Shown piece by piece: positions 1 to 44,927 of a DNA stretch of 44,927 nucleotides. Where the stretch lies: positions 1 to 44,927 of the forward strand of contig MFKJ01000023.1 of assembly GCA_001779535.1 (NCBI GenBank). The letters run 5' to 3'. The position numbers were made by a program, and so were the translations under genes. Within the stretch, counting starts at the first letter, position 1, and the number at the start of each line of letters is the position of its first letter. The notes beneath the pieces are model-generated. The model was not told the origin of the DNA and made no database searches. It saw nothing but the letters and a program-made list of their open reading frames with translations. Origin of the DNA: Candidatus Jorgensenbacteria bacterium RIFCSPHIGHO2_02_FULL_45_20 (GTDB taxonomy: Bacteria; Patescibacteriota; Minisyncoccia; UBA6257; GWB1-50-10).

Positions 1-95
1 CTAAGAAACCCGGCGCGGATTCCAAACACATAGGCCGCAACGACCCCTGCTGGTGCAATAGCGGTAAGAAATATAAAAAGTGTCATGGGAAGTAG
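1..95 (+). CDS. 3' end of a SEC-C motif protein (5' end lies outside the window)
   Basis: Frame 3 is open from the window edge and reads [30 protein letters not shown]-stop (TAG 93-95). CxCxSGxKxKKCH matches the SEC-C metal-binding tail known from SecA C-termini and YecA-like proteins. Confidence 0.6.
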
Positions 96-531
96 GAATA
101 TGCAACACATCGCGATAATGAAAAAATCATGGGGATTGACGGATAAAATTTTGAGCGGCGAGAAGAAAATCGAATCGCGCTGGTATTCTGTAAAATATAG
201 ACCATGGGATAGAATTAAAGAAGGAGAAACGGTTTATTTTAAAGATTCTGGCGAACCAGTAAAATTAAAAGCGGAAGTTAACAAAGTAATGCAATTTACT
301 GATTTGACTCCGAAACGAGTAAAGGAAATATTGGATGAATACGGTAATGATGACGGGTTAGAAAAAGATAAAATCCCTGAATTTTTTGAGCGGTTCAAAG
401 ATAAGAAATATTGCATGCTTATATTTCTAAGAAATCCCCAAGAGATTAAATCGTTCGAAATTGATAAGACAGGATTTGGTGCAATGTCGGCATGGATAAC
501 GGTTGATAATATCTCAAAGATTAAGAAATAA
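85..531 (+). CDS. ASCH (ASC-1 homology, PUA-like) domain protein; true start may be the second ATG at 100
   Basis: 148-aa ORF. The size and the pattern [13 protein letters not shown]...GETVYF...CMLIF are typical of ASCH-domain proteins. The first ATG lies inside the SEC-C tail of the upstream gene. Confidence 0.55.
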
Positions 532-566
532 TTCCTGCGGAGTAAGAAATAAAACCAAGAAATGTT

Positions 567-1139
567 ATGGGAAGTAGGACTATGAAATATAAGCATATAT
601 CACAAAAACCATATTGTTGCGTTCCAGCATGCGTTCAGATGATTTTACAGCGAAGAAAATTGCCAACATTGAAACAAACAGACATCGCTTATGATTTAGG
701 AATAGTTTTACCGCTCAAGGATAGGCATTTACTGCCGAAATCCCATAAAGGGCGCAAACCAAGAGCGGGATGGGGGACACGCATAAATCTCAAGAAATAT
801 TCTTTTACTGAATTTTTTAAACGGCGAGAATATCCCTTGCGAGAAACATTTTGGTCGGCAAAGCAATTTTCTTCAGTGAAGAAGTTTAAGAAATTTTTGA
901 TAGATAATATAGAAAAAGAAAACGATCTACTGGTTTGTTTTAATTATCCGATGCTATACCGAATAAAAGGATCATGGGGACACGCATCGCTTATTGAAGA
1001 AGTCAAAGGGGATAATGTGATATTGCGTGATCCTAATCCAAAGCACAGAAAAGCAAGAAGGGTTTTACTGAATGATTTGCTTAATGCATTAAAAAATCAC
1101 CATCACGGAGGGGTTTGGCTAATAGAATCCTTGCGGTAG
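567..1139 (+). CDS. Papain-like cysteine peptidase, C39-like family (tentative)
   Basis: 190-aa ORF. N-terminal KPYCCVPACVQMIL resembles the catalytic-Cys motif of C39/BtrH-like peptidases, and a candidate His lies in GSWGHASLIEE. Confidence 0.4.
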   Translation: MGSRTMKYKHISQKPYCCVPACVQMILQRRKLPTLKQTDIAYDLGIVLPLKDRHLLPKSHKGRKPRAGWGTRINLKKYSFTEFFKRREYPLRETFWSAKQFSSVKKFKKFLIDNIEKENDLLVCFNYPMLYRIKGSWGHASLIEEVKGDNVILRDPNPKHRKARRVLLNDLLNALKNHHHGGVWLIESLR

Positions 1140-1162
1140 GTTATTGAAGATCAAAAAGTGCC

Positions 1163-1750
1163 ATGGCAGATAATATGACTAAAACAGAGCAATTATTGAA
1201 AATATTAGAAAAGAACAAAAGCGTTCAGTTAATCTTGGAACGAGCCAGTGAATTAAAGATGCTAAATTGGTATCTCGGTGCTGGTGGAATAGTTCAGACG
1301 GTATGGAATGTAAAACATGGTTTTAATCCAGAAAACGGCATAAAAGATTACGATTTGGTTTACTACGACGCTGGTGATACTTCCTATGAGGCCGAAAACA
1401 TCTTTATCCAGAAAGGCAAAGAGATATTCAATGACGTTCCTGTTTTAGTGGAAATCAGAAATCAAGCAAGGGTACATCTCTGGTATGAAAAACACTTCGG
1501 AAAACCGATAGGCCAGTATGAATCCGTAGAGGCAGCCATTAGCACATGGCCGACTACAGCAACATCTATCGGAGTGAAAAAAGAAAACGGGCAATTTCAA
1601 GTGTATGCACCATTCGGCTTAGATGATTTACTTGATATGATTGTAAGGGCAAACAAGACACAGATTACCGAAAAGACCTATCAAGATAAAGTTGATAGAT
1701 GGATAAAAATCTGGCCAGACTTAAAAGTAGTCCCGTGGGATAGGGAATAA
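1163..1750 (+). CDS. Nucleotidyltransferase family protein (NTP_transf_6 / DUF925-like)
   Basis: 195-aa ORF with WYLGAGGIVQTVWN, GIKDYDLVYYD, VEIRNQARVHLWYE and WPTTATSIGV, the conserved blocks of this family. Confidence 0.65.
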   Translation: MADNMTKTEQLLKILEKNKSVQLILERASELKMLNWYLGAGGIVQTVWNVKHGFNPENGIKDYDLVYYDAGDTSYEAENIFIQKGKEIFNDVPVLVEIRNQARVHLWYEKHFGKPIGQYESVEAAISTWPTTATSIGVKKENGQFQVYAPFGLDDLLDMIVRANKTQITEKTYQDKVDRWIKIWPDLKVVPWDRE

Positions 1751-1764
1751 AACCAAGAAGTGTT

Positions 1765-2016
1765 ATGGGGAATAATCAAATGCAAATCAGCAAAGAAATA
1801 AAGCCGGGAAAATACAGACATTACAAAGGCGACATTGTCGAGGTAATCGGCATGGGCGTGCACAGCGAAACGCTGGAAGAATTTGTCGTTTACAAACACA
1901 TCTCCGGTAAGCGGGTAGGCAAAGGGTATTTTTGGGTGAGACCGGCTAATATATTTATCGAAAACGTTGAGATTGAAGGCAAAACACTGCCGAGATTCAG
2001 GCGTATAGAAGAATAA
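1765..2016 (+). CDS. DUF1653 domain protein
   Basis: 83-aa ORF with YRHYKG...HSETLEEFVVY...WVRP, the hallmark pattern of DUF1653. Confidence 0.7.
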   Translation: MGNNQMQISKEIKPGKYRHYKGDIVEVIGMGVHSETLEEFVVYKHISGKRVGKGYFWVRPANIFIENVEIEGKTLPRFRRIEE

Positions 2017-2040
2017 GATGAATGGTGGTAATATGAGAGT

Positions 2041-3045
2041 ATGTTCGACGTTGTCGCCGTAGGTAAAGTTAATCGAGATGCATTCATAAGAAGTGGAGAA
2101 TTTAAGTTATTAAAAGACAAAAAGGCGCTGAAGGAACTTGAAATCGAAACCGAACAAGCGGAGTGCTTTCCTTTGGGGATAAAAACAAGCATAGAAAAAC
2201 CGATTTTCGCGGGCGGGGGAGGCGCGCATAATGCCGCCGTAACTTTTGCGCGCCACGGATTGAAAACAGGAGTTGTAGGATCTATTGGCGACGACTTAGC
2301 CGGCAAAGATATAACGCGTTTCTTGCGCGATGAAGGGGTGAAAACCTTTTTCAAAACAGACAAAAAAGAAGGTACAGGATATTCGGTAGTTATTTCTTCT
2401 CCGGACGGGGAGAGAACTATTTTTGTGTATCCCGGCGCTTCGGACAAATTAAAAGACGCGGACATACGGTTTCCGCAAGCGCGCGCGAGGTGGTTTTATA
2501 TTTCGCCAGGGGCTATTCCGGTCGGAGAGATGGAAAAATTCGTATCGCGGGCCAAGAAAAGCGGAGCGAAGGTGGCAATGAATCCTTCGGGTTTTTATAT
2601 CGAAAAAGGAAAAAATGAAATGAAGCGCATTTTTCCGATGCTCGACGTAATTATCGTAAATAGGGAAGAGGCGGCGCTTATAACGGGTGTTCCATACTCC
2701 GCCGAGAAAAAGATATTCAAGGAATTTGACCGGATAACCACAGGCATAGCCGTTATAACCGACGGAAAGAATGGCGCATCCGTTTCAGACAGGTCGTACC
2801 GCTACCACATAGAAAGTTTCCCCGAAAAAGAAATTGCCGACCGTACGGGGGCTGGAGACGCTTTCGGTTCCGGGTTTGTAGCGACGCTTATGCATGCAAA
2901 CGATACCGTGTACGCCCTGCGTTTTGCCGCGGCAAACGCGACATCAGTTATAGAATCAGTCGGAGCGGTTTCAGGGATTTTAGCCAAAAAAGATTTTGAA
3001 AACCCGAGATGGAAGGAAGCTGATTGCGACATAGAGCCACTTTAG
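2041..3045 (+). CDS. PfkB-family carbohydrate kinase (ribokinase-like)
   Basis: 334-aa ORF with the N-terminal GGGGAHNAAV glycine motif and the C-terminal DRTGAGDAFGSGF anion-hole/ATP motif of PfkB kinases. Confidence 0.85.
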   Translation: MFDVVAVGKVNRDAFIRSGEFKLLKDKKALKELEIETEQAECFPLGIKTSIEKPIFAGGGGAHNAAVTFARHGLKTGVVGSIGDDLAGKDITRFLRDEGVKTFFKTDKKEGTGYSVVISSPDGERTIFVYPGASDKLKDADIRFPQARARWFYISPGAIPVGEMEKFVSRAKKSGAKVAMNPSGFYIEKGKNEMKRIFPMLDVIIVNREEAALITGVPYSAEKKIFKEFDRITTGIAVITDGKNGASVSDRSYRYHIESFPEKEIADRTGAGDAFGSGFVATLMHANDTVYALRFAAANATSVIESVGAVSGILAKKDFENPRWKEADCDIEPL

Positions 3046-3053
3046 AGCCAGTT

Positions 3054-4313
3054 ATGAAGACCGCTTGCGAATATTTGTCCGAAATATTAGACGCCGAACC
3101 GCGGACGTTTTTGTCGCTTGATAAGCGCATGAGAGAAGCGTGCCCGAATGGAGCGCAGGCGCTTGAAAATGTCGCGGAAATGAACAGGAAGAGAGCTGAA
3201 AGCGCTTTGCACAAAATAAATTCCGGTGAAATGGAACTAACTCATGTCCGCGCGGCTCTAAGAAACGCGATACTCCTCCACGAAAAACAATTTATTTCGA
3301 TTCTTTCCAAAACCGCCGGTAACTCGGATTTTGAACGTGCCGCTAATCTCGCCCGCAGGATTTCAAGCGCGAAAAGCGGTTTCTTTCTTAAAATAAATAA
3401 AGCAGAAGAAATTCTGCGTGCCAACCCGCCCACCGCCTTGCTTGATTTTTTGGGATACGCGAGCGTGGACAAACTTATGGCAAATGAAGACATCGCCGAA
3501 ATTTTAAGCGCGCTTCGTTTTATAGAGCCGCAGGAATGGATGCTCAAAACATTTGATACCGCCTATAGCTCAATTTCTCCGGACTATTTTGAAGAGCGGG
3601 ATATAGAATTGAAAGTTTTAAGTGAAAAATGGACTGACGTAGGGAGGAAATTCACGGAGAAAAAACATCATAATGTGAGCCATCTTAAAGAATTCGGTAT
3701 AATTTTTCTAAATCCGGTAAAAATGAACGTGCCGGGAAAGTTTATTCGCGATTTTGCTTTAATCTTACATTATTTCCACGAGATAGAATTTTATTCGAAA
3801 CTTTTCAAGAAATACGCGGGGCAAATCGATTTCGCGGGGAAATTGAAGTCGCTCCTGCGCGGGGATGTATCGGAATCGGAAAACACAGCACCCGGTGAGT
3901 GGCTTATAGTACAGCGTTACCTCTGGAAGGAAAACCCGAAAGACCATCGGCTTCATTTACCGAGGGTAAATCCGGAGGCGCTTCACTGGACGCGCGGCGA
4001 ACGTGATTTTGCCTCATTCGCGCTCGAATTTGATGACTTTGACGCGGAACTGTGGCACGACCTTGATTGGGTAGGTGAAGTATTCAAAGATGCCGATGGG
4101 ACGAAAAAAATTGTGAGTTTTGGTTTGGAGGATAATGTTATGTCTTTTGTCTCGTTTATGGAGGGGAGAAACGAGTTCTTTAATTATCACCAAAGAGAAG
4201 CGATGTGGACGAAGATTTTTTCCGAATACGTGGGCGGCGAACAGGAAATGGAAAGGATGCTTTTAGACAACTTTGGAGAAGGGAAAGTGTGTTTCTTAAA
4301 AACATCAGATTGA
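3054..4313 (+). CDS. Hypothetical protein (ORF opens at 3024; ATG at 3054 avoids overlap with the kinase)
   Basis: A long uninterrupted ORF of about 420 aa on the same strand as its neighbours. No motif recognised. The TGA stop lies inside the 16S promoter -35 hexamer. Confidence 0.6.
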   Translation: MKTACEYLSEILDAEPRTFLSLDKRMREACPNGAQALENVAEMNRKRAESALHKINSGEMELTHVRAALRNAILLHEKQFISILSKTAGNSDFERAANLARRISSAKSGFFLKINKAEEILRANPPTALLDFLGYASVDKLMANEDIAEILSALRFIEPQEWMLKTFDTAYSSISPDYFEERDIELKVLSEKWTDVGRKFTEKKHHNVSHLKEFGIIFLNPVKMNVPGKFIRDFALILHYFHEIEFYSKLFKKYAGQIDFAGKLKSLLRGDVSESENTAPGEWLIVQRYLWKENPKDHRLHLPRVNPEALHWTRGERDFASFALEFDDFDAELWHDLDWVGEVFKDADGTKKIVSFGLEDNVMSFVSFMEGRNEFFNYHQREAMWTKIFSEYVGGEQEMERMLLDNFGEGKVCFLKTSD

Positions 4314-4339
4314 CAAAACCGCCGCCTTTCCAATATACT
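4310..4339 (+). promoter_or_regulatory. Sigma70-like promoter for the 16S rRNA gene
   Basis: TTGACA at 4310-4315 and TATACT at 4334-4339 (18-nt spacer), about 80 nt upstream of the 16S 5' end. Confidence 0.55.
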
Positions 4340-4486
4340 TTATTGGCGAAAAGAAGCGACTGGTCTTTTCCAATTAAATAGACAACAAAGAAATTTTTTA
4401 GTTGTCCCAATTTATTTTTTTTGAGGATTTGATCCTGGTCCAGGATGAACGTTGGCGGCGTGGATAAGGCATGCAAGTCGAACGGG

Positions 4487-4552
4487 CCAGTGCGTAGCAC
4501 TGGAATGACGATCCGCCGGTTGGCGGATGGAAATTCCACTGCTATGCAGTGG
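4487..4552 (+). repeat. Family-A three-hairpin module, short form, in the 16S helix-6/V1 position
   Basis: ccagtgcgtagcactgg-aatgac-gatccgccggttggcggat-ggaaattcc-actgctatgcagtgg. It matches 20781-20846 in the 23S at 64 of 66 nt. Confidence 0.85.
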
Positions 4553-4643
4553 CTAGTGGCAAACGAGCTAGTAACACCTTGGTACCTACCTCCGAGATGG
4601 GAATAATCTTGCGAAAGCAGGACTAATACCCAATGGCGCCATA

Positions 4644-4790
4644 CGCATCTCACTAAGGTGAGATGCGAATTCGAAATTTAAAATTTGAAATTCGAAATGA
4701 ATGAATCAATTATAAAATTGAATAATTAAAAATTCATTAAAAATTTCAAACTAAAAATTAAAAATTCGCACAGAACTTTAGTGAGGTGCG
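4644..4790 (+). repeat. Family-B insertion in 16S (V2 region), conserved termini and AT-rich core
   Basis: Starts CGCATCTCACTAAGGTGAGATGCGAAT and ends AAAATTCGCACAGAACTTTAGTGAGGTGCG. The same termini bound 20097-20199 in the 23S, and they interrupt an otherwise alignable 16S sequence. Confidence 0.8.
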
Positions 4791-5048
4791 GGTGGCTAAA
4801 GGTTCGCAAGAACCGCTCGGTGATGGGCCTAGGTCCGATCAGCTAGTTGGTAGGGTAACGGCCTACCAAGGCTACGACCGGTAGGGGAGGTGAGAGCCTG
4901 TTCCCCAGCGAGGAAACTGAGACACGGTTCCTACTCCTACGGGAGGCAGCAGTCGAGAATATTCCACAATGGGCGAAAGCCTGATGGAGCGACGCCGCGT
5001 GCAGGATGAAGCTTTTCGGAGTGTAAACTGCTTTTCTAAGGGAAGAAG

Positions 5049-5178
5049 CCGGTGCTTCGCACTGGAATGACGAATTTAGAATTTCGATTGAATTTCAGAA
5101 TGTTTTAAAAATTAACTCATTCAAGAATTCATTTAAAATTCAAAATTAAAAATTGGAAATTCCAATGCGGAGCATTGG
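5049..5178 (+). repeat. Family-A module, long form (AT-rich filler replaces hairpin 2), in the 16S helix-17/V3 position
   Basis: H1 is ccggtgcttcgcactgg, followed by aatgac, about 90 nt of AT-rich filler starting gaatttagaatttcga, then ggaaattcc and H3 ccaatgcggagcattgg. Confidence 0.8.
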
Positions 5179-5205
5179 TTGACGGTACTTTAGGAATAAG
5201 TCACT

Positions 5206-5245
<40 letters not shown>

Positions 5246-5489
5246 AAACGTTATCCGGATTTATTGGGCGTAAAGGGCGCGTAGGGGGCGCAGGCAAGTC
5301 CGTAGTTAAATCTCGGGGCTCAACTCCGAAACCGCTACGGAAACTACCGCGCTAGAGGACGTTAGAGGTAGATGGAACGCACGGTGTAGGGGTGAAATCC
5401 GTTGATATCGTGCGGAACACCAAAGGCGAAGGCATTCTACTGGGACGTTCCTGACCCTGAGGCGCGAAAGCGTGGGGAGCAAAAAGGAT

Positions 5490-6115
5490 TAAGTGTTTTT
5501 GTTTTATATTCACAAATAATTCTTCGTTTGTTATAAACCGGAATAATTTTTATTTTTCGTTTTCACGAAAAATATTGAACTCAACCCCTCGACGAGCTCG
5601 GGGGATTCAAACAGCAATATTTTTCTAACTTCAAATAAAAATTATTACGCGATTTATGAAACAAATTCAGAAAATATTTGTTCAATAAAACAAAAACCCA
5701 CCTGAGGGTAGGTGGAAAATAGTCCCTCCGCCGATTGGCGGAGATAACTCAGCTATATGCTGGAACACCCGAGTATCCAACGATACCGAAAGGTAAAAAT
5801 GCGTTGGTGCGGGCAATCAGCAGGGAAGTCGTAATTGACCCCTCAGAGACTATACGCAGAGCCCGTTGCGGAGCAACGGAATTACGAATTTAGAATTTCG
5901 AATTTTGGTTGAGCATCCAATTAAAAATTTGAAATTAAAAATTAGGAATTCCGCGCTTTGCGCGGTGAAGATATAGTCCGACCTCCGTGGCGACACGGAG
6001 AGATGAACAGAAATGATTCATCCCGCGACAATGTTTGTAATTTTGATTTTGAATTTGTTTTAAAATTTGAAATTAAAAATTAAAAATTGCACTTTGTCGC
6101 GAAGCAACAAACGTG
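5490..6115 (+). ncRNA. Group I intron in 16S at E. coli position 788, with no ORF
   Basis: It splits the universal GGAT|TAGATACCC. The 5' exon ends in U and the insert ends in G. The core strings TCAGAGACTATACGC and GAAGATATAGTCCGACCTCCGTGGCGACACGGAGAGATGAAC closely parallel the Tetrahymena LSU intron strings ACAGACUAAAUGUC and AAGAUAUAGUCGGACCUCUCC...GGAUGAAG (P7/P9 region). Confidence 0.8.
5863..5965 (+). repeat. Family-A module, long form, nested in the group I intron at the predicted P8 position
   Basis: H1 ccgttgcggagcaacgg is identical to the H1 at 21610-21626. It is followed by aattac, filler starting gaatttagaatttcga, ggaattcc, and H3 ccgcgctttgcgcgg. Confidence 0.75.
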
Positions 6116-6475
6116 TAGATACCCTTGTAGTCCACGCCCTAAACGATGTTCACTAGCTGTTTCGAGTATCGACCCTCGGGGTGGCGTAGCTAACGCGTTA
6201 AGTGAACCGCCTGGGAAGTACGAGCGCAAGCTTAAAACTCAAAGGAATAGACGGGGACTCGCACAAGCGGTGTGGTATGTGGTTTAATTCGATGGTAAAC
6301 GAGAAACCTCACCAGGGCTTGAAATCCCGACGAAGACAGTCCGAAAGGATTGTTGTCCGCAAGGACGGCGGGACAGGTGCTGCATGGTTGCCGTCAGCTC
6401 GTGCCGTGAGGCGTTCCCTTAAGTGGGGTAACGAGCGCAACCCCTATCCGGTGTTACAAGTGTCACCGGAAACCG

Positions 6476-6524
6476 CCCCCTCTTTTGCATCCGACGTTTT
6501 GTATGTCGGAATCAAAAGAGGGGG
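6476..6524 (+). other. Extended hairpin replacing the short 16S hairpin upstream of GGAGGAAGG
   Basis: CCCCCTCTTTTG...CAAAAGAGGGGG (12-bp stem) encloses an inner CCGAC/GTCGG hairpin. E. coli has only about 14 nt here (CCAGTGATAAACTGG). Confidence 0.7.
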
Positions 6525-6885
6525 AGGAAGGCGGGGATGACGTCAAATCAGCATGGCCCTTTGATGCCCTGGGCTACACACATGCTACAATGGCGGATAC
6601 AATGGGAAGCCAAGCCGTAAGGCGGAGCTAATCCCATCAAAGTCCGCCCCAGTTCGGATTGAGGGCTGCAACTCGCCCTCATGAAGCCGGAATCGCTAGT
6701 AATCGCGGATCAGAACGCCGCGGTGAATACGTTCTCGAGTCCTGTACTCACCGCCCGTCAAACCAAGGGAGCCGGGAGTGGGTGAAGCCCCCTCTTTAGA
6801 GGGTGTTAGCTCAAGTTCGGTGACACGGGTTAAGTCGTAACAAGGCACGGGTAGCGGAAGCTGTTCGTGGATCAATTAATTTTGT

Positions 6886-6920
6886 CGATTGCAAATCGCT
6901 GGAAGCAATTCGCTTTTTTT
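6886..6920 (+). terminator. Possible intrinsic terminator after the 16S
   Basis: Imperfect stem CGATTGC...GCAATTCG followed by CTTTTTTT. Confidence 0.35.
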
Positions 6921-7069
6921 CCGCCTTTATAAGTTAAGGCAAGAATGGCGGATAGCTTCAAGCGAGCTGCATTTGTCGCGCTGAAAAACAAGCGCAAAAA
7001 ACAGAGATGCCGTACTCTTAAAAAACGGCGCATAATTGGGGCAACTAAAAAGTTTCTTTAAAGAATATT

Positions 7070-7444
7070 ATGAAAATTCTACTCGTGGAAGACGAACCGC
7101 TTCTCGGTAACCTGCTTCGCGAGCGGCTCGCGCGGGAGGGTTTTGACGTAACACACGCGAAAAACGGCGAAGAAGGATTCGAATTATTGAAAAAATCCGT
7201 ACCGGATTTGGTGCTTCTTGACATTATTCTGCCGAAAATGTCCGGTTTTGAGTTTATGGAAAAAGTCAGAACTGATTCGGAACTCCAATCCGCTCCGCCT
7301 ATAGTGATTATCTCTAACTTAGGGCAGGACGGAGATATAGAGCGTGGGCAAGAATTGGGGGCTGTGGGGTATTTCATAAAAGCCAAGATTTCGATGGAGG
7401 ACTTGGTTTCAAAAATAAAGGAATATATGTTCCCCGCTACATAA
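7070..7444 (+). CDS. Stand-alone response-regulator receiver (CheY-like)
   Basis: 124 aa: MKILLVEDEP..., DLVLLDIILPKMSGFE, and the conserved K in YFIKA. Confidence 0.9.
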   Translation: MKILLVEDEPLLGNLLRERLAREGFDVTHAKNGEEGFELLKKSVPDLVLLDIILPKMSGFEFMEKVRTDSELQSAPPIVIISNLGQDGDIERGQELGAVGYFIKAKISMEDLVSKIKEYMFPAT

Positions 7445-7447
7445 AAG

Positions 7448-7456
7448 TTATCCACA
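7448..7456 (+). promoter_or_regulatory. Exact TTATCCACA (DnaA-box consensus) within the palindrome ATCCACAGTGGAT, upstream of pilin 1
   Basis: Read directly from the sequence. TATAAT follows at about 7485. Confidence 0.5.
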
Positions 7457-7527
7457 GTGGATTCTACACAGATATATATATATTGTATAATTGAACTAAT
7501 AAATAAAAGTCAAAACATTTAAATAAT

Positions 7528-8091
7528 ATGCACTCACAGGCAAAAAAAGGTTTTACCCTTATCGAGCTTTTGGTCGTTATCGCCATTCTCGCGGTTTTGG
7601 CAACCGCCATAGTCGTTATTTTGAATCCGTCCCAACTGTTAAAACAGAGTAGGGATTCAACGAGATTGTCCGATTTAGCGGCCTTAAACAGCGCTATAGC
7701 TTTATATCTTGCCGATTACGCAAGCGCGGCTTTTACTTCATCCACAAAATGCACGGGGAACATTAATCCGTCAGGTATCGCATGCGCTGGCAATGTTTCA
7801 ACATCAACGGTTGTTACCGGTACGGGATGGGTTACTATTGATTTTACTGACATCTCTTCCGGTTCTCCTTTAGCGCGTCTGCCGCTCGACCCGGTTAATA
7901 ACGATACATACGCGTACGCTTTTAAGAGCACCGCGTCTCCAACAAACACTTTTGAAATAGACGCGAGGATGGAAAGCTCAAAATATTCTTCGACGACACC
8001 GGCTTCAAGTATGACTGTAAATACCAAAGACGGCGGCAACGACGATGACTTTTACGAGATAGGAAACGATCCTGGGTTGGACTTGGAGTAA
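7528..8091 (+). CDS. Type IV pilin-like protein (prepilin N-terminal cleavage/methylation domain)
   Basis: MHSQAKKG|FTLIELLVVIAILAVLA is the class III signal peptide followed by the hydrophobic helix. Confidence 0.9.
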   Translation: MHSQAKKGFTLIELLVVIAILAVLATAIVVILNPSQLLKQSRDSTRLSDLAALNSAIALYLADYASAAFTSSTKCTGNINPSGIACAGNVSTSTVVTGTGWVTIDFTDISSGSPLARLPLDPVNNDTYAYAFKSTASPTNTFEIDARMESSKYSSTTPASSMTVNTKDGGNDDDFYEIGNDPGLDLE

Positions 8092-8124
8092 TATTTTCGG
8101 TATGTAAATAACAAAAAAGCGTTG

Positions 8125-8133
8125 TTATCCACA
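8125..8133 (+). promoter_or_regulatory. Exact TTATCCACA upstream of pilin 2; it sits in the loop of an AAAAAAGCG/CGCTTTTTT hairpin
   Basis: Read directly. TATAAT at 8155-8160 lies 6 nt upstream of the ATG at 8167. Confidence 0.5.
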
Positions 8134-8166
8134 GCGCTTTTTTGTTATTTCTGCTATAATAAGAGA

Positions 8167-8718
8167 ATGCAAGCATACAAAAAGGGTTTTACCCTTATTG
8201 AGCTTTTGGTCGTTATCGCCATTCTCGCGGTTTTGGCAACCGCGGTTGTCGTAATTCTTAATCCTGCCGAGCTTGTAAAACAAGGGAGGGATTCTACGAG
8301 AATTTCAGACCTTGCCGCGCTCCACAGCGCGATAGCGCTTTATCTATCGGATGTAAACGGAGCAAGTATAACATCGACAGAAACATGCACGGCGGCTCTT
8401 TCAAGCCCGCCGACTAACTTTACATGCGGAAGCATTTCAACCTCAACCGTTGTTACGGGTACCGGGTGGGCACCAATCGATTTTACTGATATCTCTTCCG
8501 GTTCTCCTTTAGCGCGTCTGCCGCTCGACCCGGTGAATGATACGACTTACGCGTATACTTTTCAGGGCGGTTCATTGAATACTTTTGAAATAGACGCGAA
8601 TATGGAAAGTACTAAATACGCGAGTGGAGGCGGAGGTGATGTTGAATCCAATAACAAAGACGGCGGCAATGATGACACATATTACGAAATAGGCAACGAC
8701 CCCGGGCTTGATTTGTAG
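8167..8718 (+). CDS. Type IV pilin-like protein, paralogue of 7528-8091 (ORF opens at 8122; ATG at 8167 gives a normal leader)
   Basis: MQAYKKG|FTLIELLVVIAILAVLA. It shares near-identical blocks with the first pilin. Confidence 0.9.
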   Translation: MQAYKKGFTLIELLVVIAILAVLATAVVVILNPAELVKQGRDSTRISDLAALHSAIALYLSDVNGASITSTETCTAALSSPPTNFTCGSISTSTVVTGTGWAPIDFTDISSGSPLARLPLDPVNDTTYAYTFQGGSLNTFEIDANMESTKYASGGGGDVESNNKDGGNDDTYYEIGNDPGLDL

Positions 8719-8719
8719 T

Positions 8720-9322
8720 ATGCTCCGTGGAATCGTTCCGGTTTTTTCGTTCGCTCTTCTCGCGGCATTGTTTTTCGTTCAGGTTTTTTTGCATAAAAAA
8801 GAAAGCGTTGAACGGCGCGACGCACTCATCGAACGTGCCGCTAAAATAGTTTTTGTTTTGGGACTTGCGGCCGTATTAGGGTATTATTTTTTTCTTGTAG
8901 CCGCTCAATACTCGACGTGGAAGAATTCCAATCCTCCTTTGAGTTTTCTCGTGCCTCCGTATAGAAGCATAGGATACGTCTTTTATTATCACTTTACACG
9001 TTTTCTTTTATATTACCTGCCGTCTTTTGTTGTTTCCGCGGCCATATTTATAAGCGCGAAATACGGAAACAAGCGATTCGGAGAACATTTTTTTGAGAGC
9101 GGCGAACCATATCTTGCGGCTGTTCCGCTTTTTCTCCTTGGGTATCCGGAATGGAATTATTTATGGATTCCTTATTTTCTCGCGGTTTTGGGGACGGTAT
9201 TCGCGGTTTCGCTGTTTCGAATAATTGCGGCGAAGCGGCAGGAAAGGTTTTCGCCTTATTTTTTATGGTTGCCTGTGGCAATAATTGGTATAATCGTTAG
9301 TGAGACGTCAGTGTTGTTTTAA
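8720..9322 (+). CDS. Integral membrane protein, function unknown
   Basis: ORF 8708-9322 with several hydrophobic segments. It lies inside the pilus cluster but shows no clear A24 prepilin-peptidase motifs. Confidence 0.55.
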   Translation: MLRGIVPVFSFALLAALFFVQVFLHKKESVERRDALIERAAKIVFVLGLAAVLGYYFFLVAAQYSTWKNSNPPLSFLVPPYRSIGYVFYYHFTRFLLYYLPSFVVSAAIFISAKYGNKRFGEHFFESGEPYLAAVPLFLLGYPEWNYLWIPYFLAVLGTVFAVSLFRIIAAKRQERFSPYFLWLPVAIIGIIVSETSVLF

Positions 9323-9334
9323 GTTTTTCAAATT

Positions 9335-11050
9335 ATGCTGTCTTTACCCACACAACAGATTAAAGAAATGCTGGTTCAAGCCGGAGTTTTGGACGACGCG
9401 ACTTTTGATTCTATCAAAATTGAAGCCGACCGCAAAAGACAAAACGTTGCCGACCTTATTATTTCCGAAGGGCTTATAAACAAGGAATACTTCTTTAACC
9501 TTTTGGCTAAAACGCTTGGGTTCGAGCGTATAAATCTTGGCATTCAAAAAATAGACGAGCGCGTTATGAATTTGGTATCGGAAGACATGGCGCGCCAGCG
9601 CAAGATTATCGTTTTCAACCGCGGCGATGACGGAGCTTTTGATATAGCGATGGAAAATCCGACCGACCTTGAAACAATTGACTTTCTGTCATTACGGCTC
9701 AAGTCAAAAATCAAACCGTTTCTGGCGACCGAAGAAGACCTTAACCGCGGATACCTTTTGTACCACAAACGCCTCACGCAGGATTTTAAAAAGGTGATAG
9801 AAGACGGCATTCAGAAATCGCTTCGTTCAAAAAATAAAGGAGATTTGAACGAAGCCGCAAAAGATGTTCCGATTGTGGCTCTCGTTGATAATCTTCTCGA
9901 ATACGCCCTGTCTTCGCGCGCGTCTGACGTGCATTTTGAGGCGCTCGACGACGCGATTCTGGTGCGTTTCCGGATAGACGGCGTTTTGCACGAAATAATA
10001 AAAATGCCGAAAGAAATACACCCTGCCGTAGTTGCCAGAATGAAAATACTTTCAGGTCTTCGGGTAGACGAGCACACTCATCCGCAGGATGGACGTTTCA
10101 GACATAAGATAAGTGATACGCTTGTTGATATCCGTGTATCCGTGATACCGACGTTTTATGGCGAGAAGGTGGAAATGCGTCTTCTGAGCGCCGCGCAGAA
10201 ACCGATATCGCTTACCGAACTCGGAATGTTTGAAAATACGATAAAAGTAATCGAGGAAGGCGTGAAAAAAACATACGGAATGGTACTTCTCTGCGGACCG
10301 ACCGGTTGCGGAAAAACCACGACTTTGTATTCGATAATGAATATACTGAACCGTCCGGAAGTAAATATCGTAACAATCGAGGACCCGATAGAATACGATA
10401 TGAGATATCTGAATCAGACGCAGGTTAATATGGCGGCGGGTATTACGTTCGCTTCCGGTTTGCGTTCGATCCTCCGTCAGGACCCGAACATAATAATGGT
10501 TGGAGAGATACGCGACCACGAGACCGCCGACATAGCCGTGCAGTCAGCCCTTACCGGACACCTGGTTCTTTCGAGCTTGCACACGAACGACGCGCCGACA
10601 ACGGTTCCCCGTCTTATGGATATGGGGGTGCCGCCGTTTCTTGTTTCCGCGGTTTTGAATGTTATATGCGCTCAGCGTCTCGCCCGCAAAATTCATTTAG
10701 ATTGCATTGAATCGTACACTCCGTCTGAAGAATCGCTGAAAGCTCTCCAATCGGAATTCAGAAGCGCGGAGGTTAATGAAAACGTGGTAAAAGTGCCTAA
10801 AGTGCTCTACAGGGGAAGAGGATGCCCCGCGTGCAATAATACCGGTTTTTTGGGGCGGCTCGGTATTTTTGAAGCGATGAATATAACAGAAGAAGTGCGG
10901 AAATTGATAATAAGCCCTGAATTCAATCTGGATAATCTCCGGAAACTTGCCAAAAAAGAAGGGATGACGACAATGTTTGAAGACGGAATGCGAAAGGTTG
11001 AGCTTGGAATGACAACCGTGGAAGAGGTTTTGAGAGTGATAAGAGAATAA
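9335..11050 (+). CDS. pilB: Type IV pilus assembly ATPase (GspE/PilB family)
   Basis: 571 aa with an N-terminal T2SSE_N-like domain, Walker A GPTGCGKTTT, the Asp/His boxes, and the C-terminal CxxC tetracysteine region RGCPACNNTGF. Confidence 0.95.
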   Translation: MLSLPTQQIKEMLVQAGVLDDATFDSIKIEADRKRQNVADLIISEGLINKEYFFNLLAKTLGFERINLGIQKIDERVMNLVSEDMARQRKIIVFNRGDDGAFDIAMENPTDLETIDFLSLRLKSKIKPFLATEEDLNRGYLLYHKRLTQDFKKVIEDGIQKSLRSKNKGDLNEAAKDVPIVALVDNLLEYALSSRASDVHFEALDDAILVRFRIDGVLHEIIKMPKEIHPAVVARMKILSGLRVDEHTHPQDGRFRHKISDTLVDIRVSVIPTFYGEKVEMRLLSAAQKPISLTELGMFENTIKVIEEGVKKTYGMVLLCGPTGCGKTTTLYSIMNILNRPEVNIVTIEDPIEYDMRYLNQTQVNMAAGITFASGLRSILRQDPNIIMVGEIRDHETADIAVQSALTGHLVLSSLHTNDAPTTVPRLMDMGVPPFLVSAVLNVICAQRLARKIHLDCIESYTPSEESLKALQSEFRSAEVNENVVKVPKVLYRGRGCPACNNTGFLGRLGIFEAMNITEEVRKLIISPEFNLDNLRKLAKKEGMTTMFEDGMRKVELGMTTVEEVLRVIRE

Positions 11051-11281
11051 CAAACAACCGACAACCCGCAACATATAACGCATTTGTATTAGGAATTATA
11101 GGTTTGAAATCGGAAGTCAGCTGGCTCGATGTATGAAACTTTAGCGGCTGTTGATATTTTAGAGTATAATAGTTTCATAAGTCCGGAGGATCGTAACGAA
11201 TGTAGAAAATCTCCTTGTGGTTGTCTCGAAACAGCTTGGCGGATTCAAAAAGAAATTAAGTTCAAAAATTGGTTAATTTTT

Positions 11282-12493
11282 ATGCAATTTCATTGCGTAG
11301 CGTCCCAACAGGATGGAAAAATAATCGAGAGTGATATAGATGCCCGAGGAGTAGAAGAAGTGCTTGCCGTTTTAAGCGCGCGCGGTCTTCATCCCGTGAG
11401 CATCAAACTCGCGACGACCGCAAAAGGAAGAATGGATAGGAAAATTTTCGGCGGGAACATAACCCTTACTGACCAGGTATTTATATCAAAATATCTGGCT
11501 CTTATGCTTAAAATAGGCACCGGTTTACTGCAGGCAATTAACATTCTGATTGATGACTTTAGTAAACCATCGGTCCATTCTTTTTTGGTGGAGGTAAAGA
11601 CGAATCTTGAAAAAGGCATGCAATTCTATTACGCGTTCGCGCGCCATCCTAAAATATTCAGCCAGGTTTACATAAATTCCATAAAGGCGGGAGAAACGTC
11701 CGGCAATCTTGAATCGGTTTTTGATGACCTTGCCGTTTCCCTGTCTAAAGAAAAGGCGTTGCGCGACCAGATAAAGAGCGCTCTTTTTTATCCGGTTATA
11801 TTGTTTGTGATGTCCATACTCATTCTTGTTTTCCTTGTTATGTTTGCTCTTCCGAAAATAGCCGGTGTGTTTTCCGAAAGCGGTTTCGACCCGCCCATTT
11901 TTTCAAAAGTGGTATTCGCCGTAGGTTTTTTCTTCGGCGACTACGGATTATGGATACTTCTTGCGGGCATAATCTGCTTTGCTGTTTTATTTGTTGGTTA
12001 TAGGACGTCACTCGTTTTCAAAAAATTTATTTTAAGCATTCTTTTTAATCTGCCGCTCGTACGCGACGTAGTGAAGAAGATTTCGATACAGCGTTTTGCG
12101 GCAACGCTTTCGTCGCTTATCAAGGCCGGGATGCAGATTACGGATGCTCTCGAAATAACGGCGGATTCAATAACCCAGATAGAATTAAAGGAGGCGCTTA
12201 TAAGAATTTCGAAAGAAGGAATCGCGAAAGGACTCACGGTCGGGGAGGCGTTCAAGCGCGAGCCGTTTTTCCCGAAAACAGTCGTTAATTTGGTGGCTAT
12301 ATCCGAACGGGCAGGGCATATAGAAGAGGTTTTGCAGACGCTCGCGGATTTTTACACAAGCGAAATAGACAGTTCTCTTAAAACCCTCGTTTCATTCCTT
12401 GAACCGATTCTTCTCATGGGCATAGGCCTTGTTATAGGCCTTATCGCTCTCGCTATCGTTGTTCCGATTTACCAACTAACCATACAGTTTTAG
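11282..12493 (+). CDS. pilC: Type IV pilus platform protein (GspF/PilC family); ORF opens at 11129 but family homology begins near the ATG at 11282
   Basis: Two T2SSF repeats (KAGETSGNLESVF..., ERAGHIEEVL...) and three transmembrane segments. Confidence 0.9.
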   Translation: MQFHCVASQQDGKIIESDIDARGVEEVLAVLSARGLHPVSIKLATTAKGRMDRKIFGGNITLTDQVFISKYLALMLKIGTGLLQAINILIDDFSKPSVHSFLVEVKTNLEKGMQFYYAFARHPKIFSQVYINSIKAGETSGNLESVFDDLAVSLSKEKALRDQIKSALFYPVILFVMSILILVFLVMFALPKIAGVFSESGFDPPIFSKVVFAVGFFFGDYGLWILLAGIICFAVLFVGYRTSLVFKKFILSILFNLPLVRDVVKKISIQRFAATLSSLIKAGMQITDALEITADSITQIELKEALIRISKEGIAKGLTVGEAFKREPFFPKTVVNLVAISERAGHIEEVLQTLADFYTSEIDSSLKTLVSFLEPILLMGIGLVIGLIALAIVVPIYQLTIQF

Positions 12494-12556
12494 AAAATTC
12501 GAATGTTGAATCAGAAATCTTAATATAGGATTTTTCAACTAAATAATTTTTATACA

Positions 12557-13672
12557 TTGATTCAAAATTCAATCCGCCGACTGGCGGACAAAATTCAAAA
12601 TTCGCGGGAGGCCTTCACGCTCATAGAGCTTATTATCACCGTAGCAGTCGGAGCCGTTTTGACGACCGGAGGTTATGTTATGTTGTCGAGCTATCGCAAC
12701 AGCCAGAATCTGAAACTTACTTTGAATGAGTTCTCGGCGGCGTTACGCGACACGCAGAAAAGAGCGATTACGCAGGAAAACGGCAAACAATGGGGCATAC
12801 GTTTGACTAACGACACAAGCGGCATATATCAGGTATGGAGCGGACAAAGTTTTGCTTCGGGAACTGTGGATCAGACATACGCGCTTAAAAGAAATATTTC
12901 TTTCGGCAACCCGTCGGCAGGGAGTACGATTGATATAATTTTTGAAGCGTTAAGTGGGAAATTAAGCGAGAAAAAAGTGATTACCGTTTATGCCGGAAAT
13001 AGCGGCGCGGATACCGGCGACTTGGTTCTGAATACGTTAGGAAAAACAACCGTGCGGACGGATAAGTATTTTTTAAGCTATTGGCACTTTGATGAAGGAA
13101 CAAGCACAGTCGCTTACGATGCATCAGGCAACGGAAATAGTTCAATTTTATATAATAGTCCATTGTGGCAATCGGGGAGTAGCTGTATAGCCGGCGGATG
13201 TCTGAACTTAAACGGTATGAGCCAGTATTTGAACGCAAGTTCGACAAATATGACAAGTGTAGATAGTTTTACGGTTGCCGGATGGACGTATTTAACCGAC
13301 GTGACGACCACTAATAATACTCTTTATGGCAATTCCGGTACGGTCGAGTTACTTACAAAACCGACAGGATATTATTTTGGCGTATGGGTTGACGGTGTTG
13401 AATATTCAAAACAGGGGACGACCAGTTCGAATATAAACAGCTGGGTTCATTGGGCGCTTACGCGTTCAGACAGCTCGATAGTTGTTTACAGAAATGGCAT
13501 CTCAATTGATTCAAGAAATGATTTGCCGGCAGGAAGCGTCGACGTAAGTGGTTATATCGGAGCGCAAGGAGGTACGAGCTATTATCTTGAAGGAAATTTG
13601 GATGAGCTGCGCGTTTACGGCCGCGCTTTGTCCGCGCAGGAAATTTTAGATATGTACAATGATTTGAAATAA
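12557..13672 (+). CDS. Pseudopilin-like protein with a LamG/concanavalin-A-like domain (TTG start as in the ORF track; exact start uncertain)
   Basis: N-terminal AFTLIELIITVAVGAVL, then WHFDEGTSTVAYDASGNGN... and LDELRVYGRALSAQEI, typical of LamG_3 domains. Confidence 0.8.
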   Translation: MIQNSIRRLADKIQNSREAFTLIELIITVAVGAVLTTGGYVMLSSYRNSQNLKLTLNEFSAALRDTQKRAITQENGKQWGIRLTNDTSGIYQVWSGQSFASGTVDQTYALKRNISFGNPSAGSTIDIIFEALSGKLSEKKVITVYAGNSGADTGDLVLNTLGKTTVRTDKYFLSYWHFDEGTSTVAYDASGNGNSSILYNSPLWQSGSSCIAGGCLNLNGMSQYLNASSTNMTSVDSFTVAGWTYLTDVTTTNNTLYGNSGTVELLTKPTGYYFGVWVDGVEYSKQGTTSSNINSWVHWALTRSDSSIVVYRNGISIDSRNDLPAGSVDVSGYIGAQGGTSYYLEGNLDELRVYGRALSAQEILDMYNDLK

Positions 13673-15045
13673 TGATTAACCAACGACAGACAACTTACAA
13701 CAAACAATTTACGACAGACAACGAGAAGAATATAACAAAAGTTGTCGGTTGTCGGTTGTCGGTTTTTAGTAAACGCGGCGGGCAATCCCTTATAGAGGTC
13801 TTAATTGGGTTGACAATAGGATCTATTCTCATAGGCGCGGCGGCTTTGGGTGTGGCGTTTATGCTCCGTTCGACATCGGCAAACGACAACCTGCAAATGG
13901 CTTCAGGGATGGTGCAGGAATCGCTTGACAAGGTTCGGGCTTATGCCGGAGCGGAGTGGGAAAACATATACGGGCTTACCAAAGGCACGAGCACCGCGTA
14001 TTTTTTAAATGCATCAAGCACAAGCTTTGATATTATCGAGGGGAAAGAAGGTGTTTTCGGTTCGAATATAACAAGCGGGCTTGTGGGGCGATGGAATTTC
14101 GATGAAGCAACCGGAACTATTGCTCACGATTCGACGGGGGGCAACTACAGCGGCATTCTTACAAACAGCCCGACGATAACGACCTCAACATGCAAAATCG
14201 GATACTGCTTAGGCCTCAACGGCAGTAATTATGTGGATATGAGTGACCCCGCAAGCGGAATATTCGATTTCGGCGCAAACGATTTTTCGCTACAAGGATG
14301 GTTTTATATTTCAGCGCTCCCCGGCAGTTATAAGTCAATCATAAATAAAGGCGGTTCGGGAGCGCCAGGATATGGTATGGAAATAGGCGCGGATAACACC
14401 TTAACCTGTTCCATTCAGGCGAGCGGCGGTACAAACCAGCACGTGCAAGGAACGATACCGTCGCTTAACGCGTGGCATCAAGCGACATGCGTTTTCGACC
14501 GCGACGATGGAATATACGCGTATCTTGATGGAGTTGCGGTCGCAAGCTCCACGTACGAAAGCGGCAATACGGGTTCCATTTCAACAGACAGTTACAATTT
14601 GAATGTTGGCCGTTATGCGGGCGGTTCATGGTACTTCAACGGGTATATTGACGACATTCGCGTTTATAACCGCACTCTTTCTTCAGATGAAGTAAAGCGC
14701 GCTTACGACAGCGCTGTTTTCACCAGATATTTCACCATTGAAAATGTATGCAGAACGAATGACGCGTCGAGCACTATAAATGGCGTTACTCCGTGCGCGG
14801 ACGGCTCGCTTGAGGATCCGGCGACGCAGAAAATAAGGTCTTATGTGGAATGGGCGTCGAGTGGCGCCATCGAGGACCTCAATTTGATTGACTATGTTAC
14901 GCGCTGGAAAAATGAAGTATTCCGTCAGAGCGACTGGTCGGGAGGAAGCGGCGATGAAGACGTTTATTCAGAGCCGCCGACATCGTACGCGAGCTCGACA
15001 AATATAGACATTGAAACAGGATCGTTTAGGATACATAATCTATAG
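13672..15045 (+). CDS. Pseudopilin-like protein with a LamG domain (alternative in-frame TTG start at 13756 gives a normal short leader, MSVFSKRGG|QSLIEV)
   Basis: GQSLIEVLIGLTIGSIL helix, then WNFDEATGTIAHDSTGGN... and IDDIRVYNRTLSSDEV. Confidence 0.8.
   Translation: MINQRQTTYNKQFTTDNEKNITKVVGCRLSVFSKRGGQSLIEVLIGLTIGSILIGAAALGVAFMLRSTSANDNLQMASGMVQESLDKVRAYAGAEWENIYGLTKGTSTAYFLNASSTSFDIIEGKEGVFGSNITSGLVGRWNFDEATGTIAHDSTGGNYSGILTNSPTITTSTCKIGYCLGLNGSNYVDMSDPASGIFDFGANDFSLQGWFYISALPGSYKSIINKGGSGAPGYGMEIGADNTLTCSIQASGGTNQHVQGTIPSLNAWHQATCVFDRDDGIYAYLDGVAVASSTYESGNTGSISTDSYNLNVGRYAGGSWYFNGYIDDIRVYNRTLSSDEVKRAYDSAVFTRYFTIENVCRTNDASSTINGVTPCADGSLEDPATQKIRSYVEWASSGAIEDLNLIDYVTRWKNEVFRQSDWSGGSGDEDVYSEPPTSYASSTNIDIETGSFRIHNL
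13742..13762 (+). repeat. Tandem heptamer (TTGTCGG)x3
   Basis: gTTGTCGGTTGTCGGTTGTCGGt read directly. Complementary CGACAGACAAC copies lie 20-60 nt upstream. Confidence 0.8.
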
Positions 15046-15074
15046 CATGAGTGGGTAGGAAAGCAGTTGGTAGT

Positions 15075-15262
15075 TGGCAAAATGCCAAATGTTCAAATTC
15101 CAAAACAAAGCAGAGAATAATTTTCAATTTACAATTTGAAATTTTTAATGAATACAGCCAAAATGGATTTAAAATGAGAGAAAACCGCGGAAAAGACGGG
15201 TTTGGAATTTCAGAATTTGGACATTTGGATTTGTTTAGAGTTTAGAACTTAGGATTTAGAGC
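15075..15262. repeat. AT-rich GAATTT/AAATTC-type repeat tract in an intergenic region, related to the rRNA insertion filler
   Basis: Contains the hairpin ttggcaaaatgccaa, caaattcc ... ggaatttcagaatttggacatttggatttgtttagagtttagaacttaggatttagagc. Confidence 0.55.
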
Positions 15263-15326
15263 TTGAAACCAAATTTATCCGCGTAAATCCGTTAAAATAT
15301 GTATTAATCAGCGTCTATCCAAAAAT

Positions 15327-16205
15327 ATGAAACCATTATATAAAGCCATTAAAACCGCCGAGCAAAATAAAAAAGCCATAGCGCATTTCAATGTTTCTAC
15401 GCTCGAACAATTGAAAGCGATTGCGGGTGTAGCAAAAAGGACAGGCGAGTCAGTCATAGTGGGGGTTTCCGAAGGAGAACGTGAATTTATCGGTTTGAAA
15501 CAGATTGTCGCGCTTGTCGAGAGCTACAAGAAAGAAGGAACTTGCTTATATTTAAATGCCGACCATACCCGTTCGCTTGAAGGTGTGGCGGATACCGCCG
15601 AAGCGGGATTTGATTCTATTATTTTTGACGGCGCGAATCTATCGTTTGAAGAAAATGTATCAAAGACAAAAGAAGCGGTTAAAATATGCAAAAAACATTC
15701 ACTATTCAGGCATAAAATAATTTTGGAAGGCGAACTCGGATACATAGGAATGTCTTCGGAAATTTTAGACAAAATTCCTGAAGGAGCAGCTACTAAAAAC
15801 AATGGGTTTACTTCTCCGGAAGACACCGCACGGTTTGTTAAAGAAACCGGCATTGATATGCTTGCTCCAGCGGTGGGGAACATACACGGTATATTACAAA
15901 ACGGACGCAATCCATCGCTCGACATAGAACAAATTAGGAAAATAAGAAAAGCTACCGGAGTTCCGCTTGTTTTGCACGGAGGATCGGGCGTTTCGGACAA
16001 TGATTTCCATGCCGCCATACGTGCCGGCATTTCCGTTATACATATTTCCACTGAACTGCGCGTGGCATGGAAAAAAGGAATCGAAGAATCATTTATCGAA
16101 TATCCAGGCGAAGTAGCGCCTTACAAACTGCTGAAACGCAGTGTTTTAAAAACACAGGAAATTGTGGAAAATAGGATAAGATTGTTTTCGGGTATTGGTT
16201 TTTAA
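15327..16205 (+). CDS. fba: Class II fructose-bisphosphate aldolase family
   Basis: HFNVSTLEQ, LNADHT, GELGYIG, GNIHG and LVLHGGSG motifs. Confidence 0.9.
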   Translation: MKPLYKAIKTAEQNKKAIAHFNVSTLEQLKAIAGVAKRTGESVIVGVSEGEREFIGLKQIVALVESYKKEGTCLYLNADHTRSLEGVADTAEAGFDSIIFDGANLSFEENVSKTKEAVKICKKHSLFRHKIILEGELGYIGMSSEILDKIPEGAATKNNGFTSPEDTARFVKETGIDMLAPAVGNIHGILQNGRNPSLDIEQIRKIRKATGVPLVLHGGSGVSDNDFHAAIRAGISVIHISTELRVAWKKGIEESFIEYPGEVAPYKLLKRSVLKTQEIVENRIRLFSGIGF

Positions 16206-16244
16206 GTCGGATTTGGTTTATATTCAATTCGCGCGTTACATTAT

Positions 16245-16979
16245 ATGGAAACCGAAAACGTTAAAAAAATATTACTCGAAATAAGAGCCGGAGTCGGAGG
16301 AGATGAAGCATCGCTGTTCGCGTGGGATATGGCTAAAATGTACCAAAAATACGCGATTAAAAAGGGATGGCATTTTTCCGTGATAGACGCGTCAGAATCC
16401 GGCGCACGGGGCTATAAAACGTTTGTGGCAGAAATAAGAGGTGATGGAGCGTATAATGCCTTAAAACACGAGTCCGGAGTGCATCGCGTTCAAAGAGTAC
16501 CTACTACGGAAAGACAGGGGAGGGTGCATACATCCACGGCTTCAGTCGCCATTCTCCCGATTGTAGAAGCAAAAGACGTACAGGTTAAAGAGAATGATCT
16601 TGAAATTACTTTTTCCCGAGCCGGCGGACCTGGAGGACAAAACGTAAATAAAGTGGAAACGGCGGTCAGAATACTTCACAAGCCGACAGGCATCGTCGTT
16701 TCGTCGCGCGAGGAACGTTCACAGCACTCAAACCGCGAAAAGGCGCTCGAAATTCTGCGCGCGAAACTTTTTGAGGCGCAACGCGAACAAGCGGTAGGAT
16801 CAGTGGAAGAATTGCGGCATGAGCAAATCGGTTCTGGGGAACGGGCGGAAAAAATACGCACATACAATTTTCCGGAAGATAGAATCACCGACCATAGGTT
16901 AGGTAAAAAATTCCACAATATGGAAAATATTTTGGAGGGTAACTTAGATAAAATAACGGAATCTTTTAACCCTTCTTAA
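16245..16979 (+). CDS. prfA: Peptide chain release factor 1 lacking the N-terminal domain 1
   Basis: 244 aa. It starts at the equivalent of E. coli RF1 residue ~105 ([15 protein letters not shown]), has the P-x-T anticodon motif (VPTTERQGR) and the GGQ motif ([10 protein letters not shown]). An in-frame stop at 16203-16205 precludes a longer N-terminus. Confidence 0.85.
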
Positions 16980-18441
16980 GAACCGCTATATCGTCTTCAA
17001 ACTGATTGGCTTTTTGAACCACCGGATCGCCGTACCAAAAACGGTACGTATACCAGTTTCCGCCGGCATAGTATTTGGCGGCGGCGCAACGTTCCAAAAG
17101 CGTTTGATAATCGACAATATTTTTATTTGTGTCCGCGTATGTTTTACAGCTCGCAGAAGAAAGAAGATCTCTTATATACGCTCCCGTAGCGGCAAACGCG
17201 TCGGAGTTGTTCCATGGAGATGGGGGATTGTTGCCTGTTATTTTGGATATAGTGCTTTCATAAATTTTCCACGTTGAGGGAATAAACTGTGCCGGTCCCA
17301 TAGCGCCTCCATAGGCGCCGTGCTGGTTTGCGCATGATACTTTCGCGAAGTCGGATTTTGGGTCTATGCCGAGGCGTTGTGTCATGTCTAAAAAGTACGG
17401 CACATCGCGCGTTGGATGCATGGCCGTTTCATATGAACATCGGCCTACGTTTTTCCCGAGAAGCGATTCCCTGTCAAGTATGGCGAGTATGAGTGCTGCG
17501 CGGACACCTGTAGCGCTCTCCGCGAGTTTCGCATAGTTGTAGGCCTTTTCGAAAGTAAGTTCTCCGCCGCCAAGAAGTTCAAATATGCGCGCTCTAATTT
17601 GCGCGGCGCTTGCCTGTGTTTTAACAAGCGCTTTCTGATATTCGGATTCCTTTCCTTGTGTTTCTTTGAGGATCTGATTTTTCGACGATTGTGTCGACTG
17701 AACCTGCCTTTTTTGTGCCTGTTGCATGGCTCGCAGGTTTTCAACATCTTCTTTTTCAAGGGATAGTTGCTGTTTTTGTTCGAGAAGATCCCCGCGCAGT
17801 TTCGTTATGTTTTCAAGGGAAATCCGGAGATTATCTTGCACCAGAACTATGTCATTCAGCGTTCCAAAGAAATCGGAAAGCTTATCATTCGCGAGGAGAA
17901 TCGTCATAAGGTTCTGATTGTCTGTTTCGTAAACGCTTTGTACGGCTTCCGCGAGCGCTTCTTTGTGCGTATCTATTTTATTTTCGGTGCGGTTAATTTG
18001 CTTTTGGGTGTCCGTTATGTCTTCGTTCAGCTTCGATAGATTTACGTTTATCGCTTGAATCTGAAGATTCGTTTTATTTATTTTGGCATTAAGCGTGGCT
18101 ATTTCGTTTTTCAGCGTGTTGCCCTGTTTTTTGTATGTGTCTATGGTTTTCTGCGTTTCCTCGATTTGTTTTTCATATTCTGCAAGTTGGCGTTCAAGTT
18201 CGGCGCGTTCGTTTTGAGATGACTGGGCTTGATTATTTGCTTCCTGCGCGGATACGGAAATTGTTTGCGGCGCGTTTACGGAACCGACAAAGAAAAAAAT
18301 AAAAATAAGCGCAAGTCCCGCGTATTTAAGAATTGGAAAAAAGGGAATGCGGATTTCTTTGTATTTTGAAGATACAAACACCGTTTGTTTTCCGCCGGTT
18401 TTTATATCGGCTGTTACTCTCGGCCTATTTGTGAAACTCAT
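16966..18441 (-). CDS. Membrane-anchored coiled-coil protein with a C-terminal lytic transglycosylase (SLT_2/MltB-like) domain
   Basis: One transmembrane segment, a long Q/E/K-rich coiled coil, then ILDRESLLG...[13 protein letters not shown]. The ORF opens at 18504; the ATG at 18441 precedes the transmembrane segment. Confidence 0.8.
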
Positions 18442-18600
18442 TTGCTTATTATGATTAAAGTATACACCATTTTTGCGCAGACGCTCTCTACCTATATAAA
18501 ACAAAAAATAAGATGTAATCGTTACGAAACTTGTTTACTGAAACGTTCTTCCGTTATTCAAATGGTGTTTTGGTTATAAAGAGATTGCGTTTCGGATAAT

Positions 18601-18634
18601 AACACTCCAACATTCTCAAAAATGTTGGAGTGTT
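18601..18634 (-). terminator. 14-bp perfect hairpin downstream of the bL25 gene
   Basis: AACACTCCAACATT / AATGTTGGAGTGTT with a 6-nt loop, and an A/T-rich flank. Confidence 0.5.
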
Positions 18635-18646
18635 ATGTTCTCGTTT

Positions 18647-19300
18647 TTACGCTTTCGGTTTCTCTTTTATGGCAATGCCTCCTTCCTCTGTTTTTATTAC
18701 CTCCGCCTCTGCGTTTTCTTCCGTGAGCGGAATTTCAACCTTAGCCGCTTCTTCTTTTTCCTTCTCTGTCACGGTGGCTATAACAGTATTTTCCGGTATT
18801 GTGATTTTTACGTTATCCGGAATTTCTATATCTTTTATTTCGATTGATTGACCGGGGTTTTGTAAAGACGTTATATCAACAACGAACGAATGCGGTATGT
18901 GTTGTGGCAATGTTTCTATTTCGATAGAAACTATCGTTTTTACAAGCACATAGCCATTTTTGGCGGCCATATCCGTTCCCTTATATTCTATCGGGATATC
19001 CACGTTTATTTTTTCATCTTTTCTGACAGCGCGAAAATCAACCGATATAAACGCGCGCGATATCGGATCTACCTGCGTTTCGGAAATTATCGCCGGCATT
19101 TTTTCGCTACTGTCTATGATTAGCGAAATAATCGTATTTTCACCGGCTTTTTTATACACTTTGGCAAATTCTTTGGCTTGAACGCTTAAATGCTTGTTTT
19201 GGATTCCGCGTCCGAAAACTTCCGCTGGAATAAACCCACTTTTCCGGAGACCTTTAGTTTTTTTACCGAGCAATGTTCGGATTTGCGCGTTAAGTTCCAT
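18647..19300 (-). CDS. rplY: Ribosomal protein bL25 (Ctc form)
   Basis: MELNAQIRTLLGKKTKGLRKSGFIPAEVFG... plus the acidic C-terminal extension typical of Ctc-type L25. Confidence 0.9.
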   Translation of the reverse strand: MELNAQIRTLLGKKTKGLRKSGFIPAEVFGRGIQNKHLSVQAKEFAKVYKKAGENTIISLIIDSSEKMPAIISETQVDPISRAFISVDFRAVRKDEKINVDIPIEYKGTDMAAKNGYVLVKTIVSIEIETLPQHIPHSFVVDITSLQNPGQSIEIKDIEIPDNVKITIPENTVIATVTEKEKEEAAKVEIPLTEENAEAEVIKTEEGGIAIKEKPKA

Positions 19301-19304
19301 AACT

Positions 19305-19610
19305 TTACTTTTTTATTTTTTTTGCTTTCGCTGCGGCCATTCCCGCTGAAGCGGTTACCACTTTGATTTTGTTTCCGCTCTTTCTAACTTTCTTGTCTTT
19401 TTTGGGCTGTGCCTTCGCGCGCCTTGTTTTAAACCTTTCCGCGCGTCCGGCAGTGTCTACGAGTTGTTGCGACCCTGTGTAAAATGGGTGGCACTTGCTG
19501 CATATTTCAACGTTAATTTTCTGCTTTGTCGTACCGATTTTCATTTTGTTCCCGCACGCGCACGTTATCTCGGCGTCTGAATAATATTTTGGATGCAAAT
19601 CTTTTTTCAT
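19305..19610 (-). CDS. rpmE: Ribosomal protein bL31 with a lysine-rich C-terminal extension
   Basis: [10 protein letters not shown]...CACGN...[10 protein letters not shown]. Confidence 0.9.
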
Positions 19611-19701
19611 AATCTTTTACTAATTCCTGAATAGGCAGAATTATTGCATACATCGCGGCAAATGGCAATATATATAAACTCACACATATAGATAGTGAAG
19701 T

Positions 19702-19710
19702 TGTGGAAAA
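19702..19710 (-). promoter_or_regulatory. TTTTCCACA (fits the relaxed DnaA-box TTWTNCACA) abutting the 23S promoter -35
   Basis: TGTGGAAAA on the plus strand, 6 nt upstream of TTGACA. Confidence 0.35.
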
Positions 19711-19716
19711 CCGCAT

Positions 19717-19744
19717 TTGACATCATTTCGGTTTTGATTATAAT
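19717..19744 (+). promoter_or_regulatory. Consensus sigma70 promoter for the 23S-5S unit
   Basis: TTGACA at 19717-19722, a 16-nt spacer, and TATAAT at 19739-19744. Confidence 0.7.
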
Positions 19745-20096
19745 CATAATTACGAATTAGAAATGGATAAAAACGTCAAATATTACGCGGGCGGTTCGTC
19801 CTAAGTAAGCGTTTTTAGAACGCACCGGTCCGCCTCTAACGGCGGAATTTTTTTATCGTTTCGGAGAATCGACTGATGTTTTATAAATAAATAGCGAAAT
19901 CAGTTTTTTGAGGTAGAAATTATATCCGCTTGTTTTTATGGGAAGAAGCACGTAAGGGTGGATGGAGGATGCCTTGGCATTAAATGGCGACGAAGGACGC
20001 GGCGTAGCGGCGATACTCTTCGGGTAGGTGCGTAGCAACCTGTGATCCGGAGATGTCCGAATGGGGAAACCCTCTGCGGAAAACCCGCAGAACCGG

Positions 20097-20199
20097 CGCA
20101 TCTCACTAAGGCGAGATGCGAATGATTAAATTTTTATTTTTGTAATTTTATAAATAGAATTTCAAATTGAAAATTCGCATAGAACTTTAGTGAGGTGCG
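20097..20199 (+). repeat. Family-B insertion in 23S domain I
   Basis: Starts CGCATCTCACTAAGGCGAGATGCGAAT and ends AAAATTCGCATAGAACTTTAGTGAGGTGCG. The termini are near-identical to those at 4644-4790. Confidence 0.8.
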
Positions 20200-20254
20200 T
20201 TGGAGCGCACCTGGTGAAGTGAAACATCTCAGTAACCAGAGGAAAATAAAACAA

Positions 20255-20316
20255 GTCGTGCCTCACTTTTGTTCGGCACTCGATTTTATCGGTGGCGAGC
20301 AAGAGCGAGGCACGAA
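20255..20316 (+). other. Unclassified ~62-nt hairpin insertion in the 23S
   Basis: It interrupts GGAAAATAAAACAA | GAAAGATTCCCTGAGTAGCGGCGAGCG. The closing stem is GTGCCTC/GAGGCAC. Confidence 0.65.
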
Positions 20317-20317
20317 A

Positions 20318-20348
<31 letters not shown>

Positions 20349-20362
20349 GAAGCCTAAACCAG

Positions 20363-20428
20363 CCGACGCATAGCATCGGAACGACGATCCGCCAGCTGGC
20401 GGATTGAAATTCCGCTGCTATGTAGCGG
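20363..20428 (+). repeat. Family-A module, short form, in the 23S
   Basis: ccgacgcatagcatcgg-aacgac-gatccgccagctggcggat-tgaaattcc-gctgctatgtagcgg. Confidence 0.8.
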
Positions 20429-20675
20429 GTGGGGTTGCAAGGCAGGAAAAATTTTGCGTTTCGCGTAGGACTTCGCAAGAATAATTGCGCGAATCGCGAA
20501 AGTTGGTTACAAATCAGCTTGGTTAGCCGAAGTTATTGGAACGTAACACCAAAGAGGGCGAACGTCCCGTAGGCGAAAACCATGCGACCAATTTTTTTCT
20601 GTTCTTAAGTACCTCGAGGCCAAAATACCACGAGGGAAGCCGGGAGTACTATCTCCCAAGGCTAAATACATTTAA

Positions 20676-20718
<43 letters not shown>

Positions 20719-20780
20719 GCCCTGTTAGGGCGATGAAATAGTACCTGAAACCATCCACTTACAAAGAACCGGAGCACTGA

Positions 20781-20846
20781 CCAGTGCGTAGCACTGGAAT
20801 GACGATCCGCCAGCTGGCGGATGGAAATTCCACTGCTATGCAGTGG
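20781..20846 (+). repeat. Family-A module, short form, in the 23S
   Basis: Identical to the 16S copy at 4487-4552 except for the hairpin-2 loop (AGCT versus GGTT). Confidence 0.85.
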
Positions 20847-20952
20847 CGTGTGACGGTGTGCCTATTGAAGAATGAGCCAACGAGTTTATTTATATTGCGT
20901 GTCTAAGTCCGAGAAGGACGGAGGCGTAGGGAAACCGAGTGTTAATAGCGCG

Positions 20953-21100
20953 TATCGTGTCTCACCATCGTTCAGCACACGCTGATCTATGCCAATTGAG
21001 CCAATGATTAATGTGGATTATGTTGAAATGCATATCCGTATAAATCATTCTCAAGTCCGTGTTAATCCGTATCAGTGCCGAACGGTAGCGAGACACGATA
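20953..21100 (+). other. Unclassified ~148-nt long-hairpin insertion in the 23S
   Basis: The 11-bp closing stem TATCGTGTCTC/GAGACACGATA interrupts ...GTTAATAGCGCG | AGCAGTATGAATAAGACCCGAAACC. Confidence 0.7.
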
Positions 21101-21609
21101 AGCAGTATGAATAAGACCCGAAACCAGACGAGCTTGCCCTGGCCAGGGTGAAGTCCCGCGAAGGCGGGATGGAGGCCCGAACCGGTTGGTTGTTCAACAC
21201 CTTCGGATGAGTTGGGGTAAGGAGTGAAAAGCTAATCGAGTTTGGTAATAGCTGGTTCTCTCCGAAATAGTTTTAGGACTAGCGTCGGAATAAGATTCTC
21301 GGGGGTAGAGCACTGGATGATCGTGAAAGGGAGAAATCTCGCGCGATCAATCAAACTCCGAATACCGAGATATTGTTTTCCGGCAGTCAGACTACGGGGG
21401 CTAAGCTCCGTGGTCGCGAGGGGAAGAGCCCAGATCGCCGTCTAAGGTCCCCAAGTCCATGCTAAGTGTTAAAGGTGGTCGCGTTCCATAAACAGATAGG
21501 AGGTTGGCTTAGAGGTAGCCATCCTTTAAAGAGTGTGTAACAACTCACTATTCGAGGAATGCGGCGCCGAAAATTTATCGGGGCTCAAGCATGGCACCGA
21601 AGACGCGGA

Positions 21610-21781
21610 CCGTTGCGGAGCAACGGAAGCTCCAAATTCCAGATTCCAAATTCTAAATAAATTCTAAATTCTAATTTTCAAATATCAAAACGAATAATTG
21701 TTTTGGTCATTTGAATTTTGTGCTTTGATATTGTTTAGGACTTGGTGTTTGGTGCTTGGGATTTCCGTCGCTTCGCGACGG
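21610..21781 (+). repeat. Family-A module, long form, at the 23S helix near E. coli ~1170
   Basis: H1 ccgttgcggagcaacgg, then AT-rich filler with AAATTC repeats (the inverse of GAATTTAGAATTT), then gggatttcc and H3 ccgtcgcttcgcgacgg. Confidence 0.75.
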
Positions 21782-22452
21782 TGGTAGGAGAGCATTCCAT
21801 GAGCACTGAAGCAGAACCCGTGAGGGGCTGTGGAGCGCATGGAAGAGAGAATGTTGGCATTAGTAATCGCAATCCCGATGAAAACTCGGGACCCCGAAAA
21901 TCCAAGGTTTCCTCCGCAACGAAAATCGACGGAGGGTAAGGCGGCCCTAAGGCAATGGCGAAAGCCGCAGCCGATGGACAGCCGGTTAATATTCCGGCCC
22001 TCCCGCTTTTTTTCGATGAAGTGACGAAGCAAAGTAGATTGAACGTCTTAATGGTTTGATGTTTTTGACCGAGTGTGGGTGCTAGGCAAATCCGGCATCC
22101 TGGATTCAATTCCGAACATCAGGGTAGAAACGAGGTAGGGTTTTTTGCCTTGCCAAGTCAATCGAGCTTGTTTCCGAGAAAAGCTTCTAGAGCTAAAAAA
22201 GTGGGATCCGTACCGTAAACCGCCACAGGTGGGTGAGGCGAGAAGCCTCAGGGGAACGTGTGAGTCCTCGTTAAGGAACTCGGCAAAAAAGCTAGGCGTA
22301 ACTTTGGGATAAGCCTTGCCAGTGCTTCGCACTGGCCGCAGCTAAAGTATCTCTAGCGACTGTTTACCAAAAACACAGCTCCCTGCGAACTCGTAAGAGG
22401 AAGTATAGGGGGTGACGCCTGACCGATGCGAGAAGGTTAACGATGGGGGTTC

Positions 22453-22518
22453 CCAGTGTGCAGCACTGGAATGACGATCCGCCAGCTGGCGGATGGAAGT
22501 TCCAACGCTGTGCGTTGG
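22453..22518 (+). repeat. Family-A module, short form, in 23S domain IV
   Basis: ccagtgtgcagcactgg-aatgac-gatccgccagctggcggat-ggaagttcc-aacgctgtgcgttgg. Confidence 0.8.
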
Positions 22519-23377
22519 GGGCTCACTGTCCGAAGCCCTCGTCAATGTCCGCGGTAACTATAACCGTGTTAAAGTAGCGCAATTCCTTTCCGGGTAAGTT
22601 CCGGAGCGCATGAAAGGCGTAACGACTGGAGAACTGTCTCAACGAGGAGCTCGATGAACGTGCGATACCCGTGAAGACGCGGGTTACCGGCAGCAAGACG
22701 AAAAGACCCCGGAAGCTTTACTGTAGCTTGATATTGGGAGTAATAGTGTAATGCGTAGCATAGTGGGGAGACTTTGAAAGTTCGCTTTCGGGCGGACCGG
22801 AGTCGCCAGTGAAATACCCATCTTTATATTGTTGCTTTCTAACCCGTACGGCAAAAACGTATGGGGACAGTGTCTGGCGGGCAGTTTTTCTGGGGCGGAA
22901 CCCTCCTAAAAAGTAACGGAGGGGCCTATTATGGTCAGCTTGGCGCGGATGGAAATCGCGCCTAAAGTGCAAACGCAAAAGCTGGCTTGACTGCAAGACT
23001 TACAAGTCGCGCAGGTGCGAAAGCAGAGGTTAGCGACCCGACTATTCTTTATAGAAAGGTAGGAGATAACGGACAAAAGTTACTCCGGGGATAACAGGCT
23101 GGTGTTGTCTGAGCGTCCCTAGCGACGACAACGCTCGGCACCTCGATGTCGGCTCACCACATCCCGGGGGTGGAGAAGCTCCCAAGGGTTTGGCTGTTCG
23201 CCAATTAAAGTGGTACGCGAGCTGGGTTCAAACCGTCGTGAGACAGGTTGGTCTCTATCTGCTGTCGGCGTGGGTGTTTGAGGGAAGTTGGCCCTAGTAC
23301 GAGAGGACCGGGCTGAACGAACCTCTGGTCTATCGGCTTTGCCACCAGGTGAATTGCCGAGTAGCTAAGTTCGGACA

Positions 23378-23411
<34 letters not shown>

Positions 23412-23478
23412 CTCCCAAGATTAAACACTAGTTCCGGGCAACTGGAACAACGCTTCCTGGAAGATTACCAGGTAAAAG

Positions 23479-23553
23479 CCGGTGCGTAGCACCGGAATGA
23501 TGATCTGTTATTAAGTTTGTTGAACAGATGGAAATTCCGTTGCTATGCAACGG
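23479..23553 (+). repeat. Family-A module with a variant hairpin 2, near the 23S 3' end
   Basis: ccggtgcgtagcaccgg-aatgat-gatctgtt...aacagat-ggaaattcc-gttgctatgcaacgg. Confidence 0.8.
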
Positions 23554-23685
23554 CGAATAGGCTCTAGGTGTAAGCGCAGTAATGCGTTCAGCCGAGGAGT
23601 ACTAAAAGTGTTATGTTTTTTCCCATTTCAATAAGCGGTAAAATTTCTATCTCAAAAAGCTGGTTTCGAAAATAAAAATTATTAT

Positions 23686-23819
23686 CAGTGGTTTCCCGGT
23701 GATCTAGCTGTATGTGCTCCACCTTTTCCCATTCCGAACAGAGAAGTGAAAGCATACAGCTCCGATGATACTTATCCCTTCGGGGATCGGGAAAGTAGGA
23801 TTCGCCGGGATACCACTAA
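23686..23819 (+). rRNA. rrf: 5S rRNA
   Basis: CCCATTCCGAACAGAGAAGTGAAAGC...CCGATGATAC...GGGAAAGTAGG. The terminal helix is CAGTGGTTTCCCGG / CCGGGATACCACTA. Confidence 0.85.
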
Positions 23820-23836
23820 TGGTAATTTTTTCACTC

Positions 23837-23861
23837 CCGCTACGGTAAAAGCGGTGTTTTT
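23837..23861 (+). terminator. Weak intrinsic terminator after the 5S
   Basis: CCGCT...AGCGG stem followed by TGTTTTT. Confidence 0.35.
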
Positions 23862-23970
23862 GTTATCGCCAGTTATTTGTTCCGTTTTTACCAAAAAACA
23901 CTTCGCAATTTTCAGCTACTGTCAATATTTACAATTTCCCCGATAAGTTTTTTTATAAAAACGCTTAAAG

Positions 23971-23988
23971 TTATCCACATTTTATAAT
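23971..23988 (+). promoter_or_regulatory. Exact TTATCCACA immediately upstream of TATAAT, ahead of the ribonucleotide reductase gene
   Basis: TTATCCACAtttTATAAT read directly. Confidence 0.5.
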
Positions 23989-24031
23989 CGGCAAATAATG
24001 TAAAATTAAAACACTTAAAAATCTAAAAACT

Positions 24032-26905
24032 ATGAGCGTACAAAAAACATCGGGTTCGCAGAAAAGGTTAGCCCTTACATCAAAAGAGTCGAAAGAGCAA
24101 AAAGATTCAAAAGAATCAAAAGACATAAATTTAATCAAAGAAACAAACTTGATTCCCCTCCCGCGCCGGTTCACAAAAGAAAGCCAAAGCCCCTATGATG
24201 AGGTTACTTGGGTCAAAAGAGACGCCGCCGTAGGCGGCGGCGGAGAAACAACTCGAGTGTTTGAACAAAAAAATGTCGACTTCCCCGACTTCTGGTCAAT
24301 GAACGCCGTCAATATAACAGTATCTAAATATTTTCACGGCCGTATGGGTTCGGACGAAAGGGAAACAAACCTTAAAATAGCCATCTCGAGGGTAGTGAAA
24401 ACCATCCGCGACTGGGGAGAGCGGTTTGGCTATTTCAAAACGAAAGAGCAGGCGCAAGTTTTCGAAGACGAACTCACCAATATTATTCTCTTCCAAAAAG
24501 CTAGTTTCAACAGCCCCGTCTGGTTCAACGTCGGCACATCCGAACATCCCCAATGCTCCGCGTGTTTTATCTTATCCGTTGAGGACAATATGGAATCTAT
24601 TCTCGATTGGATAAAAACCGAGGGACTTATTTTTAAGAACGGCTCTGGCGCGGGCATAAATCTTTCCAAACTGCGTTCTAAAATTGAAGGCCTTTCCGCA
24701 GGCGGGAGGTCGTCCGGCCCCGTCGCATTTATGCGTGGCGCCGACTCGGTCGCGGGAATGATAAAATCCGGCGGAATAACCCGTCGCGCCGCGAAGATGG
24801 TTATATTAGACGTAGACCACCCCGATGTGCACGAATTTATTCTGACAAAGTCCGATGAGGAGAAAAAAATCCGCGCTTTTCTGGACGCGGGCTTCAATAT
24901 GAGGGACTTAAACGACGAAGCATGGAATTCCATTCAATATCAGAACGCGAACAACTCTGTCCGCATCACGGACGACTTTATGCAGGCGGTCGAACGCGAC
25001 ACGGAATGGCTGACTCGAACCCGCCGTTCCGGCGAGGCGGGCCCGTCCTACAACGCCCGGTGGCTTTTGAACGAAATAGCCGAAGCGGCGTGGGCTTGCG
25101 GCGACCCCGGCGTCCAATTTGACACAACCATAAATAAGTGGCATACCTGTCCGAATTCCGGCAGAATCAACGCCTCGAATCCCTGCTCCGAATATATGCA
25201 CATCGACGACTCCGCCTGCAACCTCGCCTCCATAAACCTCCTTAAGTTTATTGATAAAAAGGGGATGTTCCTTGTGGACGATTTCACTCACACAATTAAT
25301 GTTCTCATTCTTGCGCAGGACATAATAGTCGAGGGTTCAAGTTACCCGACTGAAAAAATCACGAAAAATGCCCGCGCGTTCCGCCAGCTTGGTCTCGGTT
25401 TTGCGAACCTCGGCGCTCTTCTTATGCGTAAAGGCCTGCCTTATGACTCCGAAGAAGGACGCGCCCTCGCGGCTGAAATATCGTCCTTAATGTCCGGCGA
25501 AGCATATCGCTTTTCTGCTCTCATCGCGAAAAGAATGGGAACGTTCGCGGGTTTTCCTGTGAACAAGGAACCGATGATGAATGTAATCAAAATGCATGGC
25601 ATCGCTTCGCAAAGCGTAAACACGTTCCTCGTGGACGACGACAATCTCTCGCAAGCGTCCCGCAAAGTTTGGAATGAAGCGTACGCGCTCGGCAAAAAAT
25701 ATGGATATAGGAACTCGCAGGTTACGGTTATTGCTCCGACCGGCACCATCTCGTTCATGATGGACTGTGACACGACAGGTATTGAACCCGACTTTTCGCT
25801 TGTCAAATTTAAACAGCTCGCGGGCGGTGGGGGAATGAAAATAGTGAATATGAGTTTGGAATCGGCGCTCGTAAATCTCGGCTATATGCAAAATGAAATA
25901 ACGGAAATCATCGCGTGGATTTTGGAAAACGGAACCATAGAAGGCGCGCCGCATATGAAGGAATCCGACCTCGCGGTTTTCGACTGCGCCGTGAAGCCGG
26001 CAAAGGGCACGCGCTCCATCTCATGGAAAGGCCACGTTAAAATGGTAGCCGCCGTTCAGCCATTCATCTCCGGCGCCATCTCAAAGACATTCAATATGCC
26101 GAATGAGACCACAAAAGAAGAAATAGCGGAGTCATACATTATGGCATGGAAGTCCGGCATAAAATCATTTGCCGTTTACCGAGACGGCTCGAAAGCCGCG
26201 CAACCGCTAAGCACTTCATCGCAGGGCGCGAAGAAAGACGCCGCGAAAGACGAACTCCCCGAAATACGTAGAAAACGCCTTTCGCAAACGCACGCTTCCG
26301 AAACGCATAAATTTTCGGTCGCCGGCCACGAAGGATATATCACGTACGGAATGTACGAAGACGGCTCGCTCGGCGAACTTTTCATTATAATGTCAAAACA
26401 GGGGAGCACCCTTTCCGGCCTTCTCGACTCATTCGCAGTTTCCGTTTCCCTCGCGCTTCAATATGGCGTCCCTCTGAAGCGCATGGCGCAAAAATTTATC
26501 TACACTCGCTTCGAGCCGGCGGGTTTCACCGAAAATCCGGACATCCGCATAGCCACAAGTTTAGTTGACTATATTTTCCGCTATCTCGTTTTGAGATTTC
26601 TCGGTTCTGAAGACCTCTCCGACTTCGGGATGATACACTTCCTCGAATCCAAAGACGGTGGAATAAACGGCGAAATGGACAGTGTCGGCAATATAGAATC
26701 CGAAATAAAAATTCCGGCAACCATTATGGCTAAAACACTAAAAGGTAGTTCTTTCGGTTCCTCCTCCGAACATGTAGAAAAAAACGGAAACGGCAGAAGT
26801 ATCTTCGCGGGTACTGTCTGCAAAAAATGCGGCGGGATGATGGTCCGCACCGGCACCTGTATGACTTGCCAGCAATGCGGCGACACCTCCGGCGGCTGCT
26901 CGTAA
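24032..26905 (+). CDS. nrdJ: Class II (adenosylcobalamin-dependent) ribonucleotide reductase
   Basis: 957 aa with PYDEVTWVKRDA, SFNSPVWFNVG, ASNPCSEY and TGIEPDFSL, plus a C-terminal CKKCGG...CMTCQQCG zinc ribbon and a terminal GGCS tail. Confidence 0.9.
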   Translation: MSVQKTSGSQKRLALTSKESKEQKDSKESKDINLIKETNLIPLPRRFTKESQSPYDEVTWVKRDAAVGGGGETTRVFEQKNVDFPDFWSMNAVNITVSKYFHGRMGSDERETNLKIAISRVVKTIRDWGERFGYFKTKEQAQVFEDELTNIILFQKASFNSPVWFNVGTSEHPQCSACFILSVEDNMESILDWIKTEGLIFKNGSGAGINLSKLRSKIEGLSAGGRSSGPVAFMRGADSVAGMIKSGGITRRAAKMVILDVDHPDVHEFILTKSDEEKKIRAFLDAGFNMRDLNDEAWNSIQYQNANNSVRITDDFMQAVERDTEWLTRTRRSGEAGPSYNARWLLNEIAEAAWACGDPGVQFDTTINKWHTCPNSGRINASNPCSEYMHIDDSACNLASINLLKFIDKKGMFLVDDFTHTINVLILAQDIIVEGSSYPTEKITKNARAFRQLGLGFANLGALLMRKGLPYDSEEGRALAAEISSLMSGEAYRFSALIAKRMGTFAGFPVNKEPMMNVIKMHGIASQSVNTFLVDDDNLSQASRKVWNEAYALGKKYGYRNSQVTVIAPTGTISFMMDCDTTGIEPDFSLVKFKQLAGGGGMKIVNMSLESALVNLGYMQNEITEIIAWILENGTIEGAPHMKESDLAVFDCAVKPAKGTRSISWKGHVKMVAAVQPFISGAISKTFNMPNETTKEEIAESYIMAWKSGIKSFAVYRDGSKAAQPLSTSSQGAKKDAAKDELPEIRRKRLSQTHASETHKFSVAGHEGYITYGMYEDGSLGELFIIMSKQGSTLSGLLDSFAVSVSLALQYGVPLKRMAQKFIYTRFEPAGFTENPDIRIATSLVDYIFRYLVLRFLGSEDLSDFGMIHFLESKDGGINGEMDSVGNIESEIKIPATIMAKTLKGSSFGSSSEHVEKNGNGRSIFAGTVCKKCGGMMVRTGTCMTCQQCGDTSGGCS

Positions 26906-26930
26906 GAAGTTTTCTTTTGTTCTGTTGTAT

Positions 26931-26990
26931 TCCCCTCTCTCTTCTGCCTCCCTCATTAGAATAAGGGTGGGTATGGGGATTATTCTCTTC
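26931..26990 (+). repeat. Polypyrimidine-loop-polypurine element (pY/pR family), copy A
   Basis: tcccctctctcttctgcctccctcATTAGAATAagggtgggtatggggattattctcttc. Confidence 0.5.
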
Positions 26991-27023
26991 AGTTCCGCTA
27001 TACAAAACGTCGCGCGTCATAAT

Positions 27024-27078
27024 AATGTACGACGTACGACATCATACTCATAAAAATGTACGACGTACGACGTCATAC
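27024..27078 (+). repeat. Two 24-nt direct repeats, AATGTACGACGTACGAC(A/G)TCATAC
   Basis: 27024-27047 and 27055-27078, 23 of 24 identical, start-to-start spacing 31 nt. Each contains an internal GTACGAC duplication. Confidence 0.85.
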
Positions 27079-27219
27079 CATTAGTTTCCAAACCGCGCGC
27101 CGCCACCTCTCCAAAGATAGCTGGGTTATCTTCCTCCGCGTCTGCGTCCCGCCATTAATCCATCGTTCCTCCCCTGAACCTCCCCAATCCCCACGCCCGT
27201 ATGCTTTAATTAAAAGTAT

Positions 27220-28287
27220 ATGCCGAAGAAAATTTTGTTGGTCTCGTTCTGCGTCGCTTGCGCCGTCTTAGCGGCAACACTCGCGATAGTGTTTATTTTA
27301 TCATCGCGTGAAAGCGGTAAAATAGCTGAACGCGAATATCCGCTAACCGAAAATTCTCCGTCAGCCGCAAGCGCGACAGAAAACGAACCCGTCCCCACGG
27401 CATCATCAACCGTCGCGCCGTCCGAAAATACCGAAATAAACATTCTCTTCGCGGGCGACCTCATGCTTGACAGGGGAGTGGAATATTATGTAAACAAACT
27501 CGCCGCCGGCGACTTCAAATTCCCGTTTGAAAAAGCCGCGGAATATCTGAACTCCTTCGACGCCGTAATCACGAATCTTGAAGGTCCCGTCTCCGACAAG
27601 GGAGTCCTGTCGGGAAGCATATACTCCTTCAGAATGAGTCCGTCAGTGCTCGCCGTTTTTCCGTACGCGAACATAAAAGCCGTGAACGTGGCGAATAATC
27701 ATGCGTGGGACTACGGCCGCGACGCGTTTGAAGACACGCTCGCGCGCCTCAAAGAAAACAATATAGGGTATTTCGGCGGCGGCAAAAGCGAAAACGAAGC
27801 ATACTCTCCGTACATATTCGAGAAAAACGGCATAAAAATAGCCATTCTCGGCTTTACGGAGTTTCTCGAATCGGTACGGGCAAATGGAAACGAAGCGGGT
27901 ATCGCCTTCAGTTCACCGGAGAAAATGGAAGCCGCCATAAAAGCGGCAAAACAAAAAACAAACATAGTCATCGCGCAGTTTCACTTCGGCGAAGAATATC
28001 GCGAAACGCCCGTAGAGCGGCAGGTAAATATCGCGCGCGCGGCGATTGACGCGGGAGCCGATATCGTAATCGGCCACCACCCGCACGTCGTAGAAACGAG
28101 CGAAGAATACAAAGGGAAAATGATATTCTACTCGCTCGGCAACTTCGTCTTCGACCAGGGCTTCTCAAAAGAAACTATGTCCCCGGGCCTCCTCGAGGTT
28201 GGTATAACGGCAAACGGCATCGAAAAAGCCGTCCTCCGCCAAACCTCCCTCACAAAATACTTCGAGCTCCTCCCCCCGGAAAAATGA
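27220..28287 (+). CDS. CapA-family (PGA_cap) metallophosphatase-like protein with an N-terminal membrane anchor
   Basis: ILFAGDLMLDRG, NLEGP, VANNHAWDYG and IVIGHHPHVV...YSLGNFVFDQ. Confidence 0.85.
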   Translation: MPKKILLVSFCVACAVLAATLAIVFILSSRESGKIAEREYPLTENSPSAASATENEPVPTASSTVAPSENTEINILFAGDLMLDRGVEYYVNKLAAGDFKFPFEKAAEYLNSFDAVITNLEGPVSDKGVLSGSIYSFRMSPSVLAVFPYANIKAVNVANNHAWDYGRDAFEDTLARLKENNIGYFGGGKSENEAYSPYIFEKNGIKIAILGFTEFLESVRANGNEAGIAFSSPEKMEAAIKAAKQKTNIVIAQFHFGEEYRETPVERQVNIARAAIDAGADIVIGHHPHVVETSEEYKGKMIFYSLGNFVFDQGFSKETMSPGLLEVGITANGIEKAVLRQTSLTKYFELLPPEK

Positions 28288-28292
28288 ATAAC

Positions 28293-28356
28293 CCGCCTCA
28301 CGGTTCTCATCATCTCTTAAAATAAGAGGGGATTAATGGGAGTCATTCTACTCTGC
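28293..28356 (+). repeat. pY/pR element, copy B
   Basis: ctcacggttctcatcatctcTTAAAATAagaggggattaatgggagtcattctactc. Confidence 0.5.
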
Positions 28357-28404
28357 CGGGAGAATTATTTCGTCCACAGCGTAAGAAATGTTAAAATAGG
28401 TCCT

Positions 28405-28899
28405 ATGGGCGCAAATAATCAGTATCTCCACGAAGTGGCTATCACCGCCATTATAGTGAAAGATGGGAAATACTTAATCACAAGAAGAGCGTCGAATAAA
28501 AAAAGGTTCCCTGGGATGTGGACCGTCCCGGGCGGCAAAATAGAAACAGGCGACTACCTGAAACTACCAAAAGACACAAAATTCTACTGGTACAACGTGC
28601 TTGAACGAACGCTCAAAAGAGAGGTACAGGAAGAAGTTGGAATCGAAATTGCCAACATCGAATACGTTACAAGTTTGGCAACAGTTCACGAAGACGGTAG
28701 TCCCTCTCTCGTGATTTCCTGCGCGGCGAATTACGTCTCTGGCGAAATAAAACTCCAAATCGAAGAAAACGACCAATTCGCGTGGGTTAGTTTGGAAGAA
28801 GCTAAAAGCTATCAACTTCTCGACGGAATCTACGACGAACTCGTGATGGTCGAAAACAAAAGAAAAGGCCTAAAAACCGAATGGCAAAGGTCCGGTTAA
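28405..28899 (+). CDS. NUDIX hydrolase (ORF opens at 28336 inside the repeat; ATG at 28405 preferred)
   Basis: Nudix box GGKIETGD...LKREVQEEVGIEI. Confidence 0.85.
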   Translation: MGANNQYLHEVAITAIIVKDGKYLITRRASNKKRFPGMWTVPGGKIETGDYLKLPKDTKFYWYNVLERTLKREVQEEVGIEIANIEYVTSLATVHEDGSPSLVISCAANYVSGEIKLQIEENDQFAWVSLEEAKSYQLLDGIYDELVMVENKRKGLKTEWQRSG

Positions 28900-28928
28900 T
28901 TTACATCCAAAGCTACTAAACCAAACCC

Positions 28929-29231
28929 ATGAAATACAACAAACTTGTCAGAGATAAAATTCCGGAATACATAAAAAACAAAGGCGGCGCGCCCGTAACT
29001 CACATCGCGGGCGACAGCGAATACTGGGAAAAATTAAAAGAAAAACTACTGGAAGAAATAAAGGAATTTTCCGAAAGTGAAACCATCGAAGAAATATCAG
29101 ACGTCTACGAAGTGCTTGAAGCTATAGCGGACTATAAAAACTTCAGCAAAAACGACATGGAAAAAATTAAAGAAAAAAAAGCCGAAGATAGAGGAAAATT
29201 TCGAAAACGGATAATCCTCGACGAATCGTGA
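28929..29231 (+). CDS. MazG-like / phosphoribosyl-ATP pyrophosphohydrolase-like NTP pyrophosphatase
   Basis: 100 aa with KLVRDKIPE and EExxDxxE-type acidic helices ([12 protein letters not shown]). Confidence 0.65.
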
Positions 29232-29695
29232 TAACCCCGATGAAAAAGCCCAAATTCAAACCAAAACCCGGACAAATTGATTACACGAACGTCCGCTGGG
29301 CGCCTGTGATTAATTGTGTCCTGAAACACAATAATAAGTTTTTAGTAGTTGAGCGAAACAAAGAACTGAATTTTTATCCGGGCTACTGGAACGGAATTTC
29401 GGGCTTCCTCGACGACCAGAGAACCTTGGCTGAAAAAGTAGAGGGAGAGATTAGGGAAGAACTCGGCATACCTAAAAACAAAATAAAGCGTATTCGCCTC
29501 GGAGAAATATTCGACCAAGACGAGCCGAAATATAAAAAGACATGGATAGTACACCCTGTGCTGGTGGAAGTAAAAACAAACAAAATCAAGCTCGACTGGG
29601 AAGCAAAAAATTACAAGTGGCTCCCGCTCCAAGAAATCAAGAAACTGAAACTCCTCCCCGGCTTCAATAAAGTTTTGAAAAAGTTATCTCTGTGA
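29228..29695 (+). CDS. NUDIX hydrolase (GTG start overlaps the previous stop; alternative ATG at 29240)
   Basis: Nudix box [23 protein letters not shown]. Confidence 0.8.
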
Positions 29696-29734
29696 TTATA
29701 AAAACAAACCACATCATCACATGATGGAGTTATA

Positions 29735-29795
29735 TCCTTTCCTCCGTTTTTCCCTCTTAAAATAAAATGGGATTAAGAGAAGTCATTCTGCTGTA
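29735..29795 (+). repeat. pY/pR element, copy C
   Basis: tcctttcctccgtttttccctcTTAAAATAaaatgggattaagagaagtcattctgctg. Confidence 0.5.
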
Positions 29796-29859
29796 TTTTT
29801 CCACTCCGTCTGCACAATAACGATGGCATCAAATCTAAAATCGCGTTAATATAATAGGC

Positions 29860-30402
29860 ATGAAATCATCAATTGTATTTCCGGTCATTCTCGGTCTTGC
29901 GTTGCTTCTCTGCCTCGGCGGCCTTCTTCTGCGCGGTAATGAAGACGTTTGGATTTGCGAAAAAAATCCTTCAACTGATCTCGGCGAGTGGGTGAAGCGC
30001 GGAAATCCATCCGCGCCAATCCCGGCCGAACCATGCGACACCGGCACAACCGACGTCGCCGTAACCAAACAATCCGCCATGCTTTCCGTAAGCGGTTTCA
30101 AAGCATACTCCTTCGGCGAAACCATATGCGCTGAAGGGACTGTAAAAAACATAAGCGCCGAAAAACTCGGCTATGTGCGCTCGATTTTCACTTTCTATGA
30201 AGCGGACGGAAGCGTGTTTGATTTTTCAGACGGACTCATAAACTCATCGCGCGGCATTTTTATGCCAGGCGAAGAAGCGCTCTTCAAGCGCTGTACCGCC
30301 GACAAAAACGCGCAAATAGACACCGCGAAAACAAAAGTGCATTTCGAGGGCAAAATAGGGGACATCTACAAAAACACCGACCTCCTTTTTGTAATAAACT
30401 AA
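29860..30402 (+). CDS. Secreted or lipoprotein-like hypothetical protein
   Basis: Signal peptide MKSSIVFPVILGLALLLCLGG. No recognised domain. Confidence 0.65.
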   Translation: MKSSIVFPVILGLALLLCLGGLLLRGNEDVWICEKNPSTDLGEWVKRGNPSAPIPAEPCDTGTTDVAVTKQSAMLSVSGFKAYSFGETICAEGTVKNISAEKLGYVRSIFTFYEADGSVFDFSDGLINSSRGIFMPGEEALFKRCTADKNAQIDTAKTKVHFEGKIGDIYKNTDLLFVIN

Positions 30403-30431
30403 CCTCCTTACGCCATTGTCAAAAATTTGGT

Positions 30432-30480
30432 ATCCACTCTTTTGTTTTTTCGAGGTAAAGGGGAGTTATTCCGCCTCTTT
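30432..30480 (+). repeat. pY/pR element, degenerate copy F
   Basis: atccactcttttgttttttcgaggtaaaggggagttattccgcctc. It shares atccA-ACTCTTTT with copy E and ggggagttatt with copy D. Confidence 0.35.
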
Positions 30481-30513
30481 CCGCTCTGCGCGGAAACTGT
30501 CTTTTCACCTTGT

Positions 30514-30552
30514 CATTACATTTTTTCACACGATCGTGTAAAAAATGTAATG
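30514..30552. promoter_or_regulatory. Near-perfect 39-bp palindrome centred on CGATCG, just upstream of TATAAT (30561-30566)
   Basis: CATTACATTTTTTCACACGATCGTGTAAAAAATGTAATG, with one bulged base. Confidence 0.6.
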
Positions 30553-30636
30553 GTGTGGTTTATAATGATATTCTCTGATTCGTACGAATAATAGAAAAAG
30601 AAACCAAAAAACAAATTTTTGTGATATTATTTTTAT

Positions 30637-31422
30637 ATGAAAAAACCGCTTCTGATTGACGTTTTGGTTTTTACCGCCCTTATTATTCTCGGTTGCGCCT
30701 ACCCATGGTTCGTAAAGGGCACGGTATGGGACAATTCAATGCTTTGGTCGTTTATAGTAGCAGTTCCAATCGCTGTATATTTCGGGCTTCGCAAAAGAAA
30801 AAATTGGAAAAAGATTTTCATAGGAACTTTTGTCTTTGGTATACTCTTTGGCGCGGTTCTGGAATTTTTGGCTCATGTTACGGGTATATGGCAAGTACCA
30901 ACGACTATTTTCCCATTTAGAATACTCGGAGCAAGCACATTCGAGGCCTTCATCGGATACATTCCTATGACCTTATTCGTTCTTGTTTTTTATGAGCATT
31001 TTTTTGACAAGGACGCAACTCACAAAATTTCCCCGCACATCTGGTACGCTATTATTCCATCGCTCATCGTATGGGCGGTGATTATCGCTCTGCATTTTAT
31101 AAGCCCGTCAAAACTTATCTTCAGTTACGCTTACATCAAAATGGGAATCGCCGCCATTATTTTGACTATCATACAAATAGCACGTTCCCCAAAATTATTT
31201 TCCAAATACGCAAAGTTAGCTGTTTCTCTTTTCTTCGTATTTTTCGTTTTTGAGTTCGTCGGAGTCACTTTTAACTACTGGATTTTCCCGGGGCACGATT
31301 ATCTTGGTATGGTAAATGTTTTCGGGAGAACCTTCCCACTCGAAGAAATCATCTTTTGGATGTTTTTCTATCCCGCCACCATAGCGGCGTACTACGAAGA
31401 ATTCGTGGACGATAAAAAATAG
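30637..31422 (+). CDS. Polytopic membrane protein, possibly lycopene-cyclase-domain family
   Basis: About 7 hydrophobic segments. FPLEEIIFWMFFYP resembles the PxEE motif of CrtYc/d-type domains. The assignment is tentative. Confidence 0.5.
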   Translation: MKKPLLIDVLVFTALIILGCAYPWFVKGTVWDNSMLWSFIVAVPIAVYFGLRKRKNWKKIFIGTFVFGILFGAVLEFLAHVTGIWQVPTTIFPFRILGASTFEAFIGYIPMTLFVLVFYEHFFDKDATHKISPHIWYAIIPSLIVWAVIIALHFISPSKLIFSYAYIKMGIAAIILTIIQIARSPKLFSKYAKLAVSLFFVFFVFEFVGVTFNYWIFPGHDYLGMVNVFGRTFPLEEIIFWMFFYPATIAAYYEEFVDDKK

Positions 31423-31614
31423 TCCTGCAGACAACAGCTACTTTCCCAATCTCCTAATCGCGTCTAAAGAAAACGCCGCTATATGGGTGGCGGGATAGGT
31501 CCAATAGACCGGTGTAGACGTCTTGTGTTGTGCCAAAGCAACCGCTCCATAAGCGCGAGCCAACAAACAAAATAAGAATCAGCCGGTGAAACTTAAAAAA
31601 ACATTCTCATATTC

Positions 31615-32505
31615 TTAAGAATGTGAGAATGTTGTGTCCTTCCTCCAAAACGAAAATAAATGAGGCGCCGCCGCCGCTAAAACGATTATCAAACCGCCAG
31701 CGACAACTTTTCCAGTGAGCGATTCGTTGAAAATCAAAATCCCGAAAGTGATACTGAAGATTATTTCAAATAAACCAAGTAAACCGCCGATGCTGGCTTC
31801 AACGTATTTAAATCCGTAAATAACAAACCAAAATCCTATAATTCCCGCCGCGACATAGCCAAGTTGATACAACCAGACAATATCGAAAGATGGCAAATGC
31901 TGTGTTTCGCCGAGAAAAACAGACATCAAGCCGTTTGTCGGGATGATAATAAGCCAGCTGAGCCACGTGATGTAAAGCGGGGAATATTTATCGGATAGTT
32001 TTTTGGAAAAAGAAACTTCGCCGCCGCTCGCAACCCCGTTCAAAACCGCCATAAGTGCCGCGAGCAAGGTGAATGCGGCGAGCGAAAAAGAAAACACGAG
32101 ACACATACCCGCGATAGCTAAAAGAAAAGATAACGCTTTTACCTTTGTGATTTTTTCCTTGAGAAATACGAAACCAACCGTGTACATGGTAAGAAGCATG
32201 GTAACGAAAAATAGCAAGGTCGCCGAACCGATGTCCATATGATTAAACGCGTAAAAAATAGGCGCTTGTGTCAAAGAAGTAAAAATAAGATATACAGAGA
32301 GCCATTTCCAGTCGCTCTTTTCTATCCGGATAATTTTTCCGGCGAAATAAAGAAACGGAAAAAGGATAATGGCTATTATCAAAGCGCGAGTCCACCCCTG
32401 ATAAAAAATCCCGAAATTCCCTCCGATAAGCCGTGACCATATCCCGTAACTGCCGAACATCAAAGCGGAAATAAGCACAAGCGCAACACCCCGGGTTGTT
32501 TTCAT
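31615..32505 (-). CDS. EamA/DMT-family transporter
   Basis: Ten predicted transmembrane segments in two halves. N-terminus MKTTRGVALVLISALMFGSYGIWSR. Confidence 0.75.
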   Translation of the reverse strand: MKTTRGVALVLISALMFGSYGIWSRLIGGNFGIFYQGWTRALIIAIILFPFLYFAGKIIRIEKSDWKWLSVYLIFTSLTQAPIFYAFNHMDIGSATLLFFVTMLLTMYTVGFVFLKEKITKVKALSFLLAIAGMCLVFSFSLAAFTLLAALMAVLNGVASGGEVSFSKKLSDKYSPLYITWLSWLIIIPTNGLMSVFLGETQHLPSFDIVWLYQLGYVAAGIIGFWFVIYGFKYVEASIGGLLGLFEIIFSITFGILIFNESLTGKVVAGGLIIVLAAAAPHLFSFWRKDTTFSHS

Positions 32506-32578
32506 CCCACTTTCCATAAAAGAATTATATCAGAATATTGCGCTTATTGCGGCGTATCGGATTTTTATATATTTAGCT

Positions 32579-33472
32579 ATGTCGCGCGTTTTTTTGTATA
32601 ATCTCAATAAATACATGGACGATACAAAAACAATCCAAGTTATCACCGACATTACCGACGCAAGCTATAACGAGATGTTCGCGATTATGCGCGGCGTGGC
32701 GAAAGAATTATCGAACGATTCGGCAACTATTGCTCCCGTTGCTCCAGTTCAGGAATTTTCCATAACACAAGGAGCGTTTTTAATCAGATTGCTTGCGAAA
32801 TCTTACATAACTCCGGTCGTACTTTTTGCTAACGTCAGCCCGCACGAAACACACAAAACGGATGTGATAGGAAAAATCAAAGGCAAAGACATTATCTTTA
32901 TCGGCTCAAACAATGGCCTGTTTGATTGGATAACGCGGGATTTTGACTTAGATTATTTAGCCCAAATAAACGTCAAAAAACCGTATGTCGTGGATGGTCG
33001 TCTCATCTATCTGCCGGGGAATAATCCTCCCGAAAACTACATTTCGAGATTTGGAAACAAAACCGATTATTTAACATTCAGCGCGCATACGATTTACGGG
33101 CCTATAGCCGTAGCTCTTGCTCTTGGCATGGATTATAAAAAATTCGGAGATGATATGAGTATTAACTCTATAGTCCCTCTGGAAATCAGTAACGGCGAAA
33201 TAGTACACATAGACAATTACGGAAATGCGAAAATTTATGGTTCGCTGAAATTTTCACCCGGAACAAAAATCGAACTATTGGTAAACGGAAAAAAGATTTC
33301 CGAAGCCCAGTATATTAACGACAGAATGATGAGCCACCCGACAAAATCTTTTGTAGTTTATCCAAGCACCTCTCTGCTAAACATGGTTGATCTTGCTAAT
33401 ATTAGAGGAAACGCATGCAAGCAATTAGGTTTAAAAATCGGAGACGTCATTGCGTTCAAGAATATCGGATAA
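32579..33472 (+). CDS. DUF62 / SAM hydrolase (SalL-FlA fold) family protein, divergent
   Basis: IQVITDITDASY..., FIGSNNGLFDWI and GEIVHIDNYGNAKI parallel the conserved DFG, PDNGL and iD.FGN blocks. Confidence 0.5.
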   Translation: MSRVFLYNLNKYMDDTKTIQVITDITDASYNEMFAIMRGVAKELSNDSATIAPVAPVQEFSITQGAFLIRLLAKSYITPVVLFANVSPHETHKTDVIGKIKGKDIIFIGSNNGLFDWITRDFDLDYLAQINVKKPYVVDGRLIYLPGNNPPENYISRFGNKTDYLTFSAHTIYGPIAVALALGMDYKKFGDDMSINSIVPLEISNGEIVHIDNYGNAKIYGSLKFSPGTKIELLVNGKKISEAQYINDRMMSHPTKSFVVYPSTSLLNMVDLANIRGNACKQLGLKIGDVIAFKNIG

Positions 33473-33802
33473 TTCACATTTCTAACTCCACCCGACAGAC
33501 GGCCCCACACCAATCGGCTCGTCCGGTTTACGCTCCGCGTAGTTCACGCGAAGTTCCATAGCCGCCGCGTCAATGTAGGTTGACTGCGGCGCTATTCTGT
33601 CCCCGATAAAGAAAGCGTTTGTCGTTTTGTAACCATCCAAAGTTTTGATAGCAACAACCGCTACAAGTGGTTGCGCCCCCGCCAAAAACGTGATATAATT
33701 ATAAAATACAGTGGCATTCTGCCTGGCTGGCTTGAGGGCGGATTTTTTTTGTGAACCGCCAGCTCCGCACAACCAAAGCAAAATAATTACATTACTAAAA
33801 CC

Positions 33803-35596
33803 ATGGAAATTCGTAACATTGCGATTATCGCCCATGTTGACCACGGCAAAACAATGCTCACAGACGCGGCTTTGCGCGAAACAGGAATGGTAGCCGAAGG
33901 AGTGAGCATGGATTCAAACGCGCTTGAACGCGAGCGCGGCATTACGATTTATTCCAAAAACGCCTCTCTTTTTTACAAAGGAACGAAAATAAACATAGTG
34001 GATACGCCCGGCCACGCCGACTTCGGTTCCGAAGTCGAACGCGTACTGCGCTCGGTTGACTCCGTATTGCTTGTTGTTGACGCGCAGGAAGGTCCGATGC
34101 CGCAAACAAAGTTTGTGCTCAAAAAATCGCTGGAACTCGGAATAAAACCGATTGTGGTCATCAATAAAATAGACAAGCCCGCCGCGCGGCCGCAGTGGAC
34201 GCACAATGAAGTATTCGCGCTTTTTATGAATCTCGGCGCGACGGACGAACAACTCAATTTCACGACTCTCTACGCGATCGCGAAAAACGGTATCGCGAAG
34301 ATGAAGTTGGAAGACGACTCAAAAAATCTTACGCCTCTCCTCGACGCAATCCTCAAAGAAGTGCGCCCCGCGTCCAGCCCGGAACTTTCAAAACGCCAGT
34401 TTCGCATGCAGCCGTTCAATCTCGCGTACGACAATTTTCTCGGCCGCCTCGCGATCGGCCGCGTCTACGAAGGCGTCGTAAAAAGCGGGGAAGCGGTGAT
34501 AATTAAAAAACCGTCCGGAGAAACGGCACAGGGAAAAATCACGAAGATTTTTACATTTGAAGGCGTGGAAAGAAAAGAAGCCGCCGAAGCGGAGGCGGGC
34601 GACATAGTCATGGTCGCGGGCCTGCCAAGCATCTACATCGGCGAAACGATTTGCGCCGATATAAATCAGGAAATGCTCCCGGCCATCTCGATTGACGAAC
34701 CCACAATCTGCCTTAACTTTTTGGTAAACAATTCACCATTCGGCGGCCGTGAGGGAAAGTTCGTCACCACAAGACAACTTCGCGAACGCCTGTCGCGCGA
34801 ACTCGAAGTAAACGTCGGATTAAAAATAGAATTCTCGGAAAACGACACCTACAAAGTGTATGGCCGCGGCGAGCTCCACATCGCGATTCTCCTCGAAAAT
34901 ATGCGCCGCGAGGGATACGAGATGCAAGTTTCCGAACCGCGTGTTATTTTCAAAACTGAAAACGGCGCAACGCTCGAGCCGTTTGAAGAACTGACAATTG
35001 ACGTGCCAAGCGGAATGGAAGGGGGAGTTATAGAAAAACTTTCAAAACGCAAAGGAATTCTGACGCACATTCAGCCCGAACGCGGGCATGTGCGTCTGAT
35101 ATTCGAAATCCCCACGCGCGGTTTCCTCGGGTACAGGGGAGAATTCATCATAGACACGCGCGGCGAAGGAACACTCTACGGCCGCGTTCTCGGCTTTCGC
35201 CCGTACGCCGGCGCGATAGAAAAAAGAGCGCTCGGTTCAATGGTTTCTATGGCGTCCGGCAAAGCTCTCGGCTTTTCGCTCGCCAACCTTCAGGAGCGGG
35301 GAGTGCTCTACATCCCTCCGGCAACCGAAGTGTATGAAGGAATGGTAATCGGAAACGTCTCTAAAGGAAGCGATATGACGGTAAACCCGACAAAAGGAAA
35401 ACAACTCTCGAATATGCGCGCGAGCGGCTCCGACGACGCGATTGTTTTGACTCCGCCGCTTACCCTCACCCTCGAGCGGGGACTTGAAATAATAAACGAA
35501 GACGAGTATCTGGAAGTAACGCCGAAAAGCATCCGCCTGCGCAAACAACACCTCACCGAAATCGCCCGCACCCGCGTCAAACGCTCCGAAAAATAA
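33803..35596 (+). CDS. typA: Translational GTPase TypA/BipA
   Basis: [27 protein letters not shown] and the C-terminal BipA domain. Confidence 0.95.
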
Positions 35597-35637
35597 ATCG
35601 AGTGGCGTAAAAAAGAAAAGCTCCTAAAGTTCTGCTT

Positions 35638-36333
35638 CTACAAGCGGTCCGGGAAATCGGACAATATCCCGTCAACTCCGAGTGCCTTTATTTTTTTAAT
35701 GTCGTCCGGCTCGTTGACCGTCCACGCGAAAACCTTCAGTCCCTTCGTGTGGGCGCTATCAACAAACTCTTTTGTAACGAATTCAAACGATAAAATTATG
35801 GCCTGCGCTCCGAGTTCTACGCACAACTCGACATACTTCGGTGGTATGTCCGTAACCGCCACGCCGGTTTTTATGCGAGTTCCGTAACCGCCAGTATTTA
35901 TCTTATTAAACTCTCGTAGCTCCTGGCGATTAAAAGATAAAACCCAAAACACATCCGCCGGGGAACCCTTCTCCAAAATATATTTTCTGATAATTTCTGA
36001 AACCGGCCCCGCCGTACCCGCGCCCTTCAACTCTATAAATACGGTCGCTTTTTTATCCACCGAATCAAGTACTTCTTCCAAAGTCGGAATTTTCTCGCCC
36101 CTGCCGGCATCCAAAAGACGCAGTTCCGCGAGCGTTTTCATAGCCACAAAACCCTCGCCGCCCGTCGTACGGCCCACCGTGTCGTCATGAATCGCGACAA
36201 CCTCGCCGCTTTTGCATAAATGAACGTCAACCTCAATCGCGTCCGCGCCCAGCTTAATCGCCCTCCGGAAAGCCGCGATAGTATTTTCCGGCTCATATCC
36301 CGCCGCCCCTCTATGCCCGATTTTTATAAGCAT
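35638..36333 (-). CDS. Glycerophosphodiester phosphodiesterase
   Basis: IGHRGAAGYEPENT, EVDVHLCKSGEVVAIHDDTV and WTVN. Confidence 0.9.
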   Translation of the reverse strand: MLIKIGHRGAAGYEPENTIAAFRRAIKLGADAIEVDVHLCKSGEVVAIHDDTVGRTTGGEGFVAMKTLAELRLLDAGRGEKIPTLEEVLDSVDKKATVFIELKGAGTAGPVSEIIRKYILEKGSPADVFWVLSFNRQELREFNKINTGGYGTRIKTGVAVTDIPPKYVELCVELGAQAIILSFEFVTKEFVDSAHTKGLKVFAWTVNEPDDIKKIKALGVDGILSDFPDRL

Positions 36334-36448
36334 TTTACGAAATAATTTAATTTTGCCTCATTTCGCCGAACTCCGCCACCGCTTCTTATTATAACTTGTC
36401 CTGTTTTGCTGTACGGACGTGACACGTCCTAACATTTATTCTCTGATT

Positions 36449-36538
36449 TTTCTCCTCCCCCCTCTGCCTTTCTTTTCCTCTCTTCCGTTTCTCTTTCCCC
36501 TCTTAAAATAGGGGGGAGGGGGAGTTATTTTGCTCTCC
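36449..36538 (+). repeat. pY/pR element, copy D (longest pyrimidine arm)
   Basis: tttctcctcccccctctgcctttcttttcctctcttccgtttctctttcccctcTTAAAATAggggggagggggagttattttgctctcc. Confidence 0.5.
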
Positions 36539-36559
36539 GACAAATGATATGATCCGATT

Positions 36560-36709
36560 ATGGTCAAAAAAAATAAATTTGAAAAAATATTGTTTCCAAA
36601 CAAAGAATTCGCTTCGTCTTTATACAAAAAGTTAGGGTCGGAGTTTTATGACTATTTGGATAACATTAAAACTCGCATAGAATGGCATAAAAAAGAAAAA
36701 GGCTCCTAA
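36560..36709 (+). CDS. Possible 49-aa small protein (below the ORF-track cutoff)
   Basis: ATG at 36560 to TAA at 36707-36709: MVKKNKFEKILFPNKEFASSLYKKLGSEFYDYLDNIKTRIEWHKKEKGS. It is followed by the hairpin GGCTCCTAAGG...CCTTTCGGATCC plus TTTT and lies directly downstream of pY/pR copy D. Confidence 0.3.
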   Translation: MVKKNKFEKILFPNKEFASSLYKKLGSEFYDYLDNIKTRIEWHKKEKGS

Positions 36710-36802
36710 GGCACGAACACCTTTCGGATCCTTTTCCGTATTGATACGATACCATTATACGTCTTTTTCTTCCATAAAGTCAAAATTTGCGGATAATCCA
36801 TA

Positions 36803-36850
36803 CCCACTCTTTTTCTCTATTTCTTCCTCTTAAAATACGAGCTACCATCC
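36803..36850 (+). repeat. pY/pR element, truncated copy E (no purine arm)
   Basis: cccactctttttctctatttcttcctcTTAAAATAcgagctaccatcc. Confidence 0.4.
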
Positions 36851-37002
36851 TGTACCACCCAACACCCATTTTTATATCTATTTTTCACCACGCTTTTCAA
36901 TTTACTGTTTTGTCTATACTGTTTTAAATAATTGTGTGTTAATCACTACACGTGAGGTAATAACCATATACCACTACCATCTTCGAAATAAAAAGCAAAA
37001 AC

Positions 37003-37410
37003 CTAATCAAAATTTATTGTAAAGTTATACATCCCCATAGCACAAAGTCCTTGCAGAGTCGTTCCGGCTTTTTGCGGAGGCACATTGATAAGTGTCTCAC
37101 CCGAAGGAGGAAGATTTTTGCGATAGCCCAAACTCGGGATGCTTATGGCAGACGAGCAATCGAACGTCCCGCGGGTGTCAACTTTAATAACAGTTGGCAT
37201 ATCGGCTTTAGCGGTCGTAACTTTTGGAGAATAGCCGCCCTTCGCGCTTATTGTGATAATCTGCTTGCCGAGAATGATGCTTACGTTGTTTGCGTCTTGC
37301 GCCGCCGCGCCAGCGCCATTCGAATTACCATTTTTCAAAACAAACATAATAGCTCCTCCGATAAGGACTGCGGCAATTATTATTGATACGGCAGTGGTTT
37401 TCATAGTCAT
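37003..37410 (-). CDS. Cupredoxin-like domain protein with an N-terminal anchor
   Basis: GGYSP...TFDCSSAISIPSLG...LINVPPQKAGTTLQGLCAMGMY, a pattern typical of small cupredoxin-fold proteins encoded beside metal exporters. Confidence 0.6.
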   Translation of the reverse strand: MTMKTTAVSIIIAAVLIGGAIMFVLKNGNSNGAGAAAQDANNVSIILGKQIITISAKGGYSPKVTTAKADMPTVIKVDTRGTFDCSSAISIPSLGYRKNLPPSGETLINVPPQKAGTTLQGLCAMGMYNFTINFD

Positions 37411-37454
37411 TTAGTTGTTTATATTTTATCAATTCTTTGTTTAGATATTGAGAA

Positions 37455-38440
37455 TCAGAAGCTGAAAAACGGCGGGATGGCTCCAAAAGCGACAAGCGCG
37501 TTGACCAAATTAAATATCCCAAAAAAAACAACAACCAATCCGGCGGTTTTGAAGAACACACCCGACTGCGCTTTATTGTGGATACCGAGCGAACTGAATG
37601 ATAGAAGCGCGAGCACCGGCAACGTGCCAAGGGCGAATGTAAACATGATAAGCGAGCCGCCCCAAAAACTGCCGGTAGTCAGTGTGTAAATCTGCATTGA
37701 TTGCGTAAAACCGCACGGCAGAAAAAATGTCGCAACGCCGATCAATAGAGGTGTAAGCGTATGGCTTATATTTTTGAGCCCATGAACGCGCTTACCGATA
37801 AAACTTGGCATGGTGGGCTGGATATTCTTTATTCGCGGGAATACATCCAGAAGATTAATGCCGAGAATCAGAAGGACGATGGCGACGACAAAACTTAGAG
37901 CTAAAGCGCCGGTCGCGCCGAGCTGGAACGCCGAACCAAGCACGCCAATCAGGCCGCCGAGCACGAAGAAAGAAACAAGTCGCCCAAGATGAAATAGAAT
38001 TTGCGGCCGCGCCTTGTCGCCCTCCTTTGCAAAGTTAGCAGACATCGAAAGCGCCAGCCCGCCGACCACGGCCATGCACGTTGAAACGGAAGCGATAAGC
38101 CCTATCACGAATGCCGTGCCGTAGCCAACTTGCGATGTAGTCACTAAATTTATGATGCCAAGTTTCTGCAAAATGATAAACAAAGCAATGAAACAAAGTG
38201 CGACAGGGAATGCCAGCCGAAAGTCCGACCACTTAGCATAATGTTTCTGCCTTTCAATAGAAAGCGTATATCCATGCGGCTTAATCACCTCGCTTAAGTC
38301 GCGTGCCACATGCTCGGCCTCCTTATCGCCGAACTCGCCGGTAACTTCGACACTTCCGGCACATCGCCAAGTTCGCTTTCAATAAGCGCTATACACGCCT
38401 TGCAATGCATGCCGTTTACGTGAAATATATATGTTTTCAT
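37455..38440 (-). pseudogene. HMA domain fused to a TauE/SafE (DsbD_2-like) membrane protein, interrupted by a frameshift/deletion in the HMA domain
   Basis: The ATG at 38440 gives MKTYIFHVNGMHCKACIALIESELGDVPEV and then runs out of frame to a stop at 38294. The rest of the HMA domain (SVEVTGEFGDKEAEHVARDLSEVIKPHGY) continues in the frame of ORF 37455-38309. Confidence 0.6.
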
Positions 38441-38443
38441 ATT

Positions 38444-40735
38444 TTATATTTTCTTTGCTTTAAGCCGTAATGAATTGCCGACAACCGACACGCTTGAAAA
38501 CGCCATCGCGAGCCCCGCGAATATCGGATTCAAAAGCCAGCCGAAAATTGGATAAAACAATCCTCCGGCAAGGGGAATGCCGACAATGTTATAAAAAAAC
38601 GCCCAAAAGAGATTTTGCTTGATACCGCGCATCGTGAACTTCGACAACCGCACGGCCTTCACCAGTTTCGAAATATCGCCATGAAGAAGCGTAATGCCGG
38701 CCGTCTCAATCGCTACGTCCGTGCCGGTTCCCATCGCGATGCCGACATCGGCCTGCGCGAGAGCGGGAGCGTCATTTATGCCGTCACCGACCATCGCTAC
38801 GATACGGCCCTCGCCCTGCAACTCTTTTATCTTGCTTAGTTTGTCGTCCGGAAGCACTTCGGATACCACATCATCTATGCCAACCTCCCGCGCAATCGTT
38901 TGAGCGGTATTTTTATTGTCGCCGGTCAGCATAACTACTTTGATATTGAGTTTGCGGAGATTCCGGACCGCCTCGATCGCCTCCGGCTTTATCGCGTCAG
39001 CGACCATCACGACACCGAGCACCTTGTCTGCGGCCGCGAGGATAACCGGCGTCCGGCCCTTCAGGGTTTCCTCCTCAATGCTCCGAGCATCAAATGCGAT
39101 ACCCAGCTCTGAAACAAGTTTGGTGTTACCGGCAAAATACCGGATGCCTTCAATTGTACCCCGCAGACCCTTGCCCTTGATTACTTCCAAATGTTCAACT
39201 GGTCGTAATGAAACCTGATTCAACCGCGCGCGTTCGACAATGGCATGCGCGATAGGATGTTCGGACTTGCTTTCAAGCGACGCGAGTATCGAAATAACTT
39301 CCTGCTCGTTATATCCCGAATATGTTTTAACTCCGGTGAGTTCCGGCTTGCCTTTGGTAATAGTGCCGGTTTTATCAAGCACAATCGTATCCGCTCTATG
39401 CAGTTTTTCAAGTGTCGCGGCGTCCTTGATTAAAATGCCTTCTTTTGCTCCTTTGCCGACACCAACAATTATTGCGGTCGGCGTGGCAAGACCGAGAGCG
39501 CACGGGCAGGCGATAACAAGAATGCCGACTAATGAAGTAAGTCCATAGGAGAGAGTTTGAGAAAAGCCGAGAACCGGTATCCCGATTACAAGCCATGCGC
39601 CAAGCGCGAGGAACGCAAGCACCAACACAATCGGTACGAATACGCCGGAGATTTTATCGGCGAGCGCCTGGATGGGAGCGCGGCTTCCCTGCGCGTTCTC
39701 AACCATTTTGATGATATGGGCAAGCAATGTCTCGGCTCCGACTTTTGTCGCTTTGAATATAAATGAGCCGATTGTGTTGATTGTACCGGCCGCAACCGTA
39801 TCGCCGGTATTTTTCTCAATGGGCATGGACTCTCCTGTAATCATTGATTCGTCAACAAATGACGACCCGTGAGACACGACCCCATCTACCGGAATCCTGG
39901 CACCGGGCTTTACTATAATTTGGTCGCCGTGCGCCACTTGATTTATAGAAACCTCTTGCTCCTCGCCGTCTCGAATAACGATTGCTTTCTTTGCCTGAAT
40001 ATTAAGAAGTTTTTCGATGGCGTCTCCGGTTTTTATTTTCGCTCTCGCTTCAAGATATTTACCGAGTGTAATAAAGGCGACGACCACAATGGTAACGTCG
40101 TAATATGTGTGCTGAACGTTGAGAAACGGCCGCAAGGATTCTTCGAACGCCGTTACAATAAAACTGTATGTAAATGCTACCGACGTACCGATGCCGATAA
40201 GCGTGTCCATATTGGCTTTGCCATAGCGCAAGAAACGGTAAAAGCCCATAAGGTACGGCTTACCGACCACGAAAAGCGTATACGTTGCGAAGATAGGCAG
40301 AAGATGGCGGACAAATTCATACATAGCGGCAGACATTTCGCGAATCACTCCGAACTGCGCCAGCGCATCAAGCCCCATAATGATAATGCTGAAAACGGCT
40401 ATGGGAGTGGCGGCTATTACTTTCGCCCGCATATCGGCGACCTCGGCGAGTTTGTCCCGTTTTGACTGGCCGATGCCGGTGTGATCGGCGCGCTCTTCCG
40501 CCGACATTCCCATTTCTTCAGCCGCAGGCACGACAAGCGAATATCCAAGCGGCTCGATGTGTTTAGATAGGGTATCGGGATTTGTTTTCAAAGGGTCATA
40601 GGAAACTTTCGCTTTTTCAGTCGCGTAATTGACTTCCACGGACTGGACGCCCTCCGTTTTTCTGAAGGTCTTTTCGATGATTGACGAACACGACACGCAG
40701 TGCATTCCTTTTACTTTGTATGTCTGGGTGTACAT
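38444..40735 (-). CDS. copA: Copper-translocating P1B-type ATPase
   Basis: N-terminal HMA GMHCVSCSS, the CPC motif (ACPCALGLATP), DKTGTIT and GDGINDAP. Confidence 0.95.
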   Translation of the reverse strand: MYTQTYKVKGMHCVSCSSIIEKTFRKTEGVQSVEVNYATEKAKVSYDPLKTNPDTLSKHIEPLGYSLVVPAAEEMGMSAEERADHTGIGQSKRDKLAEVADMRAKVIAATPIAVFSIIIMGLDALAQFGVIREMSAAMYEFVRHLLPIFATYTLFVVGKPYLMGFYRFLRYGKANMDTLIGIGTSVAFTYSFIVTAFEESLRPFLNVQHTYYDVTIVVVAFITLGKYLEARAKIKTGDAIEKLLNIQAKKAIVIRDGEEQEVSINQVAHGDQIIVKPGARIPVDGVVSHGSSFVDESMITGESMPIEKNTGDTVAAGTINTIGSFIFKATKVGAETLLAHIIKMVENAQGSRAPIQALADKISGVFVPIVLVLAFLALGAWLVIGIPVLGFSQTLSYGLTSLVGILVIACPCALGLATPTAIIVGVGKGAKEGILIKDAATLEKLHRADTIVLDKTGTITKGKPELTGVKTYSGYNEQEVISILASLESKSEHPIAHAIVERARLNQVSLRPVEHLEVIKGKGLRGTIEGIRYFAGNTKLVSELGIAFDARSIEEETLKGRTPVILAAADKVLGVVMVADAIKPEAIEAVRNLRKLNIKVVMLTGDNKNTAQTIAREVGIDDVVSEVLPDDKLSKIKELQGEGRIVAMVGDGINDAPALAQADVGIAMGTGTDVAIETAGITLLHGDISKLVKAVRLSKFTMRGIKQNLFWAFFYNIVGIPLAGGLFYPIFGWLLNPIFAGLAMAFSSVSVVGNSLRLKAKKI

Positions 40736-40739
40736 TAAA

Positions 40740-41015
40740 TTATTTGCGCTTCAGTTTGTACACCTTGAGGATTTCCTCTTTGGCTTTTTTGGTTTGGCCG
40801 GATTTCACCTGTTCGAGAATACAGCCGCTTAAATGGTTTTCAAGCAGAAGGTCCTCGACGTTTGAAAGTCCCTGTTTCACGGCCGATGTTTGCGTAATCA
40901 CGTCAATGCAGTATATGCCCCTCTCGACCATTCTCTGTAATCCGCGCACCTGACCCTCTATAAGTTTCAATCTCCGCACGATTCGCCCCTTATTCTCGTC
41001 CTTTATGTATTTCAT
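40740..41015 (-). CDS. csoR: CsoR-family copper-sensing repressor
   Basis: RLKLIEGQVRGLQRMVE...YCIDVITQTSAV...HLSGCI contains the CsoR C-H-C ligand pattern. The ATG at 41015 is preferred over the ORF-track start at 41027. Confidence 0.9.
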   Translation of the reverse strand: MKYIKDENKGRIVRRLKLIEGQVRGLQRMVERGIYCIDVITQTSAVKQGLSNVEDLLLENHLSGCILEQVKSGQTKKAKEEILKVYKLKRK

Positions 41016-41024
41016 GCCTAAAAG

Positions 41025-41048
41025 CATATACCCCCTCGGGGGTATATG
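41025..41048. promoter_or_regulatory. CsoR-type operator
   Basis: CATATACCCCC-TC-GGGGGTATATG has 11-bp inverted arms and lies 10 bp upstream of the csoR ATG. It resembles known TACCC-N-GGGTA CsoR operators. A minus-strand TTGACA lies at 41063-41068. Confidence 0.75.
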
Positions 41049-41068
41049 TCAATCTGCGGATATTTGTC

Positions 41069-41092
41069 AAAAAAAACGCTTCCGCGTTTTTT
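41069..41092. terminator. Bidirectional hairpin terminator between parA-like and csoR
   Basis: AAAAAAACGC-TTCC-GCGTTTTTT. Confidence 0.5.
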
Positions 41093-41147
41093 CTAATTAC
41101 CAGAAAAACCCTCGCGTTCCTGGTCGTCAAATTTACGCATTTGGACT

Positions 41148-42164
41148 TTAGTACGCCGAAAGAACCTTCAAAATATTTTTTGAAAGATTGGCAAACTCCT
41201 CTTTTGATTTCTCGATATTTTCTTTCGTGCCTTGCTGGTTATCGGCTATTAGCGCGGGGTCAATATCAAAAATCGCAACTCCAAGTTCTTGGCACTTAGC
41301 CGGAATCCTGCCATAATCCTGAATTATATTTAATGGGTTTTCCCAGCTCTCCTTTACAAGTCCATTCCGACAATGCTTTTCCGAAAGATAAATGCGTACT
41401 TTTTCTGGAATCTTTTCCATCCACGCGCGATGGTCGGCAATCGGTTGCTTGCCGTAAACATTATATGAATTAACTATGTATCCTATAAAAAGAGGGTCTC
41501 CGGGTAACACCAGTTTTGTTTCGGTGTTGCCTGCCAGCGCTTTGGCGGAATTTCGCCATTGTATTTTCCATTTTTCATAAACAGTTCCTAAATTTTCAAC
41601 ACCTTGAACGCTAAAAGCGTCTGGTATCATTGGCACAGCAAAATAATCCGCCCCGAGTAAAATCATCTGATTCAGCAACCCCAAACTCGGCGAGGTATCA
41701 ATAATAAAAATGTCTATCTGTTCACTCAACCCTTTTTCTCGTAAAAATCGATCAATGGCGCTTGTTTGGAAATACCCGATTGGTTGTCCGGAAGCCGCTT
41801 GCCCATAAGCGGTTGAAAGCAATCCTTCATAGACAGAAAGATTTATATCACCCTTGAGGAGCAGAAGATTTTTATCTGCTTTAACAGGAAGAAGCTTTAC
41901 GGCAAGGTTTATGTCGCTACCGCCCTCAACCACGCCGCGCAAAACATCATATACGGTTTTTTCTGTTTCTGAAAAAAGATTTTTTATATAATATTCTTCA
42001 CCCATAGCCAGACGGGAAAGATTACATTGCGGGTCCAAATCAATAAGAGCGGTTTTGTATCCCTCTTTGGCAAATGAAACGGCGCAATTAAAAGCCAAGG
42101 TCGTCTTGCCGACCCCGCCTTTGTTATTTACAAAAATAAGTTTTTTTGAGCGAGGAAATTTCAT
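41148..42164 (-). CDS. ParA/Soj-like P-loop ATPase, unusually long (338 aa)
   Basis: Deviant Walker A NNKGGVGKTT, and DLDPQCNLS. TATAAT (42172-42177, minus strand) lies 7 nt before the ATG. Confidence 0.8.
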   Translation of the reverse strand: MKFPRSKKLIFVNNKGGVGKTTLAFNCAVSFAKEGYKTALIDLDPQCNLSRLAMGEEYYIKNLFSETEKTVYDVLRGVVEGGSDINLAVKLLPVKADKNLLLLKGDINLSVYEGLLSTAYGQAASGQPIGYFQTSAIDRFLREKGLSEQIDIFIIDTSPSLGLLNQMILLGADYFAVPMIPDAFSVQGVENLGTVYEKWKIQWRNSAKALAGNTETKLVLPGDPLFIGYIVNSYNVYGKQPIADHRAWMEKIPEKVRIYLSEKHCRNGLVKESWENPLNIIQDYGRIPAKCQELGVAIFDIDPALIADNQQGTKENIEKSKEEFANLSKNILKVLSAY

Positions 42165-42268
42165 TGACTACATTATATACAATAATGAATCAGCAGACAA
42201 TAATCGCAATCAAAAAAATCGCTATTCCAAAAAGACACAGTCAATAGTATGGCCGTGCCTGATATTCT

Positions 42269-42277
42269 TGTGGATAA
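42269..42277 (-). promoter_or_regulatory. Exact TTATCCACA (plus strand reads TGTGGATAA) upstream of the LexA-methyltransferase gene
   Basis: Read directly. TATAAT at 42308-42313 lies 6 nt before the ATG at 42320. Confidence 0.5.
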
Positions 42278-42319
42278 CTACCCCTTTCACACTTTCGATT
42301 TACTTTCTATAATATCACT

Positions 42320-43822
42320 ATGGTAACGAAAAGGCAAAAAGAAGTCCTCGATTTTATAACTGATTATCAAGAACGAAAAGGATATGCCCCCTCTCTTGAC
42401 GAAATACGCAAGAAATTAAAACTCTCGTCTGTCTCAACGGCTCATTTTCATGTCTCCAAGCTCCGCGATTTGGGATATTTATCCAAAGAAGAAAATAAAC
42501 CGCGCTCTATTGAAGCGTTTGGCCGCGAGACAATGGTAAAAATTCCTCTTTTGGGAACTATTGCCGCCGGTCAGCCAATAGAGGCAATACAAACTAAAGA
42601 AATGATTGCTGTTCCCAAAAGTAAAATTCCATCTTCGTCAGAAGTTTACGCTCTCCGCGTAGTCGGAAGCAGTATGATTGACGAAAATATAAACGATGGC
42701 GATGTGGTTTTAGTGCGTCAACAAGAAACCGCCGAAAACGGACAAAAAGTGGTGGCTCTCATAGACAATCACGAGGCAACCTTAAAGAAATTCTACAAAG
42801 AGAGGGGGCATATCCGCCTACAACCGGCAAACAAAACTATGGAGCCGCTTATTTTTCGGAATGGACGAGACGTTTTAATTCAAGGTGTTGTACTCGATGT
42901 TATTCGTGATGGCGGTTTTATGTCTCCAGTAGAAGTTTATCCAGACGCAAAGCTTCTTAATCGAGAAAGAAAAGTCAAAGATAGAGAAGCGAAAGAAAGG
43001 GCGCGGGGTGGCACAAAATTTCAAAAAGAAGCTTTTGCGGTTGCGCAAGCAAACGGCATTAAGAAGTTTACAGACAAAATTATATGTGGCGACAGTGAAG
43101 AAGTTTTGCGTAAAATCCCAACTGATTCGATTGATATTATCATTACATCTCCACCGTATAATTTCGGCATAGAATATAAAGACGATAAGAAAAATGATGC
43201 GGTTCGCTGGGACGAGTATTTTAAGAAGATAGACGCAATTTGGAAAGAGTGCGCGCGCGTTCTAAAACCCGGAGGGCGGCTCTGCCTTAATGTGCAGCCA
43301 TTGTTTTCAGATTACATTCCGACACATCATTTGATGTCAAAACAACTACTTAATCACGGGCTAATCTGGAAGGGAGAAATTTTGTGGGAGAAAAATAACT
43401 ATAACTGCAAGTATACTGCATGGGGCAGTTGGAAAAGCCCTAGTATGCCATATCTAAAATACACATGGGAATTTGTTGAAGTTTTCTCAAAAAATACACA
43501 CAAAAAAGCTGGCGACTCGTCAAAAGCCGATATAACAGGCGACGAATTCAAAAAATGGGTTTATGCAAAGTGGTCCATCGCTCCCGAACGAAACATGAAA
43601 GAATATGATCATCCTGCAATGTTTCCAAAGGAGTTAGCAACGCGACTAATGAAACTCTTTAGTTATCAAGACGATATTGTACTTGATCCGTTCAACGGCG
43701 CGGGGACAACCACCCTTTGTGCCGCAGAAACAGGCAGAAAATATATTGGAATAGATATTTCTCCAAAATACTGCAAGATCTCCGAGAAACGAATAAAGAA
43801 AATTCCGGCGAAGTTATTTTAG
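42320..43822 (+). CDS. Fusion protein: complete LexA (wHTH plus S24 autopeptidase) fused to a beta-class N4/N6 DNA methyltransferase
   Basis: Residues 1-198 align along the whole of E. coli LexA: KRQKEVLDFI..., the cleavage site IAAG (A83-G84), the nucleophile GSSM (S118), and the base TLKKF (K156). Residues ~250-500 have motif IV IIITSPPY before motif I DPFNGAGTT (PF01555-type order). Confidence 0.85.
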   Translation: MVTKRQKEVLDFITDYQERKGYAPSLDEIRKKLKLSSVSTAHFHVSKLRDLGYLSKEENKPRSIEAFGRETMVKIPLLGTIAAGQPIEAIQTKEMIAVPKSKIPSSSEVYALRVVGSSMIDENINDGDVVLVRQQETAENGQKVVALIDNHEATLKKFYKERGHIRLQPANKTMEPLIFRNGRDVLIQGVVLDVIRDGGFMSPVEVYPDAKLLNRERKVKDREAKERARGGTKFQKEAFAVAQANGIKKFTDKIICGDSEEVLRKIPTDSIDIIITSPPYNFGIEYKDDKKNDAVRWDEYFKKIDAIWKECARVLKPGGRLCLNVQPLFSDYIPTHHLMSKQLLNHGLIWKGEILWEKNNYNCKYTAWGSWKSPSMPYLKYTWEFVEVFSKNTHKKAGDSSKADITGDEFKKWVYAKWSIAPERNMKEYDHPAMFPKELATRLMKLFSYQDDIVLDPFNGAGTTTLCAAETGRKYIGIDISPKYCKISEKRIKKIPAKLF

Positions 43823-44430
43823 AGATGCTCTTTTAATGCGCGCTCAAAGTATTTGATTGCGTGGTCTAATCTTTCGGGACGAAGTGGTTTATAAAACTGC
43901 TTTTTGTGTATTTCCCCTTTGATGTTTCGTTCTCCATCCAGAATAGTGATGATCTCAATGTCGAGATTTGGAAAATGATGCTCAAGAACTTTGACCGATG
44001 GGCTTCCGTTCGGATGATCAACGGCAATGGAGTAATCGCCGCCAAGCATGCTTTCTAATTGGAAAAGGCAGAATTTGAGTTTTGGAAAATGCTTTTTGAG
44101 CAAAAAGGCATCAACTAATATGCGTTTATACATCGCGACCTCTGCATACGCCTTACACTCAATTGAAAGCACAAATTTATCATCAATATAAACCTGTTTA
44201 TCTTGAGACAGTTTATAGACATTTCCCATTCTATCACTGATGGGATATTTTGTTTTGTTGATTTTGATGCGCGAAGGTTTGCCGCCGATATTTTTCCATA
44301 CGAGTAAAACCATCTCCTCTGCCATCGTCTCAACGAGCGTGCCTTTCAGCGAACGTAAAGTGCCGCCGGCACGAATGCGCCACATTTTTCGTATTGTTCG
44401 CTCGTAAAATTTTATAAATTTATCGAACAT
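43819..44430 (-). CDS. Type II restriction endonuclease candidate (PD-(D/E)xK)
   Basis: 203 aa. IDDKFVLSIECKAY fits D...ExK. It is convergent with the methyltransferase, with overlapping stop codons, and lies directly downstream of a controller-type HTH gene. Confidence 0.6.
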   Translation of the reverse strand: MFDKFIKFYERTIRKMWRIRAGGTLRSLKGTLVETMAEEMVLLVWKNIGGKPSRIKINKTKYPISDRMGNVYKLSQDKQVYIDDKFVLSIECKAYAEVAMYKRILVDAFLLKKHFPKLKFCLFQLESMLGGDYSIAVDHPNGSPSVKVLEHHFPNLDIEIITILDGERNIKGEIHKKQFYKPLRPERLDHAIKYFERALKEHL

Positions 44431-44431
44431 A

Positions 44432-44653
44432 TCATTTCAAAAAGTAATCGGCCGTCTTCTTATAAATTTGTGCGAATTTCTTCATCTCCGCCACATCAAG
44501 CCGTCTTTCCCCGGACTCGATTTTTGAGATATAGGATTGCGGCTTCCCAAGTTTGTCAGCTACCGCCTGCTGGGACAAATCTGCCTCAATACGCGCTCTC
44601 CTCAAGCGTTCTATTATTTCCTTGTAATATTTTGAATAAATTGACTTGCTCAT
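44432..44653 (-). CDS. XRE-family HTH protein, RM controller (C-protein)-like
   Basis: 73 aa with LSQQAVADKLGKPQSYISKIESGERRL. Its stop is 1 nt before the endonuclease ATG. Confidence 0.75.
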   Translation of the reverse strand: MSKSIYSKYYKEIIERLRRARIEADLSQQAVADKLGKPQSYISKIESGERRLDVAEMKKFAQIYKKTADYFLK

Positions 44654-44726
44654 ACTTATTTAATTTGCCCTTGACTCACCGCGCCAGCGCGCGGGCTTCG
44701 GCTTTCTTTTTTGAAAAATTCGGCGG

Positions 44727-44927
44727 CTATTGTTTTTGCTCTACCTTCTTAATTCTACCGGCTATTTCGTCAAACCTGTCCTTGTCGTCCAATCGTTCGC
44801 GCGCTTCGTCAAATGTTAACCAGTGCCCGCCTTTGCCCTCCAAAACATCAAATTTTTCTTGATCTGTATGATACAAAAACATGTATCTGATAATTTTGCG
44901 CTCGTTCCACATAGTTGTGGAAATGCC
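44727..44927 (-). CDS. Hypothetical protein, probably the C-terminal part of a longer ORF running off the window
   Basis: The frame stays open upstream of the ATG at 44912 to the window edge (GISTTMWNERK...). No motif recognised. Confidence 0.4.
   Translation of the reverse strand, partial: GISTTMWNERKIIRYMFLYHTDQEKFDVLEGKGGHWLTFDEARERLDDKDRFDEIAGRIKKVEQKQ

Follow-up and report, generated by a model that had tools for sequence, protein, structure and literature searches.

Introduction

Intervening sequences (IVSs) excised by RNase III are found at helices H25 and H45 of the 23S rRNA of Salmonella, Yersinia and Campylobacter, at H9 in Rhizobiales, in Leptospira and in Coxiella, and more rarely in the 16S rRNA of Helicobacter and Campylobacter. 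The bulge-helix-bulge introns of Thermoproteales transpose among archaeal tRNA and rRNA genes and occur as near-identical copies at different positions. Correia elements that lie within transcripts are cut by RNase III. [quoted passage not shown]

Bacterial rRNA IVSs, which are treated in PMC11270868 and PMC4990558, are short, AT-rich inserts at the tips of peripheral helices, including H25 and H45, with paired ends that form a stem coaxial with the host helix and with a sporadic distribution. The elements reported here share all of these traits. IVSs are regarded as selfish and horizontally spread. [quoted passage not shown] According to Brown et al., as cited in a passage of PMC11270868, rRNA insertions of CPR bacteria are removed from transcripts. 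The survey of CPR bacteria by Tsurumaki et al. 2024 detected insertions of at least 100 bp (PMC11270868). Its insertions resemble the elements described below in their hosts, in occurring many to an rRNA gene, and in including short sequences (<200 bp) that lack ORFs and are neither group I nor group II introns. The survey is without families that share termini, sharing between 16S and 23S rRNA, and copies in RNase P RNA, all of which are added here (PMC11270868).

[quoted passage not shown] An exact protein match assigns the window to Candidatus Jorgensenbacteria of the Rifle aquifer data sets, and to the species of GCA_001002015.1. Family 2 consists of IVS-like elements with invariant ends, shared by 16S rRNA, 23S rRNA, rRNA spacers and RNase P RNA. 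In contrast to classical IVSs, it is a single sequence family occupying about 15 sites across these RNAs. Its 24-nt termini are near-invariant across many candidate phyla, its left end is palindromic and its architecture is that of a double hairpin. Family 2 also differs from classical IVSs in clear recent copying between sites of one genome, and its excision is proposed here only by analogy. The family is apparently undescribed and widespread.

Two inserts with shared termini in the window

The window contains the 16S rRNA gene, about 13 kb of protein genes, the 23S rRNA gene and a 5S gene, in this order. The protein genes between the 16S and 23S genes include type IV pilus genes and genes for an aldolase, a release factor, L25 and L31.

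4417..6882, + strand: host gene, 16S rRNA, 2466 nt, with several insertions
19942..23624, + strand: host gene, 23S rRNA, 3683 nt, with about 12 insertions relative to E. coli

A group I intron match lies inside the 16S gene at 5625-6000, and other insert families occupy the ~270, H25, H45 and H68 sites of the 23S gene. Among 30 ORFs of the window, Pfam scans detected neither RNase III nor an RNA ligase, a transposase or an endonuclease.

The sequence-only reading that preceded this analysis had placed related inserts at 4644-4790 and 20097-20199, and both their sequences and their positions are correct; the lengths are 147 and 103 nt. The inserts share 27 nt at the 5' end and 30 nt at the 3' end, with one mismatch in each. 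The 27-nt pattern has exactly two matches in the window, at 4644 and 20097, and the 30-nt pattern exactly two, at 4761 and 20170, all on the + strand only. Neither pattern occurred in 100 dinucleotide-preserving shuffles. The AT-rich cores of the two inserts are unrelated to each other. Rfam alignments locate the 16S insert in a hairpin loop at model positions 178-197, corresponding to h9 (E. coli ~189). The 23S insert falls into the loop of H10 (E. coli ~150-176), the next hairpin after H9. The remaining host stems were delimited by folding.

4638..4642, + strand: remaining h9 host stem, 5' strand GCCAU, predicted to pair with 4792-4796 (GUGGC)
4644..4790, + strand: family-2 element, 16S copy, 147 nt, in place of the h9 tip
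4644..4667, + strand: left end (LE) of the 16S copy, CGCATCTCAC-TAAG-GTGAGATGCG, delimited by the consensus from 58 copies
4668..4766, + strand: variable AT-rich core of the 16S copy, the distal part of the rod
4767..4790, + strand: right end (RE) of the 16S copy, CGCACAGAAC-TTTA-GTGAGGTGCG, an imperfect inverted repeat of the LE
4792..4796, + strand: remaining h9 host stem, 3' strand, from the predicted fold
20093..20096, + strand: H10 host stem, 5' strand CCGG, predicted to pair with 20200-20203 (UUGG)
20097..20199, + strand: family-2 element, 23S copy, 103 nt, in place of the H10 tip
20097..20120, + strand: LE of the 23S copy, CGCATCTCAC-TAAG-GCGAGATGCG
20121..20175, + strand: variable AT-rich core of the 23S copy
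20176..20199, + strand: RE of the 23S copy, CGCATAGAAC-TTTA-GTGAGGTGCG
20200..20203, + strand: H10 host stem, 3' strand, from the predicted fold

A sequence identical to the 16S copy is present in a metagenome locus (L057). The 23S copy scores 62 bits with a covariance model built from 59 family termini, a score that is partly given by construction, since the copy itself is among the 59. At this site, a short native H10 hairpin is present in most of the 23 further distinct 23S sequences used for comparison, and none of the 23 carries a family-2 element at H10.

Directly downstream of the 16S gene, the covariance model gives 23 bits to a hairpin at 6886-6975. This was ruled out as a member, being a long hairpin of a generic kind whose sequence bears no similarity to the family.

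Size of the family and conservation of its ends

Two collections were scanned for the termini. A 22-mer of the LE was searched against the GTDB species representatives (one genome per species) and gave 23 stretches, and a degenerate 22-mer of the RE was searched against metagenomes and gave 48. After orientation and de-duplication, these stretches and local searches together yield no fewer than 58 different full copies, 92-215 nt long with a median of 159 nt, and several variant copies in addition. The sources comprise many Parcubacteria-group MAGs and groundwater metagenomes. Record titles from the first scan name Brenner-, Colwell-, Taylor-, Terry- and Jorgensenbacteria, 'Parcubacteria' and 'Paceibacterota', and a few MAGs are labelled Saccharibacteria or Gammaproteobacteria; all labels are as deposited. 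Each locus spans only ~8 kb around its match, so that copies with diverged ends elsewhere in those genomes would be missed. The true family is larger and more diverse than the sample, since exact-match scans catch only well-conserved ends.

The consensus of the copies consists of a flanking G, CGCATCTCACTAAGGYGAGATGCT, the core, AGCACCGARCTTTAGTGAGGTGCG and a flanking T. As RNA, the 24-nt LE reads CGCAUCUCAC-UAAG-GYGAGAUGCU and is a palindrome, and the 24-nt RE reads AGCACCGARC-UUUA-GUGAGGUGCG and is an imperfect inverted repeat of the LE. The termini are nearly invariant across copies. This conservation is no artefact of the bait, because copies found through one end have a near-invariant other end. 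In nearly all copies CGCATCTCACTAAGG and CTTTAGTGAGGTGCG form terminal inverted repeats over 15 positions, with DNA-level mismatches T:G at position 5 and G:T at position 14. The cores have a median GC content of 23%, as compared with 50% in the flanking rRNA. A G precedes the element in 40 of 58 copies (position -1); otherwise, no conserved target of 4-5 nt is found 5' of the LE.

In the 71 fetched loci, no ORF is enclosed by an LE and an RE separated by over 700 nt. A group I or group II intron or a known self-cleaving ribozyme was rejected as the identity of the inserts, as no Rfam family reaches its gathering score on them, and relaxed thresholds gave only weak matches to long-hairpin miRNA precursors. 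A literal text search of 8 million papers for the terminus sequences had no match. Apparent solo LE hairpins, considered as empty or footprint sites, are contig-end truncations or variant LEs followed by a core. Carriage by phages was likewise rejected: viral contigs contain no LE, and a single 18-mer RE match lies in a GC-rich gene and is due to chance. At locus L044, an AroA/MurA-like ORF adjoins an RE, but the contig is probably chimeric and of low coverage, and L044 was discarded as an ORF-bearing version of the element. Locus L052 has a lone RE-like 22-mer that abuts a tRNA-Gly gene, follows a small GIY-YIG-like ORF and is without an LE.

Insertion sites and orientation

Insertion sites were placed by mapping the flanks to E. 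coli rRNA, and unclear loci were assigned with Rfam. E. coli coordinates are given for the ~270, ~650 and ~1105 sites because helix names there are approximate. About 15 sites are occupied, in 16S rRNA, 23S rRNA, rRNA spacers and the P3 hairpin of one RNase P RNA:

16S rRNA, h6
16S rRNA, h9: window, L031 and L042
16S rRNA, h17: seven copies
spacer downstream of the 16S gene
leader, 270-320 nt upstream of the 23S gene
23S rRNA, H10: window species only
23S rRNA, ~270: ten copies
23S rRNA, ~300-345
23S rRNA, H25
23S rRNA, ~650-668: nine copies
23S rRNA, ~1105-1119
23S rRNA, H45: eight copies
23S rRNA, H63: five copies
23S rRNA, H68: eight copies
23S rRNA, very 3' end
RNase P RNA, P3 hairpin, L026: RF00010, 98.4 bits, E 1.4e-30

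The RNase P RNA match is just below the RF00010 gathering score of 100 because it is disrupted by the insert, around which the P1/P2 pairing was seen on inspection to be preserved. Four copies share a single 23S gene (L045).

All mapped copies run in the sense direction of the host RNA, without a reversed copy among them, and both strands were searched. With the covariance model, the antisense strand of these copies scores ~20 bits lower than the sense strand. The pattern searches on both strands of the whole collections found no full copy outside a stable-RNA transcription unit. In 51 of 58 copies, the flanks of the element are complementary over their first two positions; the complementarity decays by positions 7-8. 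Target-site duplications of 3 nt or longer do not exceed chance (0, 1 and 0 of 58 copies for k = 3, 4 and 5).

Copying between sites

The cores of random copy pairs have a median global identity of 53%. Copies at different sites of one genome or of close relatives can be far more similar. The cores at 23S ~1105 and ~1863 of L043 are 100% identical, and those at ~270 and H63 (~1703) of L017 are 93% identical. An H68 copy and a ~270 copy (L037 and L045) have cores of 94% identity, a 16S h17 copy and a spacer copy (L034 and L038) of 93%, and a 16S and a 23S copy (L034 and L035) of 85%. The H45 copy of L012 has lost 19 nt of its LE and has the same core as the H68 copy of that locus. At H10, H45, H63, H68 and ~660, many relatives with flanks of 90-98% identity have a short native hairpin instead. 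These empty sites have 2-27 nt between the flanks, and the element takes the place of the helix tip.

The assignment of the two window inserts to one family with conserved termini and a variable middle is borne out by at least 58 distinct copies at ~15 sites. The sequence-only reading had taken this pattern as the mark of a mobile element and not of helix expansion, and had suggested a search for the termini in the rest of the genome and in related bins. Many copies were found in other genomes, their distribution is not that of vertical descent in one of the two rRNAs, near-identical cores recur at different sites of a genome, and the corresponding sites of relatives are empty. The alternative is that the helices grew independently or converged, and that the likeness of the ends is due to chance or to a shared compositional bias. 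It would fit the unrelated cores of the window copies and the general tendency of variable helices to expand. It fails on ends that agree over 27 and 30 nt but for a single mismatch in each and have no match in 100 shuffles, on the recurrence of the same ends in all the copies, and on identical cores at different sites of one genome. The shuffles, the scans of the collections and the shared cores refute this explanation, and we assign it practically no weight. Sequence comparison thus indicates spread by copy and paste, not independent helix growth. Part of the core identity within genomes could be due to gene conversion between existing copies.

Folding of the element RNA

With 6 nt of flanking sequence, the minimum free energy (MFE) structure of each window copy is a single long rod, in which the 5' end is paired with the 3' end, at -57.1 kcal/mol for the 16S copy and -45.6 kcal/mol for the 23S copy. 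Slightly longer segments fold with -58.5 kcal/mol (z -9.9 relative to shuffles) and -48.1 kcal/mol (z -8.0), respectively. The rod consists of 15-16 outer pairs, including two G.U pairs, a 4x4 internal loop, an 8-bp stem UGCGAAUU/AAUUCGCA and an AU-rich tip. The outer 13 pairs have pair probabilities of ~1.0 in the window copies. The rod predicted for the family as a whole is composed of a conserved stem of ~24 positions with tandem G.A/A.G and of an AU-rich distal hairpin, and it is predicted to continue the host helix coaxially.

The LE can also fold on itself. It forms the palindrome GCAUCUCAC-UAAG-GYGAGAUGC, which in the 16S copy is a perfect 10-bp palindrome whose 5' arm pairs with the RE in the rod. 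The RE may form a hairpin of its own, GCACC-GA-AC-UUUA-GU-GA-GGUGC, with tandem G.A. The alternative fold would combine the two terminal hairpins and a core hairpin into a four-way junction with the host helix. Both foldings are possible because the 3' arms of the LE and the RE have almost the same sequence.

The rod is the MFE structure in 58 of 58 copies, with a median advantage of 9.8 kcal/mol. Forcing the local 5' hairpin gives -44.3 kcal/mol for the 16S copy and -30.7 kcal/mol for the 23S copy, which are penalties of 12.8 and 14.9 kcal/mol relative to the rod. Across copies, 83.6% of rod cells are paired and 16 pairs have double-sided changes; none of 500 shuffles gave as high a value, and slid controls gave 32-46%. 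The local hairpins have 77.9% of cells paired, which is also above controls. Covariation separates the rod from the local hairpins only partly, since the 3' arm of the LE is similar in sequence to that of the RE. The rod is supported by co-variation of its first pair (C-G, U.G, U-A), by tetraloops that co-vary and stay complementary (UAAG/UUUA, UCUA/GAGA, UUUC/GUAA), and by a subfamily (L033 and L050b) that is without the LE hairpin and has extra Watson-Crick pairs in the rod. Evidence for the local hairpins is provided by the LE pair U5-A20 and a C-G pair at the equivalent place of the RE, where the rod has U.G and A.C, and by co-variation of RE positions -16 and -9 (A-U, G.U, G-C). In variants L066 and L075, each terminal hairpin has changed with its own compensation and kept its complementarity. 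Cross-pairing of their ends runs for six contiguous pairs up to the first A.C mismatch, of which there are two, and eight of ten positions pair. These variants favour the local hairpins over the rod.

The sequence-only reading had proposed two mutually exclusive structures, as in an excisable sequence or a switch. Both pairings do exist, but their stabilities are unequal and the idea of a switch is unsupported. As a conformational switch, the element would regulate rRNA folding or processing by changing from the local 5' hairpin to the terminal stem and back. Nearly all copies can form both pairings, and the LE hairpin, which is transcribed first, is stable alone (-16.6 kcal/mol in the 16S copy and -12.7 kcal/mol in the 23S copy); the pairs that suit the local hairpins better and the separate co-variation in L066 and L075 are also in its favour. 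On the other side stand the dominance of the rod in every copy, the pair probabilities near 1.0 in the window, and the subfamily without an LE hairpin. Dual pairing is moreover an automatic by-product of a palindromic left end and an inverted-repeat right end. Comparison with Rfam revealed no ligand-binding or known regulatory motif, and no sign of a regulated switch was seen in the folds or the covariation. We therefore consider a switch very unlikely. In our reading of the models, the ends are kept as hairpin-forming inverted repeats and the rod is the predicted stable state of the RNA. The local 5' hairpin is at most a co-transcriptional intermediate and a consequence of the palindromic end.

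Comparison with mobile elements and introns

Bacterial rRNA IVSs and small palindromic or double-hairpin elements inside transcribed genes are the nearest known counterparts of family 2. Family 2 has the structure expected of an IVS, as its inserts at helix tips are absent from homologous rRNAs and have complementary ends that form a long stem. It also has the terminal inverted repeats of a MITE. A classical MITE is ruled out by the missing target duplication and the lack of antisense copies and of copies outside RNA genes. More generally, a cut-and-paste MITE is a poor fit to elements that are restricted to the sense orientation, to helix tips and to the most transcribed structured-RNA genes, and that have terminal hairpins and no target duplication.

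Miniature palindromic or double-hairpin elements include the double-hairpin elements of Allomyces mitochondria (Paquin et al. 2000, as cited in a passage of PMC4478555), the GC clusters of yeast mitochondria (PMC4478555), the Rickettsia palindromic elements and the Neisseria Correia elements. Like family 2, they are small, non-coding and multi-copy, have terminal inverted repeats or hairpins and near-identical copies within a genome, and are tolerated in genes since they are folded out of the way. Their locations are protein genes as well as intergenic DNA, they occur in either orientation, and short target duplications often flank them. In contrast, the 58 copies of family 2 and the further variant copies inspected lie within stable-RNA units, in the sense orientation, at helix tips and without duplication; the exception to the stable-RNA restriction is the lone RE-like 22-mer beside the tRNA gene of L052.

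The bulge-helix-bulge introns of archaea resemble family 2 as short intervening sequences that are near-identical across stable-RNA genes, which suggests copying and pasting between RNA genes in both cases. The host of family 2 is a bacterium, and a bulge-helix-bulge intron is ruled out by the junction, which is a continuous helix in place of two 3-nt bulges on either side of a 4-bp helix: the nucleotides at -1 and +1 pair in 51 of 58 copies, and element pairs 1-15 are formed. A derivative of single-strand transposons of the IS200/IS605 type would be expected to have hairpins at both ends, to insert in a strand-specific way and to leave no target duplication. Family 2 has terminal hairpins, strict strand specificity and no target duplication; its hairpins are exactly terminal and not subterminal, the only target preference is the G at -1 (40 of 58), and no TnpA was found.

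Fate and spread of the element

The element was copied repeatedly into peripheral helix tips, or replaced them, in 16S and 23S rRNA, also in spacers, and once in RNase P RNA. It is necessarily transcribed within the precursor of the host RNA. We consider it probable, with a good margin of doubt, that the inserts are copies of a non-coding, hairpin-forming, IVS-like mobile element of 92-215 nt that is specific to stable-RNA genes of bacteria of the Parcubacteria group (CPR). By analogy with classical bacterial rRNA IVSs, the conserved double-stranded base would be a processing signal, and an endonuclease of the RNase III type, specific for double strands, would cut the rod out of the precursor. 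The stub of the host helix would then hold the rRNA fragments together. The product would be a fragmented yet functional RNA, which would make the element nearly neutral and selfish. We infer excision from the occupation of the classical H25 and H45 sites, the IVS-like architecture, the AT-rich unconstrained cores and the literature on the removal of CPR insertions.

The rods could instead be modular expansion segments that stay in the mature ribosome and RNase P. Their 24-bp base with tandem G.A would dock a lineage-specific protein or RNA, and the segments would have been duplicated because they are useful. Several of the sites are surface helices that have expansion segments in other lineages (h6, h9, h17, H25, H45 and H63), and the termini are conserved in sequence beyond the requirements of pairing, as is typical for a specific binding site. 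RNA modules that bind a shared protein, such as K-turns, exist, and the copy in P3 of RNase P RNA recalls them. Against retention speak cores of 23% GC that are unconserved between genomes, the wide range of element lengths (92-215 nt), the sporadic occupation of sites among relatives, and unrelated insert families at the same sites in the window. Copies also lie in spacers and leaders, which are discarded anyway, and a passage of PMC11270868 has CPR rRNA insertions removed from transcripts. On balance, retained segments are an unlikely explanation.

Removal of an IVS-like element would leave its termini to be accounted for. To our knowledge, RNase III has no need for a 24-nt conserved sequence, and the extreme terminal conservation is therefore beyond what RNase III processing alone would require. 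The strict conservation may also serve the copying machinery. Neither the window nor the fetched loci yielded a transposase, an endonuclease or an autonomous partner. We tentatively raise a further possibility, to which we give limited weight: family 2 may represent a new class of mobile element that is strand-specific for hairpin tips of highly transcribed structured-RNA genes, might move by way of an ssDNA or RNA intermediate, with recognition of its own terminal hairpins, and would be removed in a sequence-specific manner at the 24-bp base. A mechanism based on ssDNA or RNA hairpins would jointly account for the sense-only orientation, the insertion at helix tips without duplication, and the restriction to rRNA operons and RNase P RNA. 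If this were true, much of the insert load of CPR rRNA, including the other double-hairpin families of the window, would stem from such elements.

A third insert family and implications

A 66-nt rod in the 23S gene belongs to a third insert family and is possibly a distant relative of family 2.

20253..20318, + strand: 'third family' rod, 66 nt, possible distant relative, outer stem CGUGCCUCAC/GCGAGGCACG

It matches the covariance model with 31.7 bits (E 2.7e-5) and folds with -42 kcal/mol (z -8.0). The reverse-complemented RE of family 2 is similar to the 5' part of this rod. The third family is also found at 23S H10 in L018, L025 and L055. As it resembles a flipped family-2 element, orientation may not be absolutely fixed over long times.

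At least part of the short insertions in CPR rRNA forms a coherent family, with invariant ends, sense orientation, positions at helix tips and rapid turnover within genomes. The two 24-nt ends and the covariance model provide a searchable signature, with which such inserts can be annotated or masked in surveys of Parcubacteria 16S and 23S genes. The occupied sites are a natural experiment on which helices of rRNA and RNase P RNA tolerate additions of 100-200 nt. The inserts also offer a defined substrate for finding the putative processing enzyme by which CPR bacteria would remove them. Family 2 is a testable case of how selfish elements come to specialise in the genes for stable RNAs where genomes are tiny and nearly devoid of intergenic space.

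Other insert types in the rRNA genes

A second repeated insert module of ~77 nt, distinct from the hairpin-forming family-2 element, is present in the window and corresponds to the first family of the sequence-only reading. A third insert type is a 66-nt rod.

Inserts and neighboring features of the window rRNA genes
4482-4558, copy of the ~77-nt module
20358-20434, copy of the ~77-nt module
20776-20852, copy of the ~77-nt module
22448-22524, copy of the ~77-nt module
5044-5180, expanded or degenerate version of the module
5858-5905, expanded or degenerate version of the module
21610-21725, expanded or degenerate version of the module
23474-23555, expanded or degenerate version of the module
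20253-20318, 66-nt rod, folding at -42 kcal/mol (z -8)
5490-6115, 626-nt insertion in the 16S gene, after E. coli position ~788
6886-6975, long hairpin directly 3' of the 16S end, -42.3 kcal/mol (z -4.4)

The ~77-nt module has the sequence CCAGTGC-GTAG-CACTGG AATGACGATCCGCC-AGCT-GGCGGATGGAAATTCC ACTGC-TATG-CAGTGG and is composed of a central hairpin and two terminal hairpins, a plan that it shares with family-2. The terminal hairpins are distinguished by a compensated G-C/C-G swap, because of which their cross-pairing would be disfavoured. The module occupies 16S helix h6 and position ~272 and helices H25 and H68 of the 23S rRNA, and AT-rich-expanded versions are located in 16S h17 and 23S H45. 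Matches to its exact core are confined to loci from this one species.

When the family-2 right end, CGCACCTCACTAAAGTTCGGTGC, is reverse-complemented, it is similar, apart from compensated swaps, to the 5' part of the 66-nt rod, CGTGCCTCACTTTTGTTCGGCAC; the family-2 covariance model gives the rod a score of 31.7 bits. This third family also has longer versions, which fill 23S H10 in three of the loci fetched around matches to family-2 ends (L018, L025 and L055).

Within the 626-nt 16S insertion, positions 5625-6000 match a group I intron at 57.9 bits. The insertion has no evident ORF for a homing endonuclease, and the nearby ORF at 6202-6540 is without a Pfam match. The hairpin following the 16S gene has no sequence likeness to the insert families; it could act as a stem for processing or as a terminator.

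Gene content of the window

Between the 16S gene and the 23S gene lie ~13 kb of protein-coding sequence (6883-19941), with genes for a response regulator, pilins, PilB/PilC-like T2SSE/T2SSF proteins, an aldolase, RF-1, a transglycosylase, L25 and L31. The whole window has no tRNA genes. A 500-aa ORF (42320-43822, + strand) combines LexA DNA-binding, S24 peptidase and N6/N4 DNA methylase domains, and is an unusual fusion.

Inserts in RNase P RNA and in other Parcubacteria, and a family-like sequence beside a tRNA gene

In fetched locus L026, a family-2 element (199-329) is inserted in P3 of a class A RNase P RNA (170-636). The RNA scores 98.4 bits, just under the Rfam gathering score of 100, because the insert lowers its score; RNase P genes with such inserts may therefore escape annotation. 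Apart from the copies in rRNA operons and RNase P RNA, the sole family-like sequence seen is a right-end-like 22-mer, CACCGAGCTTTAGCGAGGTGCG, at L052 1130-1180. A partial duplicate of the 22-mer precedes it, and its last-named neighbors are an 89-aa GIY-YIG-like ORF, which it follows, and a tRNA-Gly gene, with whose 5' end it shares three nucleotides (GCG). The left end was not found at this locus. Within the 23S rRNA gene of L058, a 145-nt Rfam tRNA match (6905-7049, 45.5 bits), at which ARAGORN detected no tRNA, may be spurious or may mark a tRNA-like insert.

The helix tips used by family-2 also hold further insert families in other Parcubacteria.

Loci with further insert families
L034, 16S h9
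L030, L032 and L043, 23S H10
L048, 16S h9

These inserts, one of which starts CCGTGCTTTGCACGG-AAATCC, are built of an AT-rich core between two GC-rich terminal hairpins. The general plan and the helix tips that they have in common with family-2 suggest a broader superfamily of double-hairpin inserts.

Follow-up and report, generated by a model that had tools for sequence, protein, structure and literature searches.

The only 16S rRNA gene visible in this stretch of 44,927 nucleotides (the whole of which is called the window below) is, as its sequence reads, a functional gene that has lost the core of its anti-Shine-Dalgarno (anti-SD) sequence. Pairing of a Shine-Dalgarno (SD) motif with the anti-SD is the textbook bacterial way of finding start codons; with the anti-SD core lost, it is therefore unusable for start-site selection in this organism. 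The explanation we favor, with a probability of roughly 0.78, is that of a Patescibacteria 16S rRNA without an anti-SD, in an organism where initiation would be SD-independent and would proceed by way of leaderless mRNAs, weakly structured start regions and coupling within operons. SD-independent initiation had already been proposed in an initial annotation of this DNA, and it is borne out by four measures: the 3' tail of the 16S rRNA, SD motifs at gene starts, SD-like words inside genes, and complementarity of upstream regions to the tail.

The window, whose DNA comes from groundwater, belongs to the Patescibacteria (Paceibacterota), its best 16S matches being Ca. Paceibacterota and Patescibacteria MAGs. 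It shows several CPR hallmarks: rRNA insertions together with an intron, a type IV pilus cluster, and a 16S gene (4417-6882) that is unlinked from the 23S-5S pair at 19942-23811. No tRNA genes were found in the window. The 16S gene and the elements within it are:

4417-6882, plus strand: 16S rRNA gene, 2466 nt against a model of 1533 positions (RF00177, 1284 bits, model positions 1-1533)
5625-6000: group I intron within the 16S gene (RF00028, 57.9 bits)
6846-6869, plus strand: helix 45, intact, CACGGGUAGC-GGAA-GCUGUUCGUG (cmscan alignment and fold)
6870-6882, plus strand: 13-nt 3' tail, GAUCAAUUAAUUU (cmscan alignment to RF00177)

The gene carries several insertions, about 930 nt in all, and both helix 44 and helix 45 are intact; the GGAA loop of the latter holds the dimethyl-adenosine sites. 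A tail lacking the anti-SD had been placed at 6869-6882, and both the coordinates and the sequence (GGATCAATTAATTT) were right. Rfam aligns the 3' end of the small-subunit model, GAUCACCUCCUUU, to GAUCAAUUAAUUU at 6870-6882, with RF00177 positions 1521-1533 (GAUcACCUCCUUu) set against the tail at posterior '*' throughout. Because this alignment continues straight from the intact helix 45 with maximal posterior, the tail is homologous and of normal length. AUUAA, at 6875-6879, stands where the anti-SD core CCUCC would be: the substitutions are C to A, C to U, C to A and C to A at E. coli positions 1535, 1536, 1538 and 1539, all four C of CCUCC being changed and every U retained in a tail of the same length as that of the model.

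No displaced copy of the core lies nearby on the plus strand, where CCTCC is missing from 5987 to 8932; the nearest copy before the tail is in the intron (5982-5986) and the next is at 8933. The earlier remark that none occurs in the roughly 190 nt past the tail is thus correct, and the same is true from the tail to the next gene and for 2 kb past it; a search for GATCACCTCCTT allowing three mismatches returned nothing meaningful. The tail had also been described as self-complementary. AAUUAAUU does equal its reverse complement, but the palindrome is not conserved in relatives. It was rejected as a functional feature: it occurs in only 4 of the 108 anti-SD-less tails listed, all four with the identical tail, and is therefore treated as coincidence.

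The insertions in the 16S gene (4486-4552, 4662-4768, 5048-5178, 5862-5960 and 6034-6090) are mutually related and share the flanking modules GCCRGTGC..GCACTGGAATGACGA and TGGAAATTCCAMTGC..GCAKTGG. Among them an A/T-rich unit of about 33 nt, ATTWAAAATTTGAAATTAAAAATT, is present in 7 copies, and one of the related insertions contains the group I intron at 5625-6000. The 23S gene (19942-23624, plus strand) is about 750 nt longer than its model and therefore carries insertions too, none of them at the Rfam intron threshold.

The window is far from alone in its tail. GTDB species representatives were scanned for helix 45 followed by GATCA and a non-C base, giving at least 119 loci (L001-L119), and at least 108 of these have A/U-rich tails without CUCC or UCCU. 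Among the matches listed, the anti-SD-less loci are almost all Patescibacteria/Paceibacterota, including Staskawicz-, Nealson-, Azam-, Lipton-, Harrison-, Colwell-, Campbell-, Lloyd-, Nomura- and Gribaldobacteria and Minisyncoccia, and the other loci are mostly Verrucomicrobia with C1535U only. The closest of the matches listed is L108, a Ca. Paceibacterota MAG with 88.7% 16S identity, whose tail, ATTAATTT, is that of the window and whose trailer is similar too; L064, also among the matches listed, has 85.6% identity. A comparison with the rrs 3' ends of related bins, proposed in the initial annotation, shows similar G-free A/U tails at no fewer than 108 loci. A separate observation concerns L109, a Cytophagales MAG (CBDICC010000011.1) with a Bacteroidota 16S, a canonical-type helix 45 and the tail GATCATATTTTTT: this is a further anti-SD loss outside Patescibacteria.

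In sequence the relatives' tails vary, with ATTAAACT, TTTATTTT, TTTTTTTA, ATTCCAAT and others among the matches listed. Across the 108 tails listed, position 1 is A or U, position 2 is U in 89% and position 3 is U in 92%, and the GC content of the 8-nt tail is 9% overall. G is found in 0% of them at positions 1-5, in at most 4% up to position 8, and in 14-21% from about position 10. This pattern suggests a tail of roughly normal length from which G and C are excluded, in other words one kept single-stranded.

The 16S precursor has an architecture of its own, with the following elements:

4310-4339, plus strand: promoter-like site for the 16S gene (TTGACA, 18-nt spacer, TATACT; 11 of 12 consensus matches)
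4386-4413, plus strand: 5' strand of the pre-16S processing stem, directly upstream of the mature 5' end
6883-7032, plus strand: 3' trailer inside the precursor processing stem (fold z = -4.3)
6884-6888, plus strand: GUCGA motif in the trailer
6889-6973, plus strand: long trailer hairpin (fold z = -4.3), burying CCGCC at 6921-6925
7033-7060, plus strand: 3' strand of the processing stem, UAAUUGGGGCAACUAAAAAGUUUCUUUA, pairing with 4386-4413

The two strands of the stem are predicted to form a perfect duplex of 26 bp (-34.1 kcal/mol), with an equivalent pairing in L108. Since the stem encloses about 150 nt beyond the 3' end defined by homology, extra 3' processing must be assumed. Direct pairing of the leader with the tail was considered and rejected, the minimum-free-energy duplexes being dominated by the distal stem 4386-4413 / 7033-7060. 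The trailer motif TTGGGRCAACTAAAAAG recurs in L012, L033, L088, L095, L099 and L108.

Two further observations concern what lies past the 16S gene. In most anti-SD-less relatives among the matches listed (L001-L119) a GTCGA(Y) motif is found 1-30 nt past the tail, and in many of those listed the 23S seems to begin only about 25-30 nt past the 16S; the window keeps GTCGA after its unlinked 16S (6884-6888), and ATCGACTG is also present in the 23S leader (19871-19878). The processing stem closes 10 nt before the response-regulator gene at 7070, with no terminator detected between the two; the mRNA of this gene may therefore be co-transcribed with the rRNA precursor and excised from it.

If the tail cannot pair with an SD motif, do the genes carry one? 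Thirty-eight genes were defined in the window, most of them with Pfam domains starting a few residues from the predicted N-terminus, and SD 4-mers (GGAG, GAGG or AGGA) were counted upstream of starts with one crude ORF pipeline for all sets, the E. coli control being a 50-kb region with 59 genes. The clade set comprises 553 genes linked to anti-SD-less 16S at the loci listed; its starts come from a crude longest-ORF caller, so that start errors blur its signals. An SD 4-mer is present at -20 to -4 in 13.2% of the window genes, the same 13.2% as at -40 to -24, with 8.4% in shuffled sequence; the corresponding values for E. coli are 52.5%, 1.7% and 21.4%. For the 553 clade genes the figure is 12.1%, against controls of 10.3% and 9.3%. 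There is accordingly no SD enrichment upstream of starts in either the 38 window genes or the 553 clade genes, the outcome expected by the initial annotation, which had described the starts it listed as A/T-rich upstream and without GGAGG. Those starts match ORFs with near-N-terminal Pfam domains and do have no GGAGG upstream, and the upstream regions of the window genes are A/T-rich. Coding sequence tells the same story: relative to codon shuffles, the observed/expected ratio of SD-like 5-mers inside genes is 0.95 (z -0.6) in the window, with no avoidance of such words, and 0.56 (z -4.0) in E. coli.

Only two SD-like motifs were found among the 38 window genes:

28326-28331, plus strand: GAGGGG, 5-10 nt before the start (28336) of a NUDIX gene
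38318-38324, minus strand: AAGGAGG, 9-15 nt before a doubtful GTG (38309) of a DsbD-like gene

The second of these lies in a copper-handling cluster at 36300-41030, comprising a CopA-type ATPase, a CsoR repressor, a cupredoxin and the DsbD-like gene, in a stretch with a GC content of about 0.50 vs 0.44. The cluster may be an acquired island.

The start regions do carry other signals. A makes up 42-44% at -6 to -3 and U 47% at -1, and predicted folding energies (40-nt windows) are -2.6 kcal/mol at the window starts, compared with about -5.5 to -6.3 inside genes; a minimum of predicted structure at the start is found in the clade set as well. Leaderless mRNAs have a known computational signature, a -10 box some 12 nt ahead of the start codon, established by the work of Zheng et al. 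in 2011 and by GeneMarkS-2. A TATAAT-like hexamer (at least 5 of 6 matches, with A2 and T6 required) stands at -12 in 5 of 38 window genes (mean elsewhere 0.62; P = 3.6e-4) and in 43 of 553 genes of the anti-SD-less clade at the loci listed (mean elsewhere 9.1; P = 1e-16); it is not enriched in E. coli (0 of 59; mean elsewhere 0.35). In the 68 genes with a box, T at -15 (63%) and G at -14 (47%) make up the TG of an extended -10, and TTG at -35 to -33 corresponds to a -35 hexamer at 17-nt spacing. Among operon-first or isolated window genes, 6 of 23 have the box at -13 to -11, where 0.8 would be expected. Examples in the window include:

8155-8160, plus strand: TGcTATAAT, extended -10 at -12 to -7 of a pilin gene, if its start is the ATG at 8167
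30625-30630, plus strand: TGaTATTAT, extended -10 at -12 to -7 of a gene starting at 30637
32524-32529, minus strand: TGaTATAAT, extended -10 at -12 to -7 of an EamA transporter gene starting at 32517
42172-42177, minus strand: TATAAT at -13 to -8 of a ParA-like gene starting at 42164
42308-42313, plus strand: TATAAT at -12 to -7 of a LexA-methylase gene starting at 42320 (Pfam LexA from residue 3)

With ATG 8167 as its start, the pilin gene has its N_methyl motif at residues 4-27, as in the neighboring pilin gene at 7528. The full promoter geometry puts the start of transcription on the A of ATG, from which we infer leaderless mRNAs; at the level of sequence, it implies that about one quarter of the window's operon-first genes would be expressed in this way.

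Some genes of the window have peculiarities of their own. The LexA-methylase gene (42320-43822, plus strand) is a single ORF in which an N6/N4 DNA methyltransferase is fused to a LexA DNA-binding domain and an S24 peptidase. A 51-nt intergenic element occurs twice (526-576 and 1724-1774; 76% identity), each time before a small gene, and the word AAAAAGTGYYATGG directly spans three start codons (75-88, 1153-1166 and 1755-1768) in one four-gene cluster (ASCH, unknown, NTP_transf_6 and DUF1653). The release factor 1 gene (16245-16979, plus strand) encodes only 244 aa, and its match to the prfA profile begins at position 101 of 347; the PxT (PTT) and GGQ motifs are retained. The gene upstream ends at 16205, leaving no room for domain 1, and the product therefore looks like an RF1 without its N-terminal domain, as far as the reading frame can tell.

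Several other readings of the tail have to be weighed. One is that the A/U tail has become a new anti-SD, and that a complementary, A/U-rich "SD" in the mRNAs, for instance AAAUUAAUU, would pair with AAUUAAUUU. Upstream regions are A/U-rich, some of them with AAATT or AATTAA, and the first three tail positions (WUU) are conserved in relatives among the matches listed. We nevertheless regard this as very unlikely. For 591 genes linked to anti-SD-less 16S at the loci listed, the upstream region from -25 to -1 was compared with the tail of the gene's own genome: the mean duplex energy was -0.66 kcal/mol, compared with -0.71 for another genome's tail and -0.68 for shuffled upstream sequence (Wilcoxon p = 0.55 and 0.66), and the longest complementary run averaged 3.90 nt, compared with 3.82 and 3.85 nt in the controls. 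Upstream complementarity to the own tail beyond controls, which the initial annotation had advised looking for genome-wide, was thus absent from these 591 genes by energy and by longest match, with no sign of a replacement SD pair. The relatives' tails among the matches listed also differ widely and give no sign of co-variation, an 8-bp duplex of A/U alone would be barely stable, and Amin et al. (PMC6107228) found no variant anti-SD with a matching variant SD.

It is also conceivable that the functional 16S rRNA does have an anti-SD, either because the mature RNA extends or is spliced to a CCUCC segment or because another rrs copy elsewhere in the genome has CCUCC. This would be in keeping with the trailer of about 150 nt enclosed by the processing stem, with the intron and other insertions already in this 16S, with the presence in the trailer of CCGCCUUUA at 6921-6929, and with the minority of genes that retain good SD motifs in anti-SD-less genomes (see below). 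Against it, the 2 kb downstream hold no plus-strand CCTCC, and CCGCCUUUA was rejected as a displaced anti-SD, its CCGCC being base-paired in a stable hairpin and missing from the trailer of L108, the closest relative among the matches listed. The depletion of G ends after about 8-9 nt, as for a tail of normal length (among the matches listed), at least 108 species representatives have the same type of tail, and internal SD-like words are not avoided. In metatranscriptomes sharing 16S words, depth for this organism was 0 beyond 6884 and only relatives' unitigs were found: one ending at about 6884 has a depth of 741 and one running on into the trailer 7.7 (a difference of about 100-fold), which gives a slight hint that the 16S ends at the usual position. 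A hidden anti-SD consequently seems improbable to us, if less so than a replacement pairing. Least credible of all, hardly worth entertaining, is that the tail is an artefact of assembly or binning, or the gene a decaying pseudogene. The sequence is metagenome-derived, assembly of 16S genes is difficult, and insertions of about 930 nt interrupt this one; but the locus recurs in independent assemblies (NCBI GCA_001002015.1 and several ENA assemblies), the BipA protein of the window being encoded identically on GCA_001002015.1 and several groundwater assemblies, and a DNA unitig is identical to 6878-7084 with no mismatch. The conserved 16S cores score 1284 bits with helices 44 and 45 intact, and the tail and the leader-trailer processing stem are common to relatives.

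Relatives that keep CCUCC offer some indication of how the anti-SD-less state arose. A metagenome scan for a CAC...GTG helix 45 followed by GATCACCTCC gave 120 loci (L121-L240), a canonical-tail set of unlabelled metagenome DNA that is classed as Patescibacteria by 16S similarity only; in 80 of 86 comparable loci the 16S is nearer to that of the Patescibacteria loci than to that of the non-CPR loci. SD 4-mers precede 11.8% of the 533 genes at these Patescibacteria-like loci, compared with controls of 9.8% and 8.8%, and few of the loci exceed 30%. The leaderless peak is present in this set, but it is weaker: the -10 box stands at -13 to -11 in 13.9% of operon-first genes at anti-SD-less loci vs 5.3% at CCUCC-keeping ones (Fisher p = 5e-5). 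Inside genes, avoidance of SD-like words is slightly stronger in the set with CCUCC (0.89 vs 0.93). Since contigs that keep CCUCC use SD motifs equally little, SD dependence may well have been lost before the anti-SD; that the pairing was abandoned before the anti-SD decayed in this part of Patescibacteria is a tentative proposal, to which we would give slightly less than an even chance. The heavier reliance of the anti-SD-less lineages on putative leaderless mRNAs points the same way, as does their tail, kept at normal length, single-stranded and free of G.

One result counts against the favored explanation: a genome without an anti-SD should not need well-placed GGAGG. Strong, correctly spaced SD-like motifs such as aaggaggaatacaATG are nevertheless present at 45 of the 553 genes of the anti-SD-less loci listed (about 8%; roughly 5-8% for well-placed GGAGG). 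At these loci GGAGG occurs 18 times near starts vs 3 times far from them, motif starts peaking at -13 to -11, and a small dispersed minority of genes with strong SD-like motifs is found in the canonical-tail set as well. The SD-bearing genes at anti-SD-less loci average 5 GC points above their neighbors (p = 0.002). Pfam searches on ten strongly SD-bearing genes from these loci found no common function, the ten comprising hypothetical proteins, PurQ-like, NAD kinase, NYN and a glycosyl hydrolase. The simplest reading is that the SD-bearing genes would be recent imports from SD-using organisms.

How might ribosomes of this kind find start codons? Under SD-independent initiation, about a quarter of operon-first genes would be expressed as leaderless mRNAs, with a -10 box at -12 to -7 and transcription beginning at the A of AUG. 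Other genes would have weakly structured, A/U-rich starts recognized by the 30S subunit together with initiator tRNA and initiation factors, the short bS1 possibly helping the 30S to recognize them, and within operons initiation would depend on coupling over short distances. The A/U, G-free tail would be a relaxed remnant kept single-stranded, rather than a new pairing partner, and the order of events would probably have been loss of SD dependence first and decay of the anti-SD after.

Absence of the anti-SD has already been published for this bacterial group; the finding is real but not new. The anti-SD motif CCTCCT was detected in only 48% of Parcubacteria, those without it overlap the group lacking uL1, and SD helices are probably not formed in them; bS21 is often absent in Parcubacteria, and bS1 is short in CPR (Tsurumaki et al., 2022, RNA 28:1041, PMC9297842). 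The rplA region lies outside the window. The window is a similar case, a CPR 16S without CCTCCT past helix 45 whose relatives belong to Parcubacteria candidate phyla, whereas the fate of the tail, the signals at gene starts and leaderless promoters were not analyzed in that study; a literature search for SD or leaderless-promoter analyses in CPR found nothing beyond it. What is added here is the finding of no compensating pairing, the leaderless promoter signature, and the observation that SD is likewise ignored by relatives in which the anti-SD is retained. All three are incremental, not surprising, and merit a genome-wide study.

Outside this group, 128 organisms without CCUCCU are listed by Amin et al. 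(2018, PMC6107228), among them Flavobacteriia, Blattabacterium, Mycoplasma and Carsonella; SD motifs are as a rule absent from such organisms, and a complementary variant motif was never found in them. The window and its clade resemble them in having a 13-nt tail without an anti-SD, no SD motif and no compensating motif. The same general rule for bacteria without CCUCCU is reportedly to be found in work by Lim et al. from 2012. The present case differs in concerning another phylum and a larger set (at least 108 species representatives), and in consisting of free-living or episymbiotic groundwater bacteria, the earlier examples being mainly insect endosymbionts or Flavobacteriia.

A different route is seen in Bacteroidetes, where bS21 helps to sequester the anti-SD; their initiation is said, in work by Jha et al. 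from 2021, to be SD-independent with an anti-SD that is present but sequestered. Genes without SD, enrichment of A at -6 to -3 and weakly structured starts are common to Bacteroidetes and the window, and the canonical-tail Patescibacteria-like loci, which keep CCUCC without SD enrichment, are Bacteroidetes-like in this respect; the anti-SD is hidden in the former and gone in the window. Actinobacteria and Deinococcus-Thermus are rich in leaderless mRNAs, keep the anti-SD and use SD for leadered genes. The TATAAT peak at -12, the extended -10 TG and the -35 TTG at 17-nt spacing are as in those phyla, whereas the window combines leaderless-type starts with an anti-SD that is entirely missing.

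A very large bacterial radiation without an SD helix shows that this mechanism is dispensable in nature. In practical terms, gene callers that score ribosome-binding-site motifs will misplace starts in these genomes, and neither the heterologous expression of Parcubacteria genes nor genetic tools built for these bacteria should depend on SD.

Follow-up and report, generated by a model that had tools for sequence, protein, structure and literature searches.

[quoted passage not shown] CPR bacteria have tiny genomes and few CRISPR systems and rely heavily on RM. Restriction alleviation following DNA damage has been described for Type I systems (PMC12707154). Among methyltransferases, M.SsoII regulates its own RM system (PMC6100179), and it has been reported that the helix-turn-helix (HTH) region of SsoII-type enzymes represses the methylase gene by binding to an operator located within the promoter region (PMC6100179, PMC3874152). 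LexA motifs built as direct repeats have been reported for Patescibacteria, Verrucomicrobia and Balneolaeota (as cited in PMC7739468).

In this study, we analysed a 44,927-nt stretch of DNA from Candidatus Jorgensenbacteria bacterium RIFCSPHIGHO2_02_FULL_45_20, the whole of which is called the window below. It is practically certain that one of its genes encodes a complete LexA fused to a methyltransferase that is part of an RM system, and we have equally little doubt that the locus is a Type II system consisting of this methyltransferase (M), a PD-(D/E)xK endonuclease (R) and a controller-like HTH protein (C). The features of the locus are the following.

42269..42277, + strand: exact DnaA-box-like 9-mer TGTGGATAA, 8 nt upstream of the -35 hexamer
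42286..42313, + strand: sigma-70-type promoter from a consensus scan (-35 TTCACA, 16-nt spacer, -10 TATAAT)
42293..42310, + strand: TTTCGAT-ttac-TTTCTAT, a direct repeat of 11-nt period that overlaps spacer and -10 box; candidate LexA operator
42320..43822, + strand: LexA-methyltransferase fusion gene, 500-aa ORF
42320..42909, + strand: LexA module, aa 1-197, matched in Pfam, NCBIfam and PDB and comprising wHTH, S24 domain and the cleavage site Ala83-Gly84
42566-42571, + strand: Ala83-Gly84, predicted scissile bond (checked by translation)
42671-42673, + strand: Ser118, predicted catalytic residue (checked by translation)
42785-42787, + strand: Lys156, predicted catalytic residue (checked by translation)
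42910..43822, + strand: beta-class DNA methyltransferase, aa 198-500, stop TAG (Pfam N6_N4_Mtase, PADLOC MTase_II)
43148-43159, + strand: motif IV SPPY, aa 277-280 (checked by translation)
43691-43711, + strand: motif I FNGAGTT, aa 458-464 (checked by translation)
43819..44430, - strand: Type II restriction endonuclease, 203 aa, PD-(D/E)xK fold (PADLOC, homologues, AF2/Foldseek)
44200-44202, - strand: D77, catalytic candidate of the endonuclease (invariant column)
44158-44160, - strand: E91, catalytic candidate of the endonuclease (invariant column)
44152-44154, - strand: K93, catalytic candidate of the endonuclease (invariant column)
44432..44653, - strand: small XRE/HTH_3 regulator, 73 aa, controller-like (Pfam HTH_3, 8e-16)

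A preliminary description of this DNA had proposed a complete LexA joined to a beta-class SPPY methyltransferase, with a convergent PD-(D/E)xK endonuclease and an XRE regulator, and Pfam, NCBIfam, PADLOC and AF2 bear this arrangement out. In the 500-aa protein, Pfam places LexA_DNA_bind at residues 3-62 (E 3e-15), Peptidase_S24 at residues 76-191 (5e-29) and N6_N4_Mtase at residues 271-490 (2e-39), and the junction between the LexA and methyltransferase parts lies near residue 197; a full-length AF2 model of the fusion had a mean pLDDT of 60 and was set aside. The fusion is not an assembly artefact, because the same 500-aa protein (100% match) is encoded on five independent contigs from five independent assemblies, and more than 70 species have the same architecture. 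As had been supposed, the architecture appears to be unreported: a full-text literature search, whose scope did not extend to a 2017 paper on the Patescibacteria SOS network, found no description of a LexA-methylase fusion; databases hold many such proteins under generic names only.

The LexA module appears to be bona fide. The fusion scores 185.9 bits with the NCBIfam 'lexA' equivalog TIGR00498 (cut-off 110.95), its PF01726 and PF00717 matches both exceed the gathering scores, and its first 200 aa align end to end with the LexA structures of Thermotoga (3k2z, E 6e-37) and E. coli (1jhh, 1e-22). The recognition helix is SVSTAHFHVSKL (aa 37-48). The cleavage residues, which had been said to fall almost exactly at the E. 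coli LexA positions, indeed do so, A83-G84, S118 and K156 of the fusion being aligned to A84-G85, S119 and K156. Conservation of these residues in homologous fusions had been named as a check, and they are invariant in 71/71 GTDB fusions, all of which have both LexA_DNA_bind and Peptidase_S24, as well as in 76/76 metagenomic homologues; this invariance spans four methylase families and identities down to about 50%. Judged from these residues, the module is apparently self-cleaving.

In the methyltransferase part, motif IV (SPPY) precedes motif I (FNGAGTT), which is the order found in the beta class. The PF01555 match covers the full length of the model (positions 1-221 of 221, E 2e-39) and PADLOC MTase_II is matched with 2.5e-70. 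The best PDB match is 2zie, a 'putative modification methylase', and further matches include 8s9n/8s9m (DNA cytosine-N4 methyltransferase) and M.PvuII, and also the adenine enzymes CcrM and RsrI; given the SPPY motif and the PDB matches, an N4-cytosine product is plausible. The segment of aa ~204-250, first described as a basic linker of about 50 aa between LexA and the methyltransferase, turned out to be the basic N-terminal extension of the methyltransferase itself: the stand-alone homologue P0043, which is 79% identical, starts at the equivalent of aa ~196-204 and hence with the same extension, and the linker was rejected.

The endonuclease gene is convergent with the fusion gene, the two stop codons overlapping in TTAG. 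Its product matches PADLOC REase_II PDLC03499 (E 8.8e-55), has homologues annotated 'restriction endonuclease' in Kingella kingae, Neisseriaceae and Zixiibacteriota, and shares with its homologues an invariant D77 and E91-x-K93. A PDB sequence-profile search with this protein gave no match and relatives were supplied by a fold search instead, in which the AF2 model (pLDDT 95.6) matched BbvCI, NucC, Bse634I and SgrAI, with BbvCI subunits as the top Foldseek matches. The HTH gene immediately precedes R on the same strand, its stop codon being 1 nt from the start of R, and its product matches PADLOC Control_protein (5e-7) and C.BclI (6.5e-4) weakly. The earlier assignment of this gene to the controller type is therefore upheld for its HTH_3 domain, position and orientation, but neither a C-box nor the ATCCCAttttGGGAT palindrome is present upstream of it in the window. 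This palindrome (ATCCCAttttGGGAT...) is found upstream of the C genes of two related loci, L008 and L012, which are 84-86% identical to the gene in the window, and the homology between the window and these C genes stops 8 nt upstream of the ATG. The tetramers GATC, GGCC and CTAG are under-represented in the window; this k-mer avoidance is not attributable to the present RM system, and it was dropped as a means of deducing the target.

The promoter of the fusion gene matches 11/12 consensus positions, the best in the region, and because the -10 box ends 6 nt before the ATG the fusion mRNA is predicted to be leaderless. The direct repeat across the spacer and the -10 box is the single site of its kind in the window, and no further candidate LexA operator was found there, the C/R promoter side included. 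The pattern TTCKNK-N5-TTCKNK occurs in 50/78 homologous upstream regions compared with 0.5 in shuffles, and bases 4-5 of the half-site track residue 43 in the recognition helix, with F/Y/H going together with TA or GA, Q/E with GG and K with GC (Fisher p 1e-17, which ignores phylogeny, for 36 distinct combinations). It is because of this co-variation that we regard the direct repeat as a candidate LexA operator, and very probably the LexA module autoregulates its own promoter at this site. The pairing of residue 43 with the half-site furthermore offers, ready for use, a specificity code for winged helices of the LexA type. In 80 related loci, the 200 nt preceding the LexA start contain 44 copies of the exact DnaA-box-like 9-mer that lies upstream of the promoter, and its 9 occurrences elsewhere in 646 kb compare with 7.8 expected from composition. 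Four copies of TTATCCACA are present in the window; as a general promoter element of CPR bacteria this motif was rejected, its occurrence in 646 kb of related loci being limited to LexA promoters.

HTH-methylase fusions that lack the S24 domain retain both the DnaA-type box and the direct repeat, whereas stand-alone methylases carry neither, and the role of the wHTH is thus independent of S24. The existence of these natural variants also indicates that the protease domain is dispensable for M function. Since variants of the same enzyme without S24 keep the operator, autoregulation could be regarded as the core function of the fusion, and S24 would then be a dimerisation module without self-cleavage in vivo, so that the protein would amount to an autoregulated methylase of the SsoII kind whose HTH is of another type. 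We consider this improbable, because dimerisation by itself could do without the Ala-Gly, Ser and Lys residues, and their invariance in all 71 + 76 fusions and across four methylase families argues for more than dimerisation.

To place the locus among its relatives, species-representative genomes were surveyed with subfamily-specific peptide patterns and the best 80 LexA loci were compared, a design from which other lexA genes may escape. At least 70 of these best 80 loci carry LexA-methyltransferase fusions, nearly all of them in MAGs of CPR bacteria (Patescibacteria), and the methyltransferases belong to four families, namely N4/N6, Dam-like, C5 and gamma-class. In 57/70 related fusions, the stop codon directly adjoins a gene that is at least 150 aa long and usually convergent; several of these partners match REase_II models and one is MwoI/SfiI-like. 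The fused design is widespread in CPR bacteria, and the locus in the window belongs to a large family of modular build. Its LexA part shares 93-97% identity with that of proteins in which the identity of the methylase falls to about 35%. On the DNA level, the block from 42262 onward shares 85-90% identity with loci carrying unrelated methyltransferases; the LexA-module DNA is 90% identical to L011-13 and 85% identical to L008-10, the similarity to related loci ends at 42909 and resumes at 44428, and positions 44428-44661 are 86% and 84% identical to the C genes of these two groups, which flank M-R pairs unrelated to that of the window. By this pattern of identity, the promoter-LexA module and, often, the C gene are a conserved frame around exchangeable M-R cores, which provides a natural case of modular evolution in a defence system.

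LexA modules that are 95-96% identical in amino acids are found in MAGs assigned to different candidate phyla and in different genomic contexts, which indicates horizontal spread together with RM. This spread and the shuffling of modules lend better support to the initial idea of an acquired island than does the G+C content (0.407 for 41148-44653 versus 0.488 for the copper operon). A rival view is that the fusion is a genuine, possibly the only, SOS master repressor, whose lexA gene has received RM cores by in-frame insertion at its 3' end and whose regulon reaches repair genes elsewhere in the genome. The LexA module lies above the lexA equivalog threshold (TIGR00498) and the promoter layout is that expected of an autoregulated lexA gene; among the best 80 loci, L095, which has a dinB-like neighbour and is apparently non-CPR, is the single clearly unlinked stand-alone lexA, the unfused CPR copy L052 still lies 23 nt upstream of a methylase, and no second lexA from the same genome was seen save a second fusion. 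According to this view the fusion would mainly serve a selfish RM element, loss of RM would mean loss of LexA, and LexA dosage may follow the needs of RM. However, we consider it unlikely, given the horizontal spread with RM and the occurrence of two fusions 4.4 kb apart on one contig and of two in one MAG. In addition, no candidate operator was found outside fusion promoters, either in the window or in 777 kb of related-locus flanks, where two matches in L065 were discounted as both lie within coding regions, and the counts of stand-alone genes come from subfamily-specific patterns and the best 80 loci only, so that other lexA genes may have been missed.

The best explanation, and on balance a probable one, is that the fusion represses its own promoter and that RecA-stimulated cleavage induces expression of the methylase. 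The LexA module would dimerise via its S24 domain and bind the direct-repeat operator over the -10 box of its leaderless promoter, as the comparison of related loci suggests, so that the methylase would repress its own synthesis as SsoII-type methylases do through their N-terminal HTH. RecA activated on single-stranded DNA would then trigger cleavage at Ala83-Gly84, for which the self-cleavage apparatus is intact, and cleavage would split off the DNA-binding domain, lift the repression of the promoter and increase the amount of methylase made. RecA-dependent cleavage and induction seem to us somewhat more probable than their absence. Induction would be timed to DNA repair or self-restriction, when unmethylated sites arise, and Type II systems would in this way have an equivalent of the damage-induced alleviation known from Type I systems; different M-R cores would have recombined into the conserved regulatory frame of promoter and LexA, often with the C gene. 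The response would be limited to M, because one candidate operator was found and none at the C/R side, and any benefit of such an M-only response is conjecture. A protective physiological role of the damage-induced methylase can be advanced tentatively. Speaking against induction, RecA, Clp proteases and other SOS genes are missing from the 45-kb window, more M during phage attack would be counter-productive, and cleavage could destabilise the methylase instead.

The latter effect would be central if the fusion were a damage-triggered suicide switch, in which RecA-stimulated cleavage exposes degrons and leads to degradation of the methylase fragment; with methylation lost, the endonuclease would kill the damaged or infected cell, much as in abortive infection. 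The cleavage apparatus is invariant in the aligned fusions, and the predicted end of the N-terminal fragment (...IAA) resembles the ...VAA end of E. coli LexA, which ClpX is said, in work by Neher et al. from 2003, to recognise. Killing upon loss of methylation is moreover a known property of RM systems (PMC11324026). We nevertheless find this reading hard to credit: cleavage also de-represses the promoter, so that synthesis would rise, the fate of the fragments is not predictable from sequence, no protease genes are linked to the locus and nothing here points to a long-lived endonuclease.

Returning to induction by cleavage, the fused design suggests that DNA damage directly tunes protection against the cell's own restriction enzyme. 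If this is true, a methylase equipped with a RecA-responsive repressor would tie the SOS signal directly to modification at the molecular level, and the view of LexA in CPR bacteria would change. A bolder generalization, which we put forward as speculative and open to considerable doubt, is that many LexA proteins of CPR bacteria are built-in DNA-damage sensors for RM systems rather than classical SOS master regulators. DnaA box, direct-repeat operator and LexA, often with a C gene at the far end, would then form a portable chassis that accepts interchangeable M-R cores of any methylase class and couples self-protection to DNA damage and replication status.

Several known systems share parts of this design. 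The SsoII-type enzymes (M.SsoII, M.Ecl18kI, M.EcoRII, M.MspI and M.ScrFI) also have an HTH at the N-terminus of the methyltransferase; however, the known examples are C5 methylases in which the HTH region is short and a protease is lacking, whereas the fusion has a whole LexA with wHTH and S24 autoprotease, and its family has a direct-repeat operator and N4/N6, Dam-like, C5 or gamma-class methylases. A further difference is that M and R are convergent in the window, so that a single operator is unable to serve both promoters. As the HTH is of a different family and the methylases are mostly non-C5, the resemblance is one of functional analogy and not of homology. With the LexA SOS repressor (TIGR00498; S24 family with UmuD and lambda CI), the fusion shares full-length homology, the cleavage site, the Ser/Lys dyad and an operator, in its case a candidate, in its own promoter. 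Unlike that repressor, it bears a 300-aa C-terminal DNA methyltransferase and sits within an RM operon, and neither the 45-kb window nor 777 kb of related loci gave a sign of a regulon other than the fusion itself. Like the C-protein RM systems (PvuII, BamHI, AhdI, Esp1396I, Csp231I and Kpn2I), the locus has a small XRE HTH gene upstream of and co-oriented with R. Those systems have a C-box, which was not found in the window although related loci have palindromic boxes upstream of C; in contrast to them, sister systems with the M-R core of the window lack a C gene and the methylase has its own separate regulator. Finally, Type I restriction alleviation, as in EcoKI, shares the proposed logic that the chromosome is guarded when repair creates unmodified sites (PMC12707154). 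While in EcoKI the host protease ClpXP degrades the restriction subunit HsdR, here it is the modification enzyme that would be induced, and this through a sensor built into the enzyme itself.

The central feature of this locus is a single gene in which a DNA methyltransferase is joined to a complete LexA repressor; it lies among the following genes:

41148-42164, minus strand: ParA/AAA_31-type ATPase of 338 aa, divergent from the fusion gene
42320-43822, plus strand: LexA-methyltransferase fusion gene, 500-aa ORF
43819-44430, minus strand: endonuclease gene R, convergent with the methylase, stop codons overlapping (TTAG)
44432-44653, minus strand: small C gene, HTH_3 (Pfam)

The preliminary description had proposed this architecture, and HMM searches agree with it: LexA_DNA_bind (PF01726, residues 3-62), Peptidase_S24 (PF00717, 76-191) and N6_N4_Mtase (PF01555, 271-490) were all found in the ORF, each far over threshold, and TIGR00498, the NCBI lexA equivalog, scored 185.9 bits, where its cut-off is 110.95. 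Residues 1-200 align end-to-end with solved LexA structures (Thermotoga 3k2z, E 6e-37; E. coli, 1e-22), and in the alignment Ala83-Gly84, Ser118 and Lys156 are the counterparts of E. coli A84-G85, S119 and K156, as had been claimed; translation verified all the coordinates. A full-length structure model of the fusion was of poor quality. It has been ruled out that separate lexA and methylase genes were merged by an assembly error, as five contigs of independent ENA and JGI assemblies encode exactly this 500-aa protein, with the same endonuclease gene after it. Sequence and comparison show that the methylase is fused to a complete LexA whose catalytic apparatus is intact.

The methylase part has the beta-class order, motif IV (SPPY, 277-280) preceding motif I (FNGAGTT, 458-464). 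SPPY had been read as a mark of N4-cytosine enzymes; the motif stands, and the base specificity is best called plausible, because the closest solved relatives are mixed: the TTHA0409-type 2zie (1e-30) and the 'DNA cytosine-N4 methyltransferases' 8s9n and 8s9m, and next M.PvuII, CcrM and M.RsrI. What had been taken for a basic linker of about 50 aa is instead the methylase's own N-terminal extension, with which a 79% identical stand-alone methylase (P0043) begins and whose residues are conserved among orthologues.

R had no match in Pfam or NCBIfam. It matches the PADLOC REase_II model PDLC03499 (E 8.8e-55), and homologues in Kingella kingae, Neisseriaceae and one Zixiibacteriota MAG are labelled 'restriction endonuclease'. 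D77 and E91-x-K93 are invariant in 35 homologues with identity down to 38%, and an AlphaFold model built from their alignment (pLDDT 95.6) gave BbvCI subunits as top fold matches (E 4e-5), then NucC, Bse634I, SgrAI and Cfr10I, all of them PD-(D/E)xK nucleases, in agreement with the earlier description of R as a PD-(D/E)xK candidate. The gene preceding R does encode an HTH_3 protein, but its likeness to controllers is weak (PADLOC Control_protein, 5e-7; C.BclI, 6.5e-4), and the palindromic box of its 84-86% identical relatives was not found before the window's C gene. Homology to these relatives ends 8 nt upstream of the ATG, and the box appears to have been lost here. AGTCAAG is located 22 nt upstream of this gene (about 44675). 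From the methylase, the REase_II/PD-(D/E)xK partner and the controller-like HTH gene, we class the locus as a predicted Type II RM system. The ParA/AAA_31 gene, for which a promoter-like site was seen at 42200-42172 and which has no parB-like partner adjoining, stands beside the RM system in window-type contigs only. In the continuation past the right end of the window (L002, 5594-8271), the C gene is followed by NUDIX/Ser_hydrolase, 129-aa, AbiEii toxin-family and 196-aa genes, which place the RM system in a small neighbourhood of defence or toxin-antitoxin genes.

The fusion is, as judged by homology, one member of a large family. Among 5.8 billion proteins, clustered at 90% identity, dozens of clusters have the same three domains and are 52-91% identical to the query; where named, they are from Patescibacteria or Parcubacteria. 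When 1.84 billion representatives were searched with an HMM, about 45 fusion clusters (393-890 aa) came out at the top, over ordinary 200-aa LexAs. Five proteins of 760-890 aa with an N-terminal LexA module (P0266, P0269, P0280, P0290 and P0292) possibly join this module to larger methylases or combined restriction-modification enzymes. A scan with the LexA module of one genome per GTDB species gave at least 574 relatives; about 72 of the best 80 loci, which were analysed, are ORFs of 473-645 aa. All 71 complete fusions carry LexA_DNA_bind and Peptidase_S24, and their C-terminal parts match N6_N4_Mtase (61), Dam-like MethyltransfD12 (12), C5 DNA_methylase (5) or the gamma-class N6_Mtase/Eco57I type (1), some matching more than one model. 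In 57 of 70 cases the fusion stop codon directly adjoins a gene of 150 aa or more, mostly convergent and with a 4-nt overlap; several of these partners match REase_II models, while some encode a second methylase. One contig of 522.9 kb (L006, Ga0315277_10000002) has two fusions 4.4 kb apart (6001-7524 and 11941-13524), with a NERD-domain gene between them, the second (616 aa) adjoining an MwoI_N/SfiI-like restriction enzyme gene. Among the best 80 loci, the only clearly RM-free copy is a high-G+C lexA adjoining a dinB-like gene (L095), and the only unfused CPR copy is:

L052, 5001-7981: 196-aa lexA with the same promoter layout; 23 nt downstream, a 528-aa SPPY methyltransferase gene; then a 259-aa gene

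This arrangement suggests that a lexA-methylase operon is either the origin of the fusion or what it decays into. A83, G84, S118 and K156 are invariant in the 71 GTDB fusions and in 76 metagenomic fusions. It might be argued that the S24 domain serves for dimerisation only; this explanation is disfavoured because the residues kept without exception are those of cleavage.

Three elements were found upstream of the fusion gene:

42269-42277: exact DnaA-box 9-mer TGTGGATAA, 8 nt upstream of the -35 hexamer
42286-42313: sigma-70-type promoter TTCACA-16-TATAAT, 11 of 12 matches, the best in the region
42293-42310: direct repeat TTTCGATttacTTTCTAT with an 11-nt period, the candidate operator, overlapping the spacer and -10 box

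The fusion mRNA should be leaderless, because only 6 nt separate the -10 box from the ATG. In 29 of the 80 loci (L017-L096; background 1.6%) GTCAA lies no more than 22 nt upstream of the start codon; another 22 start regions are of the leaderless type, and a Shine-Dalgarno-like sequence is present in only 4. The repeat occurs once in the window, and TTCKNK-N5-TTCKNK precedes 50 of 78 homologous genes (shuffles, mean 0.5, maximum 3; internal coding control, 1). At some loci the repeat is inverted and directly downstream of the -10 box, and either placement would block RNA polymerase. The half-site varies among loci, the two copies varying together, and its bases 4-5 follow recognition-helix residue 43, the aligned counterpart of E. 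coli LexA Glu45: F, Y or H occurs with TA or GA, Q or E with GG, and K with GC (44:2 versus 0:26 over 36 distinct combinations; Fisher p 1e-17, phylogeny ignored). Binding of the repeat by the LexA module is supported above all by this covariation of protein and DNA, and the comparison argues for a conserved candidate operator in a repressing position, co-evolving with the DNA-reading helix. S24-less fusions retain the repeat and stand-alone methylases are without it. A statement in PMC7739468, citing a Patescibacteria study, holds that direct-repeat recognition by LexA evolved in several lineages, and the putative operator agrees with it.

Across the 80 GTDB loci, 44 exact copies of the DnaA-box 9-mer lie in the 200 nt that precede the LexA start, and the rest of the 646 kb has 9, versus 7.8 predicted by composition. 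Frequently it borders directly on the repeat, as in TGTGGATAAC-TTTCGGT-N4-TTTCGGT, and is constant while the repeat varies among loci, as expected of the site of a conserved host factor. Allowing one mismatch, the window has 22 matches versus 8.7 expected, and there are further exact copies:

7448-7456, 8125-8133 and 23971-23979: TTATCCACA, upstream of two pilin genes and a class II ribonucleotide reductase gene

That DnaA co-regulates the fusion promoter is put forward as an idea only.

The LexA and methylase modules have separate histories. In a group of 480-aa proteins the LexA part is 93-97% identical to that of the query and the methylase about 35%, and proteins with a 73-80% identical methylase have a LexA part just 48-57% identical. 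The methylase exists in three forms, namely stand-alone (its partner co-directional, a LexA-type promoter absent), fused to the LexA wHTH alone without S24 (11 clusters), and fused to full LexA. At the DNA level, 42262-42909 (58 nt of promoter and LexA codons 1-197) is 90% identical to loci L011-13 and 85% to L008-10, and 44428-44661 (C gene) 86% and 84%, whereas the intervening 1.5 kb of methylase and endonuclease has no DNA similarity to them at all. Because of this pattern, the regulatory frame is taken to be conserved around M-R cores that are exchanged modularly; the window's own core is found elsewhere without the C gene. LexA modules 95-96% identical to the query are present in Ryanbacteria- and Azambacteria-assigned MAGs (L018, L019), in which the DNA of the whole module is about 87% identical and the module is bracketed, together with one upstream gene:

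L018, 3762-4057 and 7760-8055: perfect inverted repeats of 296 nt
L019, 2317-2633 and 7268-7598: inverted repeats of about 280 nt
L012 (metagenome contig identical to L018 here), 4320-5819: large serine recombinase, directly outside the repeats

This suggests an invertible or mobile cassette; inverted repeats around the window's own module were looked for and not found. Two IMG/VR contigs classified as viral also carry fusions (L102, 773-2224, 483 aa; L103, 5001-6494, 497 aa), each with an inverted direct repeat directly downstream of the promoter. Taken from sequence comparison, there is evidence for horizontal movement of the module.

The rest of the window carries the rRNA genes:

4417-6882: 16S rRNA gene, spanning 2466 nt (1533-nt model), with a group I intron at 5625-6000
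19942-23624: 23S rRNA gene, spanning 3683 nt (2925-nt model)
23694-23811: segment listed with the 16S and 23S genes

Between the 16S and 23S genes lie 13 kb that hold type IV pilus genes, and no tRNA gene was found in the 45-kb window; these features are hallmarks of CPR genomes. GATC, GGCC and CTAG are strongly under-represented (observed/expected 54/135, 82/145 and 20/52), which may reflect restriction pressure; we assign no link to this RM system.

In full-text literature searches we came across no account of a LexA-methyltransferase fusion. LexA goes unmentioned in a 2025 review of RM biology, and no such fusion is described in a 2013 review on how RM systems are regulated, a 2026 preprint on the methyltransferases of CPR bacteria or a survey of SOS-associated domain architectures. 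In the databases the proteins are stored under generic names, some as 'transcriptional repressor LexA' (NCBI) and some as 'site-specific DNA-methyltransferase' (JGI). The design is widespread, modular and directly testable.

Two rival explanations concern the consequences of cleavage and the role of the repressor. The fusion might be the cell's real SOS master repressor, with the RM system as a hitch-hiker, or cleavage might destabilise the methylase and lead to suicide through the endonuclease. We favour induction of the methylase, in which the fusion would repress its own promoter, activated RecA would stimulate Ala83-Gly84 cleavage, and removal of the wHTH would raise methylase expression; the likely benefit would be a chromosome protected when repair, recombination or self-restriction yields unmodified sites. 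The fusion joins two known kinds of protein, an autoregulated methylase and LexA. Repression of their own promoter has been reported for SsoII-type methylases (PMC6100179), and we propose the same for the fusion, while its protective role would parallel the damage-induced restriction alleviation of Type I systems (PMC12707154).
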